A stretch of DNA of 64,000 nucleotides from an uncultured Thermus sp. (GTDB lineage: Bacteria > Deinococcota > Deinococci > Deinococcales > Thermaceae). The notes under the pieces were generated by a model that saw only the letters and a list, made by a program, of their open reading frames with translations, had not been told where the DNA came from and made no database searches. The position numbers and the translations under genes were made by a program. The stretch covers positions 32,001-96,000 of the forward strand of contig CAMTVD010000018.1 in the NCBI GenBank assembly GCA_947085095.1, in the 5' to 3' direction. Positions 1 to 64,000 of this stretch are shown in pieces; the stretch's first letter is position 1; every line of letters starts with the position of its first letter.

Positions 1-191
1 TGGCGTACCTTGCCTTCCCGTAAGGCTTCGGGGTAAATGGTCATCCAGGTCCCTTGGTATCGTTCCAGGTCGGAGGGGTGAGCCACCACCAAATCCACGG
101 CAAACCCCTTCTTTTCGTTCTCCGGGCGGGCATCCCCCCGGGCCCGGTTGCCGAAGAGGATCTTGACCGGGGCGAGCTCCGGGTACTCCAC
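1..191 (-). pseudogene. Minimal nucleotidyltransferase (MNT-type antitoxin-like) remnant with an internal deletion; runs off the window edge
   Basis: My translation from GTG at 191 is (M)EYPELAPVKILFGNRARGDARPENEKKGFAVDLVVAHPSDLERYQGTWMTIYPEALREGKVR. It resembles the MNT pattern LFGSxARG...DxDL...VDLVV...EALREG, but GS is GN and the DxD segment is missing. Confidence 0.6.
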
Positions 192-195
192 CCCT

Positions 196-1416
196 TCAGT
201 CTACGAAAAGGAGGCGGAAGTCGTTGAGGTTGGTGCCCGTGGGGCCGGTCCTGAGGAGAGTCCCTGCCTCCTGGAAGAAGGCCAGGCTGTCGTTGGCCTC
301 GAGGTAGGGCCCTGGGTCCAGGCCCTTCTGCCAAACCTCGGGCGTGAGGAGGGCGCCGGCGGCCCCGCTATTCCCATCCAGGCCGTCGGAGTCTGCGGCC
401 AGGGCATAGAGGGGAGCCTTCAGGTGGGCGTAGAGGGCCAGAAGGAACTCCAGGTTCCGCCCGCCCTTTCCCTTTCCCCGCACGCGCACCTGGGCCTCGC
501 CCCCGGAGAGGAGGAAGAGGGGCTTTCTGAAGGGCAGGCCGTGGGCGCGGATGGTCTCCACCAGCTCGGCGTGGAAGCGGGCCAGCTCCCGGGCCTCCCC
601 GCCGAAGCGGTCGGAGAGGATGGCCGCCCTGTGGCCCCTTTCCCGGAGGAACCCCTGGGCCGCCTTCAGGAGGTCCAGGTTCCGCCCCACCATCCGCCAG
701 GAAAGCCGCCTTCGGGCGGGGTCGCCGGGCTTCAGGGTTTCCGGCACCTCCTTCCTTTTCCCCCGGAGGAGCGCTTCCCGGGCCTCGGGGAAGCCGAGGC
801 CGTAACGGTCCAGGACCTCGAGGGCCTCACCAAAGGTGCTGGGGTCGGGGTGGAAGGGCCCCGAGGCGATGACGCTGGGGTCGTCCCCGGGCACGTCGGA
901 GAGGAGGAGGGCGTGGACCCGGGCCCTGGTGGCGAGGAGGGCTCTGCCCCCCTTGATGCGGGAGAGGTGCTTGCGCACCGCGTTCACCTCCCCGATGCTG
1001 GCTCCGCTTTTCAGGAGGGCCTCGGTGAGGGCCTTTTTCCCCGCCAGGGAGACCCCGAAGGGGGCGCACCAGAGGGCGCTCCCACCCCCGGAGAGGAGGG
1101 CCAGGACCCGGGCTTTGGGGGAAAGCCCCTGTAAGAGGGAAAGGACCTCCTCTGCCGCCCGCACGCTTTCCCCGTCGGGCACGGGGTGGGAAGCGAAGCG
1201 GGCCTTCAGGCCCAGGGGGTCTTGGCCCTGGGGTAGGGTGAGGTGGTAGGGGACCTCCCCGTAGCGGTCCAGGGCCGCCTTCAGCATGGGGGCCGCGGCC
1301 TTGCCCACCGCCAGGATGAGGTCCGGCCGCCAGGGGGGGAGGGCCTTCTGGACCAGGCGGTAGGGGTCCGTGGCCCTCAGGGCGTGAAAAAAGGCTTCCT
1401 TCAGGAGGGCTTCCAC
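196..1416 (-). CDS. Glycerate 2-kinase (MOFRL / DUF4147 family)
   Basis: AVGKAA, SGGGSAL, SDVPGDDPSVIASGP, GGRN and C-terminal TGPTGTNLND motifs; lies downstream of glcDEF. Confidence 0.9.
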   Translation of the reverse strand: MEALLKEAFFHALRATDPYRLVQKALPPWRPDLILAVGKAAAPMLKAALDRYGEVPYHLTLPQGQDPLGLKARFASHPVPDGESVRAAEEVLSLLQGLSPKARVLALLSGGGSALWCAPFGVSLAGKKALTEALLKSGASIGEVNAVRKHLSRIKGGRALLATRARVHALLLSDVPGDDPSVIASGPFHPDPSTFGEALEVLDRYGLGFPEAREALLRGKRKEVPETLKPGDPARRRLSWRMVGRNLDLLKAAQGFLRERGHRAAILSDRFGGEARELARFHAELVETIRAHGLPFRKPLFLLSGGEAQVRVRGKGKGGRNLEFLLALYAHLKAPLYALAADSDGLDGNSGAAGALLTPEVWQKGLDPGPYLEANDSLAFFQEAGTLLRTGPTGTNLNDFRLLFVD

Positions 1417-1793
1417 GCCAGGTCCGTCCGGTCAAAGTCCTCGCCCTTGTAGAGGAGGGGCTCCCCCTCCACCCGGGCCAGGGCATAGCTCAGGCAGTCG
1501 CCCAGGTTTAGGCCCGCGGGGTGCCGCCCTTTGCCGTAGCGGGCGTAGGCACGCACCGCCTCCTGGTAGTGCTCGGCGGTGAAGGGGACCACCTCGAGGC
1601 CCAGGGCCTCCGCCAGCCGGTCCACCAGGTGGGCTTTCCCAAAGCCCAGCCTCTTGCCTAAAGCCACAGCGGTCTCCACCAGGGTGGGCGCGCCCACCCT
1701 GGCCCGGGGGGCGGTGCGGATGGCCTCTAGATAGACGTCCCTATCGGGCTCAGCCAAGAGGATGGCCAGGAGGGCCGAGGAGTCCACCACCAT
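1401..1793 (-). CDS. vapC: VapC PIN-domain toxin
   Basis: MVVDSSALLAIL start, YGKGRHPAGLNLGDC and LLYKGEDF motifs. Confidence 0.92.
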   Translation of the reverse strand: MVVDSSALLAILLAEPDRDVYLEAIRTAPRARVGAPTLVETAVALGKRLGFGKAHLVDRLAEALGLEVVPFTAEHYQEAVRAYARYGKGRHPAGLNLGDCLSYALARVEGEPLLYKGEDFDRTDLAWKPS

Positions 1794-2039
1794 CTAGCCC
1801 TCCCAAAGCTCGTCCATTTCTTTCTTGGAAATCCCCTTGTCTCTGAGCTCAGGGGGGATCTCGGGCCAGACCTCCTCCTCCAGGAACCTCAGGGCCCGGT
1901 CAAAGCGCCTCTTCTTTTCCAGATCCCTTAGGCGCATCTCCAGGGCCTTCCGGATGGCCTCGGTTTTGCTCTCCCCCGCCAGGCGGGCCACCTCCTCCGC
2001 CAGACGCTCCACCTCCTTGTTGCGAACGGTAAGGGCCAT
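1794..2039 (-). CDS. vapB: VapB antitoxin (PSK transcription factor / Rv0623-like)
   Basis: MALTVRNKEVERLAEEVARLAGESKTEAIRKAL; abuts vapC directly. Confidence 0.9.
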   Translation of the reverse strand: MALTVRNKEVERLAEEVARLAGESKTEAIRKALEMRLRDLEKKRRFDRALRFLEEEVWPEIPPELRDKGISKKEMDELWEG

Positions 2040-2045
2040 GGTTTA

Positions 2046-2075
2046 AGCATATGCAGAAAAAAGTATGCATGTCAA
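2046..2075 (-). promoter_or_regulatory. vapBC promoter (leaderless) with an inverted-repeat operator
   Basis: Minus strand reads TTGACA-18 nt-TATGCT-6 nt-ATG; an ATGCA...TGCAT inverted repeat spans the spacer. Confidence 0.75.
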
Positions 2076-2112
2076 GCAGGGTGGGCCCATGGGAAGCGCA
2101 GAACCTGGGCGC

Positions 2113-3369
2113 CTAGGCCTGGGGCTCCTTCCCCTCGTAGAGGAGGGCTAAGAGCTCGGCGGTGTGGAGAACAGGGAGGTCCAGGTGGGCCTGGATCTGG
2201 GTGAGGCAGCCGATGTTGCCCGTGACCACCAGCTGGGCCCCGGTGGCCTTGAGGTTTTCCGCCTTCCGCCTCCCCAAGGCCTCGGCGATCCCCGGCTGGA
2301 AGAGGTTGTAGGTGCCGGCGCTCCCGCAGCAGAGCTCCCACTCCTTGGGCTCCAGGACCTCCACCCCCGCCGCTCGGAGGAGGTTCCTCGGGGCTTCCCG
2401 CACCCCTTGGGCGTGGGCCAGGTGGCAGGCGTCGTGGTAGGCCACCCTGAGGGGTTTTGGAGGGGGCGGGGGGGGAAGAAAGCCCAGCTCGTCCAGGATG
2501 AGGGAGAGGTCCTTCACCTTGGCGGCGAGGCCCTTGGCCTCCTCCTCCTCGGGCTGGCCCAGGAAGAGGAGGGGGTACTCCTTCATCCCCGAGCCGCACC
2601 CGGCGGCGTTGGTGACCACGTGGTCCACCTCCCGGAAGGCCTCGAGGTTTTTCCTGGCCAGGGCCCTGGCCCCCTCCTCGTCCCCGGCGTGGAGGTTTAG
2701 GGCCCCGCAGCAGGCCTGCTCCTTTAGGACCAGGACCTCCACCCCGTTTTCCTGGAGGACCTTTATGGTGGCCCGGTTGATGGAGGGCCTCAGGACCCTC
2801 TGGGCGCATCCCAGGAGGAGGCCCACCCGGGCCCGCCGCTCCCCTTTGGCGGGGTAGACCTCCTGGTAAGGCTCCTCCTTCTCCAGGCGGTCGGGGAGGA
2901 GGGCGATGGGGGCCTTCAGGGGTTTGGGCAGGGGGAGGGGTTTTAGGAGGGGCTTGAGGCGCACCCCCAGCTCCACCAGGGACCGGAAGCGGCCCGGGTG
3001 GGGAAGGGTGCCGAGGAGGGCCAGGCGGTAGGTCATCTCCAGGGGATAGCGGTGCCGCCTTTCCTCGCTCCAAAGCCGGAAGGTGGCGATGAGCTCCCCG
3101 TAGGGCACCCCGCTGGGGCAGGCGGTGACGCAGGCCTGGCAGGCCAGGCAGCGGTCCAAAAAGGGGAGGGCCTCCTCCAGGGGAAGGCTTTGCTCCAGGA
3201 CCTCCTTCATGAGGAAGATCCGCCCCCTGGGGGAGTCCATCTCCTCCTGGAGGACCACATAGGTGGGGCAGGTGGGGAGGCAGAAGCCGCAGTGCACGCA
3301 GGCCTCTATGGCGTGGGCCATGACCTGGCCCTTGGGGCCCAACTCGTCCACGGGGATCTTGTGCTGCAT
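2113..3369 (-). CDS. glcF: Glycolate oxidase iron-sulfur subunit
   Basis: CVHCGFCLPTCP and CLACQACVTACP 4Fe-4S motifs plus CCG domains. Confidence 0.92.
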   Translation of the reverse strand: MQHKIPVDELGPKGQVMAHAIEACVHCGFCLPTCPTYVVLQEEMDSPRGRIFLMKEVLEQSLPLEEALPFLDRCLACQACVTACPSGVPYGELIATFRLWSEERRHRYPLEMTYRLALLGTLPHPGRFRSLVELGVRLKPLLKPLPLPKPLKAPIALLPDRLEKEEPYQEVYPAKGERRARVGLLLGCAQRVLRPSINRATIKVLQENGVEVLVLKEQACCGALNLHAGDEEGARALARKNLEAFREVDHVVTNAAGCGSGMKEYPLLFLGQPEEEEAKGLAAKVKDLSLILDELGFLPPPPPPKPLRVAYHDACHLAHAQGVREAPRNLLRAAGVEVLEPKEWELCCGSAGTYNLFQPGIAEALGRRKAENLKATGAQLVVTGNIGCLTQIQAHLDLPVLHTAELLALLYEGKEPQA

Positions 3370-3373
3370 AGCC

Positions 3374-4417
3374 TTACCTTAGGGGAAACCGGCCCATGGG
3401 GTCTAGGGCCTCCTTGACCGAGCGGAAGAAGGCATCGTGGGGTTTGGGGAAGAGGGGCTCCTCCGCTCCCCTCAGGACCAGGTGGGGGATGCCCGCCTCC
3501 TTCAGGGCCTCTCGCCCCTCCTCTTCCAGGCCCACATAGAGGACCTCCCCCCCGTCCAGGTAGCGCCTTGGGCCCAGGGGGAGGCGTTCTAGGAGGGGAA
3601 TCCGGGAAAGCCCCGCGGGCACCTTGGCGAGGATGGGGCTTCCCTCCAGGAAGGCCAGGTCCCGCACCCCCTGCCAGTGCCCTTCGTCCTCCTCCAGGAC
3701 CTCCCCACCCCCCAGGAGGCCCCTGAGCTTTTCCAGACGCTCCCTCACGCTTTCGGGAAAGCCTCCCAGGCGGGCCTCGAGGGTGGCCGGGGGCAGGAGG
3801 TCCAGGGCCAGGAGGTCCAGGGGCAGAAGCCGCAACCGCTCCAGGGTGGCCAGGGCTTCCTCCAAGCCCCCTAGGGCTACCCGCAGGGTCTTGGTGGCCC
3901 TGGGACGGGGGAAGACCTTGAAGGAAAGCTCCACCACCACCCCAAAGGCCCCCAAGGAGCCCACCATGAGGCGGTGGAAGGGGAAGCCGGCGGCGTTTTT
4001 CACCACCTTACCCCCGCCCCGGACCAGGTTTCCCTCGCCATCCACGAAGCGCACCCCCAGGATGAAGTCCCTGAGGCCGCCAAAGCGGTGGCGCATGGGC
4101 CCGGATAGCCCCGCGGCCACGGTGCCCCCCAGGGTGGCCCCCTGCCCCGAGAGGGGAGGGTCAAAGGGGAGGTACTGGCCGTGGGCCCTTAGGGTTTCCT
4201 CTATCTCCTGGATGGGGGTACCGGCCCAGGCGGTGAAGACGAACTCCTCGGGCTCGTACTCCCGGATGCCCCGGAGGGCGGAGAGGTCCAGGGTGGCTTC
4301 CCCCTCTCTGGGCAGGGAAAGGGCGGGTTTGCTCCCTCCCCCCTTGGGCCGAAGGCGGGGGTGGGTTAGGACCGCCTCCCGCACCTCCTCCAGGTTGGTG
4401 GGCTTAAGCGTGGGCAT
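3374..4417 (-). CDS. glcE: Glycolate oxidase FAD-binding subunit
   Basis: FAD_binding_4 features, [10 protein letters not shown]; lies between glcD and glcF. Confidence 0.88.
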
Positions 4418-5789
4418 GGTCTTCCTCCGGCAGAACTTTGCCCCGGTTGGCGAGGCCCTTGGGGTCCAACAGGGCCTTCACCCGCTCCATGGTCAGGAGG
4501 TCCTCCCGGGCGAACATCTCCGGCATGTAGGCCTTCTTCTCCACCCCGATCCCGTGCTCCCCGGTGAGGGAGCCTCCCAGGCGCACGCAAAGCCTCAGGA
4601 TCTCGCCGGCCAGCTCCTCGGCCCGTTCCAGCTCCCCGGGCTTCTTGCCGTCGTAGAGGACCAGGGGGTGGAGGTTTCCGTCCCCGGCGTGGAAGACGTT
4701 CGCCACCCTGAGGCCGTAGGCCTGGGAAAGCCTCTGGATCTCCCTCAAGGCCTCCCCCAGGCGGCTTCTCGGCACCACCCCGTCCTGGACGAGGTAGTCG
4801 GGGGAGAGCCGGCCCACGGCGCTGAAGGCCGCCTTACGGCCCTTCCAGATGGCCTGCCTTTCCGCCTCGCTCTTGGCGATGCGCACCTCGTGGGCCCCGC
4901 TTTCCTGGATGACCCGGTGGAGCACCCCGGCCTCCGCCGCCACCTCCTCCTTGGGGCCCTCCAGCTCCACGATGAGGAGGGCCTCCGCCTTGGGGTAGCC
5001 CGCCTTCACCGCGGCCTCGGCAGCCTCTATGGCCAGGTGGTCCATGATCTCCATGGCCCCGGGAAGAAGCCCTGCCCGGATGACCCGGCTCACCGCCTCC
5101 CCTGCTCTCTCCAGGCTGTCGTAGGCGGCGAGGAGGGTGTGGTAGGCCTCGGGCCTGGGCAGGAGCCGCAGGGTGATCTCCAGGGCCACCCCCAAAAGCC
5201 CCTCGGTGCCCACGAAGAAGCCATGGAGGTCCGGGCCCACGCCCTCCAGACCCTCCCCGCCCAGGCGCACCACCTCGCCCTTGGGGGTGACAATTTCCAG
5301 ACCCAGGACGTGGTTGGCGGTCATCCCGTACTTCAAGCAGTGGGCCCCCCCGGAGTTGAAGGCCACGTTGCCCCCGAGGGTGGACACGGGCTGGCTGGAG
5401 GGGTCGGGGGCGTAGAGGAGGCCGAAGGGGGCCGCCTGGCGGGAAACCTCCAGGTTCACCACCCCGGGCTCCACCACGGCGATGCGGGCCTTGGGGTCAA
5501 GCCTCAGGATCCGGTTCAGGCGGTTGAGGGCTATGACGATCCCCCCCTCCACGGGAAGGGAGCCCCCGCTTAGGCTGGTGCCGCTTCCCCGGGCCACGAA
5601 GGGGACACCGTGGCGGTGGCAGAGCCGCACCACCTCCACCACCTCCTCCTTCCTCTCGGGCAGGACCACGGCCAGGGGGCGCTTGCGGTAGGCGGTGAGG
5701 GCGTCGGACTCGTAAGGGGCGAGCTCCGCCTCCTTGGTGAGGACCCTGCTCCCCGGCAAAAGGGCCTTTAGCTCCTGCAGAAAGCCCAC
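4404..5789 (-). CDS. glcD: Glycolate oxidase subunit GlcD
   Basis: [24 protein letters not shown] and GEHGIG motifs. Confidence 0.92.
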
Positions 5790-5833
5790 GGGCTTACCTC
5801 CTCTCCCACCACTTTAGCCCATAGAATGGGAGC

Positions 5834-6238
5834 ATGCTCTGCCCTGCAAACGGGAAGGAGGGCCTTCTTGCCCCCCTCAAGACGGTGAAGAACTTCCTCA
5901 CCGGCAAGGCCCTGGCCCGCCTGGACCCGCAAAGCCCCCACTACCTCTGCCAGGACCCGGCCTGCTCCGTGGTCTACTACGGCTACGGCCGCGAAGGGGT
6001 CTACACCCTCGAGGAGGTGCGCTTCCCCGTCTACGACAAGGGGGCCTCCTGGGTCTGCTACTGCTTTGACTGGACCCTTGAGGCCATCCGGGAGGCCCTG
6101 GCCCAGGGGGAGGACCCCGTGGCCCAGGTGGAGGCGGGGGTGCGGGCCAAGCGGTGCGCCTGCGAATGGCGCAACCCCCGGGGGAAGTGTTGCCTGGCTA
6201 TCCTGAGGGCGGAGGTGGAGGGGCTTGCCCGCCCTTGA
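5834..6238 (+). CDS. CopZ N-terminal-like Zn/[2Fe-2S] Cys-rich protein
   Basis: CP...LCQDPACSVVYY...VCYCF...CACEWRNPRGKCC resembles the N-terminal domain of Archaeoglobus CopZ; no HMA domain. Confidence 0.75.
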   Translation: MLCPANGKEGLLAPLKTVKNFLTGKALARLDPQSPHYLCQDPACSVVYYGYGREGVYTLEEVRFPVYDKGASWVCYCFDWTLEAIREALAQGEDPVAQVEAGVRAKRCACEWRNPRGKCCLAILRAEVEGLARP

Positions 6239-7754
6239 GGAAGCCTTCCGGGAGCGCCTTCTTCGCCTGGCACCCCAAGACCCCCTGGTCCTGGCGGTCT
6301 CCGGCGGCGGGGACTCCGTGGCCCTGGCCCACCTGGTGAGGCGGGCGGAAAGGAGGGCGGTGGTGGCCCACCTGGACCACGCCCTGCGCCCGGATAGCGG
6401 CGAAGACCTCCTCTTCGTGCGCAACCTGGCCCAGAGGCTTGGCTTTCCCTTTTACGGGGAGCGGGTGGAGGTGGGGCGGATCGCCAGGGAGAGGGGGGAG
6501 AACCTCGAGGCCCTGGCCCGGGAGGTGCGCTACGCCTTCCTCCACCGGGTGGCCAAGGAGGTGGGGGCCAAGGCCATCCTCACCGCCCACACCCTGGACG
6601 ACCAGGCGGAGACGGTCTTGCTTAAGCTCCTCCAGGGCACGGCCCGGGGCCTGGGCATCCGGGAGAAGGAGGGGATGGTGGTCCGCCCCCTCCTCCCCTT
6701 TGCCCGGGAGGAGCTAAGGGCCTACCTCCTGGCCCTGGGGGAGGCCTGGCGGGAGGACCCCACGAACCAGGACCTGGCCCTGGACCGCAACTACCTGAGG
6801 CTTGCCGTTTTCCCCCTCCTCCTGGAGCGCTTTCCCCGGGCCAAAGAAGCCCTCGCCCGCTTCGCCAGGGCCCAGGAGGAAGAGGAGGCTTTCCTGGAGG
6901 AGATGGCGGCGGCCCGCCTCCTCCCCGACCCCCGCTTCCTCGTGCCCGCCTACCGGGCCCTCCCCCTCTTAAGGGCCCCAGAGGCGGTGCGCAGGAGGGC
7001 CCTGAGGCGGATTCTGGAGGGCCTGGACCTCCGCCCCGAGGCCCGGCTCATCGCCCTCCTGGAGGAGGCCCTAAGGGGAAGGGCGGGGACGCTTCCTGGG
7101 GGGTACCTGGCCCGGCGGCACCTGGGGACGCTCTTCCTCATCCCCCCCAACCCCAGGATTCCCCTCCCTAAGGGCTTCCGCAGGCCCCTTCCCGGGGACT
7201 ATCTGGAAAGGCCCTTTGGCAGGAAGCGCTTGGTGGAGTTTTTGGCGGAGAAAGGGGTGCCCAGGGAGCTCAGGCCCCTCTGGCCCGTGAAGGGGGAGGA
7301 AGGCCGGGTGGAGGCGGTCTTGGGCCTCTTTCCCCCTTCGGAAGAGGAGGACCTCATGGGGCTCGCCTTGGAGGAGGCCAGGAAGGCCTATGCGGAGGGG
7401 GAGGTGCCCGTGGGGGCGGTTTTGGTCCTGGAAGGGGAGGTCCATGGGGAGCGCAACCGGGTGGAGGCCACCAAAGACCCCACGGCCCACGCGGAGGTGC
7501 TCCTCTTGCGAAGGTTGGGGAAAAGGGCCCGGGGAGGGCGGCTTTTCGTGACCCTGGAGCCCTGCCGCATGTGCCACCACGCCCTCCTGGAGGCGGGGGT
7601 GGAGGTGGTCTACGGGGCGGAGAACCTGAAGGAGGGGGCCCTCACCCGCTATGGCCAGGGGGGAGGGCTTCGGGGTGGCCTGAGGGAAGGGGAGTGTGCT
7701 AAGCTCTTAAGGGATTTCTTCGCCCGGCTCAGGGAGGGGTGCCGGAGCGGTTGA
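6225..7754 (+). CDS. tilS: tRNA(Ile)-lysidine synthetase fused to a C-terminal TadA-like deaminase
   Basis: SGGGDS PP-loop, AHTLDDQAET, RNYLR; C-terminal EVPVGAV, DPTAHAE and TLEPCRMC. Confidence 0.92.
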   Translation: MPALEEAFRERLLRLAPQDPLVLAVSGGGDSVALAHLVRRAERRAVVAHLDHALRPDSGEDLLFVRNLAQRLGFPFYGERVEVGRIARERGENLEALAREVRYAFLHRVAKEVGAKAILTAHTLDDQAETVLLKLLQGTARGLGIREKEGMVVRPLLPFAREELRAYLLALGEAWREDPTNQDLALDRNYLRLAVFPLLLERFPRAKEALARFARAQEEEEAFLEEMAAARLLPDPRFLVPAYRALPLLRAPEAVRRRALRRILEGLDLRPEARLIALLEEALRGRAGTLPGGYLARRHLGTLFLIPPNPRIPLPKGFRRPLPGDYLERPFGRKRLVEFLAEKGVPRELRPLWPVKGEEGRVEAVLGLFPPSEEEDLMGLALEEARKAYAEGEVPVGAVLVLEGEVHGERNRVEATKDPTAHAEVLLLRRLGKRARGGRLFVTLEPCRMCHHALLEAGVEVVYGAENLKEGALTRYGQGGGLRGGLREGECAKLLRDFFARLREGCRSG

Positions 7755-7824
7755 ACGGGCCGGTCTCGAAAACCGGTAGGCTCCGCAAGGGGCCTCGCGG
7801 GTTCGAATCCCGCCCCCTCCGCCA
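7733..7824 (+). tRNA. tRNA-Ser (CGA anticodon)
   Basis: Acceptor stem GGAGGGG/CCCCTCC followed by GCCA, anticodon arm CCGGT-CTCGAAA-ACCGG, long variable arm, GGTTCGAATCC T-arm. Confidence 0.96.
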
Positions 7825-7853
7825 AAGGCGGCCCTTTGGCCGCCTTTCCTTTT
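7824..7853 (+). terminator. Intrinsic terminator after tRNA-Ser
   Basis: AAAGGCGGCC-CTTT-GGCCGCCTTT followed by a T-rich tail. Confidence 0.75.
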
Positions 7854-7886
7854 CTGCAAGGTGGGGAAAGGGCTAGACTGAACCCG

Positions 7887-8249
7887 GTGCGCGGGCTGGC
7901 CTTGACCTTGGGTTTCTTCTTCACCGGGCTGGGCTTTTTGGGAAGCCTTCTCCCGGTTTTGCCCTCCACGCCCTTTTTCCTCCTGGCCGCTTACTTCTTC
8001 TCCCGCTCCAACCCCCGCCTCGAGGCCTGGCTCCTGGGCCTCCCTAAGGTGGGCCCCCTCATCCGGGACTACCGGGAGGGTCGGGGCATGTCCTGGGGGG
8101 CCAAGGCCTGGGCCACCCTCTTCATCCTCCTGGGGGCCGCCCTAAGCCTCCTCCGCCTCTCCCACCCCTGGGTTCAGGCCCTCCTGGTGGGCCTGGTGGC
8201 CTATGCCCTCTACTTCATCTGGAAAAAGGTCCCCACCCAAGGGGCCTAG
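7887..8249 (+). CDS. YbaN / DUF454 family membrane protein
   Basis: LLPVLPSTPFFLLAAYFFSRSNPRLEAWLL; likely GTG start at 7887, just after a TAGACT -10 element. Confidence 0.85.
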   Translation: MRGLALTLGFFFTGLGFLGSLLPVLPSTPFFLLAAYFFSRSNPRLEAWLLGLPKVGPLIRDYREGRGMSWGAKAWATLFILLGAALSLLRLSHPWVQALLVGLVAYALYFIWKKVPTQGA

Positions 8250-8851
8250 AGCACCTGGTACCCCCACCTTCCCCCTAGGACCCCAAGCCCTTTAAGCAGG
8301 GCCTCCACCTCCTCCCGGCCCTGGGGAAGGCCCTTTAGGAGCAGGTAGAGGAGGCTTGCCAGCTCCCCGAGGAGGGCGAAGCCAAAGCGCTTTTTCTCCT
8401 CTTCCCAGAGGGCTTCCATGCGCAGGTGGGCCATGCGCCAGGGCACGGGGAGGAAGTGCCCCTTGGGCGGGGCCGCCTCGGGGGCGCAAAGCCTGGGGTC
8501 CCCCTCTGTGAGGAGGCCCCGGCAGGCCAGGGGGCGCTGGGGGTAGAGCCCACAAAGCCCCTCCTCCAGGAGGGGGCAGGGGGTGCGGCTTTGGAAGAAG
8601 CGGCTGGGGAAGCGGGGGTCGTCCTTGCCCTCCCTTAGGAGGGTGAGGCGCCTGGGGCCTTCCTCAAATAAGCGCTCCTTCTGGGCGGGGGTGAGGTGGG
8701 GGAGGAGGGCTTCCGCCTCGAGGCGGGAGAGGGTGACGAGGCCGAAGCAGCAGGCAAAGCACCCCGCCTGGCAGGAGGGCTTGACCCCCTTTTTCGCCAG
8801 GTAGTCCGCGAGGTCCAGGTCAAAGACCTGGAAAAGGGTTTCCGCGTTCAT
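8246..8851 (-). CDS. YkgJ-family cysteine-cluster (CxxCxxCC) protein
   Basis: CQAGCFACC, CPLLEEGLCGLYPQRPLACR. Confidence 0.85.
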   Translation of the reverse strand: MNAETLFQVFDLDLADYLAKKGVKPSCQAGCFACCFGLVTLSRLEAEALLPHLTPAQKERLFEEGPRRLTLLREGKDDPRFPSRFFQSRTPCPLLEEGLCGLYPQRPLACRGLLTEGDPRLCAPEAAPPKGHFLPVPWRMAHLRMEALWEEEKKRFGFALLGELASLLYLLLKGLPQGREEVEALLKGLGVLGGRWGYQVL

Positions 8852-9024
8852 CGGCGCTGGCGGTAAAGTCCCTTCCTGGGGTCAAAGGGACAGGCGCGGA
8901 GGGCCACCTGGGGGCAGAAGCGCCGGTGGCGGCGCACCTCCTCCGCCAGGGGCCGGGGAAGGCCGCAAACGGGGCAGGGGGCCCTACCCTTGGCCCTTTG
9001 GAAGAGGCGGAGGAGCCCTCTCAC
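8848..9024 (-). CDS. Small hypothetical protein, 58 aa, four Cys (absent from the ORF track)
   Basis: GTG...TGA gives MRGLLRLFQRAKGRAPCPVCGLPRPLAEEVRRHRRFCPQVALRACPFDPRKGLYRQRR; the stop overlaps the YkgJ start (ATGA). Confidence 0.6.
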   Translation of the reverse strand: MRGLLRLFQRAKGRAPCPVCGLPRPLAEEVRRHRRFCPQVALRACPFDPRKGLYRQRR

Positions 9025-9047
9025 CCCACACAGGGTACCATGGGGGC

Positions 9048-9536
9048 ATGCCTGCGCCCTTTCTGGAACCCCTGGTGCCGGGGGTGCCCCCGGCGGTTTC
9101 GGCCTGGATAAGGGGCCTCGAGGAGGTCCGGCTCCAGCTGGGGAAGTGGGCCTTTGACCTTCCCCAGGAGGCCTTTTGGTGGCGGCCCAAGGAGGGAGCG
9201 AACCCCATCGGCGGCCTGGTGCGCCATATCGCGGGAAGCTCCCTGCGCCTGGCCTCCTACGCTCTCGCCCTGCCCCTGCCGGAGTGGGCCGGGCGGGGCC
9301 GGGAGTGGGAGCTATTGGGGGAGGCCGAGCCCAAGGATAGGGTGGTGGCCCGCTTCCAGGAGGCCTGGGACCTCATTCTGGAAAGCCTCAGGAGGGTGCG
9401 GGAGGAGGACCTGGCGGCCTCCGTCCCCGTGGGCGGCCAAGGGGTCCAGGCTCCCCGGGCCCATGTCCTCCACCACCTGGTGGAGCACGCCCAGCACCAC
9501 GCGGGCCAGGTCATCTACGCCCGGAAGCTCCTATAA
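9048..9536 (+). CDS. DinB / YfiT-like metal-dependent protein
   Basis: NPIGGLVRHIAGS and HLVEHAQHHAGQ His motifs. Confidence 0.85.
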   Translation: MPAPFLEPLVPGVPPAVSAWIRGLEEVRLQLGKWAFDLPQEAFWWRPKEGANPIGGLVRHIAGSSLRLASYALALPLPEWAGRGREWELLGEAEPKDRVVARFQEAWDLILESLRRVREEDLAASVPVGGQGVQAPRAHVLHHLVEHAQHHAGQVIYARKLL

Positions 9537-9545
9537 GATGGGGGC

Positions 9546-9938
9546 ATGGAACGCGTGGGTCTGCGCAGCGCCCCCAGAGTGACCCTAAAGGCCCTCAAGG
9601 AGGCCCTCAAGGGGGTCCGGTTTCCCGAGGCCAAGGTCTACCTCATCACCGACTGGCAGGACCGGAGGGAAAGGGCCCGCTACGCCCTCCTTATCCACGG
9701 GGGGAAGAAGGACCTTTTGGTCCCCGACGCCTTCGGCCCCGCCTTCCCCGGGGGGGAGGAGGCCTTGGCGGAGCTCATGGCCCTTCTCCTGGAGCGGGGG
9801 GCCCGGAGGTTCTACGAGGCCGTGGTCTCCCCGGGGGAGATGACCGCCCTTTTGGACCTACCCCCGGAGGAGCTTCTCGCCCGCATCAACGCCATCGCCA
9901 ACCCCACCGACCCCTACATCTACCGGCGGGCCGCCTAG
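9546..9938 (+). CDS. DUF3197-like protein (Deinococcus-Thermus)
   Basis: YLITDWQD and DAFGPAF motifs, recalled for this family. Confidence 0.7.
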   Translation: MERVGLRSAPRVTLKALKEALKGVRFPEAKVYLITDWQDRRERARYALLIHGGKKDLLVPDAFGPAFPGGEEALAELMALLLERGARRFYEAVVSPGEMTALLDLPPEELLARINAIANPTDPYIYRRAA

Positions 9939-10798
9939 GCGTAGAGGGCCCTCAGCCTCGCCGCCTCCTCCGCCAGGAGGGGGAGGTGGGCGAGGTCTAC
10001 CCCGGTCCTGAAGCCCCGCCTTTCCAGGTGGGGGAGGACCACCTCCGTGGGAAGGTTGCCCACGAGCTCATCCCCGGCGAAGGGGCACCCGCCCACCCCG
10101 GCCAAGGCCCCCTCCAGCCAGGGGATGCCCGCCTCCAAGACCGCCTCCACCTTCTCCAACACCCCCTCGGGCCGGGCGTGGAGGTGGGCCCCGAGGCCCC
10201 TGGGACCGAAGCGGGCCGCCGCCTCCTTTAGGACCTCTCCGATGGTTTTCGCCTCCGCCACCCCGTAGGTGTCCGCCAGGGCGATCTCCTTGACCCCAAG
10301 CTCCCTCAGGCGGGCGATGGCCTCCAGGACCATCCCCACCCCCCAGGGGTCCCCGTAGGGGTTGCCGAAGGCCATGGAGAGGTAGACCACCAGGCCAAGC
10401 CGCCCCTCCGTGGCCCGCACCATTTCCGCCACCAGGGGCCAGGACTCCTCCAGGGAGCGGTTGGTGTTTTTCCGCTGGAAGGTTTCCGAGAGGGAGAGGG
10501 GGTAGCCCACGTGGGTGAGGTGGGGGGCGTTGAGGGCCCTTTCCAGACCCTTCTCGTTGGCCACGATGGCCAGATAGGTGCGCCCCTGGGGCGGAGGGAG
10601 GGCCTTCAGCACCTCCTCGGCGTCCGCCATCTGGGGCACCCACCTGGGGGAGACGAAGCTGGTGAGGTCCAGGTGGTGGAAGCCCGCCTCCAGAAGCCTC
10701 TTCAGGAAGGCCACCTTCTCCTCGGTGGGGATGAAACGGGAAAACCCCTGCCAGGCGTCCCTGGGACACTCCACCCACTTGACCGTTTCCACGCCCAT
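9935..10798 (-). CDS. Hydroxymethylglutaryl-CoA lyase
   Basis: ECPRDAWQG, SFVSPRWVPQMAD, GAHLH, GGCPFA. Confidence 0.9.
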   Translation of the reverse strand: MGVETVKWVECPRDAWQGFSRFIPTEEKVAFLKRLLEAGFHHLDLTSFVSPRWVPQMADAEEVLKALPPPQGRTYLAIVANEKGLERALNAPHLTHVGYPLSLSETFQRKNTNRSLEESWPLVAEMVRATEGRLGLVVYLSMAFGNPYGDPWGVGMVLEAIARLRELGVKEIALADTYGVAEAKTIGEVLKEAAARFGPRGLGAHLHARPEGVLEKVEAVLEAGIPWLEGALAGVGGCPFAGDELVGNLPTEVVLPHLERRGFRTGVDLAHLPLLAEEAARLRALYA

Positions 10799-10839
10799 CT
10801 CCCTCCTTTAGAGCCCCCACCCTGCTGCCAGGATGGGGT

Positions 10840-12513
10840 TCAGACCTGGAAGACGCCCACCCGGAAGGGCTCCCGCTCCGGGTTCAGGGCGCAGGCCTCG
10901 AGGCTCCTGATGATCCACTTCCTGGTCTCGTGGGGGAGAATGACCCCGTCCACCCAGAGCCGGGCGGCGGCGTACCGGGGGTCCAGGGTCTCCTCGTAGC
11001 GGCCCTTGATGCGCTCGTAGAGCTCCTTAAGCTCCTCGTCCGAGGGCTCCTGGCCCTGGCGCTTGAGCTTCTCCACCTCCAGCTCCAGGAGGGTCTTGGC
11101 CGCCTGGGCCCCGCCCATGACGGCGTACTTGGCGCTGGGCCAGGCGTAGATGAAGCGGGGGGCGTAGGCCTTGCCCGCCAGGGCGTAGTTCCCCGCCCCG
11201 AAGGACCCCCCCAGGATCACGGTGATCTTGGGGACGGTGGAGTTGCTCACGGCGTTCACCAGCTTGGCCCCCCGCCTTATGATCCCCGCCTGCTCCGACT
11301 CCTTGCCCACCATGAAGCCGGTCACGTCCTGGAGGAAGAGGAGGGGAATGCCCATCTGGTTCACGTCCAGGATGAAGCGGGCCGCCTTGTCCGCCGCCTC
11401 GGCGTAGATGACCCCGCCCACCTCAATCCGCCCCTTCTTCTTGAGGACGAGGCGCTGGTTGCCCACGATGCCCACCGGGTATCCCCCGATGCGGGCGAAG
11501 CCGGTGACCAGGGTCTCCCCGTAGCCCCCCTTGTACTCCAGGAACTCCGAGCCGTCCACCAGGCGGGCGATCACCTCCCTCAGGTCGTAGGGCCGGGAGC
11601 CGTCGGGGGAGACCAGGCCGTAGAGGTCCTCGGCGGGGTAGAGGGGCTCCCGGGGTTCCTTCCGGGCCTCGGCCCAGGGGGCGAGGCGCGAGGGCGGGTA
11701 GAGGGCGGCGAGCTTCCTTATCCGCTCCAGGGCGGCCTCGTCCGTGGGCTCGTAGAAGTCCACGGTGCCGGAGACCTCAGAGTGCATCCTGGCCCCGCCC
11801 AGCTCCTCGGAGGAGACCTCCTGGCCGATGGCCGCCTTGACCAGGGCGGGCCCCGCCAGGTAGAGCCCCGAGCCCTCGGTCATGATCAGGACATCGGTCA
11901 TCACCGGCAGGTAGGCCCCCCCGGCCACGCAGTTGCCCATGATGGCGGAGATCTGGGGGATGCCGAGGGCCGACATCCGGGCGTTCAGGTAGAAGATGCG
12001 GCCGAAGTCGTCCTGGTCGGGGAAGACCTCGTCCTGCAAGGGGAGGAAGACCCCGGCGGAGTCCACCAGGTAAAGGGTGGGGATGCGGTTTTCCAGGGCC
12101 ATGGTCTGGGCCCGGATCACCTTCTTGGCGGTGATGGGGAAGAAGGCCCCCGCCTTCACCGTGGCGTCGTTGGCGATGATCATCCAAAGCTGGCCGGCGA
12201 TGCTTCCCAGGCCGGTGATCACCCCGCCCGAGGGGGCCCCGCCCCACTCCCCGTACATTCCCCACCCGGCGAAGGCCATGAGCTCGTAAAACTCCGTCCC
12301 CGGGTCAAGGAGCCTCTCTATCCTTTCCCTGGCGGTGAGGCGGCCCTTCTGGTGCTGGCGCTCCACGGCCTTGGGGCCGCCCCCTTGGCGCACCTTCTCC
12401 AGGCTCTCCCTGAACTCCCGCACCAGGGCCACCCAGGCGTCCTTGTTGGCCTTGAAATGGGGGCTTTCCCGGTTCAGGTGGGTCTCCAGGACGGGCCTCC
12501 CTTGGGCTTCCAT
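10840..12513 (-). CDS. Acyl-CoA carboxylase carboxyltransferase (beta) subunit, probably methylcrotonyl-CoA carboxylase
   Basis: GRLTARERI, ANDATVKAG, GNCVAGGAY, DPRYAAARLWVD; next to HMG-CoA lyase. Confidence 0.9.
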   Translation of the reverse strand: MEAQGRPVLETHLNRESPHFKANKDAWVALVREFRESLEKVRQGGGPKAVERQHQKGRLTARERIERLLDPGTEFYELMAFAGWGMYGEWGGAPSGGVITGLGSIAGQLWMIIANDATVKAGAFFPITAKKVIRAQTMALENRIPTLYLVDSAGVFLPLQDEVFPDQDDFGRIFYLNARMSALGIPQISAIMGNCVAGGAYLPVMTDVLIMTEGSGLYLAGPALVKAAIGQEVSSEELGGARMHSEVSGTVDFYEPTDEAALERIRKLAALYPPSRLAPWAEARKEPREPLYPAEDLYGLVSPDGSRPYDLREVIARLVDGSEFLEYKGGYGETLVTGFARIGGYPVGIVGNQRLVLKKKGRIEVGGVIYAEAADKAARFILDVNQMGIPLLFLQDVTGFMVGKESEQAGIIRRGAKLVNAVSNSTVPKITVILGGSFGAGNYALAGKAYAPRFIYAWPSAKYAVMGGAQAAKTLLELEVEKLKRQGQEPSDEELKELYERIKGRYEETLDPRYAAARLWVDGVILPHETRKWIIRSLEACALNPEREPFRVGVFQV

Positions 12514-12543
12514 GCCCCAAGTATAACGCTTTTCCGCTCCCTC

Positions 12544-13029
12544 TTAAAAAAGCGTGGCCTCTTTGGGGGGGCAGGGCGCTTTGGGCTGGGCCTTGGCCTG
12601 GCGGCGGGCCTCCCGGTCCACCCTCTCGTTCTCGGGGTGGCCGCTATGCCCCTCCACCCAGTGAAAGCTCACCTGGTGCCCCTCCATGGCCTTCAGCAGG
12701 GCTTGCCAGAGGTCCTGGTTCTTCACGGGCCTCCCCTCGGCGGTGCGCCAGCCGTTTTTCTGCCACCTCTCCACCCAGCCCTCGGCGAAGGCCCGCTTGA
12801 GGTAGTGGCTGTCGGTGTGGAGGTGGACCTCGCAGGGCTCCTTGAGGGCCAGGAGGCCCTCGAGGGCCGCTCTAAGCTCCATCCGGTTATTGGTGGTGCA
12901 GGGCTCCCCCCCGGAAAGGAGCTTCTCCCGCTTCCCATAGCGGAGGAGAGTTGCCCACCCCCCGGGCCCCGGGTTCCCCAGGCAGGCCCCGTCCGTGAAG
13001 AGGTCCACGCGCTTGCGGGAAGGGCTCAC
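12544..13029 (-). CDS. rnhA: Ribonuclease HI
   Basis: FTDGACLGNPGPGG, TTNNRMEL, TDS, VKNQDLW, GHPENERVD. Confidence 0.97.
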   Translation of the reverse strand: MSPSRKRVDLFTDGACLGNPGPGGWATLLRYGKREKLLSGGEPCTTNNRMELRAALEGLLALKEPCEVHLHTDSHYLKRAFAEGWVERWQKNGWRTAEGRPVKNQDLWQALLKAMEGHQVSFHWVEGHSGHPENERVDREARRQAKAQPKAPCPPKEATLF

Positions 13030-13048
13030 ACCCCCATTCTTCCACGGC

Positions 13049-13951
13049 CTAGCCCTTGGGGGCGGGCCCGAAGAGCCTGAGGAAAAGCGCCTCCAGGCTG
13101 GGTGTCCCCTGGGAGACCTCGAGGACCTCGGCGTCCAGGCGGGGGATGTGCTCCCGCAAGGCCTCCCAGGGGCCCAGAAAGAAGAGGCGGTCCGGGGCCT
13201 CGGGGAGCCACCCTGGCCCCAGGGCCCCCGCCAGGGCCTCGGCCCTGGGTTCCGAGAGGCGCAGGCGGTACCCTTCCCCCGCCCACTCCCGCAGGAGGGC
13301 CCGGGTGGGACCCTCCTTGAGGACCTCTCCCAGGTGGAGGAAGGCCACCCGGTCGCTCACCCGCTCCACCCCTTCCAGGTCGTGGGAGGTGAGGAGGATT
13401 CCCCACCCCTCCCCCTTGAGCTCCAGGAGAATCCCCTCAAACTCCCTCCGGCTCACGGGGTCCAGGCCCAGGGTGGGCTCGTCCAGGAGGAGGAAGCGGG
13501 GCTTGAGGGCGAGGGCCAGGGCCAGGGCGGCCTTCTGCTGCATCCCCCGGGAGAGGGAGGCCAGGGGGGCGTGGAGGCGTTCCCTTAGGCCAAAGCGCTC
13601 CAGCCAGGCCTCAAACCGGGGCCGCACCTCCCTGGGGGAAAGCCCCCGGATGCCCCCGAAGTAGAGGGCGTTCGCCAGAAGGCTCAGGTTCACGTACAGG
13701 TTGCGGCTTCCCTCCAGGAGGACGCCGAACTCGTGGCCATGGGGCCTCCACCTCCCATTCCCCTCTTCCAGAACCACCTCGCCCCCGTCGGGGAGAAGGA
13801 GCCCGAGGACGATCTTGAGGAGGGTGGTCTTCCCCGCCCCGTTGGGCCCGAGGAGGCCCAGGATCTCCCCAGCGCCAAGCTCCAGGCTCACCCCCTTCAG
13901 GGCCTCCAGCTTCCCGAAGCGCTTGTGGACGTTCTGCACCAGAAGCCGCAT
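13049..13951 (-). CDS. ABC exporter ATP-binding subunit
   Basis: GPNGAGKTT, LSRGMQQ, LLLDEP; real start is MRLLVQ at 13951 (TGATG overlap with the permease). Confidence 0.9.
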   Translation of the reverse strand: MRLLVQNVHKRFGKLEALKGVSLELGAGEILGLLGPNGAGKTTLLKIVLGLLLPDGGEVVLEEGNGRWRPHGHEFGVLLEGSRNLYVNLSLLANALYFGGIRGLSPREVRPRFEAWLERFGLRERLHAPLASLSRGMQQKAALALALALKPRFLLLDEPTLGLDPVSRREFEGILLELKGEGWGILLTSHDLEGVERVSDRVAFLHLGEVLKEGPTRALLREWAGEGYRLRLSEPRAEALAGALGPGWLPEAPDRLFFLGPWEALREHIPRLDAEVLEVSQGTPSLEALFLRLFGPAPKG

Positions 13952-14697
13952 CAGTACCTCCCCAGAAGGCCCCGTCGGCGAACTAGGGCGTACATGCGCA
14001 GGAGCAGGAAAGAGCCCAGAAGGAGGAGGAGTACTCCCTGAAGGAAGGCCCCGAGGTAGACGTCTAGGGGGACAGGTTGCCCCGAGAGGCTGAGCCGCAT
14101 GGCGTGAGCTGTGGGGGCAAGGGGCAAATAGACCATGTATGGCTGCCATTGCGTAAAGGAGAGGAAGTAGGGGATGAGGAGGAACTGGACCAGGGTATAA
14201 AAGGAGGATATTTGTCTGAAGTAAAGGGCCAAAGCTCCCATAGCCAAGGCCAGACCAAGGGCAGCGATGACCAAAGGGAGCAGTCCCAGAGGCCACCAGG
14301 GAGCGAAGGTGAGCCGTTGGCCTGTAAGGAGGAGCAGAATAATGAGAATCACACTCGTTTGTATCAGCACCAAGGTCCCCAGAATGCCCGCCCGCAGGAG
14401 AACCTGCCGCACCAACCCTCCTCTAGCCAGGGCCAGATGCTCTAGTGTGCCTTGGACAGCGTCCTCGCGGAGGATGAAGGCGATGGTGACATAAAAGCCA
14501 AGGAACAGCTGTAGGGCTGTGTAGATGAGCACGAGGGAGGAAGTATTAGGGAGGGCATCCTGGACCACAGCCCGAACCGCCACCAAAATGGCATAGAAGT
14601 AAACAACGTCTACAAAGAGTCCCACCAAGTTGTTCACCCAGTACAGGCGAAGGCTGGCCAGAGCCAAGTTCACTTCTGCTCTAAGCTGGTTAAGCAT
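13951..14697 (-). CDS. ABC-2 type exporter permease (low GC)
   Basis: About six hydrophobic segments, EDAVQGTLEHL motif; coupled to the ATPase. Confidence 0.85.
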   Translation of the reverse strand: MLNQLRAEVNLALASLRLYWVNNLVGLFVDVVYFYAILVAVRAVVQDALPNTSSLVLIYTALQLFLGFYVTIAFILREDAVQGTLEHLALARGGLVRQVLLRAGILGTLVLIQTSVILIILLLLTGQRLTFAPWWPLGLLPLVIAALGLALAMGALALYFRQISSFYTLVQFLLIPYFLSFTQWQPYMVYLPLAPTAHAMRLSLSGQPVPLDVYLGAFLQGVLLLLLGSFLLLRMYALVRRRGLLGRY

Positions 14698-14700
14698 CCG

Positions 14701-14889
14701 TCAAACCTCGTTTGCACACTTTGAATGGGGGACGGCGAACTCGGGCTGCCCCACCGTGTCCCAGCACTTCTGCAAGGTGCCGTCGGGCTCCACCACGAAC
14801 CCCTCGGGGTGGGCGGCCACGCACCCCTCAAGCTGAGCGGCGGGTTCCTGAAGGTTCACCACAGGTAGCTGTAACATCCCGTCTTGCAT
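14701..14889 (-). pseudogene. Mosaic ORF containing a radical-SAM SPASM-domain fragment
   Basis: CVAAHPEGFVVEPDGTLQKCWDTVGQPEFAV matches the SPASM start pattern C-x-A...VxPDGxxxxC; no CxxxCxxC radical-SAM core is present. Confidence 0.65.
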
Positions 14890-14927
14890 GCTCTTGCACC
14901 CCTCTAGGCCATCCTCAGGCTGGCCTT

Positions 14928-15005
14928 AGGGTAGCAGAGGGGAGGTAACAGCCGCGTAACTCAGAAAGTTCTCATAGAGGCCCTTCGGCGTTACGTGGTT
15001 GTTAC
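14928..15005. promoter_or_regulatory. Two oppositely oriented GTTAC-N6-GTTAC direct-repeat pairs and an extended -10
   Basis: GTAAC at 14945 and 14956; GTTAC at 14990 and 15001 (11-bp period); minus-strand TGCTACCCT at 14928-14936. Confidence 0.65.
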
Positions 15006-16450
15006 GTAAGGTCCCATTCCCTCCTGAGCCTTTCCACCCGGGCCTGGACGAGGGGAAGGCGGGGGTCTTCGGGGGGAAGGACCTCCAGAAGGGCTTCCCA
15101 GACCTCCAGGTCCTCCCCCAGGCGCTCGGCCAGGAGGAAGAGGGGCTCCGGGTCCTGGGAGGCCAGGGCCGCGTGCCTCAGGGCCTCCTCCAGCTCCAGG
15201 CGGAGGGCTTCCACCCCGGGGGCCCGGCTTTGGGGCAGGAGGGAGCCCCGGTAGCGGGCCAGGGCCCCCCTCAGGTCCCCCTGGGAGAGGGCCTCCCCCA
15301 CCTCCAGGAAGTCCGCCGCCAGGGCCTGGGCCAGGCGGTAGGGGCGGCTTTCCACGGCAAGCCCCCGCCGCCTCAGGCGCAGGACCTCCATGCGCAGGGC
15401 GGGCCCGTTGGCCTCCCCGTAGAGGGCCTGGGCCAACTCCTCCCCCCTCCACCCCTCCCTTCGGGCCAGGAGGAGGACCAGGAGCTCCGCCTGGCGTAGG
15501 GGAAGGGGCTCTCCATTCATCCTGGGCTCCCCCAGGGCCTGGAACTGGGCCGGGGGACCTGCGGGCCAGAGGAGCGCCCGCCCCCTCCGGGAAAGCGCCC
15601 CCAGGAGGGGATGGGCCCTTCCCAGAAAGAGGAGGCCCCGCATGGCCTCCTCCGCTGCCTCCTCCAGGAGGAGGGGGAGGGCCTTGGCCACTCCTTCCCC
15701 GTCCCCCCGGTAAAGCCCCTGGGCCAGGGCGAGGAGGGCCTGGGGGAGCGCCTCCCTGGCCCAGGGCCTAGCGGCCTGGAGGAAGGGCAGAGCCTCCTTC
15801 CCCAGGAGGCGGGCCGCGGCGGGGGCCAGGTAGGGGAGGCTGGGCAGAGGGGCCTCCTCCAGGGCCTTCCGCAGGTAGGCCCGGGCGGTGGGCTCCTCTC
15901 CCTGGAGAAGGCGAAGGTGGGCCATGAGGAGGCGGGCGTAGAGCCCTGGGCCTCCCCCCAGGCTCAAAGGCTCCACCTGGCGGAGGAGATCGGGGAGGGA
16001 AGGCTCCTCCGCCGCGAGAAGGGCGAGCCAGGCCCACTCCAGGAGGGCGGAGGGGGTGAACCCCCGGGCATGGGCCAGGGCGGCGTAGTCCAGGGCCTCC
16101 CTCAGGCGGCCGAGCCGCCTCAAGGTGCGGGCCAGGGCCAGGGCGAGGCGGCCTTGGGCCTGGGGGTCCTCGGTGCGCCGAAGAGCCTCCTCCAGGGCCA
16201 GGGCGCCCGCCCTCGGGGGCAGGGCCAGGCCCAGGTGGTAGAGGGTGAGGGGGGTCTGTGCCCTCTGGGCGGCCTTTAGGGCCAGGGCACGGTAGGCCTG
16301 AAGGTTGCCCCGCCTCGCCTCCACGAAGCCCAGAAGGGCCAGGCGCTCCGCCTCCAAGGAGTCCTCCTGGGGCACAAGGAGGAGGGCCAAGGCCTCCTGG
16401 TCCTTGCCCATCTCTAGGAGGGCTATAGCCTGAGTTAGGGATTCCCCCAC
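15002..16450 (-). CDS. TPR-like plus winged-helix/BTAD-like transcriptional regulator
   Basis: Helical-repeat N-terminus; C-terminal LRQAELLVLLL...EELAQALY...SRPYRL...ADF...ALARYRGSLLP as in SARP/BTAD-type regulators. Confidence 0.7.
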   Translation of the reverse strand: MGESLTQAIALLEMGKDQEALALLLVPQEDSLEAERLALLGFVEARRGNLQAYRALALKAAQRAQTPLTLYHLGLALPPRAGALALEEALRRTEDPQAQGRLALALARTLRRLGRLREALDYAALAHARGFTPSALLEWAWLALLAAEEPSLPDLLRQVEPLSLGGGPGLYARLLMAHLRLLQGEEPTARAYLRKALEEAPLPSLPYLAPAAARLLGKEALPFLQAARPWAREALPQALLALAQGLYRGDGEGVAKALPLLLEEAAEEAMRGLLFLGRAHPLLGALSRRGRALLWPAGPPAQFQALGEPRMNGEPLPLRQAELLVLLLARREGWRGEELAQALYGEANGPALRMEVLRLRRRGLAVESRPYRLAQALAADFLEVGEALSQGDLRGALARYRGSLLPQSRAPGVEALRLELEEALRHAALASQDPEPLFLLAERLGEDLEVWEALLEVLPPEDPRLPLVQARVERLRREWDLT

Positions 16451-16836
16451 GCTCTCTCCTCAAGACCCCAGATCCTCCCGGGGGCCAGCTCCACCAGGTT
16501 GCCCGCGGGGTCCTGGGTGTAGAGGCTTTTCCCCCCGGGCCACTCGGCCCAGAAGACGGGGTAGCCCGCCCTCTTCAGGCGCTCTTCCCAGAGGGGAAGC
16601 TCTTCCTCTTCCACCCGGAAGGCCACGTGGACGCTCCCCCGGGCCCCGTGAGGGGGAAGGGCCTCCTCCTTCTCCGTGAGCTTGGGGTTGAAGACCAGGA
16701 AAACCCCTCGCCCCGCGCGGAAGAAGGCGTGCCGGGGAGGCTTGAACTGGAAGCAGGGGAGGCCCAGGACCCCCTCGTAAAAGGCCCGGGCCTTCTCCAG
16801 GTCCTCCGCGTAGACCGAGGTTTCCAGGACCTCCAC
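16435..16836 (-). CDS. VOC / glyoxalase family protein
   Basis: ETSVYAEDLEKARAFYEGVLG, HVAF, DPAGNLVEL. Confidence 0.88.
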   Translation of the reverse strand: MEVLETSVYAEDLEKARAFYEGVLGLPCFQFKPPRHAFFRAGRGVFLVFNPKLTEKEEALPPHGARGSVHVAFRVEEEELPLWEERLKRAGYPVFWAEWPGGKSLYTQDPAGNLVELAPGRIWGLEERAWGNP

Positions 16837-17123
16837 TACTTGAGCCGGGCGATGAGGTCGGCCACGGGGATGGCCTCTAGGGTGGTGGTCTTGACGCTCC
16901 CCCTCGAGGCCAGGTGGAGCATGGCCCGGGCCACGGCCAGGCTGTCCTCAGCCTCCACGATGTTCACGAAGTCGTAGGGCCCCAGGACGGCATACTGGGC
17001 CACCACCTTGACCCCGAAGTCCCGCTCCAGCTCCCCATTCACCTCCTTGATGCGCTCGGGGTTCTTGACCAGGGTCTCGGCACCCTCGTCCGTCAGGGTG
17101 CTGAGCACGATATAGGTGGGCAT
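16836..17123 (-). CDS. GYD-domain protein
   Basis: MPTYIVLSTLTDEG...LGPYDFVNIVEA. Confidence 0.85.
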   Translation of the reverse strand: MPTYIVLSTLTDEGAETLVKNPERIKEVNGELERDFGVKVVAQYAVLGPYDFVNIVEAEDSLAVARAMLHLASRGSVKTTTLEAIPVADLIARLK

Positions 17124-17148
17124 AGGTTCACCTCCTTTCCCCTTCAGC

Positions 17149-17715
17149 CTACCCCCCTTGGGGCTCTAGGTCAACCCCAGCGTAGATGGCTTCCACGGAA
17201 AGGGCTCCTTCCAGGCAGGGGAGGATAAGCTCCCCCGCCTCGAGGGCCTGGTGGAGCACCTCCTCCCCTTCCTTGCGGTAGAGCTCCACCAGGGGCCTTT
17301 CGGCGCTCACCAGGAGGTAGCCCTTTAGGGAAGGGAGGGAAAGATAGCGCCAGAGCTTTTCCCTCCGGTCCACGGCCTCCGTGCGGGGGAAGAGGACCTC
17401 CACCACCAGGCAGGGGGCTTCCTCGTAGAAGGGGTTTTCCGGGGGAGGGGCGCAGACCGCCATGAGGTCTGGGTAGTAGAAGGTGGCTTCCCCCACCTGC
17501 AGCTTCATGTCCGCCACGTAGAGGCGGCACCCCTTCCTGCGGGCCAGGGGATAGAGGAGGTAGTGGAGGTTGCTCACGAGGAGGTTATGGGCCCGGTTCG
17601 CCCCGGCCATGGCGTAGGGGACGCCCTCCAAAAGCTCGTGCTTCACTGGGGAGGAGGCCTCCAGCTCCAGGTACGCCTCAGGGGAAAGCCTGAGGAGCTT
17701 GGCGGGTTCGCCCAT
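17149..17715 (-). CDS. Uma2 family (DUF820) endonuclease
   Basis: KHELLEGVPYAMAG, YYPDLMAVC, PCLVVEVL, DRREK; ATG overlaps the guaA stop. Confidence 0.88.
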   Translation of the reverse strand: MGEPAKLLRLSPEAYLELEASSPVKHELLEGVPYAMAGANRAHNLLVSNLHYLLYPLARRKGCRLYVADMKLQVGEATFYYPDLMAVCAPPPENPFYEEAPCLVVEVLFPRTEAVDRREKLWRYLSLPSLKGYLLVSAERPLVELYRKEGEEVLHQALEAGELILPCLEGALSVEAIYAGVDLEPQGG

Positions 17716-19226
17716 CACTCCCATTCTATGGTGGCCGGGGGCTTGGAGGTGATGTCGTAGACCACCCGCCCGATCTCGGGCACCCGCCGGGTGATGCGCC
17801 TGGCCACCTCGTCCAGGAACTCCAGGGGGAGCCTGGCCCAGTCCGCGGTCATGAAGTCCTCGGTGGTCACGGCCCTGAGGGCCAGGACGTGCCCGTACCG
17901 CCTCTCGTCCCCCGCCACCCCCACGCTCTTTAGGGGCGTGAGGACGGTCAGGGCCTGGGCCACCTGCCCGTAAAGCCCCCACTCCTTGAGGAGGCTTATA
18001 AAGATGTCGTCCGCTTGCCTGAGGATGTGGAGCCCTTCCTCCGTGACCTCCCCCAGGAGGCGCACGGCGAGGCCGGGGCCGGGGAAGGGGTGGCGGAGGC
18101 GAATGGGGTCGGGAAGCCCCAGGAGGAGGGCCAGCTCCCGCACCTCGTCCTTGAAGAGAAGGCGGAAGGGCTCCAGGAGCTCAAACTCCAGGTCCTCGGG
18201 CAGACCCCCCACGTTGTGGTGGCTCTTGATCTTGGCCGCCCCGTGCCCGCCGGCGGACTCAATGACGTCGGGATAGAGGGTGCCCTGGGCCAGGAAGCGG
18301 AAAGGCCCCCGCTCCCTTGCCACCTGGCTGAAGACCTCCACGAACTCCCGCCCGATGATCTTGCGCTTTTCCTCGGGGTCCTCCACCCCCTTTAGCGCCT
18401 TCAGGAAGCGCTCCTTGGCCTCCACCACGAGGAGGTTCACCCCCAGGGCCCTCAAGGCTCCTTCCACCTCCTCCCTCTCCCCCAGGCGCAAAAGCCCGTG
18501 GTCCACGAAGACGGCCAGGTGGTCCACCCCCGCCCGGGCCAGGAGGAGGGCCAGGGTGGAGGAGTCCACCCCGCCGGAGACCGCCAGGAGGACCCGGTCC
18601 TTCCCCGCCTTCTCCCGCACCTCTTGGAGGAGGCCCTCGAGGATGTGCTCCGGGGTCCAGTCCCGGGGCACCTGGGCGATCTCCAGGAAGTTCTCCAGGA
18701 TCTGCATCCCCTTGGGGGTGTGGGCCACCTCGGGGTGGAACTGGACCCCGTAGAGGGGGGCTCCTTCGGCCTCCATGGCGGCCACGGGGTTCTCCTCGGT
18801 CGCCGCCGCCACCCGCCACCCCGGGGGAAGCTCGGTGACGGCATCGCTGTGGCTCATCCAGACCTGGACCTCCCCGGATACCCCCCGGAAGAGGGGCCCG
18901 GCGAAGCGGGTGAGGAGGGCCTTGCCGTACTCCGCCCGCCCGGCGCGCTCCACCTTGCCGCCGAGGCTCTGGGCCAGGAGCTGCATCCCGTAGCAGATGC
19001 CGAGGGTGGGTAGGCCTAGGCCCCAAAGCCTGGGGTCGGGCCTGGGGGCATCCTCCTCAAAGACGCTCTTGGGGCCGCCGGAGAGGATCAGGGCCTTTGG
19101 GCGGTGCTTCAGGATCTCTTCCAGGGATGCTGTGCCCGGCAGGATCAGGGAAAAGGCCCGGAGTTCCCGGAGCCTCCTGGCGATGAGCCGGGTATACTGG
19201 GAGCCGAAGTCCAGGACCACCACCAT
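17715..19226 (-). CDS. guaA: GMP synthase
   Basis: [47 protein letters not shown] at 19226. Confidence 0.97.
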
Positions 19227-19256
19227 ACGGCCCAGTCTACCCGTTAGCATGGGGGT

Positions 19257-19715
19257 ATGGCCGAGGTGGAGAGCTTCCAGCTGGACCACACCCAAGTCCA
19301 GGCCCCCTACGTGCGCCTGGCGGGCAGGAAGGCGGTGGGGAGCGGGGTGGTGGAGAAGTACGATCTGCGCCTGACGAGGCCCAACTGGGAGGCCCTCCCC
19401 ACGGGGGCCTTGCACACCCTGGAACACCTGCTGGCGGGCTACCTGCGGGACCACCTCCCCGGGGTCATTGACCTCTCCCCCATGGGGTGCCGCACGGGGT
19501 TTTACCTGGTGGCGGAGGGACCCCTGGGGGAGGAGGAGGTCCTGGTGGCCTTTGAGCGGGCCTTGAGGGATGTCCTCCTGCACCAGGGCCCCATCCCTGG
19601 GGCGAGCCTAAAGGAGTGCGGCAACTACCGGGACCACGACCTAAAGGGGGCCAAGGCCTGGGCGGAGAGGGTCCTCCGGGCGGGGCTTAGGGTCCAGCCC
19701 ACCATCCCCCTATGA
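19257..19715 (+). CDS. luxS: S-ribosylhomocysteine lyase
   Basis: [30 protein letters not shown]. Confidence 0.96.
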
Positions 19716-20389
19716 CCGCCTTCTTCGCTGCCGAACCCGAGGAGGCCCAGGCCCTGCGGGAGGCCCTGGGGGCTGGGGTGGCCCTGGAGGCCCCCTTCCC
19801 CCTCCACCAGGGGAAGGGCCTTCTGGTGGCGGAGACGGGGGTGGGGAAGGTGGCCGCCGCCATGGCCGTGGCCTATGTCCTCGCCCGCTTCTCCCCCAAG
19901 GGGAGCTTCTTCCTGGGGGTGGCGGGGGCTTTGGACCCCGCCTTGAGGGCCCTGGACCTCCTCCTGGCGGAAAGGGCGGTGCAGTGGGACGTGGACCTCA
20001 CCCCCTTCGGCCGGGCTCCGGGAGAGACCGCTTTGGGGGTGCGCTTCTTCCCCTCGGACCCCAGGCTTCTCGCCCAGGCGGAGGCCGCGGCCCGGACCCT
20101 GGGCTTCCCCTTTAGGCGGGGCGTGGTGGCCACGGGGGACCGCTTCCTGGCGGACCGGGAGGAGGCCGGGAGGCTTCGCACCCTCCACGGGGCGGATGCG
20201 GTGGAGATGGAGGGGGCGGCCGCCCTCATGGTGGCCTTCCGCTTCCGCCACCCCATGGCCCTGGTGCGCATGGTTACCGATGGAGCGGGGGAGGAAGCGG
20301 CCTGGGACTTCCAGGCCTTCTTGAAGGAGGCCTCGAGGCGGCTTGGCCTCCTGGCCCAGGCCCTGGCCGCCTATACTGAGGAGGGATAG
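19712..20389 (+). CDS. mtnN: MTA/SAH nucleosidase (Pfs)
   Basis: GVGKVAAA, GVAGA, TGDRF, VEMEGAA. Confidence 0.9.
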   Translation: MTAFFAAEPEEAQALREALGAGVALEAPFPLHQGKGLLVAETGVGKVAAAMAVAYVLARFSPKGSFFLGVAGALDPALRALDLLLAERAVQWDVDLTPFGRAPGETALGVRFFPSDPRLLAQAEAAARTLGFPFRRGVVATGDRFLADREEAGRLRTLHGADAVEMEGAAALMVAFRFRHPMALVRMVTDGAGEEAAWDFQAFLKEASRRLGLLAQALAAYTEEG

Positions 20390-20392
20390 GCC

Positions 20393-21316
20393 ATGGAAAT
20401 CCGGCTCTTTACGGGGAATGCCCACCCCGACCTGGCCCGGCGGGTGGCGGAGGCCCTGGGGGTGCCCTTGGGCCAGGCCCTGGTGGACCGCTTCCCTGAT
20501 GGGGAGGTGCGGGTAAGGCTTTTGGAGAGCGTCCGGGGGGACGACGTCTACCTGGTCCAGCCCACCTCTCCCCCGGTGAACGACCACCTCATGGAGCTCC
20601 TCCTCCTGGCGGATGCCGCCAGGAGGAGCTCCGCCGCCCGCATCAACGCCGTCATCCCCTACTTTGGCTACGCCCGCCAGGACAAGCAGACCCAGGGGCG
20701 CGAGCCCGTGAGCGCCAAGCTGGTGGCCAGTCTCCTGGAGCGGGTGGGAGTCCACCGGGTCATCGCCATTGACCTCCACGCCCCCCAGATCCAGGGGTTT
20801 TTTGACATCCCCGTGGACCACCTCTCGGCGGTGCGCCTTTTCGCCCGTTACCTGAAGGAGAAGGGGTACACGGAAAACGCCGTGGTGGTCTCCCCCGATG
20901 CCGGCAGGGCCGAGGAGGCCAGACGCCTCGCCGAGCGCCTGGGCCTTCCCCTGGCCATGCTGGCCAAGCGCCGCCACGGCCCCCGGGAGACCTCGGTGAC
21001 CTACGTGATCGGGGACGTGGAGGGGAAGAGGCCCCTCCTCATAGACGACATCGTCTCCACCGGGGGCACCATAAGGCGGGGGGTGGAGGCCCTGCTGGCG
21101 GCGGGAGCCCTGCCCGGAATCGTGGTCATGGCCACCCACGCCGTCCTGGTGGGGGAGGCCCGGGGGAACCTGGCCCATCCCGCCATAGGGGAAGTGGTCT
21201 TCACCGACACCATCCCCCTTAGGGACGGGGGGTACACCGTCCTCTCCACCGCCGAGCTTCTTGCCCAGGCCATCCGCCACGTGCACACCAACCAGTCCGT
21301 GAGCGCCCTCATCTAG
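20393..21316 (+). CDS. prs: Ribose-phosphate pyrophosphokinase
   Basis: FPDGE, PYFGYARQD, DLHAPQIQGFF, SPDAG, DDIVSTGGT. Confidence 0.97.
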   Translation: MEIRLFTGNAHPDLARRVAEALGVPLGQALVDRFPDGEVRVRLLESVRGDDVYLVQPTSPPVNDHLMELLLLADAARRSSAARINAVIPYFGYARQDKQTQGREPVSAKLVASLLERVGVHRVIAIDLHAPQIQGFFDIPVDHLSAVRLFARYLKEKGYTENAVVVSPDAGRAEEARRLAERLGLPLAMLAKRRHGPRETSVTYVIGDVEGKRPLLIDDIVSTGGTIRRGVEALLAAGALPGIVVMATHAVLVGEARGNLAHPAIGEVVFTDTIPLRDGGYTVLSTAELLAQAIRHVHTNQSVSALI

Positions 21317-21369
21317 GGGTGTGGTACACTCTTCTTTGCGTGCCCCTATGGGGGGCTTAGGGAGGAGCC

Positions 21370-21987
21370 ATGGAGTATCGCTTGAAGGCGTTTTACCGCG
21401 AAGGGGAGAAGCCGGGGGCCCTTAGGCGGGCCGGGAAGCTTCCCGGGGTGATGTACAACAAGAGCCTGAACCGCAAGGTTTACGTGGAGCTTTCTGAGTT
21501 TGACAAGGTCTTCCGCCAAGCCTCCATCCACCACGTGATCGTTTTGGAGCTTCCCGATGGGGAGCTTCCCACCCTGGTGCGCCAGGTGAACCTGGATAAG
21601 AGGCGCCGCCGCCCCGAGCACGTGGACTTTTTCGTCCTTTCCGACGAACCCGTGGAGATGTACGTTCCCCTGCGCTTCGTGGGTACCCCCGTGGGCGTGC
21701 GGGAGGGTGGGGTGCTTCAGGAGGTGCGCCGCGACATCCTGGTCCGGGTCTCCCCCAGGAACATCCCCGAGTTCATTGAGGTGGACGTCTCTGGCCTAGA
21801 CATCGGGGATAGCCTCCACGCTGCCGACCTGAAGCTTCCCGAGGGGGTGAGGCTGGCCATCTCCCCGGAGGAGACCATCGCCGCCGTGGTGCCCCCGGAG
21901 GACGTGGAGAAGCTGGCGGCGGAGGCCATGGAGATGCCCGCCGAGCCCGAGGTCATCAAGAAGGGCAAGAAGGAGGAGGAAGCCTAA
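21370..21987 (+). CDS. rplY: 50S ribosomal protein bL25 (TL5/Ctc type)
   Basis: LRRAGKLPGVMY, HVDF, GVREGGVL. Confidence 0.96.
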   Translation: MEYRLKAFYREGEKPGALRRAGKLPGVMYNKSLNRKVYVELSEFDKVFRQASIHHVIVLELPDGELPTLVRQVNLDKRRRRPEHVDFFVLSDEPVEMYVPLRFVGTPVGVREGGVLQEVRRDILVRVSPRNIPEFIEVDVSGLDIGDSLHAADLKLPEGVRLAISPEETIAAVVPPEDVEKLAAEAMEMPAEPEVIKKGKKEEEA

Positions 21988-22053
21988 CGCCGTCCCAATG
22001 GGGAAGAGTGGCGGCCGGGTCTTTGAGGCCGCCCCTTTTCTTGGAGATAGGAC

Positions 22054-23582
<1,529 letters not shown>

Positions 23583-23583
23583 G

Positions 23584-26379
23584 CTACGGGGCCTTCCGCA
23601 GATGGACGGGGGTGGGGGAGGTGAAGCCCGGGGGCAGGGGAAGGGGCTCGCCGTACCGCACCAAGACGGTGGGCGCCACGGGGTAACAGCCCATATTCTC
23701 GCCGTAGATGGCCAGGCCGCCCCGGTGGACGGCGTTCCAGGGCACCGTGAGCCGGAGGGCCAGGTGGCCGTGCTCGGCAAACCGGTTGCGGATGGCTAGG
23801 CCCGCCGGTGAGTCCAGGGAAACATGGGCCTGCATCAGGTAGCCGTACGAGCCCCGTTCCTGGCCGCGCCAGTGGGACAGGACTCCCCGGGCGTCTGCGG
23901 GGTCATCGGCTAGATGCCAGGTGGCTACTCGCACCCCGTTCAGGGAAACCTCCACCGTGGTGGGGAAGGGCTTGTCCTCGGTCTGGGGGTAGTCCTCGGG
24001 GTGGAGGCGTTCCGGCCAGTCCACCTTTTCCCGCCCGGCTTTGGCGGCGACCTCGCAGAGAAAGGTGAGGGACTCTGCCCCTTCCAGGGTAACGCCCTCG
24101 GGTAACCGGAGCCGGTACTCCACAAACCCGTGCCCCCGGCCGTAGTGCTTGCCCTCGAGGCTTGGGGGTGCGGAGGCCTCGCTGAAGGAGCTTTCCCAAA
24201 AATCCCCCGGAGCGAAGCGCAGGGCCAGGGTGCTGGCGTCCACCCCCTCCACCCGGGGCAGGCCTCTGGCGTCCCGCACCCACCACTGGGTGTAGTTGGT
24301 GTGCACCCGCTTCCCCTCTTTGTCCTCCAGCCAGGCCACCAGGGTTGCCAGGGCGGGCTCCCGGGGTAGGGTGATGGGGATTTCCCCCAAGGGTGCCAGC
24401 CGGTAGGGGGGAAAGCGCGGGCACGCCCTGGATTCCACAGGCTCCTCGCGCCAGCTGCCGAAGCGGTCCAGCCACCGCATCAGCCACCGGAGGACCAGCC
24501 CCTCCTCATGGCGGCCGCTCATGTGGCTGAAGAGGACGGGCACCCTTACCCTTTCCCCGGGTTGGGCGGTTTTGATGGCCGGCACGTCCAGGACGAGGAA
24601 GTCCTCGGCGAAGACGTCCCGCACCGCCATACCCGGGGCCCAGAAGGCATACCCGAAGGCCTTGGGGGAGCGGTCGTAGTTGTAGATGCCGTTGTGCTCC
24701 CACTCCACATCGGTCAGCTGGGTGTAGGTGTAGCCCGAAAGCTTCTCGCAACCCCGCAGGGCGTTGACGTAGAAGAGGGTTCCCCAGGAGACGTCCCCGT
24801 CCCCGTCCTCGGCGCTCACGTAGCCGAACTCGTTGTTGACGAAGGGCTCGCCCCGTTGCCGGTAGCCGGCGATGTAGTTCCAGCCCTCCCCAGCTTTAAT
24901 GTGCTCGGCGCTGGCCTCACGGCAGAGCTGCCCCACGATCTCCATGTCCCGCCCGTACCAGTGGAAGGAGTTCAGGTCGGTGTCCAGGTGGGACCAGCCC
25001 GAGTTGTCGTGCACCAGCCGCGTGGGGTCCAGCTGTCGGGCGAGGTGGACCATCTCCAAAGCCCAGTAGATGCGGTGCTCTTCCGGAGCCTTTTCCGGGC
25101 TGCCAAGGCCCCACTCCTCATTGAAGATCGTCCAGCAGAAGATGCTGGGGTGGTTGAAGTCCCGCTCTATCAGCTCGCGCAGGGTTTGCGCGAAGGCTTC
25201 GCGGGCGCGCTGGGCGTTCTCGGGGGTGTAGGGGGCCTCGGGGTGGGTGAGGAGCCAGGTGTTGGGCAGGTCCTGCTGGACCAAAAGGCCCAGGCGGTCG
25301 GCCCAGTAAAGGCGGCGGGGCTCGTCCGCCTTGACGTGGATGCGGAGCATGTTGAAGCCGGCCTCCTTGGCCAGCTCCACGTCCCTTCGCAAAAAGGCCT
25401 CGCTGGGGGCGGTGTAGATGCCTTCGGGGTTGAAGGACTGGTCCAGAACCCCGCGCAGGTAGATGGGCTTGCCGTTCAGCAGGACAAAACTGGGGTGCTC
25501 CTCGGCGGGTTGCCCAAAGGCCACGGTGCGGATGCCGAAATAGGTGCGGACGCGGTCGTAAACCCTGGCCTTTGCCCCTCTTCCGGCGCGGAGCAGGATC
25601 TCCGCAGGGTAGAGGTAAGGGGTCTCGGGGCTCCAGAGGATGGGCTCGGGGACCCTGATCTCCAGTTCCATCTCCTCCTGATCCGGCGCCGCCTTGGCCT
25701 CCGCGGTGGGAAACCGCCCTTCAGGGGAGCGCACCTCTACCCAGACCTCCCCGTTCCCTTCCTCCCTTCCCCGGTCCAGCCTGATGGCGAACCGCACCCT
25801 TCCCGTGGGAAGGTGGTCCTGTCCCGCCAGGGGAAGGATGCGGAATCCCCGGATGGCCACTGGTCCCGTGGCCTCCAGCCAGACGGTCTGCCAGATGCCG
25901 CTCGTGGGGGTGTACCAGCCCACCTGCTTGCCCGTGGGCAGCGCCGGGTCGGTGGAGTCGGCTACCCGGACGGTGAGCTGGTTGGGCATGGAGAAGCTAG
26001 CCTGTTGGGAGACATCAAAGCGGAACTCGCCGTAGCCGCCCGCGTGTTCCCCCACCTTTTCCCCGTTCAGCCAGACCGTGGCGTGCCAGTCCACCGCGCC
26101 AAAGCAAAGCCAAAGCCGCCTGCCCCTCCAGGCCTCGGGAAGGGTAAAGGTGCGCCGGTACCAGGCGACGCCCCTATAGTCCGTGCGCTCCAGGCCGCTA
26201 AGCCGGCTTTCCCAGGGAAAGGGCACCAGGATGCGCAAGGGGAAGGCGGGGGGAGAGGCGAACCATCCTCCCTCCATCCCGATATTCTCTGGATCAAAGG
26301 CGAACTCCCAGATGCCGTTGAGGGTCCGCCACGCCGGGCGCTTCAGGTCGGGGCGGGGGTGTTCGGGCCGGGGGATCAC
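23584..26379 (-). CDS. Large GH2-family glycoside hydrolase with an uncharacterised C-terminal extension
   Basis: PRPEHPRP...LNGIWEF, FGAVDW, GIWQTVWLE, GFNMLRIHVK, NHPSIFCWTIFNE (acid/base), NEFG (nucleophile). Confidence 0.88.
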   Translation of the reverse strand: MIPRPEHPRPDLKRPAWRTLNGIWEFAFDPENIGMEGGWFASPPAFPLRILVPFPWESRLSGLERTDYRGVAWYRRTFTLPEAWRGRRLWLCFGAVDWHATVWLNGEKVGEHAGGYGEFRFDVSQQASFSMPNQLTVRVADSTDPALPTGKQVGWYTPTSGIWQTVWLEATGPVAIRGFRILPLAGQDHLPTGRVRFAIRLDRGREEGNGEVWVEVRSPEGRFPTAEAKAAPDQEEMELEIRVPEPILWSPETPYLYPAEILLRAGRGAKARVYDRVRTYFGIRTVAFGQPAEEHPSFVLLNGKPIYLRGVLDQSFNPEGIYTAPSEAFLRRDVELAKEAGFNMLRIHVKADEPRRLYWADRLGLLVQQDLPNTWLLTHPEAPYTPENAQRAREAFAQTLRELIERDFNHPSIFCWTIFNEEWGLGSPEKAPEEHRIYWALEMVHLARQLDPTRLVHDNSGWSHLDTDLNSFHWYGRDMEIVGQLCREASAEHIKAGEGWNYIAGYRQRGEPFVNNEFGYVSAEDGDGDVSWGTLFYVNALRGCEKLSGYTYTQLTDVEWEHNGIYNYDRSPKAFGYAFWAPGMAVRDVFAEDFLVLDVPAIKTAQPGERVRVPVLFSHMSGRHEEGLVLRWLMRWLDRFGSWREEPVESRACPRFPPYRLAPLGEIPITLPREPALATLVAWLEDKEGKRVHTNYTQWWVRDARGLPRVEGVDASTLALRFAPGDFWESSFSEASAPPSLEGKHYGRGHGFVEYRLRLPEGVTLEGAESLTFLCEVAAKAGREKVDWPERLHPEDYPQTEDKPFPTTVEVSLNGVRVATWHLADDPADARGVLSHWRGQERGSYGYLMQAHVSLDSPAGLAIRNRFAEHGHLALRLTVPWNAVHRGGLAIYGENMGCYPVAPTVLVRYGEPLPLPPGFTSPTPVHLRKAP

Positions 26380-26401
26380 CAGCCCTAAGTTTACAATGAG
26401 T

Positions 26402-26431
26402 TTGACTCTTCAGGGGGCGGAAATGTAACCT
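26402..26431 (+). promoter_or_regulatory. Putative sigma-A promoter of the glycosidase operon
   Basis: TTGACT-18 nt-TAACCT in an AT-richer divergent intergenic gap. Confidence 0.5.
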
Positions 26432-26450
26432 TGAGGCAAAAGGGGGTAGT

Positions 26451-27242
26451 ATGAGCCTTCTAGAGCGGTTGGGGCTTTCCGGCAGGCGGGTCCTCATCCT
26501 TCACCACGATGACCTGGGCCTGACCCACGCCCAGAACGAGGCTTACCTGGCCTTGGGCTTCCCCACGGGAAGCGTCATGGTCCCTGGGGCTTGGGCGGGC
26601 GGGGTGAGGGGCCGGGACCTGGGGGTCCACCTGGTCCTCACCAGCGAGTGGCCCGCCCCCCGGATGCGCCCCCTCACCGAAGGGGAGAGCCTAAAGGAGG
26701 AGGCGGGCTTCTTCCCCTCCTCTTTAGAGGCCCTTTGGCGGCGGGCCCGGGCCGAGGAGGTGGAGAGGGAGCTCAGGGCCCAGATAGAGGCGGCCAAGAG
26801 GCTCTTCTCCCCCACCCATCTGGACACCCACCAGGGGGCGGTCCTGAGGCCGGACCTGGCCGAGGTCTACCTGCGCCTGGCCCAGGAATACCGCCTTCCC
26901 GCCTTGGTTCCGGAGAGCCTCGAGGGCCTGGGCGTTCCCGAGGCCTTCCTCCCCGACCTTCTGCGCCTCATGGAAAAGGCCCCCTTCCCCCGGGTGCGCT
27001 TCCTGGACCCCTACAACCTTCCCCCGGAGGAACGGCTTGGCTTTTACCTGGACCTCTCCCGGCTTCCCCCGGGGCTTTACCACCTGGTCCACCACAGCGC
27101 CCTGCCCACCCCCGAGGGCCGGGCCTTGCCCGACTGGGCCAGCCGGGAGGCGGACTACTTCGCCCTGAGCCACCCGGAGGTGCGCCGGGTCCTCTCTGAG
27201 TTCCACCCCCTCACCTGGAAAGAAGTCCGGGAGGCCTTATGA
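26451..27242 (+). CDS. YdjC/ChbG-family carbohydrate deacetylase
   Basis: ILHHDDLG, GVHLVL, THLDTHQG. Confidence 0.85.
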   Translation: MSLLERLGLSGRRVLILHHDDLGLTHAQNEAYLALGFPTGSVMVPGAWAGGVRGRDLGVHLVLTSEWPAPRMRPLTEGESLKEEAGFFPSSLEALWRRARAEEVERELRAQIEAAKRLFSPTHLDTHQGAVLRPDLAEVYLRLAQEYRLPALVPESLEGLGVPEAFLPDLLRLMEKAPFPRVRFLDPYNLPPEERLGFYLDLSRLPPGLYHLVHHSALPTPEGRALPDWASREADYFALSHPEVRRVLSEFHPLTWKEVREAL

Positions 27243-28492
27243 AGGCTTGGCGCTACGCCTCGGGGCAAATGGGTCTCACCATAGTTTCGGAGAGCTTCGG
27301 CACCTATCTGGCCTTTTTCTATCTGGAAAAGCTCGGGTTGTCCGCCGCATTTTATGCCCTGGCGCGCAGCCTGTACGCCATCTGGGACGCGGTGAACGAC
27401 CCCCTCTTTGGCCACCTCTCCGACCGCACCAAGACCCCCTTAGGCCGCAGGCGGCCCTGGCTTCTTCTGGGCATTCCCCTCTTCCTCCTCTTCTACCTCC
27501 TGGTCTTCTGGGTGCCGGACTGGGCCAAAAGCCCGGGGGTGCTTCCCTATTACTTCCTCCTGGCCATCGTGCTTTATGAAACCACGGCCACCGTGATCTG
27601 GACCAACTACGGCGCCCTTTTCCCGGAGATGTTCCGGAACCTCGCGCAAAGGGCCCAGGCCGCGGCCTTGAAGCGGGGCACGGAGCTCTTTGGCCTCATT
27701 CTGGGCATCGCCCTGGCCCCGGTGATCTACGCCCAGTTTGGCTTTGCGGGCATGGCGCTTCTCTTTGCTGGACTGGCCCTTTTCGCCTTCCTGTTCTTCC
27801 TCTCGGGCGTGGAGGAGGACCCCAGGGCGGAAAGCGGGCTTGGACTTTTGCCCTCGTTCCGCCTGGTCTTCGCTAACCGGGCCTTCTGGGTAGCGGCTTT
27901 GGTGGGTCTTCTCTTTGAGTTCGGGCGCACGGTGATCCAGACGGCCATGGCCTTCTACGCCAAGCACAGCCTGGGCCTGCCCGAGGCGGCCACCACCCTC
28001 CTCTTCGCCGCCGTCTTCCTGGTGGCCCTGCCCTCGGTCTTCCTCTGGGGAAGGCTTTCCCAGGTTTTGGGGGGGAAGCGGGCCTGGCGGCTTGCCCACC
28101 TCCTCATGGGCTTGAGCGCCCTTCTTCTTTTCCTGCCCCAAAGCCTTCTCCCCGCCGTCCTGGTGGGGGCCTTGGTGGGGATGGGCTTCGCCGGGGTGCG
28201 GGTCACGGGGGAGGTGATCATGGCCAAGGTCATTGACCTGGACGCGGAGAAGACGGGCACCCGCAGGGAGGGGGCCTACTACAGCCTGGTGGGGCTTCTG
28301 GGGCGGGTCTCCGGGGCTTTGGTGGGCCTGGCCTTCGCCCTTCTGGGGCCCCTCTTTGGCTACGTGAGCGGGGAGAACCCGGGGCCCAACCCTGGCCTGG
28401 CCTTCCGCTTCCTCATCTCCGTGGTGCCGGGGGTGGCCATCCTGCTGGCCTTCCTCCTCACCGCCTTATTCCCCCACGAGGTGCGGGAATGA
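27239..28492 (+). CDS. GPH (MelB-like) MFS glycoside transporter
   Basis: WDAVNDPLFGHLSDRT, GRRRPW, RREGAYY. Confidence 0.9.
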   Translation: MKAWRYASGQMGLTIVSESFGTYLAFFYLEKLGLSAAFYALARSLYAIWDAVNDPLFGHLSDRTKTPLGRRRPWLLLGIPLFLLFYLLVFWVPDWAKSPGVLPYYFLLAIVLYETTATVIWTNYGALFPEMFRNLAQRAQAAALKRGTELFGLILGIALAPVIYAQFGFAGMALLFAGLALFAFLFFLSGVEEDPRAESGLGLLPSFRLVFANRAFWVAALVGLLFEFGRTVIQTAMAFYAKHSLGLPEAATTLLFAAVFLVALPSVFLWGRLSQVLGGKRAWRLAHLLMGLSALLLFLPQSLLPAVLVGALVGMGFAGVRVTGEVIMAKVIDLDAEKTGTRREGAYYSLVGLLGRVSGALVGLAFALLGPLFGYVSGENPGPNPGLAFRFLISVVPGVAILLAFLLTALFPHEVRE

Positions 28493-30849
28493 AGTCTGAG
28501 CCCAGATTCCTGCAAAAGGCCCTGCTGGCCCTCCGCTTCCTGGGCCCGGAGGGGACCCGGCGGGCCCTTTTCTACGCTCTTTTGCGGGACTACTGGAACC
28601 GCATGCAACCTGCGCCGCAGGGCCCCTGGCGTGGCGTGGGGCCGCCCCAGGCCATGGTGGCCATCCCCGGGGGAGGGCGCTTCCTCTTCCCCGAGGGGGA
28701 GCTGGAGGCAGTTTTCCTAGAGGGGGGGCTCCGCCTCACCTGGACCCCGGGCCGCCTCCCACCCCCTTACGCCATAGAGAAAGCCCCTGCCCTCCTGGAG
28801 CCTGAACGGGAGGAGGGCGGGGGGCGCTTCGCCCTGGCGGCGGGGGGCGTCCGCCTCGAGGTGGGGCCGGAGGGCCTCCTCTTCCTGGACGAAGGGGGCC
28901 GGGTGTGGCGGCGGGAGGCCCTGCCCGAGCGCCAAGGGGAGGCCTGGCGGCACCGGGTGGACCTGGCCCCGGGGGAGCGGCTTTACGGTCTTGGGGCGGT
29001 GGCGGCCCCTCTGGACCGCCGGGGGCGGAGCTACCGCCTCTGGAACCGGGATGTGGGGGGGAGTTACGGCCCGGATGAGGGCCCCCTGTACCTCACCATC
29101 CCCTCGCTCCTTTCCCGCAAGCCTGGGGGCGGGTACCTGGTCTTCTACGAGAACCCCCACGAGGCCTTTTTGGACCTGAGCGGCGATGTGGGCCTGGTGG
29201 CCTTTTCCGGCGGGGCTCTGAGGTACTACCTCTTTCCCGGGGGGCCCAAGGAGGCCCTGGCCGCCTACACTGCCCTCACGGGCAGGCCGCCCCTCCCGCC
29301 CCGCTTTGCCTTGGGCCTCCACTTCGCCCGCTGGGGGCTTAGGACGGAGGAGGAGGCGCGGGAGGTGGTGGAGGGGTTTTTCGCCCACGACCTCCCCCTC
29401 TCCGCCCTGCACCTGGACATAGACTACATGGACGGCTACCGGGTCTTCACCGTGGACCGGAGGCGTTTCCCCCATCTGGAGGGGCTGGTGCGGGACCTGG
29501 AGGGGCGGGGGGTGCGCACGGTCCTCATCCTGGACCCCGGGGTCAAGGCCGAGGCGGGCTTTCCCCCCTTTGAGGCGGGCCTGAAGGAGGGGGTCTTCTG
29601 CACCCTTCCCGGGGGCCGCCTCCTGAAGGCCCCGGTGTGGCCGGGGTGGTGCGCCTTCCCCGACTTCACCAGCCCCAAGGCCCGGGCCTGGTGGGGCGAG
29701 CGGTGCGGGGAGCTCCTCGCCCTGGGCGTTCACGGCTTCTGGCTGGACATGAACGAGCCCGCCGCCTTCGCCGCCTGGGGGGACCCCACCCTTCCGGGCC
29801 CCACCCGGCACGCCCTCGAGGGCCAGGAGGGGGACCACCGCGAGGCCCACAACCTCTACGGCCTCCTCATGGCCCGGGCCACCCACGAGGCCCTGCGGGC
29901 GCGGGGCGTGGCCCGCCCCTTCCTCTTCTCCCGCTCCGGCTTTGCGGGCCTGGCCCGCTACGCCTGGAACTGGACGGGGGACGTGGAGAGCAGCTGGGAG
30001 GCCCTTCGGCGCACGGTGGGCATCGTCCTGGGGCTTGGGCTTTCCGGGGTGCCCTACACGGGCTCGGACATCGGGGGCTTCAGCGGCCACCCCTCCCCGG
30101 AGCTTTTCCTTCGCTGGTTCCAGGCCGCGGCCTTCATGCCCTTCTTCCGCCTCCACTCCGCCATCTCCACCCCCAGGCGGGAGCCCTGGCGCTTCGGCGA
30201 GCCCGTGGTTTCCGTTCTCCGAAACTTTTTGCGGCTCCGCCACGCCCTCATCCCCTACCTCTACACCCTGGCCTGGGAGGCCCGGGAGAAGGGCTATCCC
30301 CTGGTCCGCCCCCTCTTCTTCTTGGACCCGGAAAGGGAAGCGGAGGACGCCTTTCTCCTGGGGGAGGACCTTTTGGTGGCCCCGGTGGTGGAGGAAGGGG
30401 CCCGCCACCGCCTGGTGCCCCTGCCCAAGGGTCTCTGGTACGAGTTCTGGAGCGACCGGCTGGTGGAGGGGCCCGGGGAGGTATGGGCCGAGGCGCCCCT
30501 AGAGCGCATCCCCATCTTTGTGCGGGCGGGCGCCGCCTTGCCCCTGGTGGAGGGGGAGGGCCTGGTCCTCCACCTCTACCCGGGGCCTGAGGGCCGGGCC
30601 GAAGGAAGCCTCTACTGGGACGAGGGGGATGGGGAGGGGCCCTCCCGGCTGGACCGCTTCCTCCTGGAGGGGGGGCGGCTCCTGTGGCAGGGGGAGGGGG
30701 ATTACCCCTGGCCCTGGGAGGGGCTAGGGCTTCGCCTGCACGGGGCTGGGCTCAAGGGGGGAAGGGTGGGGGATGCGGTCTACCCCGCCGAGGAGGGGGT
30801 TCTCTGGCTTCCCCCCTTCCGCGAGGTCCTTTTGGAGGTGGAGGGATGA
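28489..30849 (+). CDS. GH31 alpha-glucosidase-like hydrolase
   Basis: HLDIDYM, WLDMNEP nucleophile, WTGD, GSDIGGF. Confidence 0.92.
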   Translation: MKSEPRFLQKALLALRFLGPEGTRRALFYALLRDYWNRMQPAPQGPWRGVGPPQAMVAIPGGGRFLFPEGELEAVFLEGGLRLTWTPGRLPPPYAIEKAPALLEPEREEGGGRFALAAGGVRLEVGPEGLLFLDEGGRVWRREALPERQGEAWRHRVDLAPGERLYGLGAVAAPLDRRGRSYRLWNRDVGGSYGPDEGPLYLTIPSLLSRKPGGGYLVFYENPHEAFLDLSGDVGLVAFSGGALRYYLFPGGPKEALAAYTALTGRPPLPPRFALGLHFARWGLRTEEEAREVVEGFFAHDLPLSALHLDIDYMDGYRVFTVDRRRFPHLEGLVRDLEGRGVRTVLILDPGVKAEAGFPPFEAGLKEGVFCTLPGGRLLKAPVWPGWCAFPDFTSPKARAWWGERCGELLALGVHGFWLDMNEPAAFAAWGDPTLPGPTRHALEGQEGDHREAHNLYGLLMARATHEALRARGVARPFLFSRSGFAGLARYAWNWTGDVESSWEALRRTVGIVLGLGLSGVPYTGSDIGGFSGHPSPELFLRWFQAAAFMPFFRLHSAISTPRREPWRFGEPVVSVLRNFLRLRHALIPYLYTLAWEAREKGYPLVRPLFFLDPEREAEDAFLLGEDLLVAPVVEEGARHRLVPLPKGLWYEFWSDRLVEGPGEVWAEAPLERIPIFVRAGAALPLVEGEGLVLHLYPGPEGRAEGSLYWDEGDGEGPSRLDRFLLEGGRLLWQGEGDYPWPWEGLGLRLHGAGLKGGRVGDAVYPAEEGVLWLPPFREVLLEVEG

Positions 30850-32894
30850 AGCTGGAAAAGGCGCTTTTTCTGGCCCATCCGGCCCAGGACCCCCGGGGGC
30901 TTCCCGGGGAGGGGTGGAAGGAGGTGGCCTTGCCCCACCAGTGGAGCCTCGAGGGCCTGGAGGCCGAGGTGGGCTGGTACCGCCTCCAGGTGCCCGAGGT
31001 GGGGCCAAGGCGCTTCCTGCGCCTTTGGGGGGATTACTACCAGGAGGCCTGGCTGGACGGGGCTTACCTGGGGCGGCACGAGGGGTACTTCTTCCCCTGG
31101 CTTTTGGAGCTTCCCCCGGGGCGGGAGCTTCTCCTAAGGGTCTCGGCCCCCAGGGAGCCCTTGGACCGGTGGCCCAGGTTCAAGCGGCAGATCAAGGGGG
31201 TCTTGGGCCAGCACGACTGCCGCCCTGGGGGGAACACGGAAAGGGGGCAGGAGCGGGGCACCGGGGGGCTTTGGGGCGGGGTGGAGGTCTGGCCCCGGCA
31301 GGAGGTGGCCCTCCTGGCCCTCACCCACCGCGCCCACCGGACCCCCACGGGCTGGCGGCTTCTGGTCCGGCTCTTGGTGGACGCTCCCCGGGCCTTTCAG
31401 GAGGAGGTTTGGCTTCGCCTCCTTCCGGAAAACTTCCCCGGGGAGGCCCGGGAGAAGCGGGGGGAGGTCCTTGGGGAGGGGGGCCGCTCCTGGCTTGAGG
31501 TGGTGTGGGACCTGCCGGAGATGCCCCTTTGGGAGGTGTGGGAGCGGGGCTTCCCCCACCTCTTCCGCCTCGAGGCGGAGCTCATGGGGGCCAGGCTTTC
31601 CGCCCCCCTGGGCTTCCGCACCCTGGGGCTGGATGGGGAGGGCTGGCTCCTTCTGAACGGGAACCGCCTCTTCCTCCGGGGCACCAACATCATCCCCACC
31701 CAGTGGCTTTCGGGCTACGGGGAGGAGCTGGCCCAAAGGGACGTGGCCCTCGTCAAGGAGGCCCACCTGAACGCGGTGCGGGTCCACGCCCACGTGGCCC
31801 ACCCCGCCTTTTACCGGGCCTGCGACCGGGAGGGGGTTCTGGTCTGGCAGGACTTCCCCTTGCAGTGGGGCTACGCCCCCGACGAGGCCTTCGCCAGGGA
31901 GGCCCTGCGCCAGGCCCGGGCCATGGTGGACCTTTTGGGGGCCCACCCCGCCATCTACCTCTGGTGCGCCCAGAACGAGCCCACCCACAACCGCCACACC
32001 CTGGGCCCCCTCCTCCTTACGGCCCTGAAGGAGGCCGACCCCACCCGCCCCGTGAAGGAGGCCTCGGACTTCCGGGAGCACCCCTATCCCGGCTGGTACT
32101 ATGGGCACCACCGGGACTTCCTGGCCCTCCCCGGGGCCCCCCTGCCCTCGGAGTTCGGGGCCCAGGCCCTGCCCCGGGCGGAGCTTCTCAGGCGGGTCCT
32201 GGGGGAGGCCGCCTGGCCGCCTCGGTGGGAGGTCTGGGCCTACCACAACTTCCAGCCCCACGAGACCTTCCGGGTGGCGGGGGTGGAGGTGGGGGAGAGC
32301 CTCGAGGCCTTCGTGGAAAGCTCCCAGGCCTACCAGGCGAAGCTCCTCACCTTCGCCATCCACGCCTACCGCCGGGCCAAGGGCAAGGTGGTGGGTTACT
32401 TCCAGTTCATGTTCGTGGAGCCCTGGGAGGGGATTACCTGGGCGGTCTTGGACGTGGAGCGGGTCCCCAAGAAGGGGTTTTACGCCCTGAAGGAGGCCAG
32501 CAGCCCGGTCCTCCTCTCCCTGGTGCCCTTCCGCGAGCGGCTGGAGGTGGGCGGCCCGCCCCTCATGGAGGCCTGGCTGGTGAACGACCTGCCCCGGCCC
32601 CTAAGGCTTCGGGTGCGCCTTTGGCTGGAGGGGGAGGCGGGGCTGGACCTCTGGCAGGGGGAGATGGACCTGGGGGCGGGGGAGGCGCGGTGCTTCTTCC
32701 ACCTCATGGAGGCCTGGGAGGCTCCCCTGGAGGCCCAGGCCGCCTTGGCTCCCTTGCAGGAGGCCCTGAGGGGCCTTCCTCCCGGGGAGTACCGCCTGGT
32801 GGGGGAGGCCTGGGAGGGGGAGAGGCTTTGGTCCCGGCACCAGGTGGCCCTCACTTACCTGCCCCCCCTCCTGCCCCCGGGGGTGGCCTGGTAG
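30846..32894 (+). CDS. GH2 beta-galactosidase / beta-mannosidase-like hydrolase
   Basis: LRGTN, NAVRVHAH, WQDF, WCAQNEP, SEFG; ATG at 30846. Confidence 0.85.
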   Translation: MKLEKALFLAHPAQDPRGLPGEGWKEVALPHQWSLEGLEAEVGWYRLQVPEVGPRRFLRLWGDYYQEAWLDGAYLGRHEGYFFPWLLELPPGRELLLRVSAPREPLDRWPRFKRQIKGVLGQHDCRPGGNTERGQERGTGGLWGGVEVWPRQEVALLALTHRAHRTPTGWRLLVRLLVDAPRAFQEEVWLRLLPENFPGEAREKRGEVLGEGGRSWLEVVWDLPEMPLWEVWERGFPHLFRLEAELMGARLSAPLGFRTLGLDGEGWLLLNGNRLFLRGTNIIPTQWLSGYGEELAQRDVALVKEAHLNAVRVHAHVAHPAFYRACDREGVLVWQDFPLQWGYAPDEAFAREALRQARAMVDLLGAHPAIYLWCAQNEPTHNRHTLGPLLLTALKEADPTRPVKEASDFREHPYPGWYYGHHRDFLALPGAPLPSEFGAQALPRAELLRRVLGEAAWPPRWEVWAYHNFQPHETFRVAGVEVGESLEAFVESSQAYQAKLLTFAIHAYRRAKGKVVGYFQFMFVEPWEGITWAVLDVERVPKKGFYALKEASSPVLLSLVPFRERLEVGGPPLMEAWLVNDLPRPLRLRVRLWLEGEAGLDLWQGEMDLGAGEARCFFHLMEAWEAPLEAQAALAPLQEALRGLPPGEYRLVGEAWEGERLWSRHQVALTYLPPLLPPGVAW

Positions 32895-32936
32895 CCTGGG
32901 GCGTGGACCGGGCCCGGAGCCCATAAAGGGGAAAGA

Positions 32937-34367
32937 ATGCGGGCGAAGCTGGGCGATGTGGAGCTGGCCCTCGAGGCGGAATCCCTGGAGAGGGTAGAAG
33001 GGGGAATCCGCCTTCTGGGAAAGGAGGTGCGGGTTTACCCCCCTTTCCAGGCCCGGACCTTCTTCCGCCACGGCTGGCAGAGCTGGAGCCTTACCGCCTG
33101 GGTGGACCTGAAGGAGGCCAAAAGGCCCCTCCTTCCCAAGGAACGGCGGCCCCAGGCGGACGACCCCTTCCTCCTGGAGTCCTCGGCCTGGTGGGGAAGC
33201 GGGGTGGGGGCCCTGAAGGGACCGGACGGGAAGGTGCTCCTCTTGGGCGCCCTGGGCGTGGGGGCCCGGGTGCGGGGGGAGGAGGGCCTCCTCCTGGGCC
33301 GCTACGCGGAGGGGGAGGGGGAGTGGTTTCTGGCTTACAGCGAGGAAGCGGAGGTTTTCGCCGCCTACAGCAGGCTTCTCCCAGGGAGGCTATCCGGGAG
33401 GCCCCCCAGGGTCTGGTGCTCCTGGTACAGCTTCTTCACGGGGATCAGCGAGGCCCTTCTCCTTTCCGTCCTGGAGGAGATACGGGGCTACCCCTTTGAG
33501 GTCTTTCAGGTGGACGACGGCTGGCAGAGGGCCTTAGGGGACTGGGAGCCCAACGAGAGGTTCCCCCGGGGCATGGCCTTTTTGGCGGAGGCCATCCGGG
33601 AGAGGGGCCTGAGGCCCGGGCTGTGGCTCGCCCCCTTCCTGGTGACGGTGGAAAGCTCCCTTTACCGGGGCCATCCAGACTGGGTGTTGCGGGACGGGGA
33701 AGGCAGGCCCATCCCTGCGGGCTTCAACTGGGGTAAGCCCCTTTTCGCCCTGGATTCCGGTAAGGAGGAGGTGGTGGACTTCGCGGTGGACCTGGTGCAC
33801 AAGGCCCTCGCCTGGGGGTACGACTACCTCAAGCTGGACTTCCTCTACGCCGCCGCCCTCCCCGGGGCCGAGGGGGAGGGGCGGTACCGGGAGGCTTTGG
33901 GGCGGATCCGCCAGGCGGCGGGAGCAGCCTACCTCCTTTTCTGCGGGGCCCCGGTCTTCGCCTCCTTGGGCCTGGCCGACGGCCTCAGGGTGGGGCCCGA
34001 CGCGGCCCCCTACTGGGACAACGAGGACCGGACCCTCTGGCTTTCCGACCCCACGGGGCCGGGGCTCAGGAACGCCCTCCGCACCAGCCTCAACCGGCTT
34101 TGGCTCGGGGAAAATGTCCATGTGGATCCCGATGTGGTCTACTTCCGCACCCGCTTCAACCTGCTCCGCCCAGAGGAGATGCGCCTGCAGGAGGGCCTGG
34201 CCCACCTTACCGGGTTCAAGGCCACCTCGGACCCTCCCTCCTGGCTTCTGCCCGAGGAAAAGGAACGCCTTCGGGCCTTTCTTTCCCAGGAGGTGCCCGT
34301 GCGCCGTCTGGGCCCCTACCAGCTTCAGGTGGGGGAGGAGGTTCTGGACTATGCCCTCGTTCTATAA
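32937..34367 (+). CDS. GH36 alpha-galactosidase
   Basis: WCSWY, FQVDDGW, GLWLAPF, YLKLDF, RVGPD. Confidence 0.92.
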   Translation: MRAKLGDVELALEAESLERVEGGIRLLGKEVRVYPPFQARTFFRHGWQSWSLTAWVDLKEAKRPLLPKERRPQADDPFLLESSAWWGSGVGALKGPDGKVLLLGALGVGARVRGEEGLLLGRYAEGEGEWFLAYSEEAEVFAAYSRLLPGRLSGRPPRVWCSWYSFFTGISEALLLSVLEEIRGYPFEVFQVDDGWQRALGDWEPNERFPRGMAFLAEAIRERGLRPGLWLAPFLVTVESSLYRGHPDWVLRDGEGRPIPAGFNWGKPLFALDSGKEEVVDFAVDLVHKALAWGYDYLKLDFLYAAALPGAEGEGRYREALGRIRQAAGAAYLLFCGAPVFASLGLADGLRVGPDAAPYWDNEDRTLWLSDPTGPGLRNALRTSLNRLWLGENVHVDPDVVYFRTRFNLLRPEEMRLQEGLAHLTGFKATSDPPSWLLPEEKERLRAFLSQEVPVRRLGPYQLQVGEEVLDYALVL

Positions 34368-35397
34368 GCGCTACCACCGCAAGGCCGACGGGCGGGAGCT
34401 GATCCTCTATGGCCATAGCCCCCTCACAGCAGAACCCCTCCCTGAGCCCGAGGAGGCCTTCCGGCCCGCCCCCCACCTCCGCCACCACCCCTTGCGGGGG
34501 GAGTGGGTGGTCTACGCCGCCCACCGCCAGGAGCGCACCTTTTTGCCCCCCAGGGAGCACTGCCCCCTTTGCCCCAGCCGGGAAGGGGGCTTTCCCACGG
34601 AGATTCCCTTTCCCCGCTTCCAGGTGGCGGTTTTTGAGAACCGCTTTCCCTCCCTGGTGCCAGGCCCCCCCTCTCCCCCCGAGGGCCTGCCGGTGGCCGT
34701 GGGGGAGGCTTTGGGGCGGTGCGAGGTGGTGGTCTACACGGAGGCCCACACCGGGAGCCTGGCCTCCCTCTCTGAGGAGGAAAGGCTTCTCCTCGCCTGG
34801 GTGTGGCGGGAGCGCTACCAGGCCCTCTACGCCTTGGAGGGGGTGCGCTTCGTCATGCCCTTTGAGAACCGGGGGGAGGCGGTGGGGGTTACCCTCCACC
34901 ATCCCCACGGGCAGATCTACGCCTATCCCTTCGTGCCCCCCGTCCTGGAGCGGGAGAGCCAGGCCTTCCGGGAGAAGGCGGTTCTGCTAGAGCTTTTCCC
35001 CCACCTGGGCCCTTACGCCGTGGACCAGGAGGAGGGTTTCTTGGCCTTCGTGCCCCCCTTTGCCCGCTACCCCTTTGAGGTCTGGGTGGCCCCAAAGGAG
35101 CGCCACCCCGGCCCCTGGACCTTCGGCGAGGGGGAGATGGCCGCCTTCGCCCGGCTTTTGGGCCGGGTGGTGGCCCGCTACGATGCCCTCTACGGGGAGC
35201 CTTTCCCCTACGTCATGGTCTTCCACGCCGCCCCCTTGGGGGAGGAGGGCACCTTCCACTTCCACGTGGAGTTCTACCCACCAAGGCGCACCAGGGACAA
35301 GCTGAAGTTTTTGGCGGGGACGGAGCTTGGGGCGGGCACCTTCGTGGTGGACGCGCTTCCAGAGGACACGGCGCGAATCTTACGGGAGGCGTTATGA
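34351..35397 (+). CDS. galT: Galactose-1-phosphate uridylyltransferase
   Basis: CPLCP, FENRG, HPHGQ; ATG at 34351. Confidence 0.94.
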
Positions 35398-36884
35398 AAT
35401 ACTTGCTGGCCTTAGACCAGGGGACCACCTCCAGCCGGGCCATCCTCTTCACCCTGGGGGGCGAGGTGGTGGCCGTGGCCCGGCGGGCCTTCCGGCAGCT
35501 TTACCCGGAGCCGGGCCTGGTGGAGCACGACCCCAAGGAGATCTGGGAGACCCAGTTATGGGCGGCCCAGGAGGCTTTGCGCCAGGCGGGGGCGGACCCC
35601 AAGGAAGTGGTGGCCCTGGGGATCACCAACCAGCGGGAGACCACCCTGGTGTGGGACCGGACCACGGGCGAACCCTTCCACCACGCCCTCGTCTGGCAGG
35701 ATAGGCGCACCGCTTCCCTGTGCGAGGCCTTTAGGGAGAAGGGCCTGGAGCCCCTCTTCCGGGAGCGCACGGGCCTCCTCCTGGACCCCTACTTCTCGGG
35801 AACCAAGCTCCTGTGGCTTCTGGAGAATGTGCCCGGGCTTAGGGCGAAGGCGGAGAGGGGGGAGGCCCTCTTCGGCACCGTGGACACCTGGCTCCTCTGG
35901 AACCTCACCGGGGGTAGGGTCCACGCCACCGACCCCACGAACGCCAGCCGTACCCTGCTCTTCAACCTGCACACCCTGTCTTGGGACGAGGAGCTGCTGG
36001 ACCTTCTGGGGATTCCTGGGGCCATGCTCCCCGAGGTGCGTCCCTCGGACGGGGACTTCGGGGAGGCCCTGCCGGAGCTTCTTGGGGCCCCCATCCCCAT
36101 CCGGGGGGTTCTCGGGGACCAGCAGGCGGCCCTCTTCGGCCAGGCGGCCCTCTTGGCGGGGGAGGGAAAGTGCACCTACGGCACCGGGGCCTTCCTCCTC
36201 CTGAACACGGGGGGGCGCCCGGTCTTCTCCCAGAAGGGCCTCCTCACCACCGTGGCCTGGAGCCTGGGCGGGAAGGCCACCTACGCCCTGGAGGGAAGCG
36301 TCTTCGTGGCCGGGGCGGCCATCCAGTGGCTCAAGGAGGTGGGCCTCATCGGGGAAAGCCGGGAGGTGGAGGCCCTGGCGGGGAGCGTGGCGGATAACGG
36401 CGGCGTCTACCTGGTCCCCGCCTTCGCCGGCCTGGGGGCCCCCTACTGGGACCCCTACGCCCGGGGGGCCATCCTGGGCCTCACCCGGGGGACCACCAGG
36501 GCCCACCTGGCCCGGGCGGCCCTGGAGGGAGTGGCCTTCCTGGTGGCGGACGTGGCGGAGGCCATGGCGGAGGAGGCCCGCCTCCCCCTCCAGGAGCTCA
36601 AAGTGGACGGGGGCATGGCGGAAAACGACCTCTTCCTCCAGATCCAGGCGGATCTCCTGGGGAGGGCGGTGGCCCGGCCCCGGGTGACGGAGACCACGGC
36701 CCTGGGAGCGGCCCTGATGGCGGGGGTGGGGGCGGGGGTCCTGGACCTGGAGGGGGTGCGAGGGGTCTGGAACCTGGAGGCCCGCTTTGCTCCCGGGATG
36801 CCCGGGGACCGCCGCCAGGCCCTCTTGCGGGGGTGGCGGCGGGCGGTGGAACGGGCTATGGGCTTCGCCAGGGAGGAAACGTGA
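35394..36884 (+). CDS. glpK: Glycerol kinase
   Basis: [40 protein letters not shown]. Confidence 0.96.
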
Positions 36885-38412
36885 TGGACCGGGAAGCCCT
36901 CTGGGCAAGGCTCAAGGAGCCCTTTGACCTCCTCATCCTCGGCGGGGGGGCCACGGGGGCCGGGGTGCTTTGGGAGGCCACCTTAAGGGGGCTCAAGGCG
37001 GCCTTGGTGGAGGCGGGAGACTTTGCCTCAGGGACGAGCTCCCGGAGCACCAAGCTCCTCCACGGGGGGGTGCGCTACTTGGAGCTGGCGGTGAAGCGCC
37101 TGGACCGCCGCCAGTTCAAGCTGGTGCGGGAGGCCTTGGCGGAGCGCAAGGTGGTTCTGGACCTTGCCCCCCACCTGGCCCGGCCCCTCACCCTCATCAC
37201 CCCCCTCTTCCGCCCGCTGGAGATCCCCTACTACTGGGCGGGCCTCAAGCTCTACGACCTCCTGGCGGGGAAGAGGTGCCTCGGCCCTAGCCGCTACCTT
37301 CCCCCGGAGGCGGTGCGGGACCTCTTCCCCGACCTGCCCAGGACCCTGGGGGGCGTGGCCTACCAGGACGGCCAGTTTGAGGACTTCCGCCTGAACCTGG
37401 CCTTGGTCCTCTCCGCCCTGGACCGGGGGGCGGTGGCCCTGAACCACGCCGAGGCCAAGGCCCTTCTCCTGGAGGGGGGCCAGGTGCGGGGGGCGGTGGT
37501 GGAGGACCGCCTCACGGGAAAGGAGGTGGAGGTCCACGCCAAGGCGGTGGTGAACGCCACCGGCCCTCTGGCCGACGGGGTGCGCCGCCTTTTGGACCCC
37601 CACCTCCCCCCCCTCCTCACCCCCTCCAGCGGGGCCCACCTGGTCCTGGACTACCCCCTGAAGGCGGGCCTCCTCATCCCCAGGACCCAAGACGGCCGGG
37701 TCCTCTTCCTCCTGCCCTACCGGGGAATGGCCCTCCTGGGCACCACGGACCTCCCCGCCGAGCCCGGGCCCTGCCCCCTTCCCCGGGAGGAGGAGGTGGC
37801 CTACCTCCTTCAGGAGATCCGCCCCTACCTGGGGGACCTCGCCTCCCGGGTGCGGGCCTCCTGGTCGGGCCTGAGGCCCCTGGTGGGGAAGGGGGAGACC
37901 AGGCTTTTGGTGCGGGACCACTACATAGAGGCCAGGCAGGGGCTCTACACCCTGGTGGGGGGGAAGTGGACCACCTTCCGCCTCATGGCCCTGGACCTGG
38001 TGGAGCGGGTGGCCCGGGACCTGGGCCTTTTCCTACCCCCTTCCGCCTCCCACACCACTCCCCTCCTGGGGGCGGGCCCCCGGCCTCCCCTGGACCTTTC
38101 CGGGGAGGTGGCCCAGCACCTCTACGCCACCTACGGGGCCCTGGCCCTCGAGGTGGCCTCCCTGGGGGATAGGCCCCTCCTCCCGGGGCTTCCCTACCTG
38201 GAGGGGGAGGTGCGTTGGGGGGTACGGCACGAGCTGGCCCAAAAACCCCTGGACATCCTGGCCCGGAGGATGGGGCTAGCCTTCCTGGACCGGGAGAAGG
38301 CCCTTCTGGCCCTGCCCCGGGTGGTGGAGCTCATGGCCCCCCTCCTGGGCTGGAACGAGGGGCGGAAGGCGGCGGAGCTGGAGGAGGCCAGGAGGGCCCT
38401 CCCTGGGCTTTG

Positions 38413-38416
<4 letters not shown>
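36881..38416 (+). CDS. glpD: FAD-dependent glycerol-3-phosphate dehydrogenase
   Basis: [33 protein letters not shown]. Confidence 0.95.
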
Positions 38417-40257
<1,841 letters not shown>

Positions 40258-40330
40258 CGTCTACCTCCCTTGTCCTATGGTAGCGCCTTCCCGGTGAGAG
40301 GACTGAGGGGTGTGGTATCCTTTAGCGGCG

Positions 40331-41683
40331 ATGAAGGGGGTCCTCGAGGCCCTGCACCAAGGGGATTACGACACCGCCATAGAGCGCCTCACCCGCAAGG
40401 CCCTCTTCGGCCGCAAAGAGGAGGCCCGGGAGGCCCTGCTCCTCCTGGCCGAGGTGCACAGCCTTTATGGGGAAGAGGGTCTGGAGAAGGCCCACCGGGC
40501 CCTGGAGGAGGCCTATGAGCTGGGGGAGCTGGAGTATAACCCCCTTTACCGGGCTTTGTTGGGGGAGCTTCTCGCCCTCGAGGGGCGTTCGGAGCGGGAG
40601 GTCCTCCCCCTTTTCCTGCCCACGGAGGACCCTAGGGCCCGCTACCACCAGGCCCAGGCCCTCTCCTATCTGGGGAAGTTTGAGGAGGCGTTGCAGGCCC
40701 TGAAGCCGGGGCTTCCTGCCTTTTTGGCCTGGCGGGCGGAGGGGCTTAGGGGGCGGGCCCTGGAGCGGCTTGGCCGCCACCGGGAGGCGGCCTTGGCCTA
40801 CGAGGGGGGGGCGGGAATCGCCTTGGGGGTGGAGCGGTACTGGCTCCTCTTGGACGCCGCCGCCATGTGGCTGGAGGCGGGGGAGGGGGAGCGGGCCCTT
40901 TTGGCCCTCGAGGAGGCCGAGGCCACGGTGGAGGAGGAGAGCGCCGAGGACGCCGCCACCCGCCACTACCTCTTAGCCCGGGCCCACCTCCTCCTGGGCA
41001 ACCCCAACCGGGCCCTGGAGGAGGCGAGAAGGGCCCTGGAGAAGGAGGAGGAAAGCGGCCACCAGGCCTACGGCACCCCTATGGTGGCGGGCCAGGCCCT
41101 TCTGCAACTGGGGCGCTACCCAGAGGCCATGGAGGCCTACCGGGAAGCCCTCCGGCGGGCGGAGGCGGCGGAGCGCCCCTACGTCCTCCACGAGATGGCG
41201 GTGGCGGCCCTGGACCAGGCGGCCTATCTGGAGGCGGAAGGCTACCTGCGGGAGCTTCTGCACGGGGAGGGCTACCCCTACCGGGCCCAGGCCCTGGCGG
41301 ACCTGGCGGAGGCCCTCTACCGCCAGGGGCGGTACGGGGAAGCGGAGGCGATGGCCCGGGAAGCCATGCGCCTGGGGGCGGAGGCCTCGGGAGAGCTCAT
41401 CCTGGGCCACATCGCCTACGATCTCATGCACCTGGAGGAGGCCCTGGCCCACTACCGCCTGGCGGCGGAGCAGGCCGAGGAGGGAAGCCGGGAGTGGGTG
41501 GGGGCGCAGGAGATGGTGGTGGACACCCTGGCCCAGCTGGGCTACCGCTCCCCCGAGGAGATCCTGGCCCGCACCGAGGCCGTTTTGCCCCACGTCCACC
41601 CCGCGGACGAGTGGCACCAGGCCCTCCTCGCCTACCGCGAGCGGGCTCTGGCCCTCCTGCGCGAGGGGAGGCGGCCTAACTAG
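40331..41683 (+). CDS. Tetratricopeptide-repeat protein
   Basis: Repeated LGxxxEA-type helical hairpins; host-like codon use. Confidence 0.8.
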   Translation: MKGVLEALHQGDYDTAIERLTRKALFGRKEEAREALLLLAEVHSLYGEEGLEKAHRALEEAYELGELEYNPLYRALLGELLALEGRSEREVLPLFLPTEDPRARYHQAQALSYLGKFEEALQALKPGLPAFLAWRAEGLRGRALERLGRHREAALAYEGGAGIALGVERYWLLLDAAAMWLEAGEGERALLALEEAEATVEEESAEDAATRHYLLARAHLLLGNPNRALEEARRALEKEEESGHQAYGTPMVAGQALLQLGRYPEAMEAYREALRRAEAAERPYVLHEMAVAALDQAAYLEAEGYLRELLHGEGYPYRAQALADLAEALYRQGRYGEAEAMAREAMRLGAEASGELILGHIAYDLMHLEEALAHYRLAAEQAEEGSREWVGAQEMVVDTLAQLGYRSPEEILARTEAVLPHVHPADEWHQALLAYRERALALLREGRRPN

Positions 41684-42713
41684 CCCCTTTGCGCAGGGGG
41701 AAAAGGGCCTTGAGCACCTCCTGGACCCTGAGGGGTTTGGGCAGGTGGAGGACCCGGAGGGGCCTAAAGAGGAGGCCAGGGGGGGTTTCGCTCACCAGGT
41801 AGAGGGAGGCCAGCCTGCCCTCGGGATGGCCCCGCACCCTCCTGGCCGCCTCCAAGGCCTTTTCCCCCTGGAGGACGATGCCTTTGGGCCTCTCCTTGAG
41901 AAGCCGCAGGAGCCCTTCCAGATCCCGGGGCAGGAGGACCCGGAAGCGGTGGGCTTCCAACAGGTAGAGGAGAAGCCGGCGCACCACCCCGCTTTCCGCC
42001 AGGACCAGGATCAGGGGGTCCTCCGCCAGCAGGGTGGAGGGGCGGACCAGCCCCCGGCTTTTCAGCTCGTGGAGGAGGTGGTAGACCTCCTCCTCGGGAA
42101 GGCCGGAGAGGAGGGCCACGCTCCTGGCCCGCCTGACCCCGTCCAGGAGCTCCAGCACCGTCCAGGCCTCGGGGGAGAGGGGATGGCGGGTGGGGTCCTC
42201 CACCAGGTGGAGGACCTCGTCCGGGTCCACCTGCCCTCTCCGCCACTCGTCCAGGCGCCGGGCGGCCTCCATGAGGGCCCAGTCCGTGTCCAGGGTCTGG
42301 GGGAGGGCCACCTGGCTCCCTTCCTCTAAGGGCTCGGCCAAGACCTCCCCTTCCTTCTCCCCCAAGAGGGTGGCCAGGGCCTCCAGCACCTGGGCTTTTA
42401 GGGCCTCCAAGAGCTCCTCCTCCCCAATGAGGCCCAGCTCCAGGGCCAAGGCCCCTAAGGGGGTCCCGGGGTTTTCCCGGTCCTGGCGCTCCACCAGGGT
42501 CTGGACCTCCTCCAGGCTCAGGTGCCCGAGGCGCACCAGATACTCCCCCAGGTGGGGGCCGGGCTCGGTGCGGGCGTAGAGGATGCGTCCCCCAAGGAGG
42601 TGGACCCGGCCGTAGATCCGGCCCCGGAAGCTCACCACGGCGCTCTTGCGGCTCCCGGCCAGGGCTTTCAGGAGCTCTCCCAGGTCCAACTCCACGAGCG
42701 AGGCCCGGATCAT
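41676..42713 (-). CDS. DUF4388 (PATAN-like) protein with MshEN-like repeats and a degenerate receiver-like C-terminus
   Basis: [12 protein letters not shown]...[13 protein letters not shown], two LGxxL..xG...Q repeats, [12 protein letters not shown]. Confidence 0.75.
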
Positions 42714-43687
42714 AGGAGGGGTTCCACGGGGGGTGGGTAGCCCAGGTGGCGGTAGGCCTTTTCTGTGGCCACCCGGCCCCTGGGGGTGCGCTTCAGGAGG
42801 CCCTGCTGGATGAGGTAGGGCTCGTGGACCTCCTCCAGGGTCCCTGGGTCCTCGGAAAGGGCGGTGGCTAGGGTCCCTAGGCCCACCGGTCCCCCGGCGA
42901 AGCGGCCGATCAGGACCTCGAGGATCTCCCGGTCCCGCTTCTCCAGGCCCAGCTCGTCCAGGCCCAGGGCGTTTAAGGCTTCCTTGGCCCTTTCCCCGGT
43001 GATCACCTCCTCCCCCGCCACCTGGGCGAAGTCCCGCACCCGGCGGAAGAGCCTTTTGGCGATGCGCATGGTGCCCCGGCTCCTCTTGGCGATCTCCCGG
43101 GCGGCCTCCTCGGTGATCCCTACCCCGAGAAGCCTGGCGTCCCGCTCCACCCCCTCCATGAGCTCCTCCAGGGTGTAGTACTCCAGAAGCTCCACGATGC
43201 CGAAGCGGCTCCTTAGGGGTGCGGTGATGAGGCCCGGCCGGGTGGTGGCCCCGATCAGGGTGAAGCGGGGAAGCTCCAGGCGGATGGTCCTGGCCGCGGG
43301 CCCTTGGCCGATGACGATGTCCATGGCGAAGTCCTCCATGGCCGGGTAGAGGTGCTCCTCCGCTTGGCGGCTTAGGCGGTGGATCTCGTCAATGAAGAGG
43401 ATGTCCCCCTCCTCCAGGGAGTTGGCCAGGATGGCGGCCAGGTCCCCGGGCTTCTCTATGGCGGGGCCCGAGGTGGTGCGGATGTTCACGCCCAGCTCAT
43501 AGGCGATCACGTGGGCCAGGGTGGTCTTGCCCAGGCCAGGGGGCCCGGAGAGAAGCACGTGCTCCAGGGGCTCCCCCCGGGCCCTGGCGGCCTCCAGGTA
43601 GACCCTGAGCTTCCCCTTCAGCCGCTCCTGGCCGATGTACTCCTCCAGGGTTTTGGGCCTTAGGGTGAGGTCCTCGTACACGGCCAC
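42710..43687 (-). CDS. ruvB: Holliday junction helicase RuvB
   Basis: [38 protein letters not shown]; start is approximate. Confidence 0.97.
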
Positions 43688-43711
43688 GCCTTCACATGAT
43701 AGCCTTTTCCC

Positions 43712-44494
43712 GTGCGCACGGTGAAGGACTTTCGCCAGGCCAAAGGAAAGCGGCTCGTCTACCTCACCGCCTACGACTACCCCACCGCCCGCTTGGCGGA
43801 GGCCGCGGGGGTGGACGCCATCCTGGTGGGGGACTCCTTGGGCATGGTGGTCCTGGGCTATTCCTCCACGGTGCCCGTGACCCTGGAGGAGATGCTCCAC
43901 CACACCAAGGCCGCCCGCCGGGGGGCCCCGAACACCTTCCTGGTGGCCGACCTCCCTTACCTCAGCTACGCCACCTTGGACCGGGCCCTCTTGGCGGCGG
44001 AAAGGCTCCTCAAGGAGGGTGGGGCGGACGCGGTGAAGCTGGAGGGCGGGGAGGAGGTGGCGGAGATCGTGTTGGGCCTCACCCGGGCGGGGGTGCCGGT
44101 CCTGGGGCATGTGGGCCTCACCCCGCAGACGGCGAGCCAGCTTGGGGGGTATAAGCTCCAGGGGAAGCGCCCGGAGGAGGCGGAGAGGATTCTCGGGGGG
44201 GCCTTGGCCCTCGAGGCCGCCGGGGCCTACGGGGTGGTCCTGGAGATGGTCCCCGCCCTCCTGGCCAAGGAGATCAGCGAAAGGCTTTCCATTCACACCG
44301 TGGGCATCGGCGCCGGGCCCCACACCGACGCCCAGATTCTGGTCTTCCACGATGTGGTGGGGCTTTACTGGGAGTTCAAGCCCCGGTTCGTCAAGCGCTA
44401 CCTGGAGGCGGGGAAGCTGATCCAGGAGGCCCTTGCCCGCTACGCAGAAGAGGTGCGGCAGGGGGTGTTCCCCCAGGAGGAGCACAGCTTCTAA
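43712..44494 (+). CDS. panB: 3-methyl-2-oxobutanoate hydroxymethyltransferase
   Basis: [25 protein letters not shown]. Confidence 0.97.
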
Positions 44495-44505
44495 AATGGA
44501 CATTT

Positions 44506-45420
44506 GTGGTGCGCTTTCGTAGGGAGGGCCTGCGCCTGGACCAGGCGGTGGCCGAGGCCCTGGGGGTGAGCCGGGCCCGGGCCCAGGCCTGGATCGCCCA
44601 GGGCCGGGTCCGGGTGGGGGAGAAGGTGGTGCAGAGGCCCGCTTACCGCCTGAAGGGGGAGGAGGTGGCGGTGGAGCCCCCTGAGGAGCGCCCCCTGGTG
44701 GTGCCCGAGGACCTTTCCCTTCCCGTCCTCTACGAAGACGAGGACCTCCTGGTCCTCAACAAGCCCCCGGGCCTCCTCACCCACCCCGCTCCCGGGGTTT
44801 ACACGGGCACCGTGGTCAACGCCCTTCTGGGCCGCTACTACGAGCCCGAGGCCGCGGAGCGCCCGGAGCTCGTCCGCCCCGGCATCGTCCACCGCCTGGA
44901 CAAGGACACCAGCGGGGTCCTGGTGGTGGCCAAGCACGGGGGGGCCCTCGAGGCCCTCTCCCAGGCCTTCCGTGACCGCCTGGTGATGAAGCGCTACCTG
45001 GCCCTCACCGAGGGGCACCCCAAGGAGGGTACCCTCATCGCCCCCATCGGCCGCCACCCGGTGGAAAGGCACAGGATGCACGTGGGGGGGATCGCCCCCA
45101 GGTACGCCGAAACCCACTTCCAGATCCTGGCCACCTCTGGCCCCCACGCCCTGGTGGAGGCCCGGCCCCACACCGGGCGCACCCACCAGATCCGGGTCCA
45201 CCTCAAGCACCTCAAGGCCCCCATCCTGGGGGACGAGGTCTACGGCAGGAAGAGCCCCCAGATCGCCCGCCAAGCTCTCCACGCCTACGAGCTCCGCCTT
45301 CCCCACCCCCGCACCGGGAAGCTCCTGGAGTTCCAGGCCCCCGTGCCCCAGGACATGGTCCGGGCCTGGGAGGCCCTGGGAGGGGTGTGGCCGGAGGGGA
45401 TCGCCTTAGAGGGGGTATAA
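44506..45420 (+). CDS. RluD/RluA-family pseudouridine synthase with an S4 domain
   Basis: [23 protein letters not shown]. Confidence 0.93.
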
Positions 45421-45428
45421 TCCCGGAA

Positions 45429-46301
45429 ATGGAAGCCTCCGTGGCCCTGCGTGCACCCTTGGATGCGGCCTCGCCCTCCCATCCCCCCGTCCGCCTCCAC
45501 GTGGGGGATGCCCGGGAGGTCCTTTCCCGTCTCCCCGAGGCCTCCGTCCACCTGGCGGTCACCTCGCCCCCCTACTGGACCCTGAAGCGCTACGAGGACC
45601 ACCCCGGCCAGCTCGGCCACGTGGAGGACTACGAGGCCTTTTTGAACGAGCTGGACAAGGTCTGGCGGGAGGTCTACCGCCTCCTGGTGCCCGGGGGGCG
45701 GCTCGTCATCGTGGTGGGGGATGTGGCTGTGGCCCGGAAGCGCTTCGGGCGGCACCTGGTCTTTCCCCTCCACGCCGACATCCAGGTGCGGTGCCGCAGG
45801 CTTGGCTTTGACAACCTGAACCCCATCATCTGGCACAAGCACACCAACGCCAGCCTCGAGGCCGACCGCCCCGGCTTCTTCCTGGGCAAGCCCTACGAGC
45901 CCGGGGCCATCGTCAAAACGGAGATAGAGTACATCCTCATGCAACGGAAGCCTGGGGGGTACCGCAAGCCCACCCCCGAGCAGCGGGAGAAGAGCCGCAT
46001 CCCCAAGGAGGACTTTGCCCGCTTCTTCCGCCAGATCTGGGACGACCTTCCCGGGGAGAGCACCAAGACCCACCCCGCCCCCTTCCCCCTGGAGCTGGCC
46101 GAGAGGCTGGTGCGCATGTTCAGCTTCGTGGGGGACGTGGTCTTAGACCCCTTCGCCGGTACCGGCACCACCCTGCTGGCGGCCCTCAAGTGGGGAAGGG
46201 AGGCCGTAGGGGTGGAGCTCGTCCCCAAGTACGCCGAGCTGGCCAAAAAGCGCTTCGCCAGGGAGCTTCCGGGGGCGACGCTGGAGGTGGTGGGAGGTTA
46301 G
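45429..46301 (+). CDS. Beta-class N4/N6 DNA methyltransferase
   Basis: TSPPY catalytic motif precedes HPAPFP and DPFAGTGT; TATAAT 7 nt before the ATG at 45429. Confidence 0.9.
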   Translation: MEASVALRAPLDAASPSHPPVRLHVGDAREVLSRLPEASVHLAVTSPPYWTLKRYEDHPGQLGHVEDYEAFLNELDKVWREVYRLLVPGGRLVIVVGDVAVARKRFGRHLVFPLHADIQVRCRRLGFDNLNPIIWHKHTNASLEADRPGFFLGKPYEPGAIVKTEIEYILMQRKPGGYRKPTPEQREKSRIPKEDFARFFRQIWDDLPGESTKTHPAPFPLELAERLVRMFSFVGDVVLDPFAGTGTTLLAALKWGREAVGVELVPKYAELAKKRFARELPGATLEVVGG

Positions 46302-46303
46302 CC

Positions 46304-46975
46304 GTGGACCCCGCCCTTTTGGCCTCGGAACTAGAGGGCATCCTGAGGCGGGTTGCGGCCGCTTCCCAGCAGGATAGTGGCCGGCAAAACCCCCTGGCGG
46401 ACTACCTCTTGCGGCGCCTGCGCCTCCGCCTTCCCGCTTCCCTCCATCCTCACCTCAAGCGGGAGGTGCAGGTGCCGGGTCTGGCCAGGCTCAAGTCCTG
46501 GGACCTGGGCCTGGTCTACCCGGAGGGCCCCGTCAGGAAACCCCGGCTTCTCCTATCCCTAAAGTCCATCCTGAAAAACCCCTCGGGTTCCTGGCCTAAT
46601 CGGCTGGACGACCTGGTGGGCGAGGTCTCCTCCGTGCAGATGCTTTTCCCGGAGGTGGTGGTGGGTTACGTGGTGGTTCTGGACTACGGTGCCCCCACCA
46701 AGCGGAAGGGGGGGTACAAAAGGCCTGTGGGGGACGAGCTAAAGCCCCTCTACGCCCGCTTTGTCCGGGGTCTGGAGGCTCTTTCTAGAAGACGCCCCCC
46801 CCTCTGGGCCCAGGGGTTGGTGGAGGGGCACTGGGCGATTTCCGTGGACAGCCGGAAGGAGGCCCTCCTCCTGGAGCCCGAGACTACGGTGAGGGCGGGC
46901 GAGGCCTTCTTGGACGCCTTGGTGGAGGCCTTGCGGGAGCGGGAGCCTTTGCTGTTCGTGGACGAGCAAGGCTGA
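46304..46975 (+). CDS. Putative restriction endonuclease, divergent XhoI/PaeR7I-like PD-(D/E)xK fold
   Basis: EVQVPG...KSWDL...LLLSLKS...NRLDDLVGE...VGY; starts 2 bp after the methyltransferase. Confidence 0.6.
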   Translation: MDPALLASELEGILRRVAAASQQDSGRQNPLADYLLRRLRLRLPASLHPHLKREVQVPGLARLKSWDLGLVYPEGPVRKPRLLLSLKSILKNPSGSWPNRLDDLVGEVSSVQMLFPEVVVGYVVVLDYGAPTKRKGGYKRPVGDELKPLYARFVRGLEALSRRRPPLWAQGLVEGHWAISVDSRKEALLLEPETTVRAGEAFLDALVEALREREPLLFVDEQG

Positions 46976-46987
46976 AAAGTCCTTGGC

Positions 46988-48088
46988 CTAAGAGGGGGCC
47001 GCTCCCGCCAGTTGGAGCAGAGGGGGCAGGGCTTCTTGTAGGTCTTCTGGCGCGTCCCGCCTCAGGGTGATGTGCCCCACCTTGCGCCCGGGGCGCACCC
47101 CCTTGCCGTACCAGTGGAGGTGGGCCCCGGGCACCCTCAGGACCTCCCGGAAGTCGGGCTTGAGGCCGATGAGGTTCACCATGGCGCTATGCCCCCTGGG
47201 GGCGGTGCTCCCCAGGGGGAGGCCCAGGATGGCCCGCAGATGGTTCTGGAACTGGCTCGTCTCCGCTCCCTCCAGGGTCCAGTGGCCGGAGTTGTGCACC
47301 CGGGGGGCCATCTCGTTGAAGAAAAGCTCCTCGCCCACCTGGAAGAGTTCCAGAGCCAGGACCCCCACGTAGTCCAGGGCCTCGAGGGCCTTCCTCGCAT
47401 ACCCCTCCGCCTTCTTCCGCAGGGCCTCGGAAGCCCCCGGGGCGGGGGCCAGGGAGAGGCGGAGGATGCCCCCTTGGTGGTGGTTTTCCACCAGGGGGTA
47501 AAAGGCCACTTCCCCCGTGGTTCCCCGCACCGCCAGGATGGAAAGTTCCCGGTCAAAGGGCACGAAGCCCTCCAGGATGAGCCCCTTCCCTCCCAGGGCA
47601 TGGAAGGCGGCCTCCGCCTCCTCGGGGGCCCGCACCAGGGCCTGGCCCTTGCCGTCGTACCCGCCCCTCCGGGTCTTGAGGAGGGCGGGAAGGCCCACCC
47701 GCTTGAGGCCCTCCTCCAGGTCAGGGAGGCTATCCACCGGGTGGAAGGGGGGCGTGGGCACTCCCAGGCCCCGGAAAAAGGTCTTCTCCAAAAGGCGGTC
47801 CTGGGCCACCTCCAGGGCCTTGGGCGAGGGGTAGACGGGGAGGAGGCCTTCCAGGAAGCGGGCCGCCCCCACGGGAACGTTCTCAAACTCGTAGGTGATG
47901 AGGTCTAGCCCCTGAGCGAAGCCCCTTAGGGCGGCCTCGTCCTCAAAGGCCCCTGGCAGAAGCTCCCCCACCTGGCCGGCGCAGGCCTCGGGGGAGGGGT
48001 CCAGGAAGCGGAAGGAAAGCCCCAGGGGGTAGCCCGCAAGGGCCAGCATCCGCCCCAGCTGGCCGCCGCCCAGAATCCCGATCCTCAT
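46988..48088 (-). CDS. purK: N5-CAIR synthetase
   Basis: GGGQLGRM, YEFEN, GYDGKGQ, NEMAPRVHNSGH, RKVGH. Confidence 0.96.
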   Translation of the reverse strand: MRIGILGGGQLGRMLALAGYPLGLSFRFLDPSPEACAGQVGELLPGAFEDEAALRGFAQGLDLITYEFENVPVGAARFLEGLLPVYPSPKALEVAQDRLLEKTFFRGLGVPTPPFHPVDSLPDLEEGLKRVGLPALLKTRRGGYDGKGQALVRAPEEAEAAFHALGGKGLILEGFVPFDRELSILAVRGTTGEVAFYPLVENHHQGGILRLSLAPAPGASEALRKKAEGYARKALEALDYVGVLALELFQVGEELFFNEMAPRVHNSGHWTLEGAETSQFQNHLRAILGLPLGSTAPRGHSAMVNLIGLKPDFREVLRVPGAHLHWYGKGVRPGRKVGHITLRRDAPEDLQEALPPLLQLAGAAPS

Positions 48089-48140
48089 ACCCTTATTCTT
48101 CCTTCAAAAGGCCCCCGTGAGGCGCTTTTCGGGAGCGGGA

Positions 48141-48635
48141 TCACGCCTCCTCCCTGGGGTCGGGGTGGGCCAGGACCGCCTCGGTCTGGGCTTGGCGGTA
48201 GGCCTTGACCCTTTCCAGCACCTCGGGGTGCCTGAGGCCCACGATGCTGGCGGCGAGGAGCGCGGCGTTCACCGCCCCCGCCTTGCCGATGGCCAGGGTC
48301 CCCACCGGGACCCCTGCCGGCATCTGCACGATGGAAAGAAGGGAGTCCAGGCCCTTCAGGGCCTGGCTTTCCACGGGAACCCCCAGGACGGGCAAGGGGG
48401 TATGGGCCGCGGTCATCCCCGGGAGGTGGGCGGCCCCTCCCGCCCCGGCGATGATGACCATGAGACCCCGGGCCTCCGCGGTTTTGGCGTACTCCGCCAT
48501 GAGGTCGGGGGTGCGGTGGGCGGAGACCACCCGCACCTCGTGGGGGACCCCGAGGGCCTCGAGGGTCTCCGCCGCATGGCGCAGGGTGGCCCAGTCCGAG
48601 CGCGAGCCCATGATGATGGCTACCAAAGGCTGCAT
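48141..48635 (-). CDS. purE: N5-CAIR mutase
   Basis: MGSRSD, SAHRTP, AAHLPG, SIVQMP. Confidence 0.97.
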
Positions 48636-48682
48636 CGTACCGGATTGTACAAGGGGAGGCCCCTCTGGTAGAAGGGGAAGCT

Positions 48683-49639
48683 ATGGAAGCCTTGGAGCTC
48701 CTGCGCTTGAACCTCCTTTCCCCCATGGTCCTGGCCTTCTTCCTGGGGGTGGCGGCCCGGCTTCTAAGAAGCGACCTGGCCTTTCCCGAGGCCATGTACA
48801 CGGCCCTTTCCATCTACCTCCTCTTGGCCATCGGCTTCAAGGGAGGGGTGGAGCTTTCCAAAACGCCCCTGGGGCTTCTCCTCCTGCCCGCCCTGGCCAC
48901 CCTCTCTCTGGGGCTCATCCGGCCCCTTTCCGGCTACCTCCTGGCCCGGCGCTTCCTGGGGGTGGGGCGGGCGGACGCTGGGGCCTTGGCGGCCCACTAC
49001 GGCTCGGTCTCCGCGGTCACCTTCCTGGCCGCCCTCACCTTTGTCCAGGCGGTGGGCGGGCGTCCGGAAGGGTTCATGCCCACCCTGGTAGCCCTCCTGG
49101 AGGTGCCGGGGATCGTCCTGGCCCTGGTCTTGGCCAAACGGGGGAGCGGGAGTGTGGGGGAGGCCACGCGGGAGGTGCTTACCGGCAAGAGCGTGGTCCT
49201 CCTCCTGGGGGGGCTTTCCATCGGGGCCCTTTCGGGGGAGGCGGGGATGGAGCGGGTGAAGCCCTTCTTCGTGGACCCCTTCTACGGGGCCCTCACCCTT
49301 TTCCTGCTGGATCTGGGGATGGTGGCGGCCTCGAGGCTCGCTACCCTGCGCCAGGTGGGTTTTCGCCTGGTCCTCTACGGGGTGGGCCTGGCCCTCGTCC
49401 ACGGGGCCTTCGGGGTCTACCTGGGCCACCTGGTGGGGCTTTCCGTGGGCGGGGCCACGGTCTTGGGGGCCATGGCGGCCAGCGCCAGCTACATCGCCGC
49501 CCCGGCGGCGGTGCGCATCGCCCTGCCCGAGGCCAACCCCAGCCTGTATCTGGCTGCCAGCCTGGCGGTTACCTTTCCCTTTAACCTGGTCTTGGGCATC
49601 CCCATCTACCACGCCTTGGCCCAGTGGATCGGGGGGTGA
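48683..49639 (+). CDS. SbtA-family (DUF897) sodium-dependent bicarbonate transporter
   Basis: YLLLAIGFKGG, AHYGSVSAVTF, SASYIAAPA, TFPFN. Confidence 0.88.
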   Translation: MEALELLRLNLLSPMVLAFFLGVAARLLRSDLAFPEAMYTALSIYLLLAIGFKGGVELSKTPLGLLLLPALATLSLGLIRPLSGYLLARRFLGVGRADAGALAAHYGSVSAVTFLAALTFVQAVGGRPEGFMPTLVALLEVPGIVLALVLAKRGSGSVGEATREVLTGKSVVLLLGGLSIGALSGEAGMERVKPFFVDPFYGALTLFLLDLGMVAASRLATLRQVGFRLVLYGVGLALVHGAFGVYLGHLVGLSVGGATVLGAMAASASYIAAPAAVRIALPEANPSLYLAASLAVTFPFNLVLGIPIYHALAQWIGG

Positions 49640-49642
49640 AGC

Positions 49643-49945
49643 ATGAACCTGGTGCCTTTGAAGCTGGTGACCATCGTGGCGGAAAGCATCCTGGAGAAGA
49701 AGCTGGTGGAGGAGATCAAGCGCCTGGGGGCCAAGGGGTATACCATCGTGCCCGCAAGGGGGGAGGGTTCTCGGGGCATGCGCAGCCTGGACTGGGAGGG
49801 GCAGAACATCCGCCTGGAAACCATCGTCCCCGAGGAGGTGGCCCTTAGGATCCTGGCCCGCTTGCAGGAGGCCTACTTTCCCCACTATGCCGTGATCGCC
49901 TACGTGGAAAACGTCTTTGTGGTGCGGGGGGAGAAGTACGTTTAG
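49643..49945 (+). CDS. SbtB-like P-II family regulator
   Basis: KLVTIVAE...GAKGYT...GEGSRG...NIRLETIV; starts 3 bp after the transporter. Confidence 0.85.
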   Translation: MNLVPLKLVTIVAESILEKKLVEEIKRLGAKGYTIVPARGEGSRGMRSLDWEGQNIRLETIVPEEVALRILARLQEAYFPHYAVIAYVENVFVVRGEKYV

Positions 49946-50469
49946 GGCTGGCCCTTCCCCCGCCGCACCAGGGGGAGGAGGGCCAGGAGGAGAAGCCCTA
50001 AGAAGAGGAGCCAGGCCGGCACCCTCTGTCCCAGGAAGAAGGCCAAGAGCACCAGGCTCTGGGTCCAGAGGAGGCTCCCCAGGGCGGTGAGGAGCAGGTA
50101 GGGGAGGAGGGGATAGCCCAGGGCTCCAAAAAGGAGGGGGATGAGGGTGCGCAGGCCGGGGAGGAAAGGGGCCACGAGGAGGGCGGAGGGGCCAAAGCGG
50201 CCGAGGAACCTCTCCCCCCGCCTTAGGAGTTCTTCGGGGAAGCGCTTTCGGACTCTGGCCCCAAGCCGCCGCCCCACCCCGTACCCCAGGGCGTGGCCGG
50301 CAAAGGCCCCTAGGAAGAGGAGGGGGAGGAGGGGGAAGAGGGCGAGCCTTCCCTCCCCGGCCAGGACCCCGAGGGTGAGGAGAAGGGTGTCCCCCCCGGG
50401 GACGAAGAGGCCAAAGGGGAGCCCCACCTCCAGGAGGAGGATGAGGGCGGGGACGAGGTGGGCGCTCAT
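49942..50469 (-). CDS. DedA family membrane protein
   Basis: LEVGLPFGLFVPGGDTLL, FLPGLRT. Confidence 0.85.
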   Translation of the reverse strand: MSAHLVPALILLLEVGLPFGLFVPGGDTLLLTLGVLAGEGRLALFPLLPLLFLGAFAGHALGYGVGRRLGARVRKRFPEELLRRGERFLGRFGPSALLVAPFLPGLRTLIPLLFGALGYPLLPYLLLTALGSLLWTQSLVLLAFFLGQRVPAWLLFLGLLLLALLPLVRRGKGQP

Positions 50470-50470
50470 C

Positions 50471-51166
50471 CTAGGGGGTCTGGGGGGCAGGCTTCCGCAG
50501 GGCCCAGAAACTGCCCAAAAGGAGCACCCCCAGGATGAAGAGGCTAAAGGCCTCCTTGTCCAGGCCCAAGGCCAGCTCGGGGCGGTGGAGGGTTTCCTTC
50601 GCCAGCTTGTCCCATCCGCCCACCAGAAGCTTTACTCCGGCGAGGCCCACCACCACGTAGGCCAGGTGTTTGAACCGGGGATAGCGGTCCAGAAGGTTCA
50701 TCACCAGGCTGGCCAGCATTCTCAAGGCCAGGATGCCCAGGAAGACCCCGGTGTAGATCACCCAAAGCTGGTCGGAAAGGGCCACGGCCACCAGGACCGA
50801 GTCCACGGCGAAGGCCAGGTCCATGAGCTCCACCTGGGCCACCACCTTCCAGAACTGGGCGGCGCTGGCTTCCAAGGGCGGGGGGGCGTGGGCATCGTCG
50901 GGCTTGAGGAAGTGCTTGAGGGCGATGTAGAGGAGGTAGGCTGCCCCCAAAACCTGGACCCACCAGAGCTTGATGACCAAGGCGGCGAAGAGGAGGGCGA
51001 GGCCCCTGAAGACGTAGGCCCCCAGGATGCCGTAGAAGAGAGCCCTACGCCTCAGGTGCACGGGGAGCTTCTGCACCAAGACCCCCAGGATGAGGGCGTT
51101 GTCCGCGGAGAGGATGACCTCCAGGACGATCAGGATCAGGATCACGGAAATCACACCAGCTTCCAT
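50471..51166 (-). CDS. TerC family (YkoY/Alx-like) membrane protein
   Basis: LEVILSADNA, MDLAFAVDSV; follows the Mn riboswitch. Confidence 0.9.
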   Translation of the reverse strand: MEAGVISVILILIVLEVILSADNALILGVLVQKLPVHLRRRALFYGILGAYVFRGLALLFAALVIKLWWVQVLGAAYLLYIALKHFLKPDDAHAPPPLEASAAQFWKVVAQVELMDLAFAVDSVLVAVALSDQLWVIYTGVFLGILALRMLASLVMNLLDRYPRFKHLAYVVVGLAGVKLLVGGWDKLAKETLHRPELALGLDKEAFSLFILGVLLLGSFWALRKPAPQTP

Positions 51167-51175
51167 GCTTGCCTC

Positions 51176-51292
51176 CAAAGAAAAGGACCACCGCTAAAGC
51201 GGTGGTCTTGCCCGGGCCTCTGGCCCCCGGCCCCCCGGGGCTTTTTCGCCCGTACTGACGAGAGGCCGGCTCGGGGCTACTCCCCAACCACC
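51176..51292 (-). ncRNA. yybP-ykoY manganese riboswitch with terminator expression platform
   Basis: Minus strand GGGGAGTAGC...CGTCAGTAC...GGGCAAGACC, then GACCACCGC-TTTA-GCGGTGGTC-CTTTTTCTTT, upstream of a TerC gene. Confidence 0.88.
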
Positions 51293-51338
51293 GCCATTGT
51301 AGCAGAAAGGGCCGGGTGGACTCGGGTATACTGGGGGC

Positions 51339-51680
51339 ATGGACGAGGTGCGGCAGGAGGCGGGGCTTCCCACCAAGGAGCAGGTCCTCGAGGCCCTTAA
51401 GGTGGTCTACGACCCGGAGATCCCCGTGAACATCGTGGACCTGGGCCTGGTCTACGACGTGGAGGTCCACGAAAACGGCGTGGTGGACGTGACCATGACC
51501 CTCACCGCCATCGGCTGCCCCGCCCAGGACGTGGTGAAGGCCGACGCGGAGATGGCGGTCATGCGCCTTCCCGGGGTGCAGGGGGTGAACGTGGAGTTTG
51601 TCTGGACCCCACCCTGGACCCCGGCCAAGATGACCGAGGAGGGCAAGCGCATGATGCGGATGTTTGGGTTCAACGTGTGA
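51339..51680 (+). CDS. DUF59 / SufT-like Fe-S assembly factor
   Basis: DPEIPVNIVDLGLVY, TLTAIGCP, PPW. Confidence 0.92.
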   Translation: MDEVRQEAGLPTKEQVLEALKVVYDPEIPVNIVDLGLVYDVEVHENGVVDVTMTLTAIGCPAQDVVKADAEMAVMRLPGVQGVNVEFVWTPPWTPAKMTEEGKRMMRMFGFNV

Positions 51681-51697
51681 GCTTGGTTGCTTTACAG

Positions 51698-51719
51698 GGG
51701 GCCCGGAAGGGCCCCTTTT
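51698..51719 (+). terminator. Intrinsic terminator
   Basis: GGGGCCC-GGAA-GGGCCCC-TTTT. Confidence 0.7.
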
Positions 51720-51735
51720 GCGTTAGAGTAAGGGC

Positions 51736-53466
51736 ATGCCGGTCAGCCGCTATTACGATGTCAAGCGGGACGAGAAGGGGGAGAGGTACCTGGAGCCCTA
51801 CGTCACGGGCTTCCTCCTCCTCAGGCTTCCCCTCCTCAACAAGGGCACGGCCTTCACCGAGGAGGAGCGAAGAGCCCTGGGCCTCGAGGGGCTTCTGCCC
51901 CCCCATGTGAACACCCTCGAGGAGCAGAAGGAGCGGATCTACCGCCGCTACCGCCTTCAGACCTCGCCTTTGGAGAAACATATCTACCTGCGCCACCTCC
52001 AGGACCGCAACGAGGTCCTCTTCTACGCCCTCTTGGTGGACCACCTGGAGGAGATGCTCCCCATCCTCTACACCCCCACGGTGGGGGAGGCGGTGCGGGA
52101 GTTCTCCCACATCTACCGCTACCCCCGGGGTTTCACCGCCAGCACCAAGAACATAGACCGGGTTGAGGAGGCCCTCATGAACGTCCCCCTGGAGGAGGTG
52201 CGCCTCATCGTGGCCACGGACTCCTCGGCCATTTTGGGCATCGGGGACCAGGGGTATGGGGGCATGGCCATCAGCATCGGCAAGCTCACCCTCTACACCG
52301 CCGTGGGTGGGGTAGGGCCCGACAAAACCCTGCCCGTGGAGCTGGACGTGGGCACGGACCGGGAGGACCTCCTCAAGGACCCCCTCTACCTGGGGGTGCG
52401 CCACAAGAGGCTTCGGGGAGAGGCCTACTACCGCTTCCTGGACCGCTTCGTGGAGGCGGTGAAGAAGCGCTACCCCAAGGCCCTCATCCAGTGGGAGGAC
52501 TTCAGCAAGGAGGCGGCCTTCACCGTCTTGGAGCGCTACCGCAAGGTGGTGCCCTCCTTCAACGACGACATCCAGGGCACGGGGGCGGTGGCCCTAGCGG
52601 GGGTCCTCTCCGCCTGCCGCCTCAAGGGGGAGAGGCTTTCGGAGCAGGTGGTGGTGGTCTACGGGGCCGGGGCCGGGGGGATTGGCGTGGCCTGGGCCCT
52701 CATAGAGGGCATGAAAAGGGAGGGTCTCTCCGAGGAGGAGGCCAAGGCCAGGGTCCTGGTCCTGGACTCCAAGGGCCTCCTCCTGGAGGGGCGGGCCATG
52801 GAGGACTACAAAAGGCCCTACGCCCAGAAGCGGGAGCGGGTTTCGGGCTGGCGCTTCGCCGGGGACTACCCCAATCTTTTGGAAACTATAGAAAATGCCC
52901 GGGCCACGGTCCTCCTGGGCCTTTCCGGCCAGGGGGGAAGCTTCACCGAGCCCGTGGCCCGGGCCATGTTGCAAAACACCGAGCGCCCCGTCATCTTCCC
53001 CCTCTCCAACCCCACCTCCGCCTCCGAGGCCCTGCCCGACGACCTCATCTACTGGACTGAGGGCCGGGCCCTGGTGGCGGCGGGAAGCCCCTTTCCCCCT
53101 GTGGGCTTTAAGGGGCGGACCATCCCCATCGGCCAGGGAAACAACGCCTTCGTCTTCCCGGGCCTGGGCCTGGGGGCGGTGCTGGCCCGGGCCCGGGAGG
53201 TGACGGACGGGATGGTCCTCGAGGCCGCCTACGCCCTTCACGACTTCACCCGGGTCCACTTCCCCGACCTCCTCTACCCCCCGGTGGCCAGGCTCCGGGA
53301 GGTCTCCCCCTACGTGGCCGCCCGGGTCATGGCCAAGGCCCTGGAGGAGGGGGTGGCGGAGGAGGAGCGGATCCGGGGGCTGGACCTGGAGGGGCTTTTT
53401 GCCTTCGTGCAGAGCCGCTTCTGGGAGCCAAAGTACCTGCCCTACCGCCCGGCCCCGGTAATCTAG
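51736..53466 (+). CDS. NAD-dependent malic enzyme
   Basis: [44 protein letters not shown]. Confidence 0.94.
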
Positions 53467-53470
53467 GGGT

Positions 53471-54355
53471 GTGTGGCGGCTCCTCACCCTTAGGCCCGGG
53501 GCTCTGGCCCAGGAAGAGGTCCTGAAGGGGGCCCCGGAACCCCAGGCCTTCCATCCCCTGGAGTCCCCCTGGGAGCCCCGGCGGGCGGAGCCCAGGCCCT
53601 GGCCCGAGCCCCTCTACTTCGTGGACGGCAAGGAGCGGGAGGAGGCCCTCCTCCAGGGGGAGCGGCTCGCCCTTTTGGGGTGTGTGGCGGCGGGGGCCTT
53701 GGTCCGCCAGGGGGGGAGGATGGCCCTCCTCCCCCCGGCGGTGCGCCGGGTGGGGGTGGGCCTCACCGAGCCTTTGAGGGTGGGGGAGCTCCTCTACGAG
53801 CCGCTGCCCGCCGAGGGGGGGGACTACGCCGCTTTAAAGGCCCGGCTCCAGGAGGCGCGGGAGGCCCTGGAATGGGAGGTGGCCCGGAGGCTTTCCGGGG
53901 GGCTTTTGGTGGTGGACGGGCCCGTGCGCTTCCTTAGGCCCCACGGTCTTCCCCTTCTCGGGTACATCAAGACCCACTGGGCCCGCTACCTGCCCGAGGG
54001 GGCGGAGTCCCTCCTCCAGGCCCTAAGGCCAGGGGAGAGGACGCCTGTATTCCGGGTGCGGCGGGGGGGCAGGGAGCTGGCCAGCTGGTATTTGCGCCTT
54101 CCCTTGGTCCCCGAGGGCCTGCGCCCCCCCCAGGCGGGGCTCCTTCGGGTGGAAACCCCGCTGGAGGATTCCTTTTCGGAGCTGGCGGACCTTTCCTTGA
54201 GCCTCTTTCCCCTCCTGGCCTCCCACCCGGTCAAGGACCCCCGGGCCCCGCAGAACCTGACCCCCATCGGGGCCTTGGAATGGGGGCTGGCTCGGAGGAT
54301 GGGAAGCCAGGAGGTGGTGGAGCGCCTTTTAAGGCGGCATCTGGGAGGTGGGTAG
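53471..54355 (+). CDS. nurA: NurA-family nuclease
   Basis: FVDG, VVDGP, GYIK, DPRAPQNL; directly upstream of herA. Confidence 0.85.
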   Translation: MWRLLTLRPGALAQEEVLKGAPEPQAFHPLESPWEPRRAEPRPWPEPLYFVDGKEREEALLQGERLALLGCVAAGALVRQGGRMALLPPAVRRVGVGLTEPLRVGELLYEPLPAEGGDYAALKARLQEAREALEWEVARRLSGGLLVVDGPVRFLRPHGLPLLGYIKTHWARYLPEGAESLLQALRPGERTPVFRVRRGGRELASWYLRLPLVPEGLRPPQAGLLRVETPLEDSFSELADLSLSLFPLLASHPVKDPRAPQNLTPIGALEWGLARRMGSQEVVERLLRRHLGGG

Positions 54356-56079
54356 TGGAGCGGATCGGCGTGGTGCTGGGCAGGCGGGAGGCCACCCCCC
54401 TGGAGTTCTGGGTGGGGGTGGAGGGGGAAGGGCTTTTGAGGCTGGACGACCTGGTGGTGGTGAAGGGCTTCCACCCCAGGGTGGGGGAGGTGCTCTACTT
54501 CGGCATGGTGGATCACGTGGCCAAGCTCCACGAGGGGGAGGCCTATGACACCGACACCTTTTTGGCGGTGGAGGGGCAGATCCCCGTGAGCCTGGCCTAC
54601 GTGGCCCACGTGAGCGTGACCCGCATCCTCCCCGAGGAGTTCTTCCCCCCAGACCCCGGCTCCCCGGTCTACCTGGCCCAAGGGGAGGACCTGGAGCGGG
54701 CCCTCTACTACGACGCCATGAAGAACCAGAAGGGGAGCACCAAGCTCCCCGCCGGGTTCTTGCAGAACGGGGAGGTGGCCTACCTGAACCTGGAGTTCCT
54801 GAACGGGGTCAAGGGGGGGCACGTCAACATCTCCGGCATCAGCGGGGTGGCGGCCAAGACCAGCTACGCCACCTTCCTCCTGAAGAGCCTCCTGGAAAGC
54901 GGGGTCCTCGAGGAGGCCCACCAGGCCAGGGTCCTCCTCTTCAACGTCAAGGGGGAGGACCTCTTCTTCCTGGACAAGCCCAACACCCGTCTTCAGGAGA
55001 AGGACCGGGCGGAGTACGCCCGCCTGGGGCTTCCCGCCACCCCCTTCCAGAGCGTGGCCTTCATGGCCCCTCCCAAGAAGGAGGGGTACGTGCCCGACCT
55101 GGACACCCGCCTCCAGGGGGTGCGGGCCTACCACTGGGACCTGGTCCAGTTCTGCCAGCGGGGCCTCCTCCCCTTCCTCTTCGCCGACCGCTCGGCCATG
55201 ACCAACCTGGGCTTCCTCCTGGCCCACGTGACGGAAAAGCTCAAGGAGCTGGCCCAGGGGCAGAAGGGCCCCCATCTCCTGGTGGAGGACTGGCCGGGGG
55301 AGGACCTGCCCGAGGAGGTCACCTTTGACCATCTGGGCAAGGTGCGCCTCAAGAGCTTCGCCCAGCTGGTGCGCTACGTGGAGTACAAGCTCCTGGGCCC
55401 GGAGGTGGGGGAGGGCGAGGGGGACAAGAGGTGGATGGCCCGGCAGGCCAGGCCCACCCTCGAGGCCTTCGTCCGCCGCCTGCGCTCAAGCGTGGAGAAC
55501 GTGGGCCACCTCATCCGGGGGGACCGGTCCGGCAACCCCCCAGACCCCCTCCAGGGGGAGCAGGTTCACGTGGTGGACCTGGCCAAGCTCTCTCCCCAGG
55601 CGCAGATGTTCGTGGTGGGAGGCCTCCTCAAGGACCTCTTTGAGCGCAAGGAAAGGGGCCAGTACCGGGGCCGGGTCTTCATCGTCCTGGACGAGCTCAA
55701 CAAGTACGCCCCACGGGAGGAGGAAAGCCCCATCAAGGACATCCTCCTGGACATCGCGGAAAGGGGCCGTTCCCTGGGAGTCATCCTCATCGGGGCCCAG
55801 CAGACGGCGAGCGAGGTGGAAAGGAGGGTGGTGGGGAACGCCGCCATCAGGGTGGTGGGCCGCCTGGACGCCGCCGAGGCGGAAAGGCCCGAGTACCGCT
55901 ACCTGCCCACCTCCTTCCGCCAGCGGGCCCTCATCCTGCCCCAGGGGGCGGTGATCCTCCACCAGCCGGAGATCCCCGTCCCCCTCCTGGTGCGTTTCCC
56001 CTTCCCCGCTTGGGCCACCAAGCGGGAGGAGGTCCTGGAGGACAACTCCGCCGAGGCCTTAAGGCGGGAGTTCTTTTAG
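54355..56079 (+). CDS. herA: HerA-family ATPase
   Basis: HAS barrel, SGISGVAAKT Walker A variant, LDELNKYAP, ERGRSLG, GAQQ; GTG at 54355. Confidence 0.88.
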   Translation: MERIGVVLGRREATPLEFWVGVEGEGLLRLDDLVVVKGFHPRVGEVLYFGMVDHVAKLHEGEAYDTDTFLAVEGQIPVSLAYVAHVSVTRILPEEFFPPDPGSPVYLAQGEDLERALYYDAMKNQKGSTKLPAGFLQNGEVAYLNLEFLNGVKGGHVNISGISGVAAKTSYATFLLKSLLESGVLEEAHQARVLLFNVKGEDLFFLDKPNTRLQEKDRAEYARLGLPATPFQSVAFMAPPKKEGYVPDLDTRLQGVRAYHWDLVQFCQRGLLPFLFADRSAMTNLGFLLAHVTEKLKELAQGQKGPHLLVEDWPGEDLPEEVTFDHLGKVRLKSFAQLVRYVEYKLLGPEVGEGEGDKRWMARQARPTLEAFVRRLRSSVENVGHLIRGDRSGNPPDPLQGEQVHVVDLAKLSPQAQMFVVGGLLKDLFERKERGQYRGRVFIVLDELNKYAPREEESPIKDILLDIAERGRSLGVILIGAQQTASEVERRVVGNAAIRVVGRLDAAEAERPEYRYLPTSFRQRALILPQGAVILHQPEIPVPLLVRFPFPAWATKREEVLEDNSAEALRREFF

Positions 56080-56143
56080 ATGGTGGGGCCAGCCTCTTTA
56101 GACCCCTCCGCCCCTGGCGCCTTTGGGGGTAAGCTAGCCTTGT

Positions 56144-57193
56144 ATGAAAGAGACCCCGCTTTACCAGGCCCACTTGCGCCACGGGGGGCGTATGGTGGAG
56201 TTCGCGGGCTACGCCCTTCCCCTCCAGTACACCTCCATCGTGGAGGAGCACCTGGCCGTGCGCCAGGGCGCCGGCCTCTTTGATGTGAGCCACATGGGGG
56301 AGTTCCTCATCCAGGGCCCCGAGGCCCTGGCCTTTCTCCAGTGGGCCACGGTGAACGACGCCGGGAAGCTGAAGGTGGGCCGGGCCCACTACTCCATGCT
56401 TCCCAATGAGCGGGGCGGCGTGGTGGACGACATCTACCTCTACCGCCTGGGGGAGGAGGCCTTCCTGATGGTGGTCAACGCCGCCAACATCGCCAAGGAC
56501 TTCGCCCACCTTAGCGCCTTGGCCCAGGGCTTCCGGGTGGAGCTAAGGGACCTTTCCCAGGCCACCGCCCTCCTGGCCCTCCAAGGACCCAAGGCGGCCC
56601 AGGTGCTCCAGGGCCTCACCGGGGTGGACCTCTCCTCCCGCAAGAAGAACGACGTCTTTGAGGCGGAGGTGGCGGGCAGGCCCGCCCGCCTGGCCCGCAC
56701 CGGGTACACGGGGGAGGACGGGTTTGAGATCTTCCTCGCCCCTGAGGACGCCGAGGCGGTCTTTGAGGCCCTTTTGGCGGCGGGGGCCAGGCCCTGTGGC
56801 CTTGGGGCCCGGGACACCCTGAGGCTCGAGGCGGGCTTTCCCCTCTACGGCCACGAGCTCACCGAGGCCACCAACCCCCTCTGCACCCCCTGGGCCTGGG
56901 TGGTGAAGAAGGAGAAGGACTTCTTGGGCAAGGAGGCCATGCTTTCCGGGGTGTGCCAGGAGAAGCTTGTGGGCCTGGTCCTGGAGACGGGCATCCCCCG
57001 GGAGGGGTACAGGGTCCTCTCCGGGGAGCGCCCCGTGGGCCGGGTGACCAGCGGGGGCTACTCCCCCCTTCTGGAGAAGGGCATCGCCCTGGCCTATGTG
57101 GCAAAGGAGGCCGAGGGCCCCTTCCATGTGGAGGTGCGGGGGCGGGCGGTCCCCGCTTCCCTCAGCCCTTTGCCCTTTGTGCCGCTAAAATAG
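56144..57193 (+). CDS. gcvT: Glycine cleavage aminomethyltransferase
   Basis: FDVSHMG, RTGYTGEDGFE, GLGARDTLRLEAG. Confidence 0.97.
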   Translation: MKETPLYQAHLRHGGRMVEFAGYALPLQYTSIVEEHLAVRQGAGLFDVSHMGEFLIQGPEALAFLQWATVNDAGKLKVGRAHYSMLPNERGGVVDDIYLYRLGEEAFLMVVNAANIAKDFAHLSALAQGFRVELRDLSQATALLALQGPKAAQVLQGLTGVDLSSRKKNDVFEAEVAGRPARLARTGYTGEDGFEIFLAPEDAEAVFEALLAAGARPCGLGARDTLRLEAGFPLYGHELTEATNPLCTPWAWVVKKEKDFLGKEAMLSGVCQEKLVGLVLETGIPREGYRVLSGERPVGRVTSGGYSPLLEKGIALAYVAKEAEGPFHVEVRGRAVPASLSPLPFVPLK

Positions 57194-57211
57194 CGGGGGT
57201 TAGGAGGCGTT

Positions 57212-57595
57212 ATGGACATACCCAAGGACCGCTTTTATACCAAGACCCACGAGTGGGCCCTGCCCGAAGGGGATACGGTGCTGGTGGGCATTACCGACTA
57301 CGCCCAGGATGCCCTGGGGGATGTGGTCTACGTGGAGCTCCCCCAGGTGGGCCGGGTGGTGGAGGCCGGGGAGGCCATCGCCGTGGTGGAGAGTGTGAAA
57401 ACCGCCTCCGACATCTACGCTCCTGTGGCGGGGGAAGTGGTGGAGGTGAACCCGGCCCTGGAGAAAAACCCCGAGCTCATCAACCAGGACCCCTACGGGG
57501 AGGGCTGGATCTTCCGCTTAAAGCCCCGGGAGATGGCCGATCTGGACGGGCTTCTGGATGCGGAAGGCTACCAGGCGGTCTTAGAGAGCGCGTAG
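57212..57595 (+). CDS. gcvH: Glycine cleavage H protein
   Basis: THEW, GITDYAQ, ESVK lipoyl site. Confidence 0.97.
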
Positions 57596-57704
57596 GAGGC
57601 GGCATGCTTTGGGCGGGCCTTCCCCTTCCCCGCGCCTTAGGTGGGGGAGGCCCTTCTGTAGCCCCGGGTCATATGGCCCGGGGGTTTTGCTGGAGGATGG
57701 TCCT

Positions 57705-59018
57705 ATGGATTACACGCCCCACACAGAGGAAGAGATCCGGGCCATGCTGGAGAGGGTGGGGGCCAAGCGTCTGGAGGACCTCTACGCCCACCTTCCCGAG
57801 GAGGTCCTAAACCCCCCCATCAGCCTCCCCGAGCCCATGCCCGAGTGGAGGGTCCTGGAGGAGCTGGCCCGCCTGGCCGAGGCCAACCTCCCCCCCAGGA
57901 AGGCCTTCCTGGGGGGCGGGGTTCGCGCCCATTACGTTCCCCCTGTGGTCCAGGCCCTGGGAAGCCGGGGGGAGTTCCTCACCGCCTACACCCCCTACCA
58001 GCCGGAGGTGAGCCAGGGGGTGCTTCAGGCCACCTTTGAGTACCAGACCATGGTGGCGGAGCTCACCGGGCTGGAGGTGGCCAACGCCTCCATGTACGAC
58101 GGCTCCACCGCCCTGGCGGAAGGGGTCCTCCTGGCCCTCCGGGAGACGGGGAGGATGGGGGTCTTGGTCTCCCAGGGGGTTCACCCCGAGTACCGGGAGG
58201 TCCTGAAGACCTACCTGGAGGCGGTGGGGGCCGAGCTTCGCACCCTCCCCCTGGAGGGGGGGAGGACGCCCCTTCCCGAGGTGCCGGAGGAGGTGGGGGC
58301 GGTGGTGGCCCAGAACCCCAACTTCCTGGGGGCCCTCGAGGACCTTGCGCCCCTGGCCGAGGCCGCCCACCGGGCCGGGGCCCTCTTCGTGGCCGTGGCC
58401 GACCCCCTTTCCCTCTCCCTTCTCAAGCCCCCAGGGGCCTTGGGGGCGGACATCGCCGTGGGGGATGGCCAGACCCTGGGCCTGCCCCTGGGCTTCGGCG
58501 GGCCCCACTTCGGCTTCTTGGCCACCAAGAAGGCCTTCGTGCGCCAGCTTCCCGGGAGGCTGGTCTCCGAGACCGTGGATGCGGAGGGCAAGAGGGGCTT
58601 CATCCTCACCCTTCAGGCCCGGGAGCAGTACATCCGGCGGGCCAAGGCCAAGAGCAACATCACCACCAACGCCCAGCTCACCGCCCTCATGGGGGCCATG
58701 TACCTGGCGGCCCTGGGGCCTTTGGGCTTGAAAGAGGTGGCCCTGAAGGGGGTGGCCATGGCCCACCGCCTGCGGGCCCTCCTCCTCACGATCCCCGGGG
58801 TGGAGGCCTTCACCCCAGAGCCCTTCTTCCAGGAGTTCGCCCTGAGGCTTCCCAAGGACCCCCTGGAGGTGCGCCACGCCCTGGCAAAGCGGGGCTTCCA
58901 CGGGGCCACGCCCGTGCCCAAGGAGTACGGGGAGAACCTGGCCCTTTTCGCCGCCACCGAGCTGCACGAGGAGGAGGACCTCCTGGCCTTCCGGGAGGCC
59001 CTGAAGGAGGTGTTATGA
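57705..59018 (+). CDS. gcvPA: Glycine dehydrogenase subunit 1
   Basis: [30 protein letters not shown] at 57705. Confidence 0.96.
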
Positions 59019-60442
59019 GCTACCCCTTGATCTACGAGCGGAGCCGCAAGGGAAGGCGCGGCCTTAGGCTGGTGAAGGCGGTGCCCCAGGCAGAGGACTA
59101 CATCCCCAAAGGCTTCCTGCGGGAGGCCCCTCCCCGCCTCCCCGAGGTGGACGAGCTCACCCTGGTGCGCCACTACACCGGGCTTTCCCGCCGCCAGGTG
59201 GGGGTGGACACCACCTTCTACCCCTTGGGAAGCTGCACCATGAAGTACAACCCCAAGCTCCACGAGGAGGCGGTGCGCCTCTTCGCCCACCTCCATCCCT
59301 ACCAGGACCCGAGGACGGTCCAGGGGGCGCTGAGGCTCATGTGGGAGCTGGGGGAGTACCTGAAGGCCCTCACCGGCATGGAGGCCATCACCCTCCAGCC
59401 CGCCGCCGGGGCCCACGGGGAGCTCACGGGGATCCTCATCATCCGCGCCTACCACGAGGACCGGGGGGAGGGGAGGACGAGGCGGGTGGTCCTGGTGCCG
59501 GACTCGGCCCACGGTTCCAACCCCGCCACCGCCAGCATGGCGGGCTACCAGGTGAGGGAGGTTCCCTCGGGGCCCGATGGGGAGGTGGACCTCGAGGCCC
59601 TGAAGCGGGAGCTCTCCCCTCACGTGGCCGCCATCATGCTCACCAACCCCAACACCCTGGGCCTCTTTGAGCGGCGGATCCTGGAGATCTCCCGCCTGGC
59701 CAAGGAGGCGGGGGTCCAGCTCTACTACGACGGGGCCAACCTGAACGCCATCATGGGCTGGGCCAGGCCCGGGGACATGGGCTTTGACGTGGTCCACCTG
59801 AACCTGCACAAGACCTTCACCGTGCCCCACGGGGGCGGGGGGCCGGGTTCCGGCCCCGTGGGGGTGAAGGCTCACCTGGCCCCTTACCTGCCCGTGCCCA
59901 CGGTGGAGAAGGGGGAGGAGGGCTTCTACCTTTCCTTTGACCGCCCAAAGAGCATCGGGAGGGTGCGGAGCTTCCACGGGAACTTCCTGGCCCTGGTGCG
60001 GGCCTGGGCCTACATCCGCACCCTGGGGCTAGAGGGCCTCAAAAAGGCCGCCGCCCTTTCCGTGCTCAACGCCCGCTACCTGCAGGAGCTTCTGAAGGAG
60101 CGGGGCTACCGCATCCCCTACGAGGGGCCCTGCATGCACGAGTTCGTGGCCCAGCCCCCCCAGGGCTTCCGCGCCCTGGACCTGGCCAAGGGCCTCCTGG
60201 AGCTGGGCTTCCACCCCCCCACGGTTTACTTCCCCCTGATCGTCAAGGAGGCCCTCATGGTGGAGCCCACGGAGACGGAGAGCAAGGAGACCCTCGAGGC
60301 TTTCGCCGAAGCCATGGAAGCCCTCCTTAAAAAGCCTAAGGAGTGGCTGGAAAACGCACCCTACACCACCCCGGTCCGCCGCCTGGACGAGCTTAGGGCC
60401 AACAAGGCTCCCAAGCTCACCTACTTTGACCAAGAAGGGTGA
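59015..60442 (+). CDS. gcvPB: Glycine dehydrogenase subunit 2
   Basis: [26 protein letters not shown]. Confidence 0.96.
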
Positions 60443-60452
60443 GATAAACTCC

Positions 60453-60480
60453 AAAGGGGGCGGGCAAAAGCCCGCCCCCT
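60453..60480. terminator. Hairpin between the convergent gcv and psr operons
   Basis: AGGGGGCGGGC-AAAA-GCCCGCCCCCT. Confidence 0.75.
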
Positions 60481-60492
60481 CAGCCTATCCGG

Positions 60493-60933
60493 CTACTTCT
60501 CCACGGGAAGTTTGGCGTCGCTCCAGGCCTTGAAGCCACCGATGATGTTGATCGCGTTGTAGCCCTGGCCCCGGAGGTAGGGCAAGGCCATGCCCCCCCG
60601 GTGGCCGGAGCCGCAGTAGACGATGATGGGCTTGCCCTTGGGGAGCTCGCCCATGCGCTTGGGCAGCTCCCGGATGGGGATGTGGACCGCCCCGGGGATG
60701 CGGCCGGCGTCGTACTCGCTCTTCTCCCGCACGTCCAGGATGAAGACGTCCAGGGTGTCCATCATCTGCTTGGCCGCCGCGGGCGCCCTGCCGTAGAAGT
60801 CCGCGGGCAGGGCCATGAGGAAGTTGCCCATCTCCCGCACCGTGAGGGCGGAGAAGGTCACCGTGGTGGCCTGCGCCAGAACCGGAATCGCCGCCAGAAG
60901 ACCCAACCAAGCGAGCTTCTTCATGCCTTTCAT
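60493..60933 (-). CDS. Exported rhodanese-domain sulfurtransferase
   Basis: Signal peptide KKLAWLGLLAAIPVLAQA; LDVRE, IPGA, YCGSGHRG, GGFKAW. Confidence 0.88.
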   Translation of the reverse strand: MKGMKKLAWLGLLAAIPVLAQATTVTFSALTVREMGNFLMALPADFYGRAPAAAKQMMDTLDVFILDVREKSEYDAGRIPGAVHIPIRELPKRMGELPKGKPIIVYCGSGHRGGMALPYLRGQGYNAINIIGGFKAWSDAKLPVEK

Positions 60934-60968
60934 CGCTTACCTCCTTTCCCTAGGGGGCCAGAACCCCC

Positions 60969-61730
60969 TTAGAGACCCAGTCCTTGCCACTGGCCCACGA
61001 GGACCAGGAGGGCCCTCAGGCCAGCTGCCGAAACCAGCCCCAGCCACGGGGCGAGGCCTTTGCCGAAGAAGGCTCCAAGGCCCAGGGCCAAGAGGAGGCC
61101 GTAGGCGATGCCCCCCTCCTCCAGGAAGTGGGCCCGGGCCTCCGCGCTCAGGCTAAAGGGGTAGAGGGCGGCCAGGAAGAGGGCCAGGCCCAAAAAGCTC
61201 TGGAAGGGAAGCCTCGCCCAGGCCTGCTTGAGGAGGATGGCCAGCCCCAGGCCCAAAGCCAGGGCGGTGATGGGGAAGAGGGCCAGCATGAGGGCGTTCC
61301 AGAGGGGACGGTTCAGGTTCACCGCCAGGGCCAGGCCAGGGTAGGCCAGGGCCACCAGGCTGGCTACCAGGAAGACCCATTTGAGCGCCTCCTTAGGGCC
61401 CCGGTTCAGGTGGAGGAGGCCCCCGCTCAGGAAGGCCAGGGCCAACCCCCAGGCTCCCCACCAGATGGGGCTTTGCGGGTGGAAGGTGAGGAAGAGCCAG
61501 ACGTGGGTGAAGCGGAAGCGGGCGGGGCTTTCCGCCCAGAGGACGAAGAGGTCCAAGGCGATGAGGCCCAGGGCCACGAGGGTGAAGAAGCGGGCCTCCT
61601 TGGCGTTTTGCAGGTGGAGAAGAGCGGCCAAAAAGGCCACACCCCCCGCCAGGCCCACCAGGATGAAGTGGAGGGCGTTGGTCCAGTGCCAGAACTCTCC
61701 GGCGTTGGGCAGGCCGTAGAACTCAGTCAT
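60969..61730 (-). CDS. psrC: Polysulfide reductase membrane anchor (NrfD family)
   Basis: EFYGLPNAGEFWHWTNALHF, ESPARFRF, SPIWWGAW. Confidence 0.9.
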   Translation of the reverse strand: MTEFYGLPNAGEFWHWTNALHFILVGLAGGVAFLAALLHLQNAKEARFFTLVALGLIALDLFVLWAESPARFRFTHVWLFLTFHPQSPIWWGAWGLALAFLSGGLLHLNRGPKEALKWVFLVASLVALAYPGLALAVNLNRPLWNALMLALFPITALALGLGLAILLKQAWARLPFQSFLGLALFLAALYPFSLSAEARAHFLEEGGIAYGLLLALGLGAFFGKGLAPWLGLVSAAGLRALLVLVGQWQGLGL

Positions 61731-62310
61731 GGTGCACCTCGCTTTCCCGGGTGAGCCCCTTCTTGGAAGGGGCGTTCAGGTAGAAGAGCTTGGGCTCGGT
61801 GCCCAGCTCGGGCCTGAGGACGTCCACTCGCAAAGCCTCCTTCAGCACCTTCACTACGGGGCTTTCCGGGTCGTCCAGATCGCCGAAGGCCCGGCAGCCC
61901 GTGGGGCAGGTTTCCACGCAGGCGGGAAGCCTCCCCTTCTCCAGGCGGTGCTGGCAGAAGGTGCACTTGTCCACGTACCCGGCGGGGTGCAGGTAGCGGG
62001 CCTCGTAGGGGCAGGCGGCCACGCAGGCCCCGCAGGCGATGCACTTCTTCGGGTCCACCAGGACCAGGCCGTCCTTGGTCTGGTAGCTGGCCCCTGTGGG
62101 GCAGACGGGCACGCAGGGGGGGTTGGCGCAGTGGAGACACTGCTCGGGGCGGAACTCCACGGTGAGGTCGGGAAAGACCCCCAGCTCCCGCTCCCGGATC
62201 CAGAGGCGGTGGACCCCAGGGGGAACCTCGTTTTCCATCTTGCAGGCCACGGCGCAGGCGGCGCAGCCCACGCAGAGGCTTAGGTCTATGGTCATAGCGT
62301 AGCGGGGCAT
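61723..62310 (-). CDS. psrB: Polysulfide reductase iron-sulfur subunit
   Basis: Four Cys clusters: CVGCAAC, CLHCANPPC, CIACGAC, CTFC. Confidence 0.92.
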   Translation of the reverse strand: MPRYAMTIDLSLCVGCAACAVACKMENEVPPGVHRLWIRERELGVFPDLTVEFRPEQCLHCANPPCVPVCPTGASYQTKDGLVLVDPKKCIACGACVAACPYEARYLHPAGYVDKCTFCQHRLEKGRLPACVETCPTGCRAFGDLDDPESPVVKVLKEALRVDVLRPELGTEPKLFYLNAPSKKGLTRESEVHHD

Positions 62311-64000
62311 CACATCCTCCTTTCGTCAAAGGGGCGCTTGGCCAGGGAGGTGAGGGAGGGAAGGTTGGGTTTCTTGGCCTTCTCCAGGCGGACGAAGTTC
62401 ACCCTGAGGCCCGCTCCGCCGGAGATGGGGTCCAGCTTGTAGCGGGTCTGGAGGTAGTTGTCCGAGGCTCCCCGGCCGTGGGCCACCTTCATCAGGGGAG
62501 CCTTGTGGCCGAAGCCGTGGACCAGGTAGACGCAGTCCTTGCGAATCCTTTCCGTGGCCTTGACCTTCACCGGGCCCTCCTTGACCCCGTCCTGGTTGAT
62601 GAGGTAGGCGTAGTCCCCGTTCTTCAGGCCCAGCCTCCGGGCCTCCTCGGTGTGGATCCAGACCTCGTTCTCGGGGTCCATTTCCATGAGGACCCAGTTG
62701 TTCTGGGTGCGGGCGAAGGTGTGCACGGGGCTTCTGCCGTAGAGGAGGCGGTAGAAGCCCTCCGGGGGCGGCTCAGGCGGGGTGTAGACGGGGAGGGGGT
62801 GGTGGCCCGCCTCCTTGAACCTCTGGCAGTAAAGCTCAATCTTCCCCGAGGCGGTCCCGAAGGGCAGGCGGCCCTCCTTTTCCCAGTCCTCCAGCCAGGG
62901 CTTGCCCTTCTGCACCAGGGTGCCCAGGGACTTCATGGTCTCCAGGTCAAAGCCGATGCTCTGGAGGCGGGTGTCCAGGTACTCCTCAATGGTCTGCCAG
63001 GGGAAGTAGGCCTCTAGGCCCAGCCGGATCCCCAGCTCCCGGGCGATCCACCATCCCGGCTTGGTGTCAAAGAGGGGCTCGTGGGCGGGGACCCTGAGCT
63101 GGATGAAGGGGGTCTTGTGGGCCACGGTCACCAGATCGTCGTAGCGCTCCAGGTAGGTGGCCTCGGGGAGGATCACGTCCGCCCACATCACGTGCTCCTG
63201 GGGCAGGACGTCTATGGCCACATAGAGGTCCAGCTTCTTCAGGGCCTCCTTGGTGCGGGGCACGTTGGGGATGGCATGGAAGAGGTTGATGCCGTAGGCG
63301 ATGAGCCCCTTGATGGGGTAGGGTTCCCCGCTGATCATGGGCTCAATGAGCTCCTGGATGGCGGTGGTGCGGGCGAAGAACTTCCCCTTGTCGGCCCGGG
63401 GCCTGAAGCCCTCGGGTTCCTGGTCCCCGCCCGCAGGCCCCGCGCACCCCCCAGCGGCGGGCTCCAGGGGCAGGGGGGGCGTGGGGTACTTCTCCAGGTA
63501 GGGGCTTTGGGCGATGTAGAAGCCACCTGGCCGCCCGTAGTTGCCCAGGAGGACGTTCACGTAGTAGAGGGCCATCATCCGGTAGGTGTCGTCCCCGTAC
63601 CAGACGGTATGCCGCGTGGGGGGAAGGACGGCCTTGGGTTTGTGGGCGGCCATCTCCCGGGCCACGTCCCGGATCACCTGGGCGGGGATCTCGGTCTCCT
63701 TCTCCGCCCACTCGGGGGTGAAGTCCTTCGCGTGGGCCTTGAGCTCCTCAAAGCCCGTGGTGTACTTGGCCACGTATTCCTTGTCGTAGAGGTCCTCGTA
63801 GATGAGGACGTGGATCCAGGCCAAAAGCAGGGCGGTGTCCGTGCCGGGCTTGATGGGAAGCCAGCGGTGGGCCTTGGCGGCGGCGGTGGAGAAGCGGGGG
63901 TCTACCATCACCACCTTGGCCCCGTTCTTCAGGGCCCGGGCGAAGTCCTGGAGCTGGGTGTTGTGGGTGTCCTCCCCGATGTGGTGCCCGATGAGGACGA
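62310..64000 (-). CDS. psrA: Polysulfide reductase molybdopterin subunit (5' part outside the window)
   Basis: VDPRFS, PGTD, ADVILPEATYLER, GKIEL, molydopterin-binding C-terminus; precedes psrB/psrC. Confidence 0.9.
   Translation of the reverse strand, partial: VLIGHHIGEDTHNTQLQDFARALKNGAKVVMVDPRFSTAAAKAHRWLPIKPGTDTALLLAWIHVLIYEDLYDKEYVAKYTTGFEELKAHAKDFTPEWAEKETEIPAQVIRDVAREMAAHKPKAVLPPTRHTVWYGDDTYRMMALYYVNVLLGNYGRPGGFYIAQSPYLEKYPTPPLPLEPAAGGCAGPAGGDQEPEGFRPRADKGKFFARTTAIQELIEPMISGEPYPIKGLIAYGINLFHAIPNVPRTKEALKKLDLYVAIDVLPQEHVMWADVILPEATYLERYDDLVTVAHKTPFIQLRVPAHEPLFDTKPGWWIARELGIRLGLEAYFPWQTIEEYLDTRLQSIGFDLETMKSLGTLVQKGKPWLEDWEKEGRLPFGTASGKIELYCQRFKEAGHHPLPVYTPPEPPPEGFYRLLYGRSPVHTFARTQNNWVLMEMDPENEVWIHTEEARRLGLKNGDYAYLINQDGVKEGPVKVKATERIRKDCVYLVHGFGHKAPLMKVAHGRGASDNYLQTRYKLDPISGGAGLRVNFVRLEKAKKPNLPSLTSLAKRPFDERRM

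Follow-up and report, generated by a model that had tools for sequence, protein, structure and literature searches.

Fridjonsson et al. reportedly described in 2000 that Thermus alpha-galactosidase loci have genes for GH42 and an ABC transporter on their upstream side. Bacterial import of deacylated glycolipid head groups from plants or phototrophs followed by GH31, GH2 or GH36 cleavage has precedents in the YihQ GH31 sulfoquinovosyl-glycerol clusters and in the action of lac/mel on galactosylglycerol; to our knowledge, glycerol genes are not fused to the glycosidase operon in the sulfoquinovosyl-glycerol and lac/mel systems. The E. coli chb operon (ChbG, ChbF) encodes a YdjC-family deacetylase with a transporter and a glycosidase, and the archaeal chitin pathway has a similar deacetylate-then-cleave pairing of a deacetylase with an exo-beta-glucosaminidase.

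According to excerpts of published reports, the alpha-galactosidase and galT genes of T. thermophilus HB27 (TTP0072, on pTT27) partially overlap, resembling other Thermus spp. (PMC5307791). The Thermus enzymes TaGH2 (Thermus antranikianii) and TbGH2 (T. brockianus) are short GH2 beta-glucosidases of 78-79 kDa with partial domains (PMC4453472) and belong to CAZy subfamily GH2_15 (PMC12243196). We analyzed a Thermus locus at which such glycosidase genes are joined to glpK and glpD, which is probably a mosaic operon serving the use of galactose, glycerol and small glycosides, and whose three modules are separable elsewhere.

Results

The window, the whole 64,000-nucleotide stretch that was analyzed, comes from an uncultured Thermus sp. 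(contig CAMTVD010000018.1). The original prediction was that eight co-directional genes at 26451-38416 import and fully degrade glycerol glycosides. Its gene layout was correct when the boundaries were re-read: ydjC, a GPH symporter, GH31, a 682-aa GH2, GH36, galT, glpK and glpD follow each other on the + strand, each as a single open frame. Four junctions overlap by ATGA (27239, 28489, 30846, 35394), one by GTGA (36881) and GH36/galT by 17 bp, as in T. thermophilus HB27, leaving a 42-bp gap between GH2 and GH36 as the sole non-overlapping junction of seven. In crude gene calls of this genome, 18% of adjacent gene pairs on one strand (221 of 1198) shared an RTGA 4-bp overlap and 35% had an overlap of any kind, and five RTGA overlaps in 7 junctions gave a binomial P of ~0.003. 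By the same calls, runs of at least 8 co-directional genes were common (46 of 568 runs). Unrelated genes are also packed tightly: galK, which lies on another contig and thus outside the window as originally stated, has a znuA-type gene at a distance of 7 nt and formate-dehydrogenase-like genes beside it. The tight packing suggests that the array is co-transcribed. The presumed promoter region of the array and of a divergent GH2 gene is the 71-bp intergenic region between them (26380..26450), placed by position only because a consensus scan of 23000-41000 returned no sigma-70-like site.

The second half of the array encodes galactose and glycerol metabolism. The GH36 gene (32937..34367, + strand; PF02065) encodes a 476-aa alpha-galactosidase of the short AgaT/TtGalA type, which matched PDB 6lcj with 844 bits over 1-475, and its FEVFQVDDGW motif agrees with the consensus quoted in PMC5307791. 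The enzyme type is shared with the Thermus agaT/TtGalA loci, and GH42 and ABC transporter genes stand upstream in relatives of the window. The window differs from those loci in having no regulator, ABC transporter or GH42, in the genes upstream (ydjC to the short GH2, module A) and in the presence of glpK-glpD after galT. The galT gene (34351..35397, + strand; TIGR00209, 115 bits, cutoff 102; both GalT Pfam domains) is single-copy in the genome. GH36 and galT (module B) would represent the tail of an order-wide DeoR-ABC-GH42-GH36-galT galactoside cluster, and glpK-glpD (module C) would convert glycerol to dihydroxyacetone phosphate. GlpK (35394..36884, + strand) scored 686.8 bits against TIGR01311 (cutoff 590). 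The glpD-type gene for an FAD-dependent glycerol-3-phosphate dehydrogenase (36881..38416, + strand; PF01266 and PF16901) reached 217 bits against the NCBIfam G3P dehydrogenase equivalogs, under the cutoff. The pair resembles the classical glp regulon (glpFK, glpD, GlpR) in a GlpK above the equivalog cutoff and a GlpD-type protein with DAO and DAO_C domains; unlike that regulon, GlpF and GlpR/DeoR were not found in the genome and the translation of glpK is coupled to that of galT. The predicted lack of a glycerol facilitator was borne out, the MIP/GlpF family being unmatched in the 93%-complete genome, so intracellular glycerol release from imported glycosides would make sense. The missing GlpF runs against a mosaic reading of the array, as do two further observations: glpK (tblastn, whole genome) and glpD are the only copies, with no intergenic room for a promoter of their own, and the enzyme set fits known glycerol glycosides bond for bond.

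The substrates proposed for this set were alpha-Gal-1,6-beta-Gal-glycerol, beta-Gal-glycerol and alpha-glucosylglycerol. The island would then take up and wholly degrade deacylated galactolipid head groups and compatible solutes of phototrophs, with GH36, a beta-glycosidase and GH31 freeing the hexoses, and with GalT (GalK being encoded elsewhere) and GlpK/GlpD passing galactose and glycerol to central metabolism. The missing GlpF, the single-copy glpK and glpD that are promoterless by position, and the near-identical sequence found in hot-spring metatranscriptome runs are consistent with such a role. However, it leaves YdjC and a furanosidase-type GH2 without a function, GH42 and the ABC transporter have been lost from the window itself, and a full-text literature search returned no relevant operons or glycerol-glycoside assays of such enzymes. 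We regard this route as unlikely. The glcD/E/F-like genes that had been cited for the same niche are present (2113-5789, - strand), but they lie 20 kb off behind housekeeping genes and contribute nothing.

The furanosidase-type GH2 lies at the left edge of the island, which is bordered in most Thermus genomes by ddl (D-alanine--D-alanine ligase; 22617..23582, + strand; NCBIfam NF002528, 362 bits; Pfam Dala_Dala_lig). The right anchor is ftsH (38413..40257, - strand; TIGR01241, 766.6 bits), which faces glpD tail to tail in most genomes of the genus; here the two genes overlap by 4 nt at their stops. Pfam and NCBIfam supported the family assignments in the array, but the original count of three glycosidases missed this divergent 931-aa GH2 (23584..26379, - strand; four GH2 Pfam domains), 71 bp from ydjC. 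Its N-terminal 570 aa are of the furanosidase type (GH2 group III) and are followed by a 360-aa C-terminal extension without family assignment; an 87%-identical copy occupies the equivalent position in genome G018. The best solved relatives were the beta-D-galactofuranosidase 9j6n (E 1e-76), 7sf2 and 7xyr, with which the catalytic NEEWG and TDVEWE stretches align; similarity to the three is about equal, and only one of them is a proven Galf-ase. In excerpts of PMC12243196, 9J6M and 7XYR are assigned to GH2_18/19 and furanosidase activities are confined to GH2 group III.

Module A would consist of ydjC, the GPH symporter, GH31 and the short GH2, here with the divergent GH2 in addition, and its symporter would take up small glycosides for subsequent cytoplasmic cleavage; no signal peptide was visible in its enzymes. 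YdjC (26451..27242, + strand; NF052308, 436.9 bits, cutoff 400; PF04794) is a carbohydrate deacetylase orthologous to T. thermophilus TTHB029 (PDB 2e67, 498 bits over 1-263). TTHB029 conserves the catalytic residues of ChbG, with 22% identity and a narrower active site (PMC9402603). By likeness to chb, the array suggests a deacetylate-then-cleave route, although its transporter is a GPH symporter rather than a PTS and its glycosidase a GH2 rather than a GH4. The symporter (27239..28492, + strand) is a GPH-type (MFS_2) glycoside:cation symporter (PF13347, 221.6 bits; TIGR00792, 170 bits, under the 231 cutoff), and its gene is immediately 3' of ydjC without exception in 15 Thermus genomes. GH31 (28489..30849, + strand; three GH31 Pfam domains; WLDMNEP motif at residue 418) is of the alpha-glucosidase type, its closest solved relatives being the alpha-glucosidases 9kz6, 5djw and 2g3m MalA; in contrast to the YihQ clusters, it is far nearer to alpha-glucosidases (364-478 bits) than to YihQ sulfoquinovosidase (99-119 bits). 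The short GH2 (30846..32894, + strand; 682 aa, 77.9 kDa; NE motif) is atypical in that the TIM-barrel domain was its sole Pfam match (PF02836, 42 bits). It shares genus, size and partial domain pattern with TaGH2/TbGH2. Several named species of Thermus have homologs of 682 aa with 79-89% identity; one of them, T. igniterrae, also appears in the identity table of PMC4453472, and the short GH2 is probably an ortholog of TaGH2/TbGH2. In excerpts of that study the substrate panel comprises nitrophenyl glycosides, cellobiose and lactose, with no hexosaminides or glycerol glycosides, and TbGH2 acts on aryl beta-Glc and beta-Gal but not on lactose or cellobiose; the natural aglycon may therefore be a non-sugar, a point in favour of the phototroph compounds.

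The furanosidase-type GH2 would also suit salvage of Thermus-type glycolipid head groups, either the cell's own or from dead neighbours. In Thermus, the main glycolipid has the structure Galf(b1-2)Galp(a1-6)GlcpN-acyl(b1-2)Glcp(a1-)diacylglycerol (NGL-A and NGL-C structures; PMC3398001). The furanosidase-type GH2 would be the candidate enzyme for beta-Galf, GH36 for alpha-Gal, YdjC with the short GH2 (putatively of a subfamily in the GH2 group for C2-modified sugars) for N-acylated beta-glucosamine, and GH31 for alpha-Glc-glycerol, with GlpK/GlpD using the glycerol and GalT the galactose. All nine genes would be accounted for, including the two left idle by phototroph substrates. The match to a Galf-specific enzyme, in the one GH2 group with furanosidase activities, fits this scheme, as does the placement of GH2_15, characterized from Thermus, in group II with mannosidases, glucosaminidases and one beta-N-acetylhexosaminidase (PMC12243196, in part). 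The short GH2 accompanies ydjC-GPH in 15 of the 15 Thermus genomes carrying the pair, and a different genus within the family has two genomes with ydjC-GPH immediately ahead of GH36-galT. The lipid N-acyl group, however, is a long iso-fatty acid instead of acetyl, which YdjC may or may not remove; an N-acylated fragment is an improbable GPH substrate, and the locus has no lipase or esterase. A search for UDP-galactopyranose mutase (PF03275) found no match in this genome (93% complete), and across the genus the presence of the mutase did not follow that of the furanosidase-type GH2 (7 of 11 genomes having this GH2 versus 12 of 21 lacking it). The three solved relatives are also about equally close, the GH family of an enzyme says little about its substrate, and the GH2_15 assignment is putative. 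We consider salvage quite improbable.

We further investigated conservation of the galT-glpK linkage. In 19 of 32 Thermus species genomes, and in one sister genus, glpK-glpD directly follow galT; the remaining 19 informative genomes sampled across the order do not have this arrangement (1 of 20 outside the genus positive), a restriction that argues against dedicated use of phototroph glycosides. The linkage looks like a single inherited event. Nearly all 19 linked genomes retained the galT/glpK overlap, and two genomes had alternative orders, glpK-glpD-galT (G002) and glpK-glpD beside DeoR-ABC-GH42-GH36-galT (G005), with a divergent glpK (58-61% identical); together these hint at selection for linkage. 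The commonest Thermus layout was GH42 beta-galactosidase, GH36 alpha-galactosidase, galT, glpK and glpD, the exact enzyme set for digalactosylglycerol, with a DeoR regulator and ABC transporter upstream in some (G014, G009, G041, G018, G008 and the sister genus, G140). Three genomes had ddl-galT-glpK-glpD without a glycosidase between ddl and galT (G006, G020, G021), and G047 had galT-glpK-glpD-ftsH with no glycosidase shown on a contig that begins at galT. Five of the 32 Thermus genomes (G010, G013, G016, G023, G046) retained galT but lacked an intact glpK at the site. Three of these five have glycosidases, G013 the whole set, and such persistence, like the loci with galT-glpK-glpD but no glycosidase shown, speaks against a dedicated glycerol-glycoside pathway. 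Our literature search found no published discussion of galT-glpK-glpD coupling.

The content of the ddl-ftsH site varied across Thermus. Cassettes upstream of galT alternated between ydjC-GPH-GH2-GH31-GH2 and DeoR-ABC-GH42, and the modules were unlinked in 4 Thermus genomes (G015, G003, G017, G043). In G015 (T. thermophilus HB8-like) the three lie apart on a 257-kb replicon, at ~19-28 kb, 101-104 kb and 128-131 kb. Outside Thermus, genera of its family and order have a DeoR-SBP-GH42-GH36-galT cluster that lacks glpK. When window positions 32701-33100 were compared with the G018 locus by blastn, the alignment extended ~27 nt beyond the GH2 stop and restarted within GH36, skipping ~4194-10986 of L011 in G018. 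The skipped ~6.8 kb, retained in this closest relative, encodes the DeoR regulator, ABC transporter and GH42, and the 42-bp spacer (32895..32936) is the scar. Judged by this alignment, the eight-gene array is a recent product of a ~6.8-kb loss. No DeoR homolog, GlpR included, was found anywhere in the genome of the window (G000); the DeoR regulators of relatives scored equally with AgaR and haloarchaeal GlpR, both under the cutoff.

The deletion also gave the GH36 gene a new upstream spacer, which would be compatible with an array that is not one transcription unit and in which internal promoters in upstream coding sequence mainly drive glpK-glpD, and perhaps GH36-galT, the physical fusion then having no regulatory meaning. 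T. thermophilus-type glpK has its own upstream region beside a divergent glycerophosphodiester phosphodiesterase gene, and the GH2/GH36, GH36/galT and galT/glpK junctions were uncrossed among the 32 metatranscriptome pieces listed (with 439 others besides). Against this, overlaps at six of seven junctions leave no intergenic promoter space, the last 120 nt of galT are by eye unlike the T. thermophilus glpK upstream motif, and terminator-like hairpins were not enriched (13 seen versus 16.2 expected). Separate units have a low probability.

Discussion

What is demonstrated here, namely the identities of the genes, their junctions, the synteny and the deletion, is best explained by a mosaic operon. 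In a Thermus ancestor, galT would have gained translational coupling to glpK-glpD through the ATGA overlap, and in this lineage the ~6.8-kb deletion would have brought module A against modules B and C. Because the deletion joins the modules, transcription of all eight genes probably begins in the promoter region that precedes ydjC. The predicted glyceroglycoside pathway agrees with the identities, packing, missing GlpF and linkage in Thermus, but not with the mosaic history, glpK losses and unlinked modules; it is attractive yet unproven, because the array is a patchwork of three separable modules. That sugar-glycerol compounds are physiologically important substrates of the island is possible, though somewhat doubtful. 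The chances are about even that the array is a Thermus-typical mosaic catabolic operon, in which the link to glycerol would be inherited architecture instead of proof of a dedicated pathway.

Organization of the eight-gene array

Open frames were re-read throughout the array, and the eight co-directional genes of the original prediction were borne out, with Pfam and NCBIfam agreeing on the names. They occupy the + strand in the order ydjC (26451-27242), a GPH/MFS_2 symporter gene (27239-28492), GH31 (28489-30849), a gene for a 682-aa GH2-like protein (short GH2, 30846-32894), GH36 (32937-34367), galT (34351-35397), glpK (35394-36884), and glpD (36881-38416). The junctions measured -4 (ATGA), -4, -4, +42, -17, -4 (ATGA), and -4 (GTGA), as claimed; 6 of the 7 overlap and the genes are co-directional, so there is little room for internal promoters or terminators. 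The prediction overlooked a divergent gene at 23584-26379 on the - strand, which encodes a 931-aa GH2 and lies 71 bp from ydjC. The island lies among housekeeping genes, between ddl on the left and a convergent ftsH on the right, and the G+C content of the window is 66-72%. The stop codons of glpD and ftsH overlap by 4 nt (38413-38416) with no terminator-like hairpin between them, and transcription past the array end would run antisense to ftsH.

Packing was compared with crude gene calls over the whole 2.08-Mb assembly, in which 18% of 1198 co-directional neighbour pairs had an RTGA overlap and 35% any overlap. Five RTGA overlaps among 7 array junctions had a probability of ~0.003, and this tight packing supports co-transcription. 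As a sign of a shared pathway it counts for little in this organism, since co-directional runs of at least eight genes are ordinary (46 of 568 runs) and tight packing of unrelated genes is frequent.

Protein families encoded by the array

YdjC, GalT, and GlpK each exceeded curated equivalog cutoffs. YdjC matched PF04794 (108.7 bits, cutoff 29.7) and NF052308 (436.9 bits, cutoff 400) over its full length and is the ortholog of Thermus thermophilus TTHB029 (PDB 2e67, 498 bits), which makes it a predicted carbohydrate deacetylase family member of the Thermus type. TTHB029 is a structural-genomics protein with conserved ChbG catalytic residues, still termed a hypothetical ChbG homolog in the available text of PMC9402603. 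GalT, with both Pfam halves and a TIGR00209 score of 115.1 bits (cutoff 102.1), is a class I hexose-1-phosphate uridylyltransferase, and GlpK scored 686.8 bits against TIGR01311 (equivalog cutoff 590.35). The identities of the GPH symporter, GH31, and GlpD, as judged from profile scores, are secure at the family level only. The symporter scored far over the Pfam MFS_2 cutoff (221.6 bits versus 27) and under that of TIGR00792 (170.1 versus 231). GlpD carried DAO (180 bits) and DAO_C (88.6 bits) in Pfam and reached 217 and 210 bits with NCBIfam equivalogs that have cutoffs of 360 and 352. GH31 had three Pfam domains (N-terminal, TIM-barrel, C-terminal) and the motif WLDMNEP at residue 418, which we take to be an alpha-glucosidase mark, and its best solved relatives were alpha-glucosidases. 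The MalA equivalog model scored 434 bits against a cutoff of 800, and no equivalog name was therefore given. A sulfoquinovosidase was ruled out for GH31, YihQ matches being far weaker than those to alpha-glucosidases.

GH36 matched PF02065 (68.6 bits) and the solved structure 6lcj (843.6 bits over residues 1-475), carried FEVFQVDDGW at residue 187, and is predicted to be a short alpha-galactosidase of the AgaT/TtGalA type (~476 aa). Both the FEVFQ(I/V)DDGW consensus of alpha-galactosidases and the overlap of GH36 with galT in T. thermophilus HB27 have been described (PMC5307791).

The short GH2 scored 42.2 bits with PF02836 (cutoff 21) and had the NE motif; its named homologs all came from Thermus species (79-89% identity). 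Through these homologs and the identity table of PMC4453472, it is probably kin to TaGH2 and TbGH2, which cleave nitrophenyl beta-glucoside and beta-galactoside. Cellobiose was cleaved by TaGH2, TbGH2 was inactive on cellobiose and lactose, and the substrate panel in the available part of that paper contained neither a hexosaminide nor a glycerol glycoside (PMC4453472). GH2_15, the Thermus-characterised subfamily, has been placed in the group to which every C2-modified specificity belongs, one beta-N-acetylhexosaminidase among them (PMC12243196). A single-sequence AlphaFold model of the short GH2 reached a pLDDT of 33, too low for use.

Residues 1-570 of the divergent 931-aa GH2 aligned with the beta-D-galactofuranosidase 9j6n (E 1e-76), with 7sf2 and 7xyr about equal. 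The top four PDB matches (9j6n and 9j6m, both galactofuranosidases, 7sf2, and 7xyr) scored 254-262 bits, and the catalytic stretches aligned. These relatives fall in the furanosidase group GH2_18/19 (group III), for which specificity determinants are described as undefined in the part of PMC12243196 that was available; specificity of this furanosidase-type GH2 for galactofuranose (Galf) thus cannot be told from sequence. A further 360 aa at its C terminus matched no Pfam family, and the gene is inverted.

Gene content of the genome

In the genome of the window, glpK, glpD, galT, and every glycosidase of the island were present in one copy each. The absence of a glycerol facilitator, predicted from the window, extended to the 93%-complete assembly, where no MIP/GlpF family member was found; nor were a homolog of the relatives' DeoR regulator or a UDP-galactopyranose mutase found in it. 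For hexosamine catabolism, nagA was present and a NagB of the Glucosamine_iso type, the one deaminase type sought, was not found. The sole galK, correctly placed outside the window, sits on another contig (L051 9652-11557, G000:C13). A gene for a znuA-type zinc-binding protein ends 7 nt before it, and NuoF-like and molybdopterin oxidoreductase (formate-dehydrogenase-like) genes follow it, a functionally mixed gene string. A glcDEF set had been assigned to the same niche as the array. GlcF/GlcE/GlcD-like genes do lie at 2113-5789 on the - strand, with glycolate oxidase as the best NCBIfam matches, yet under equivalog cutoffs; they are 20 kb off with housekeeping genes between, and no link to the array was seen.

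Distribution of the glycerol link across Thermus and the order

GH36, glpK, and galT were located in 32 Thermus species genomes (the relatives spanning 1.8-2.5 Mb), up to 20 kb around each was compared, and the window proteins plus five from relatives were mapped on these loci by tblastn. We found galT followed directly by glpK-glpD in 19 of the 32, with glpK in two pieces in G004 and galT with internal stops in G045. Two genomes (G022 and G024) had a contig break exactly at the galT/glpK point. In five (G010, G013, G016, G023, and G046) galT was kept and glpK was absent or a remnant; G013 had the complete upstream set, G023 had ydjC-GPH-short GH2, and G046 was without glpD too. A divergent glpK (58-61% identical) was linked in other orders in two genomes, as glpK-glpD-galT in G002 and as glpK-glpD beside DeoR-ABC-GH42-GH36-galT in G005. 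The ydjC-GPH-GH31-short GH2, GH36-galT, and glpK-glpD modules were unlinked in the remaining genomes G003, G015, G017, and G043. In T. thermophilus HB27 and HB8 they are carried by pTT27.

In the HB8-like G015, the modules lay at ~19-28, 101-104, and 128-131 kb of a 257-kb replicon, and glpK faced a glycerophosphodiester phosphodiesterase gene. On this T. thermophilus-type replicon (L038, G015:C3 ~127-131 kb), glpK-glpD stood between the divergent phosphodiesterase gene and a gene for Csm6, a CRISPR ancillary protein, and a Csm6 gene was beside glpK in G005 as well (L027). Matches to the GPH gene after ydjC in G015 (L048, G015:C3 ~19.5-20.8 kb) were split between two frames (residues 1-280 in one, 280-417 in the other), and the match of the short GH2 (~24.9-26.6 kb) ended at residue 573 of 682, which suggests that the ydjC module may be decaying there.

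Upstream of galT, no gene set was present in G006, G020, and G021, and the contig of G047, which begins at galT, was uninformative on upstream content. The other forms were GH36 alone; DeoR(-)-ABC-GH42-GH36; ydjC-GPH-[furanosidase-type GH2]-[GH31]-short GH2-[second GPH]-GH36; or the last combined with DeoR(-)-ABC-GH42-GH36. The short GH2 accompanied the ydjC-GPH pair in 15 of 15 genomes, and the furanosidase-type GH2 was found in 11 of the 12 with GH31. Scores of the relatives' DeoR regulators were equal for AgaR and haloarchaeal GlpR and under cutoff for both, and no effector could be named.

Outside the genus, the surroundings of galT were compared in other genera of the order (20 genomes plus two more); two contigs were too short, leaving 20 genomes informative. 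Only G140, from a sister genus, had galT-glpK-glpD; in the others all or part of DeoR-SBP-...-GH42-GH36-galT was present and glycerol genes were not, and ydjC-GPH lay between GH42 and GH36 in two genomes of another genus. Conservation of the galT-glpK linkage, proposed as a check of the pathway, therefore held within Thermus (19/32) and failed beyond it (1/20). Since the outside genomes share the galactoside cluster without the glycerol genes, the cluster is old, and glpK-glpD seem to have been joined to galT once, near the base of Thermus. Independent recurrence of a glycosidase-glycerol linkage across lineages was not found among these genomes, the rearrangements in G002 and G005 being the sole hint of it.

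Origin of the array

The closest relative, G018 (85-95% identical at the protein level), shares the divergent GH2, ydjC, GPH, GH31, and short GH2, followed by ~6.8 kb with an M24-like fragment, DeoR, an ABC transporter, and GH42, and then by GH36-galT-glpK-glpD. By blastn, the window matched G018 to ~27 nt beyond the GH2 stop and resumed inside GH36; from this break, the 42-bp spacer is a deletion scar, and the deletion also took away the sole DeoR-type regulator.

Two additional glpK-glpD copies were held by G018 (L046 = G018:C3 and L047 = G018:C4; 88% and 85% identical), one of them adjoining a distant GH31 (34%) and ABC permease genes. They were copied from the galT-glpK junction, since they still carry ~22 nt from the 3' end of galT, among them the ribosome-binding stretch. 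GH31 and the furanosidase-type GH2 of the window were 87-92% identical to the G018 copies; identity to other Thermus fell to 58-62% and 32-43%, respectively, whereas the flanking ydjC, GPH, and short GH2 stayed at 79-95%. By these identities the two look like a replaced (xenologous) allele pair.

Transcription of the array

A promoter consensus scan of 23000-41000 returned 0 sites, even upstream of ydjC, and was uninformative for this organism; terminator-like sites in the array were not above shuffled expectation. Four of 11 listed runs from hot-spring and freshwater metatranscriptomes, sharing 5-9% of sampled words, were compared with the window; the RNA pieces are all contigs, possibly including DNA, and cannot prove a single transcript or expression. 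Among the pieces listed, gph/GH31 was bridged by record 10 of run X2, gph/GH31 and GH31/GH2 by record 26 of run X4, and glpK/glpD by record 30 of X4. None of the 32 listed, beside which there are 439 others, crossed GH2/GH36, GH36/galT, or galT/glpK. We consider it quite unlikely that the array is made up of separate transcription units.

Contigs in runs X1 and X4 joined 28488 straight to 30846, without GH31, which was missing exactly between one ATGA junction and the next. The order ydjC-GPH-short GH2 without GH31 was also found in G008, G023, and G044, and GH31 behaves as a present-or-absent cassette in natural populations.

Functional interpretation

No signal peptide was visible by eye at the N-termini of the glycosidases; their substrates must therefore be imported. 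One transcript would start upstream of ydjC, small imported glycosides would be hydrolysed in the cytoplasm, galactose would enter the Leloir route with GalK encoded elsewhere, and glycerol would be converted to DHAP. We favour, with about half of our confidence, a mosaic operon whose glycerol link was inherited.

Any dedicated glyceroglycoside pathway must contend with modules that are separable, glpK lost while glycosidases are kept, galT-glpK-glpD forms without a glycosidase, and a link of single origin. In its favour are the conserved translational coupling, two rearranged forms that stay linked, single-copy and promoterless glpK/glpD, the missing GlpF, and a close biochemical fit. One such pathway, the use of phototroph galactolipid head groups and glucosylglycerol as substrates, suits the common GH42-GH36-galT-glpK-glpD layout well but offers no task for YdjC or the furanosidase-type GH2, and we regard it as improbable.

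A second would be the bond-by-bond salvage of the head group Galf-b1,2-Gal-a1,6-GlcN(acyl)-b1,2-Glc-a1-glycerol. The Thermus glycolipid is Galf(b1-2)Galp(a1-6)GlcpN-acyl(b1-2)Glcp(a1-)diacylglycerol (PMC3398001), which offers one bond per enzyme of the locus. The furanosidase-type GH2 is proposed to remove Galf and GH36 the alpha-Gal; YdjC would de-N-acylate glucosamine, enabling cleavage by the short GH2; GH31 would free glucose from glucosylglycerol, and the fused GlpK/GlpD would consume the glycerol. Against this, the glucosamine carries a long fatty acid as its N-acyl group, the locus has no esterase, and a Galf synthesis gene was not found in the 93%-complete genome. Nor did the furanosidase-type GH2 track that gene across Thermus (7 of 11 genomes with this GH2 versus 12 of 21 without). 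We think such salvage quite unlikely. Our weighting of all four readings, the mosaic operon foremost, follows from these opposing facts.

Our literature search found no galT-glpK operon in Thermus and no glycosylglycerol operons with glpK, and neither the galT-glpK-glpD coupling nor the module map was discussed in the papers searched; Fridjonsson et al. 2000 lay outside this search and may describe downstream genes. With known components and an agaT-galT pair that is already published, the locus is a variant of sugar-utilisation islands. The map identifies three sets of genes that travel together: ydjC, GPH, and the short GH2; GH31 and the furanosidase-type GH2; and galT and glpK-glpD. It also shows that in most Thermus species translation of the only glycerol kinase gene is coupled to that of galT, a Leloir gene. 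Should the link reflect genome architecture only, the locus would be an ordinary modular sugar island of a compact genome, one with many representatives. If head-group salvage were true, no operon for breaking down a bacterial glycoglycerolipid head group would have been described before this one, and three orphan Thermus enzymes would gain natural substrates. Work on AgaT/TtGalA, TaGH2/TbGH2, and TTHB029 has so far treated them as thermostable enzymes or as targets of structural genomics. The locus bears on the recycling of phototroph or own-kind membrane glycolipids by hot-spring heterotrophs, and its main value lies in the sharp, cheap substrate tests that it offers for these three enzymes.
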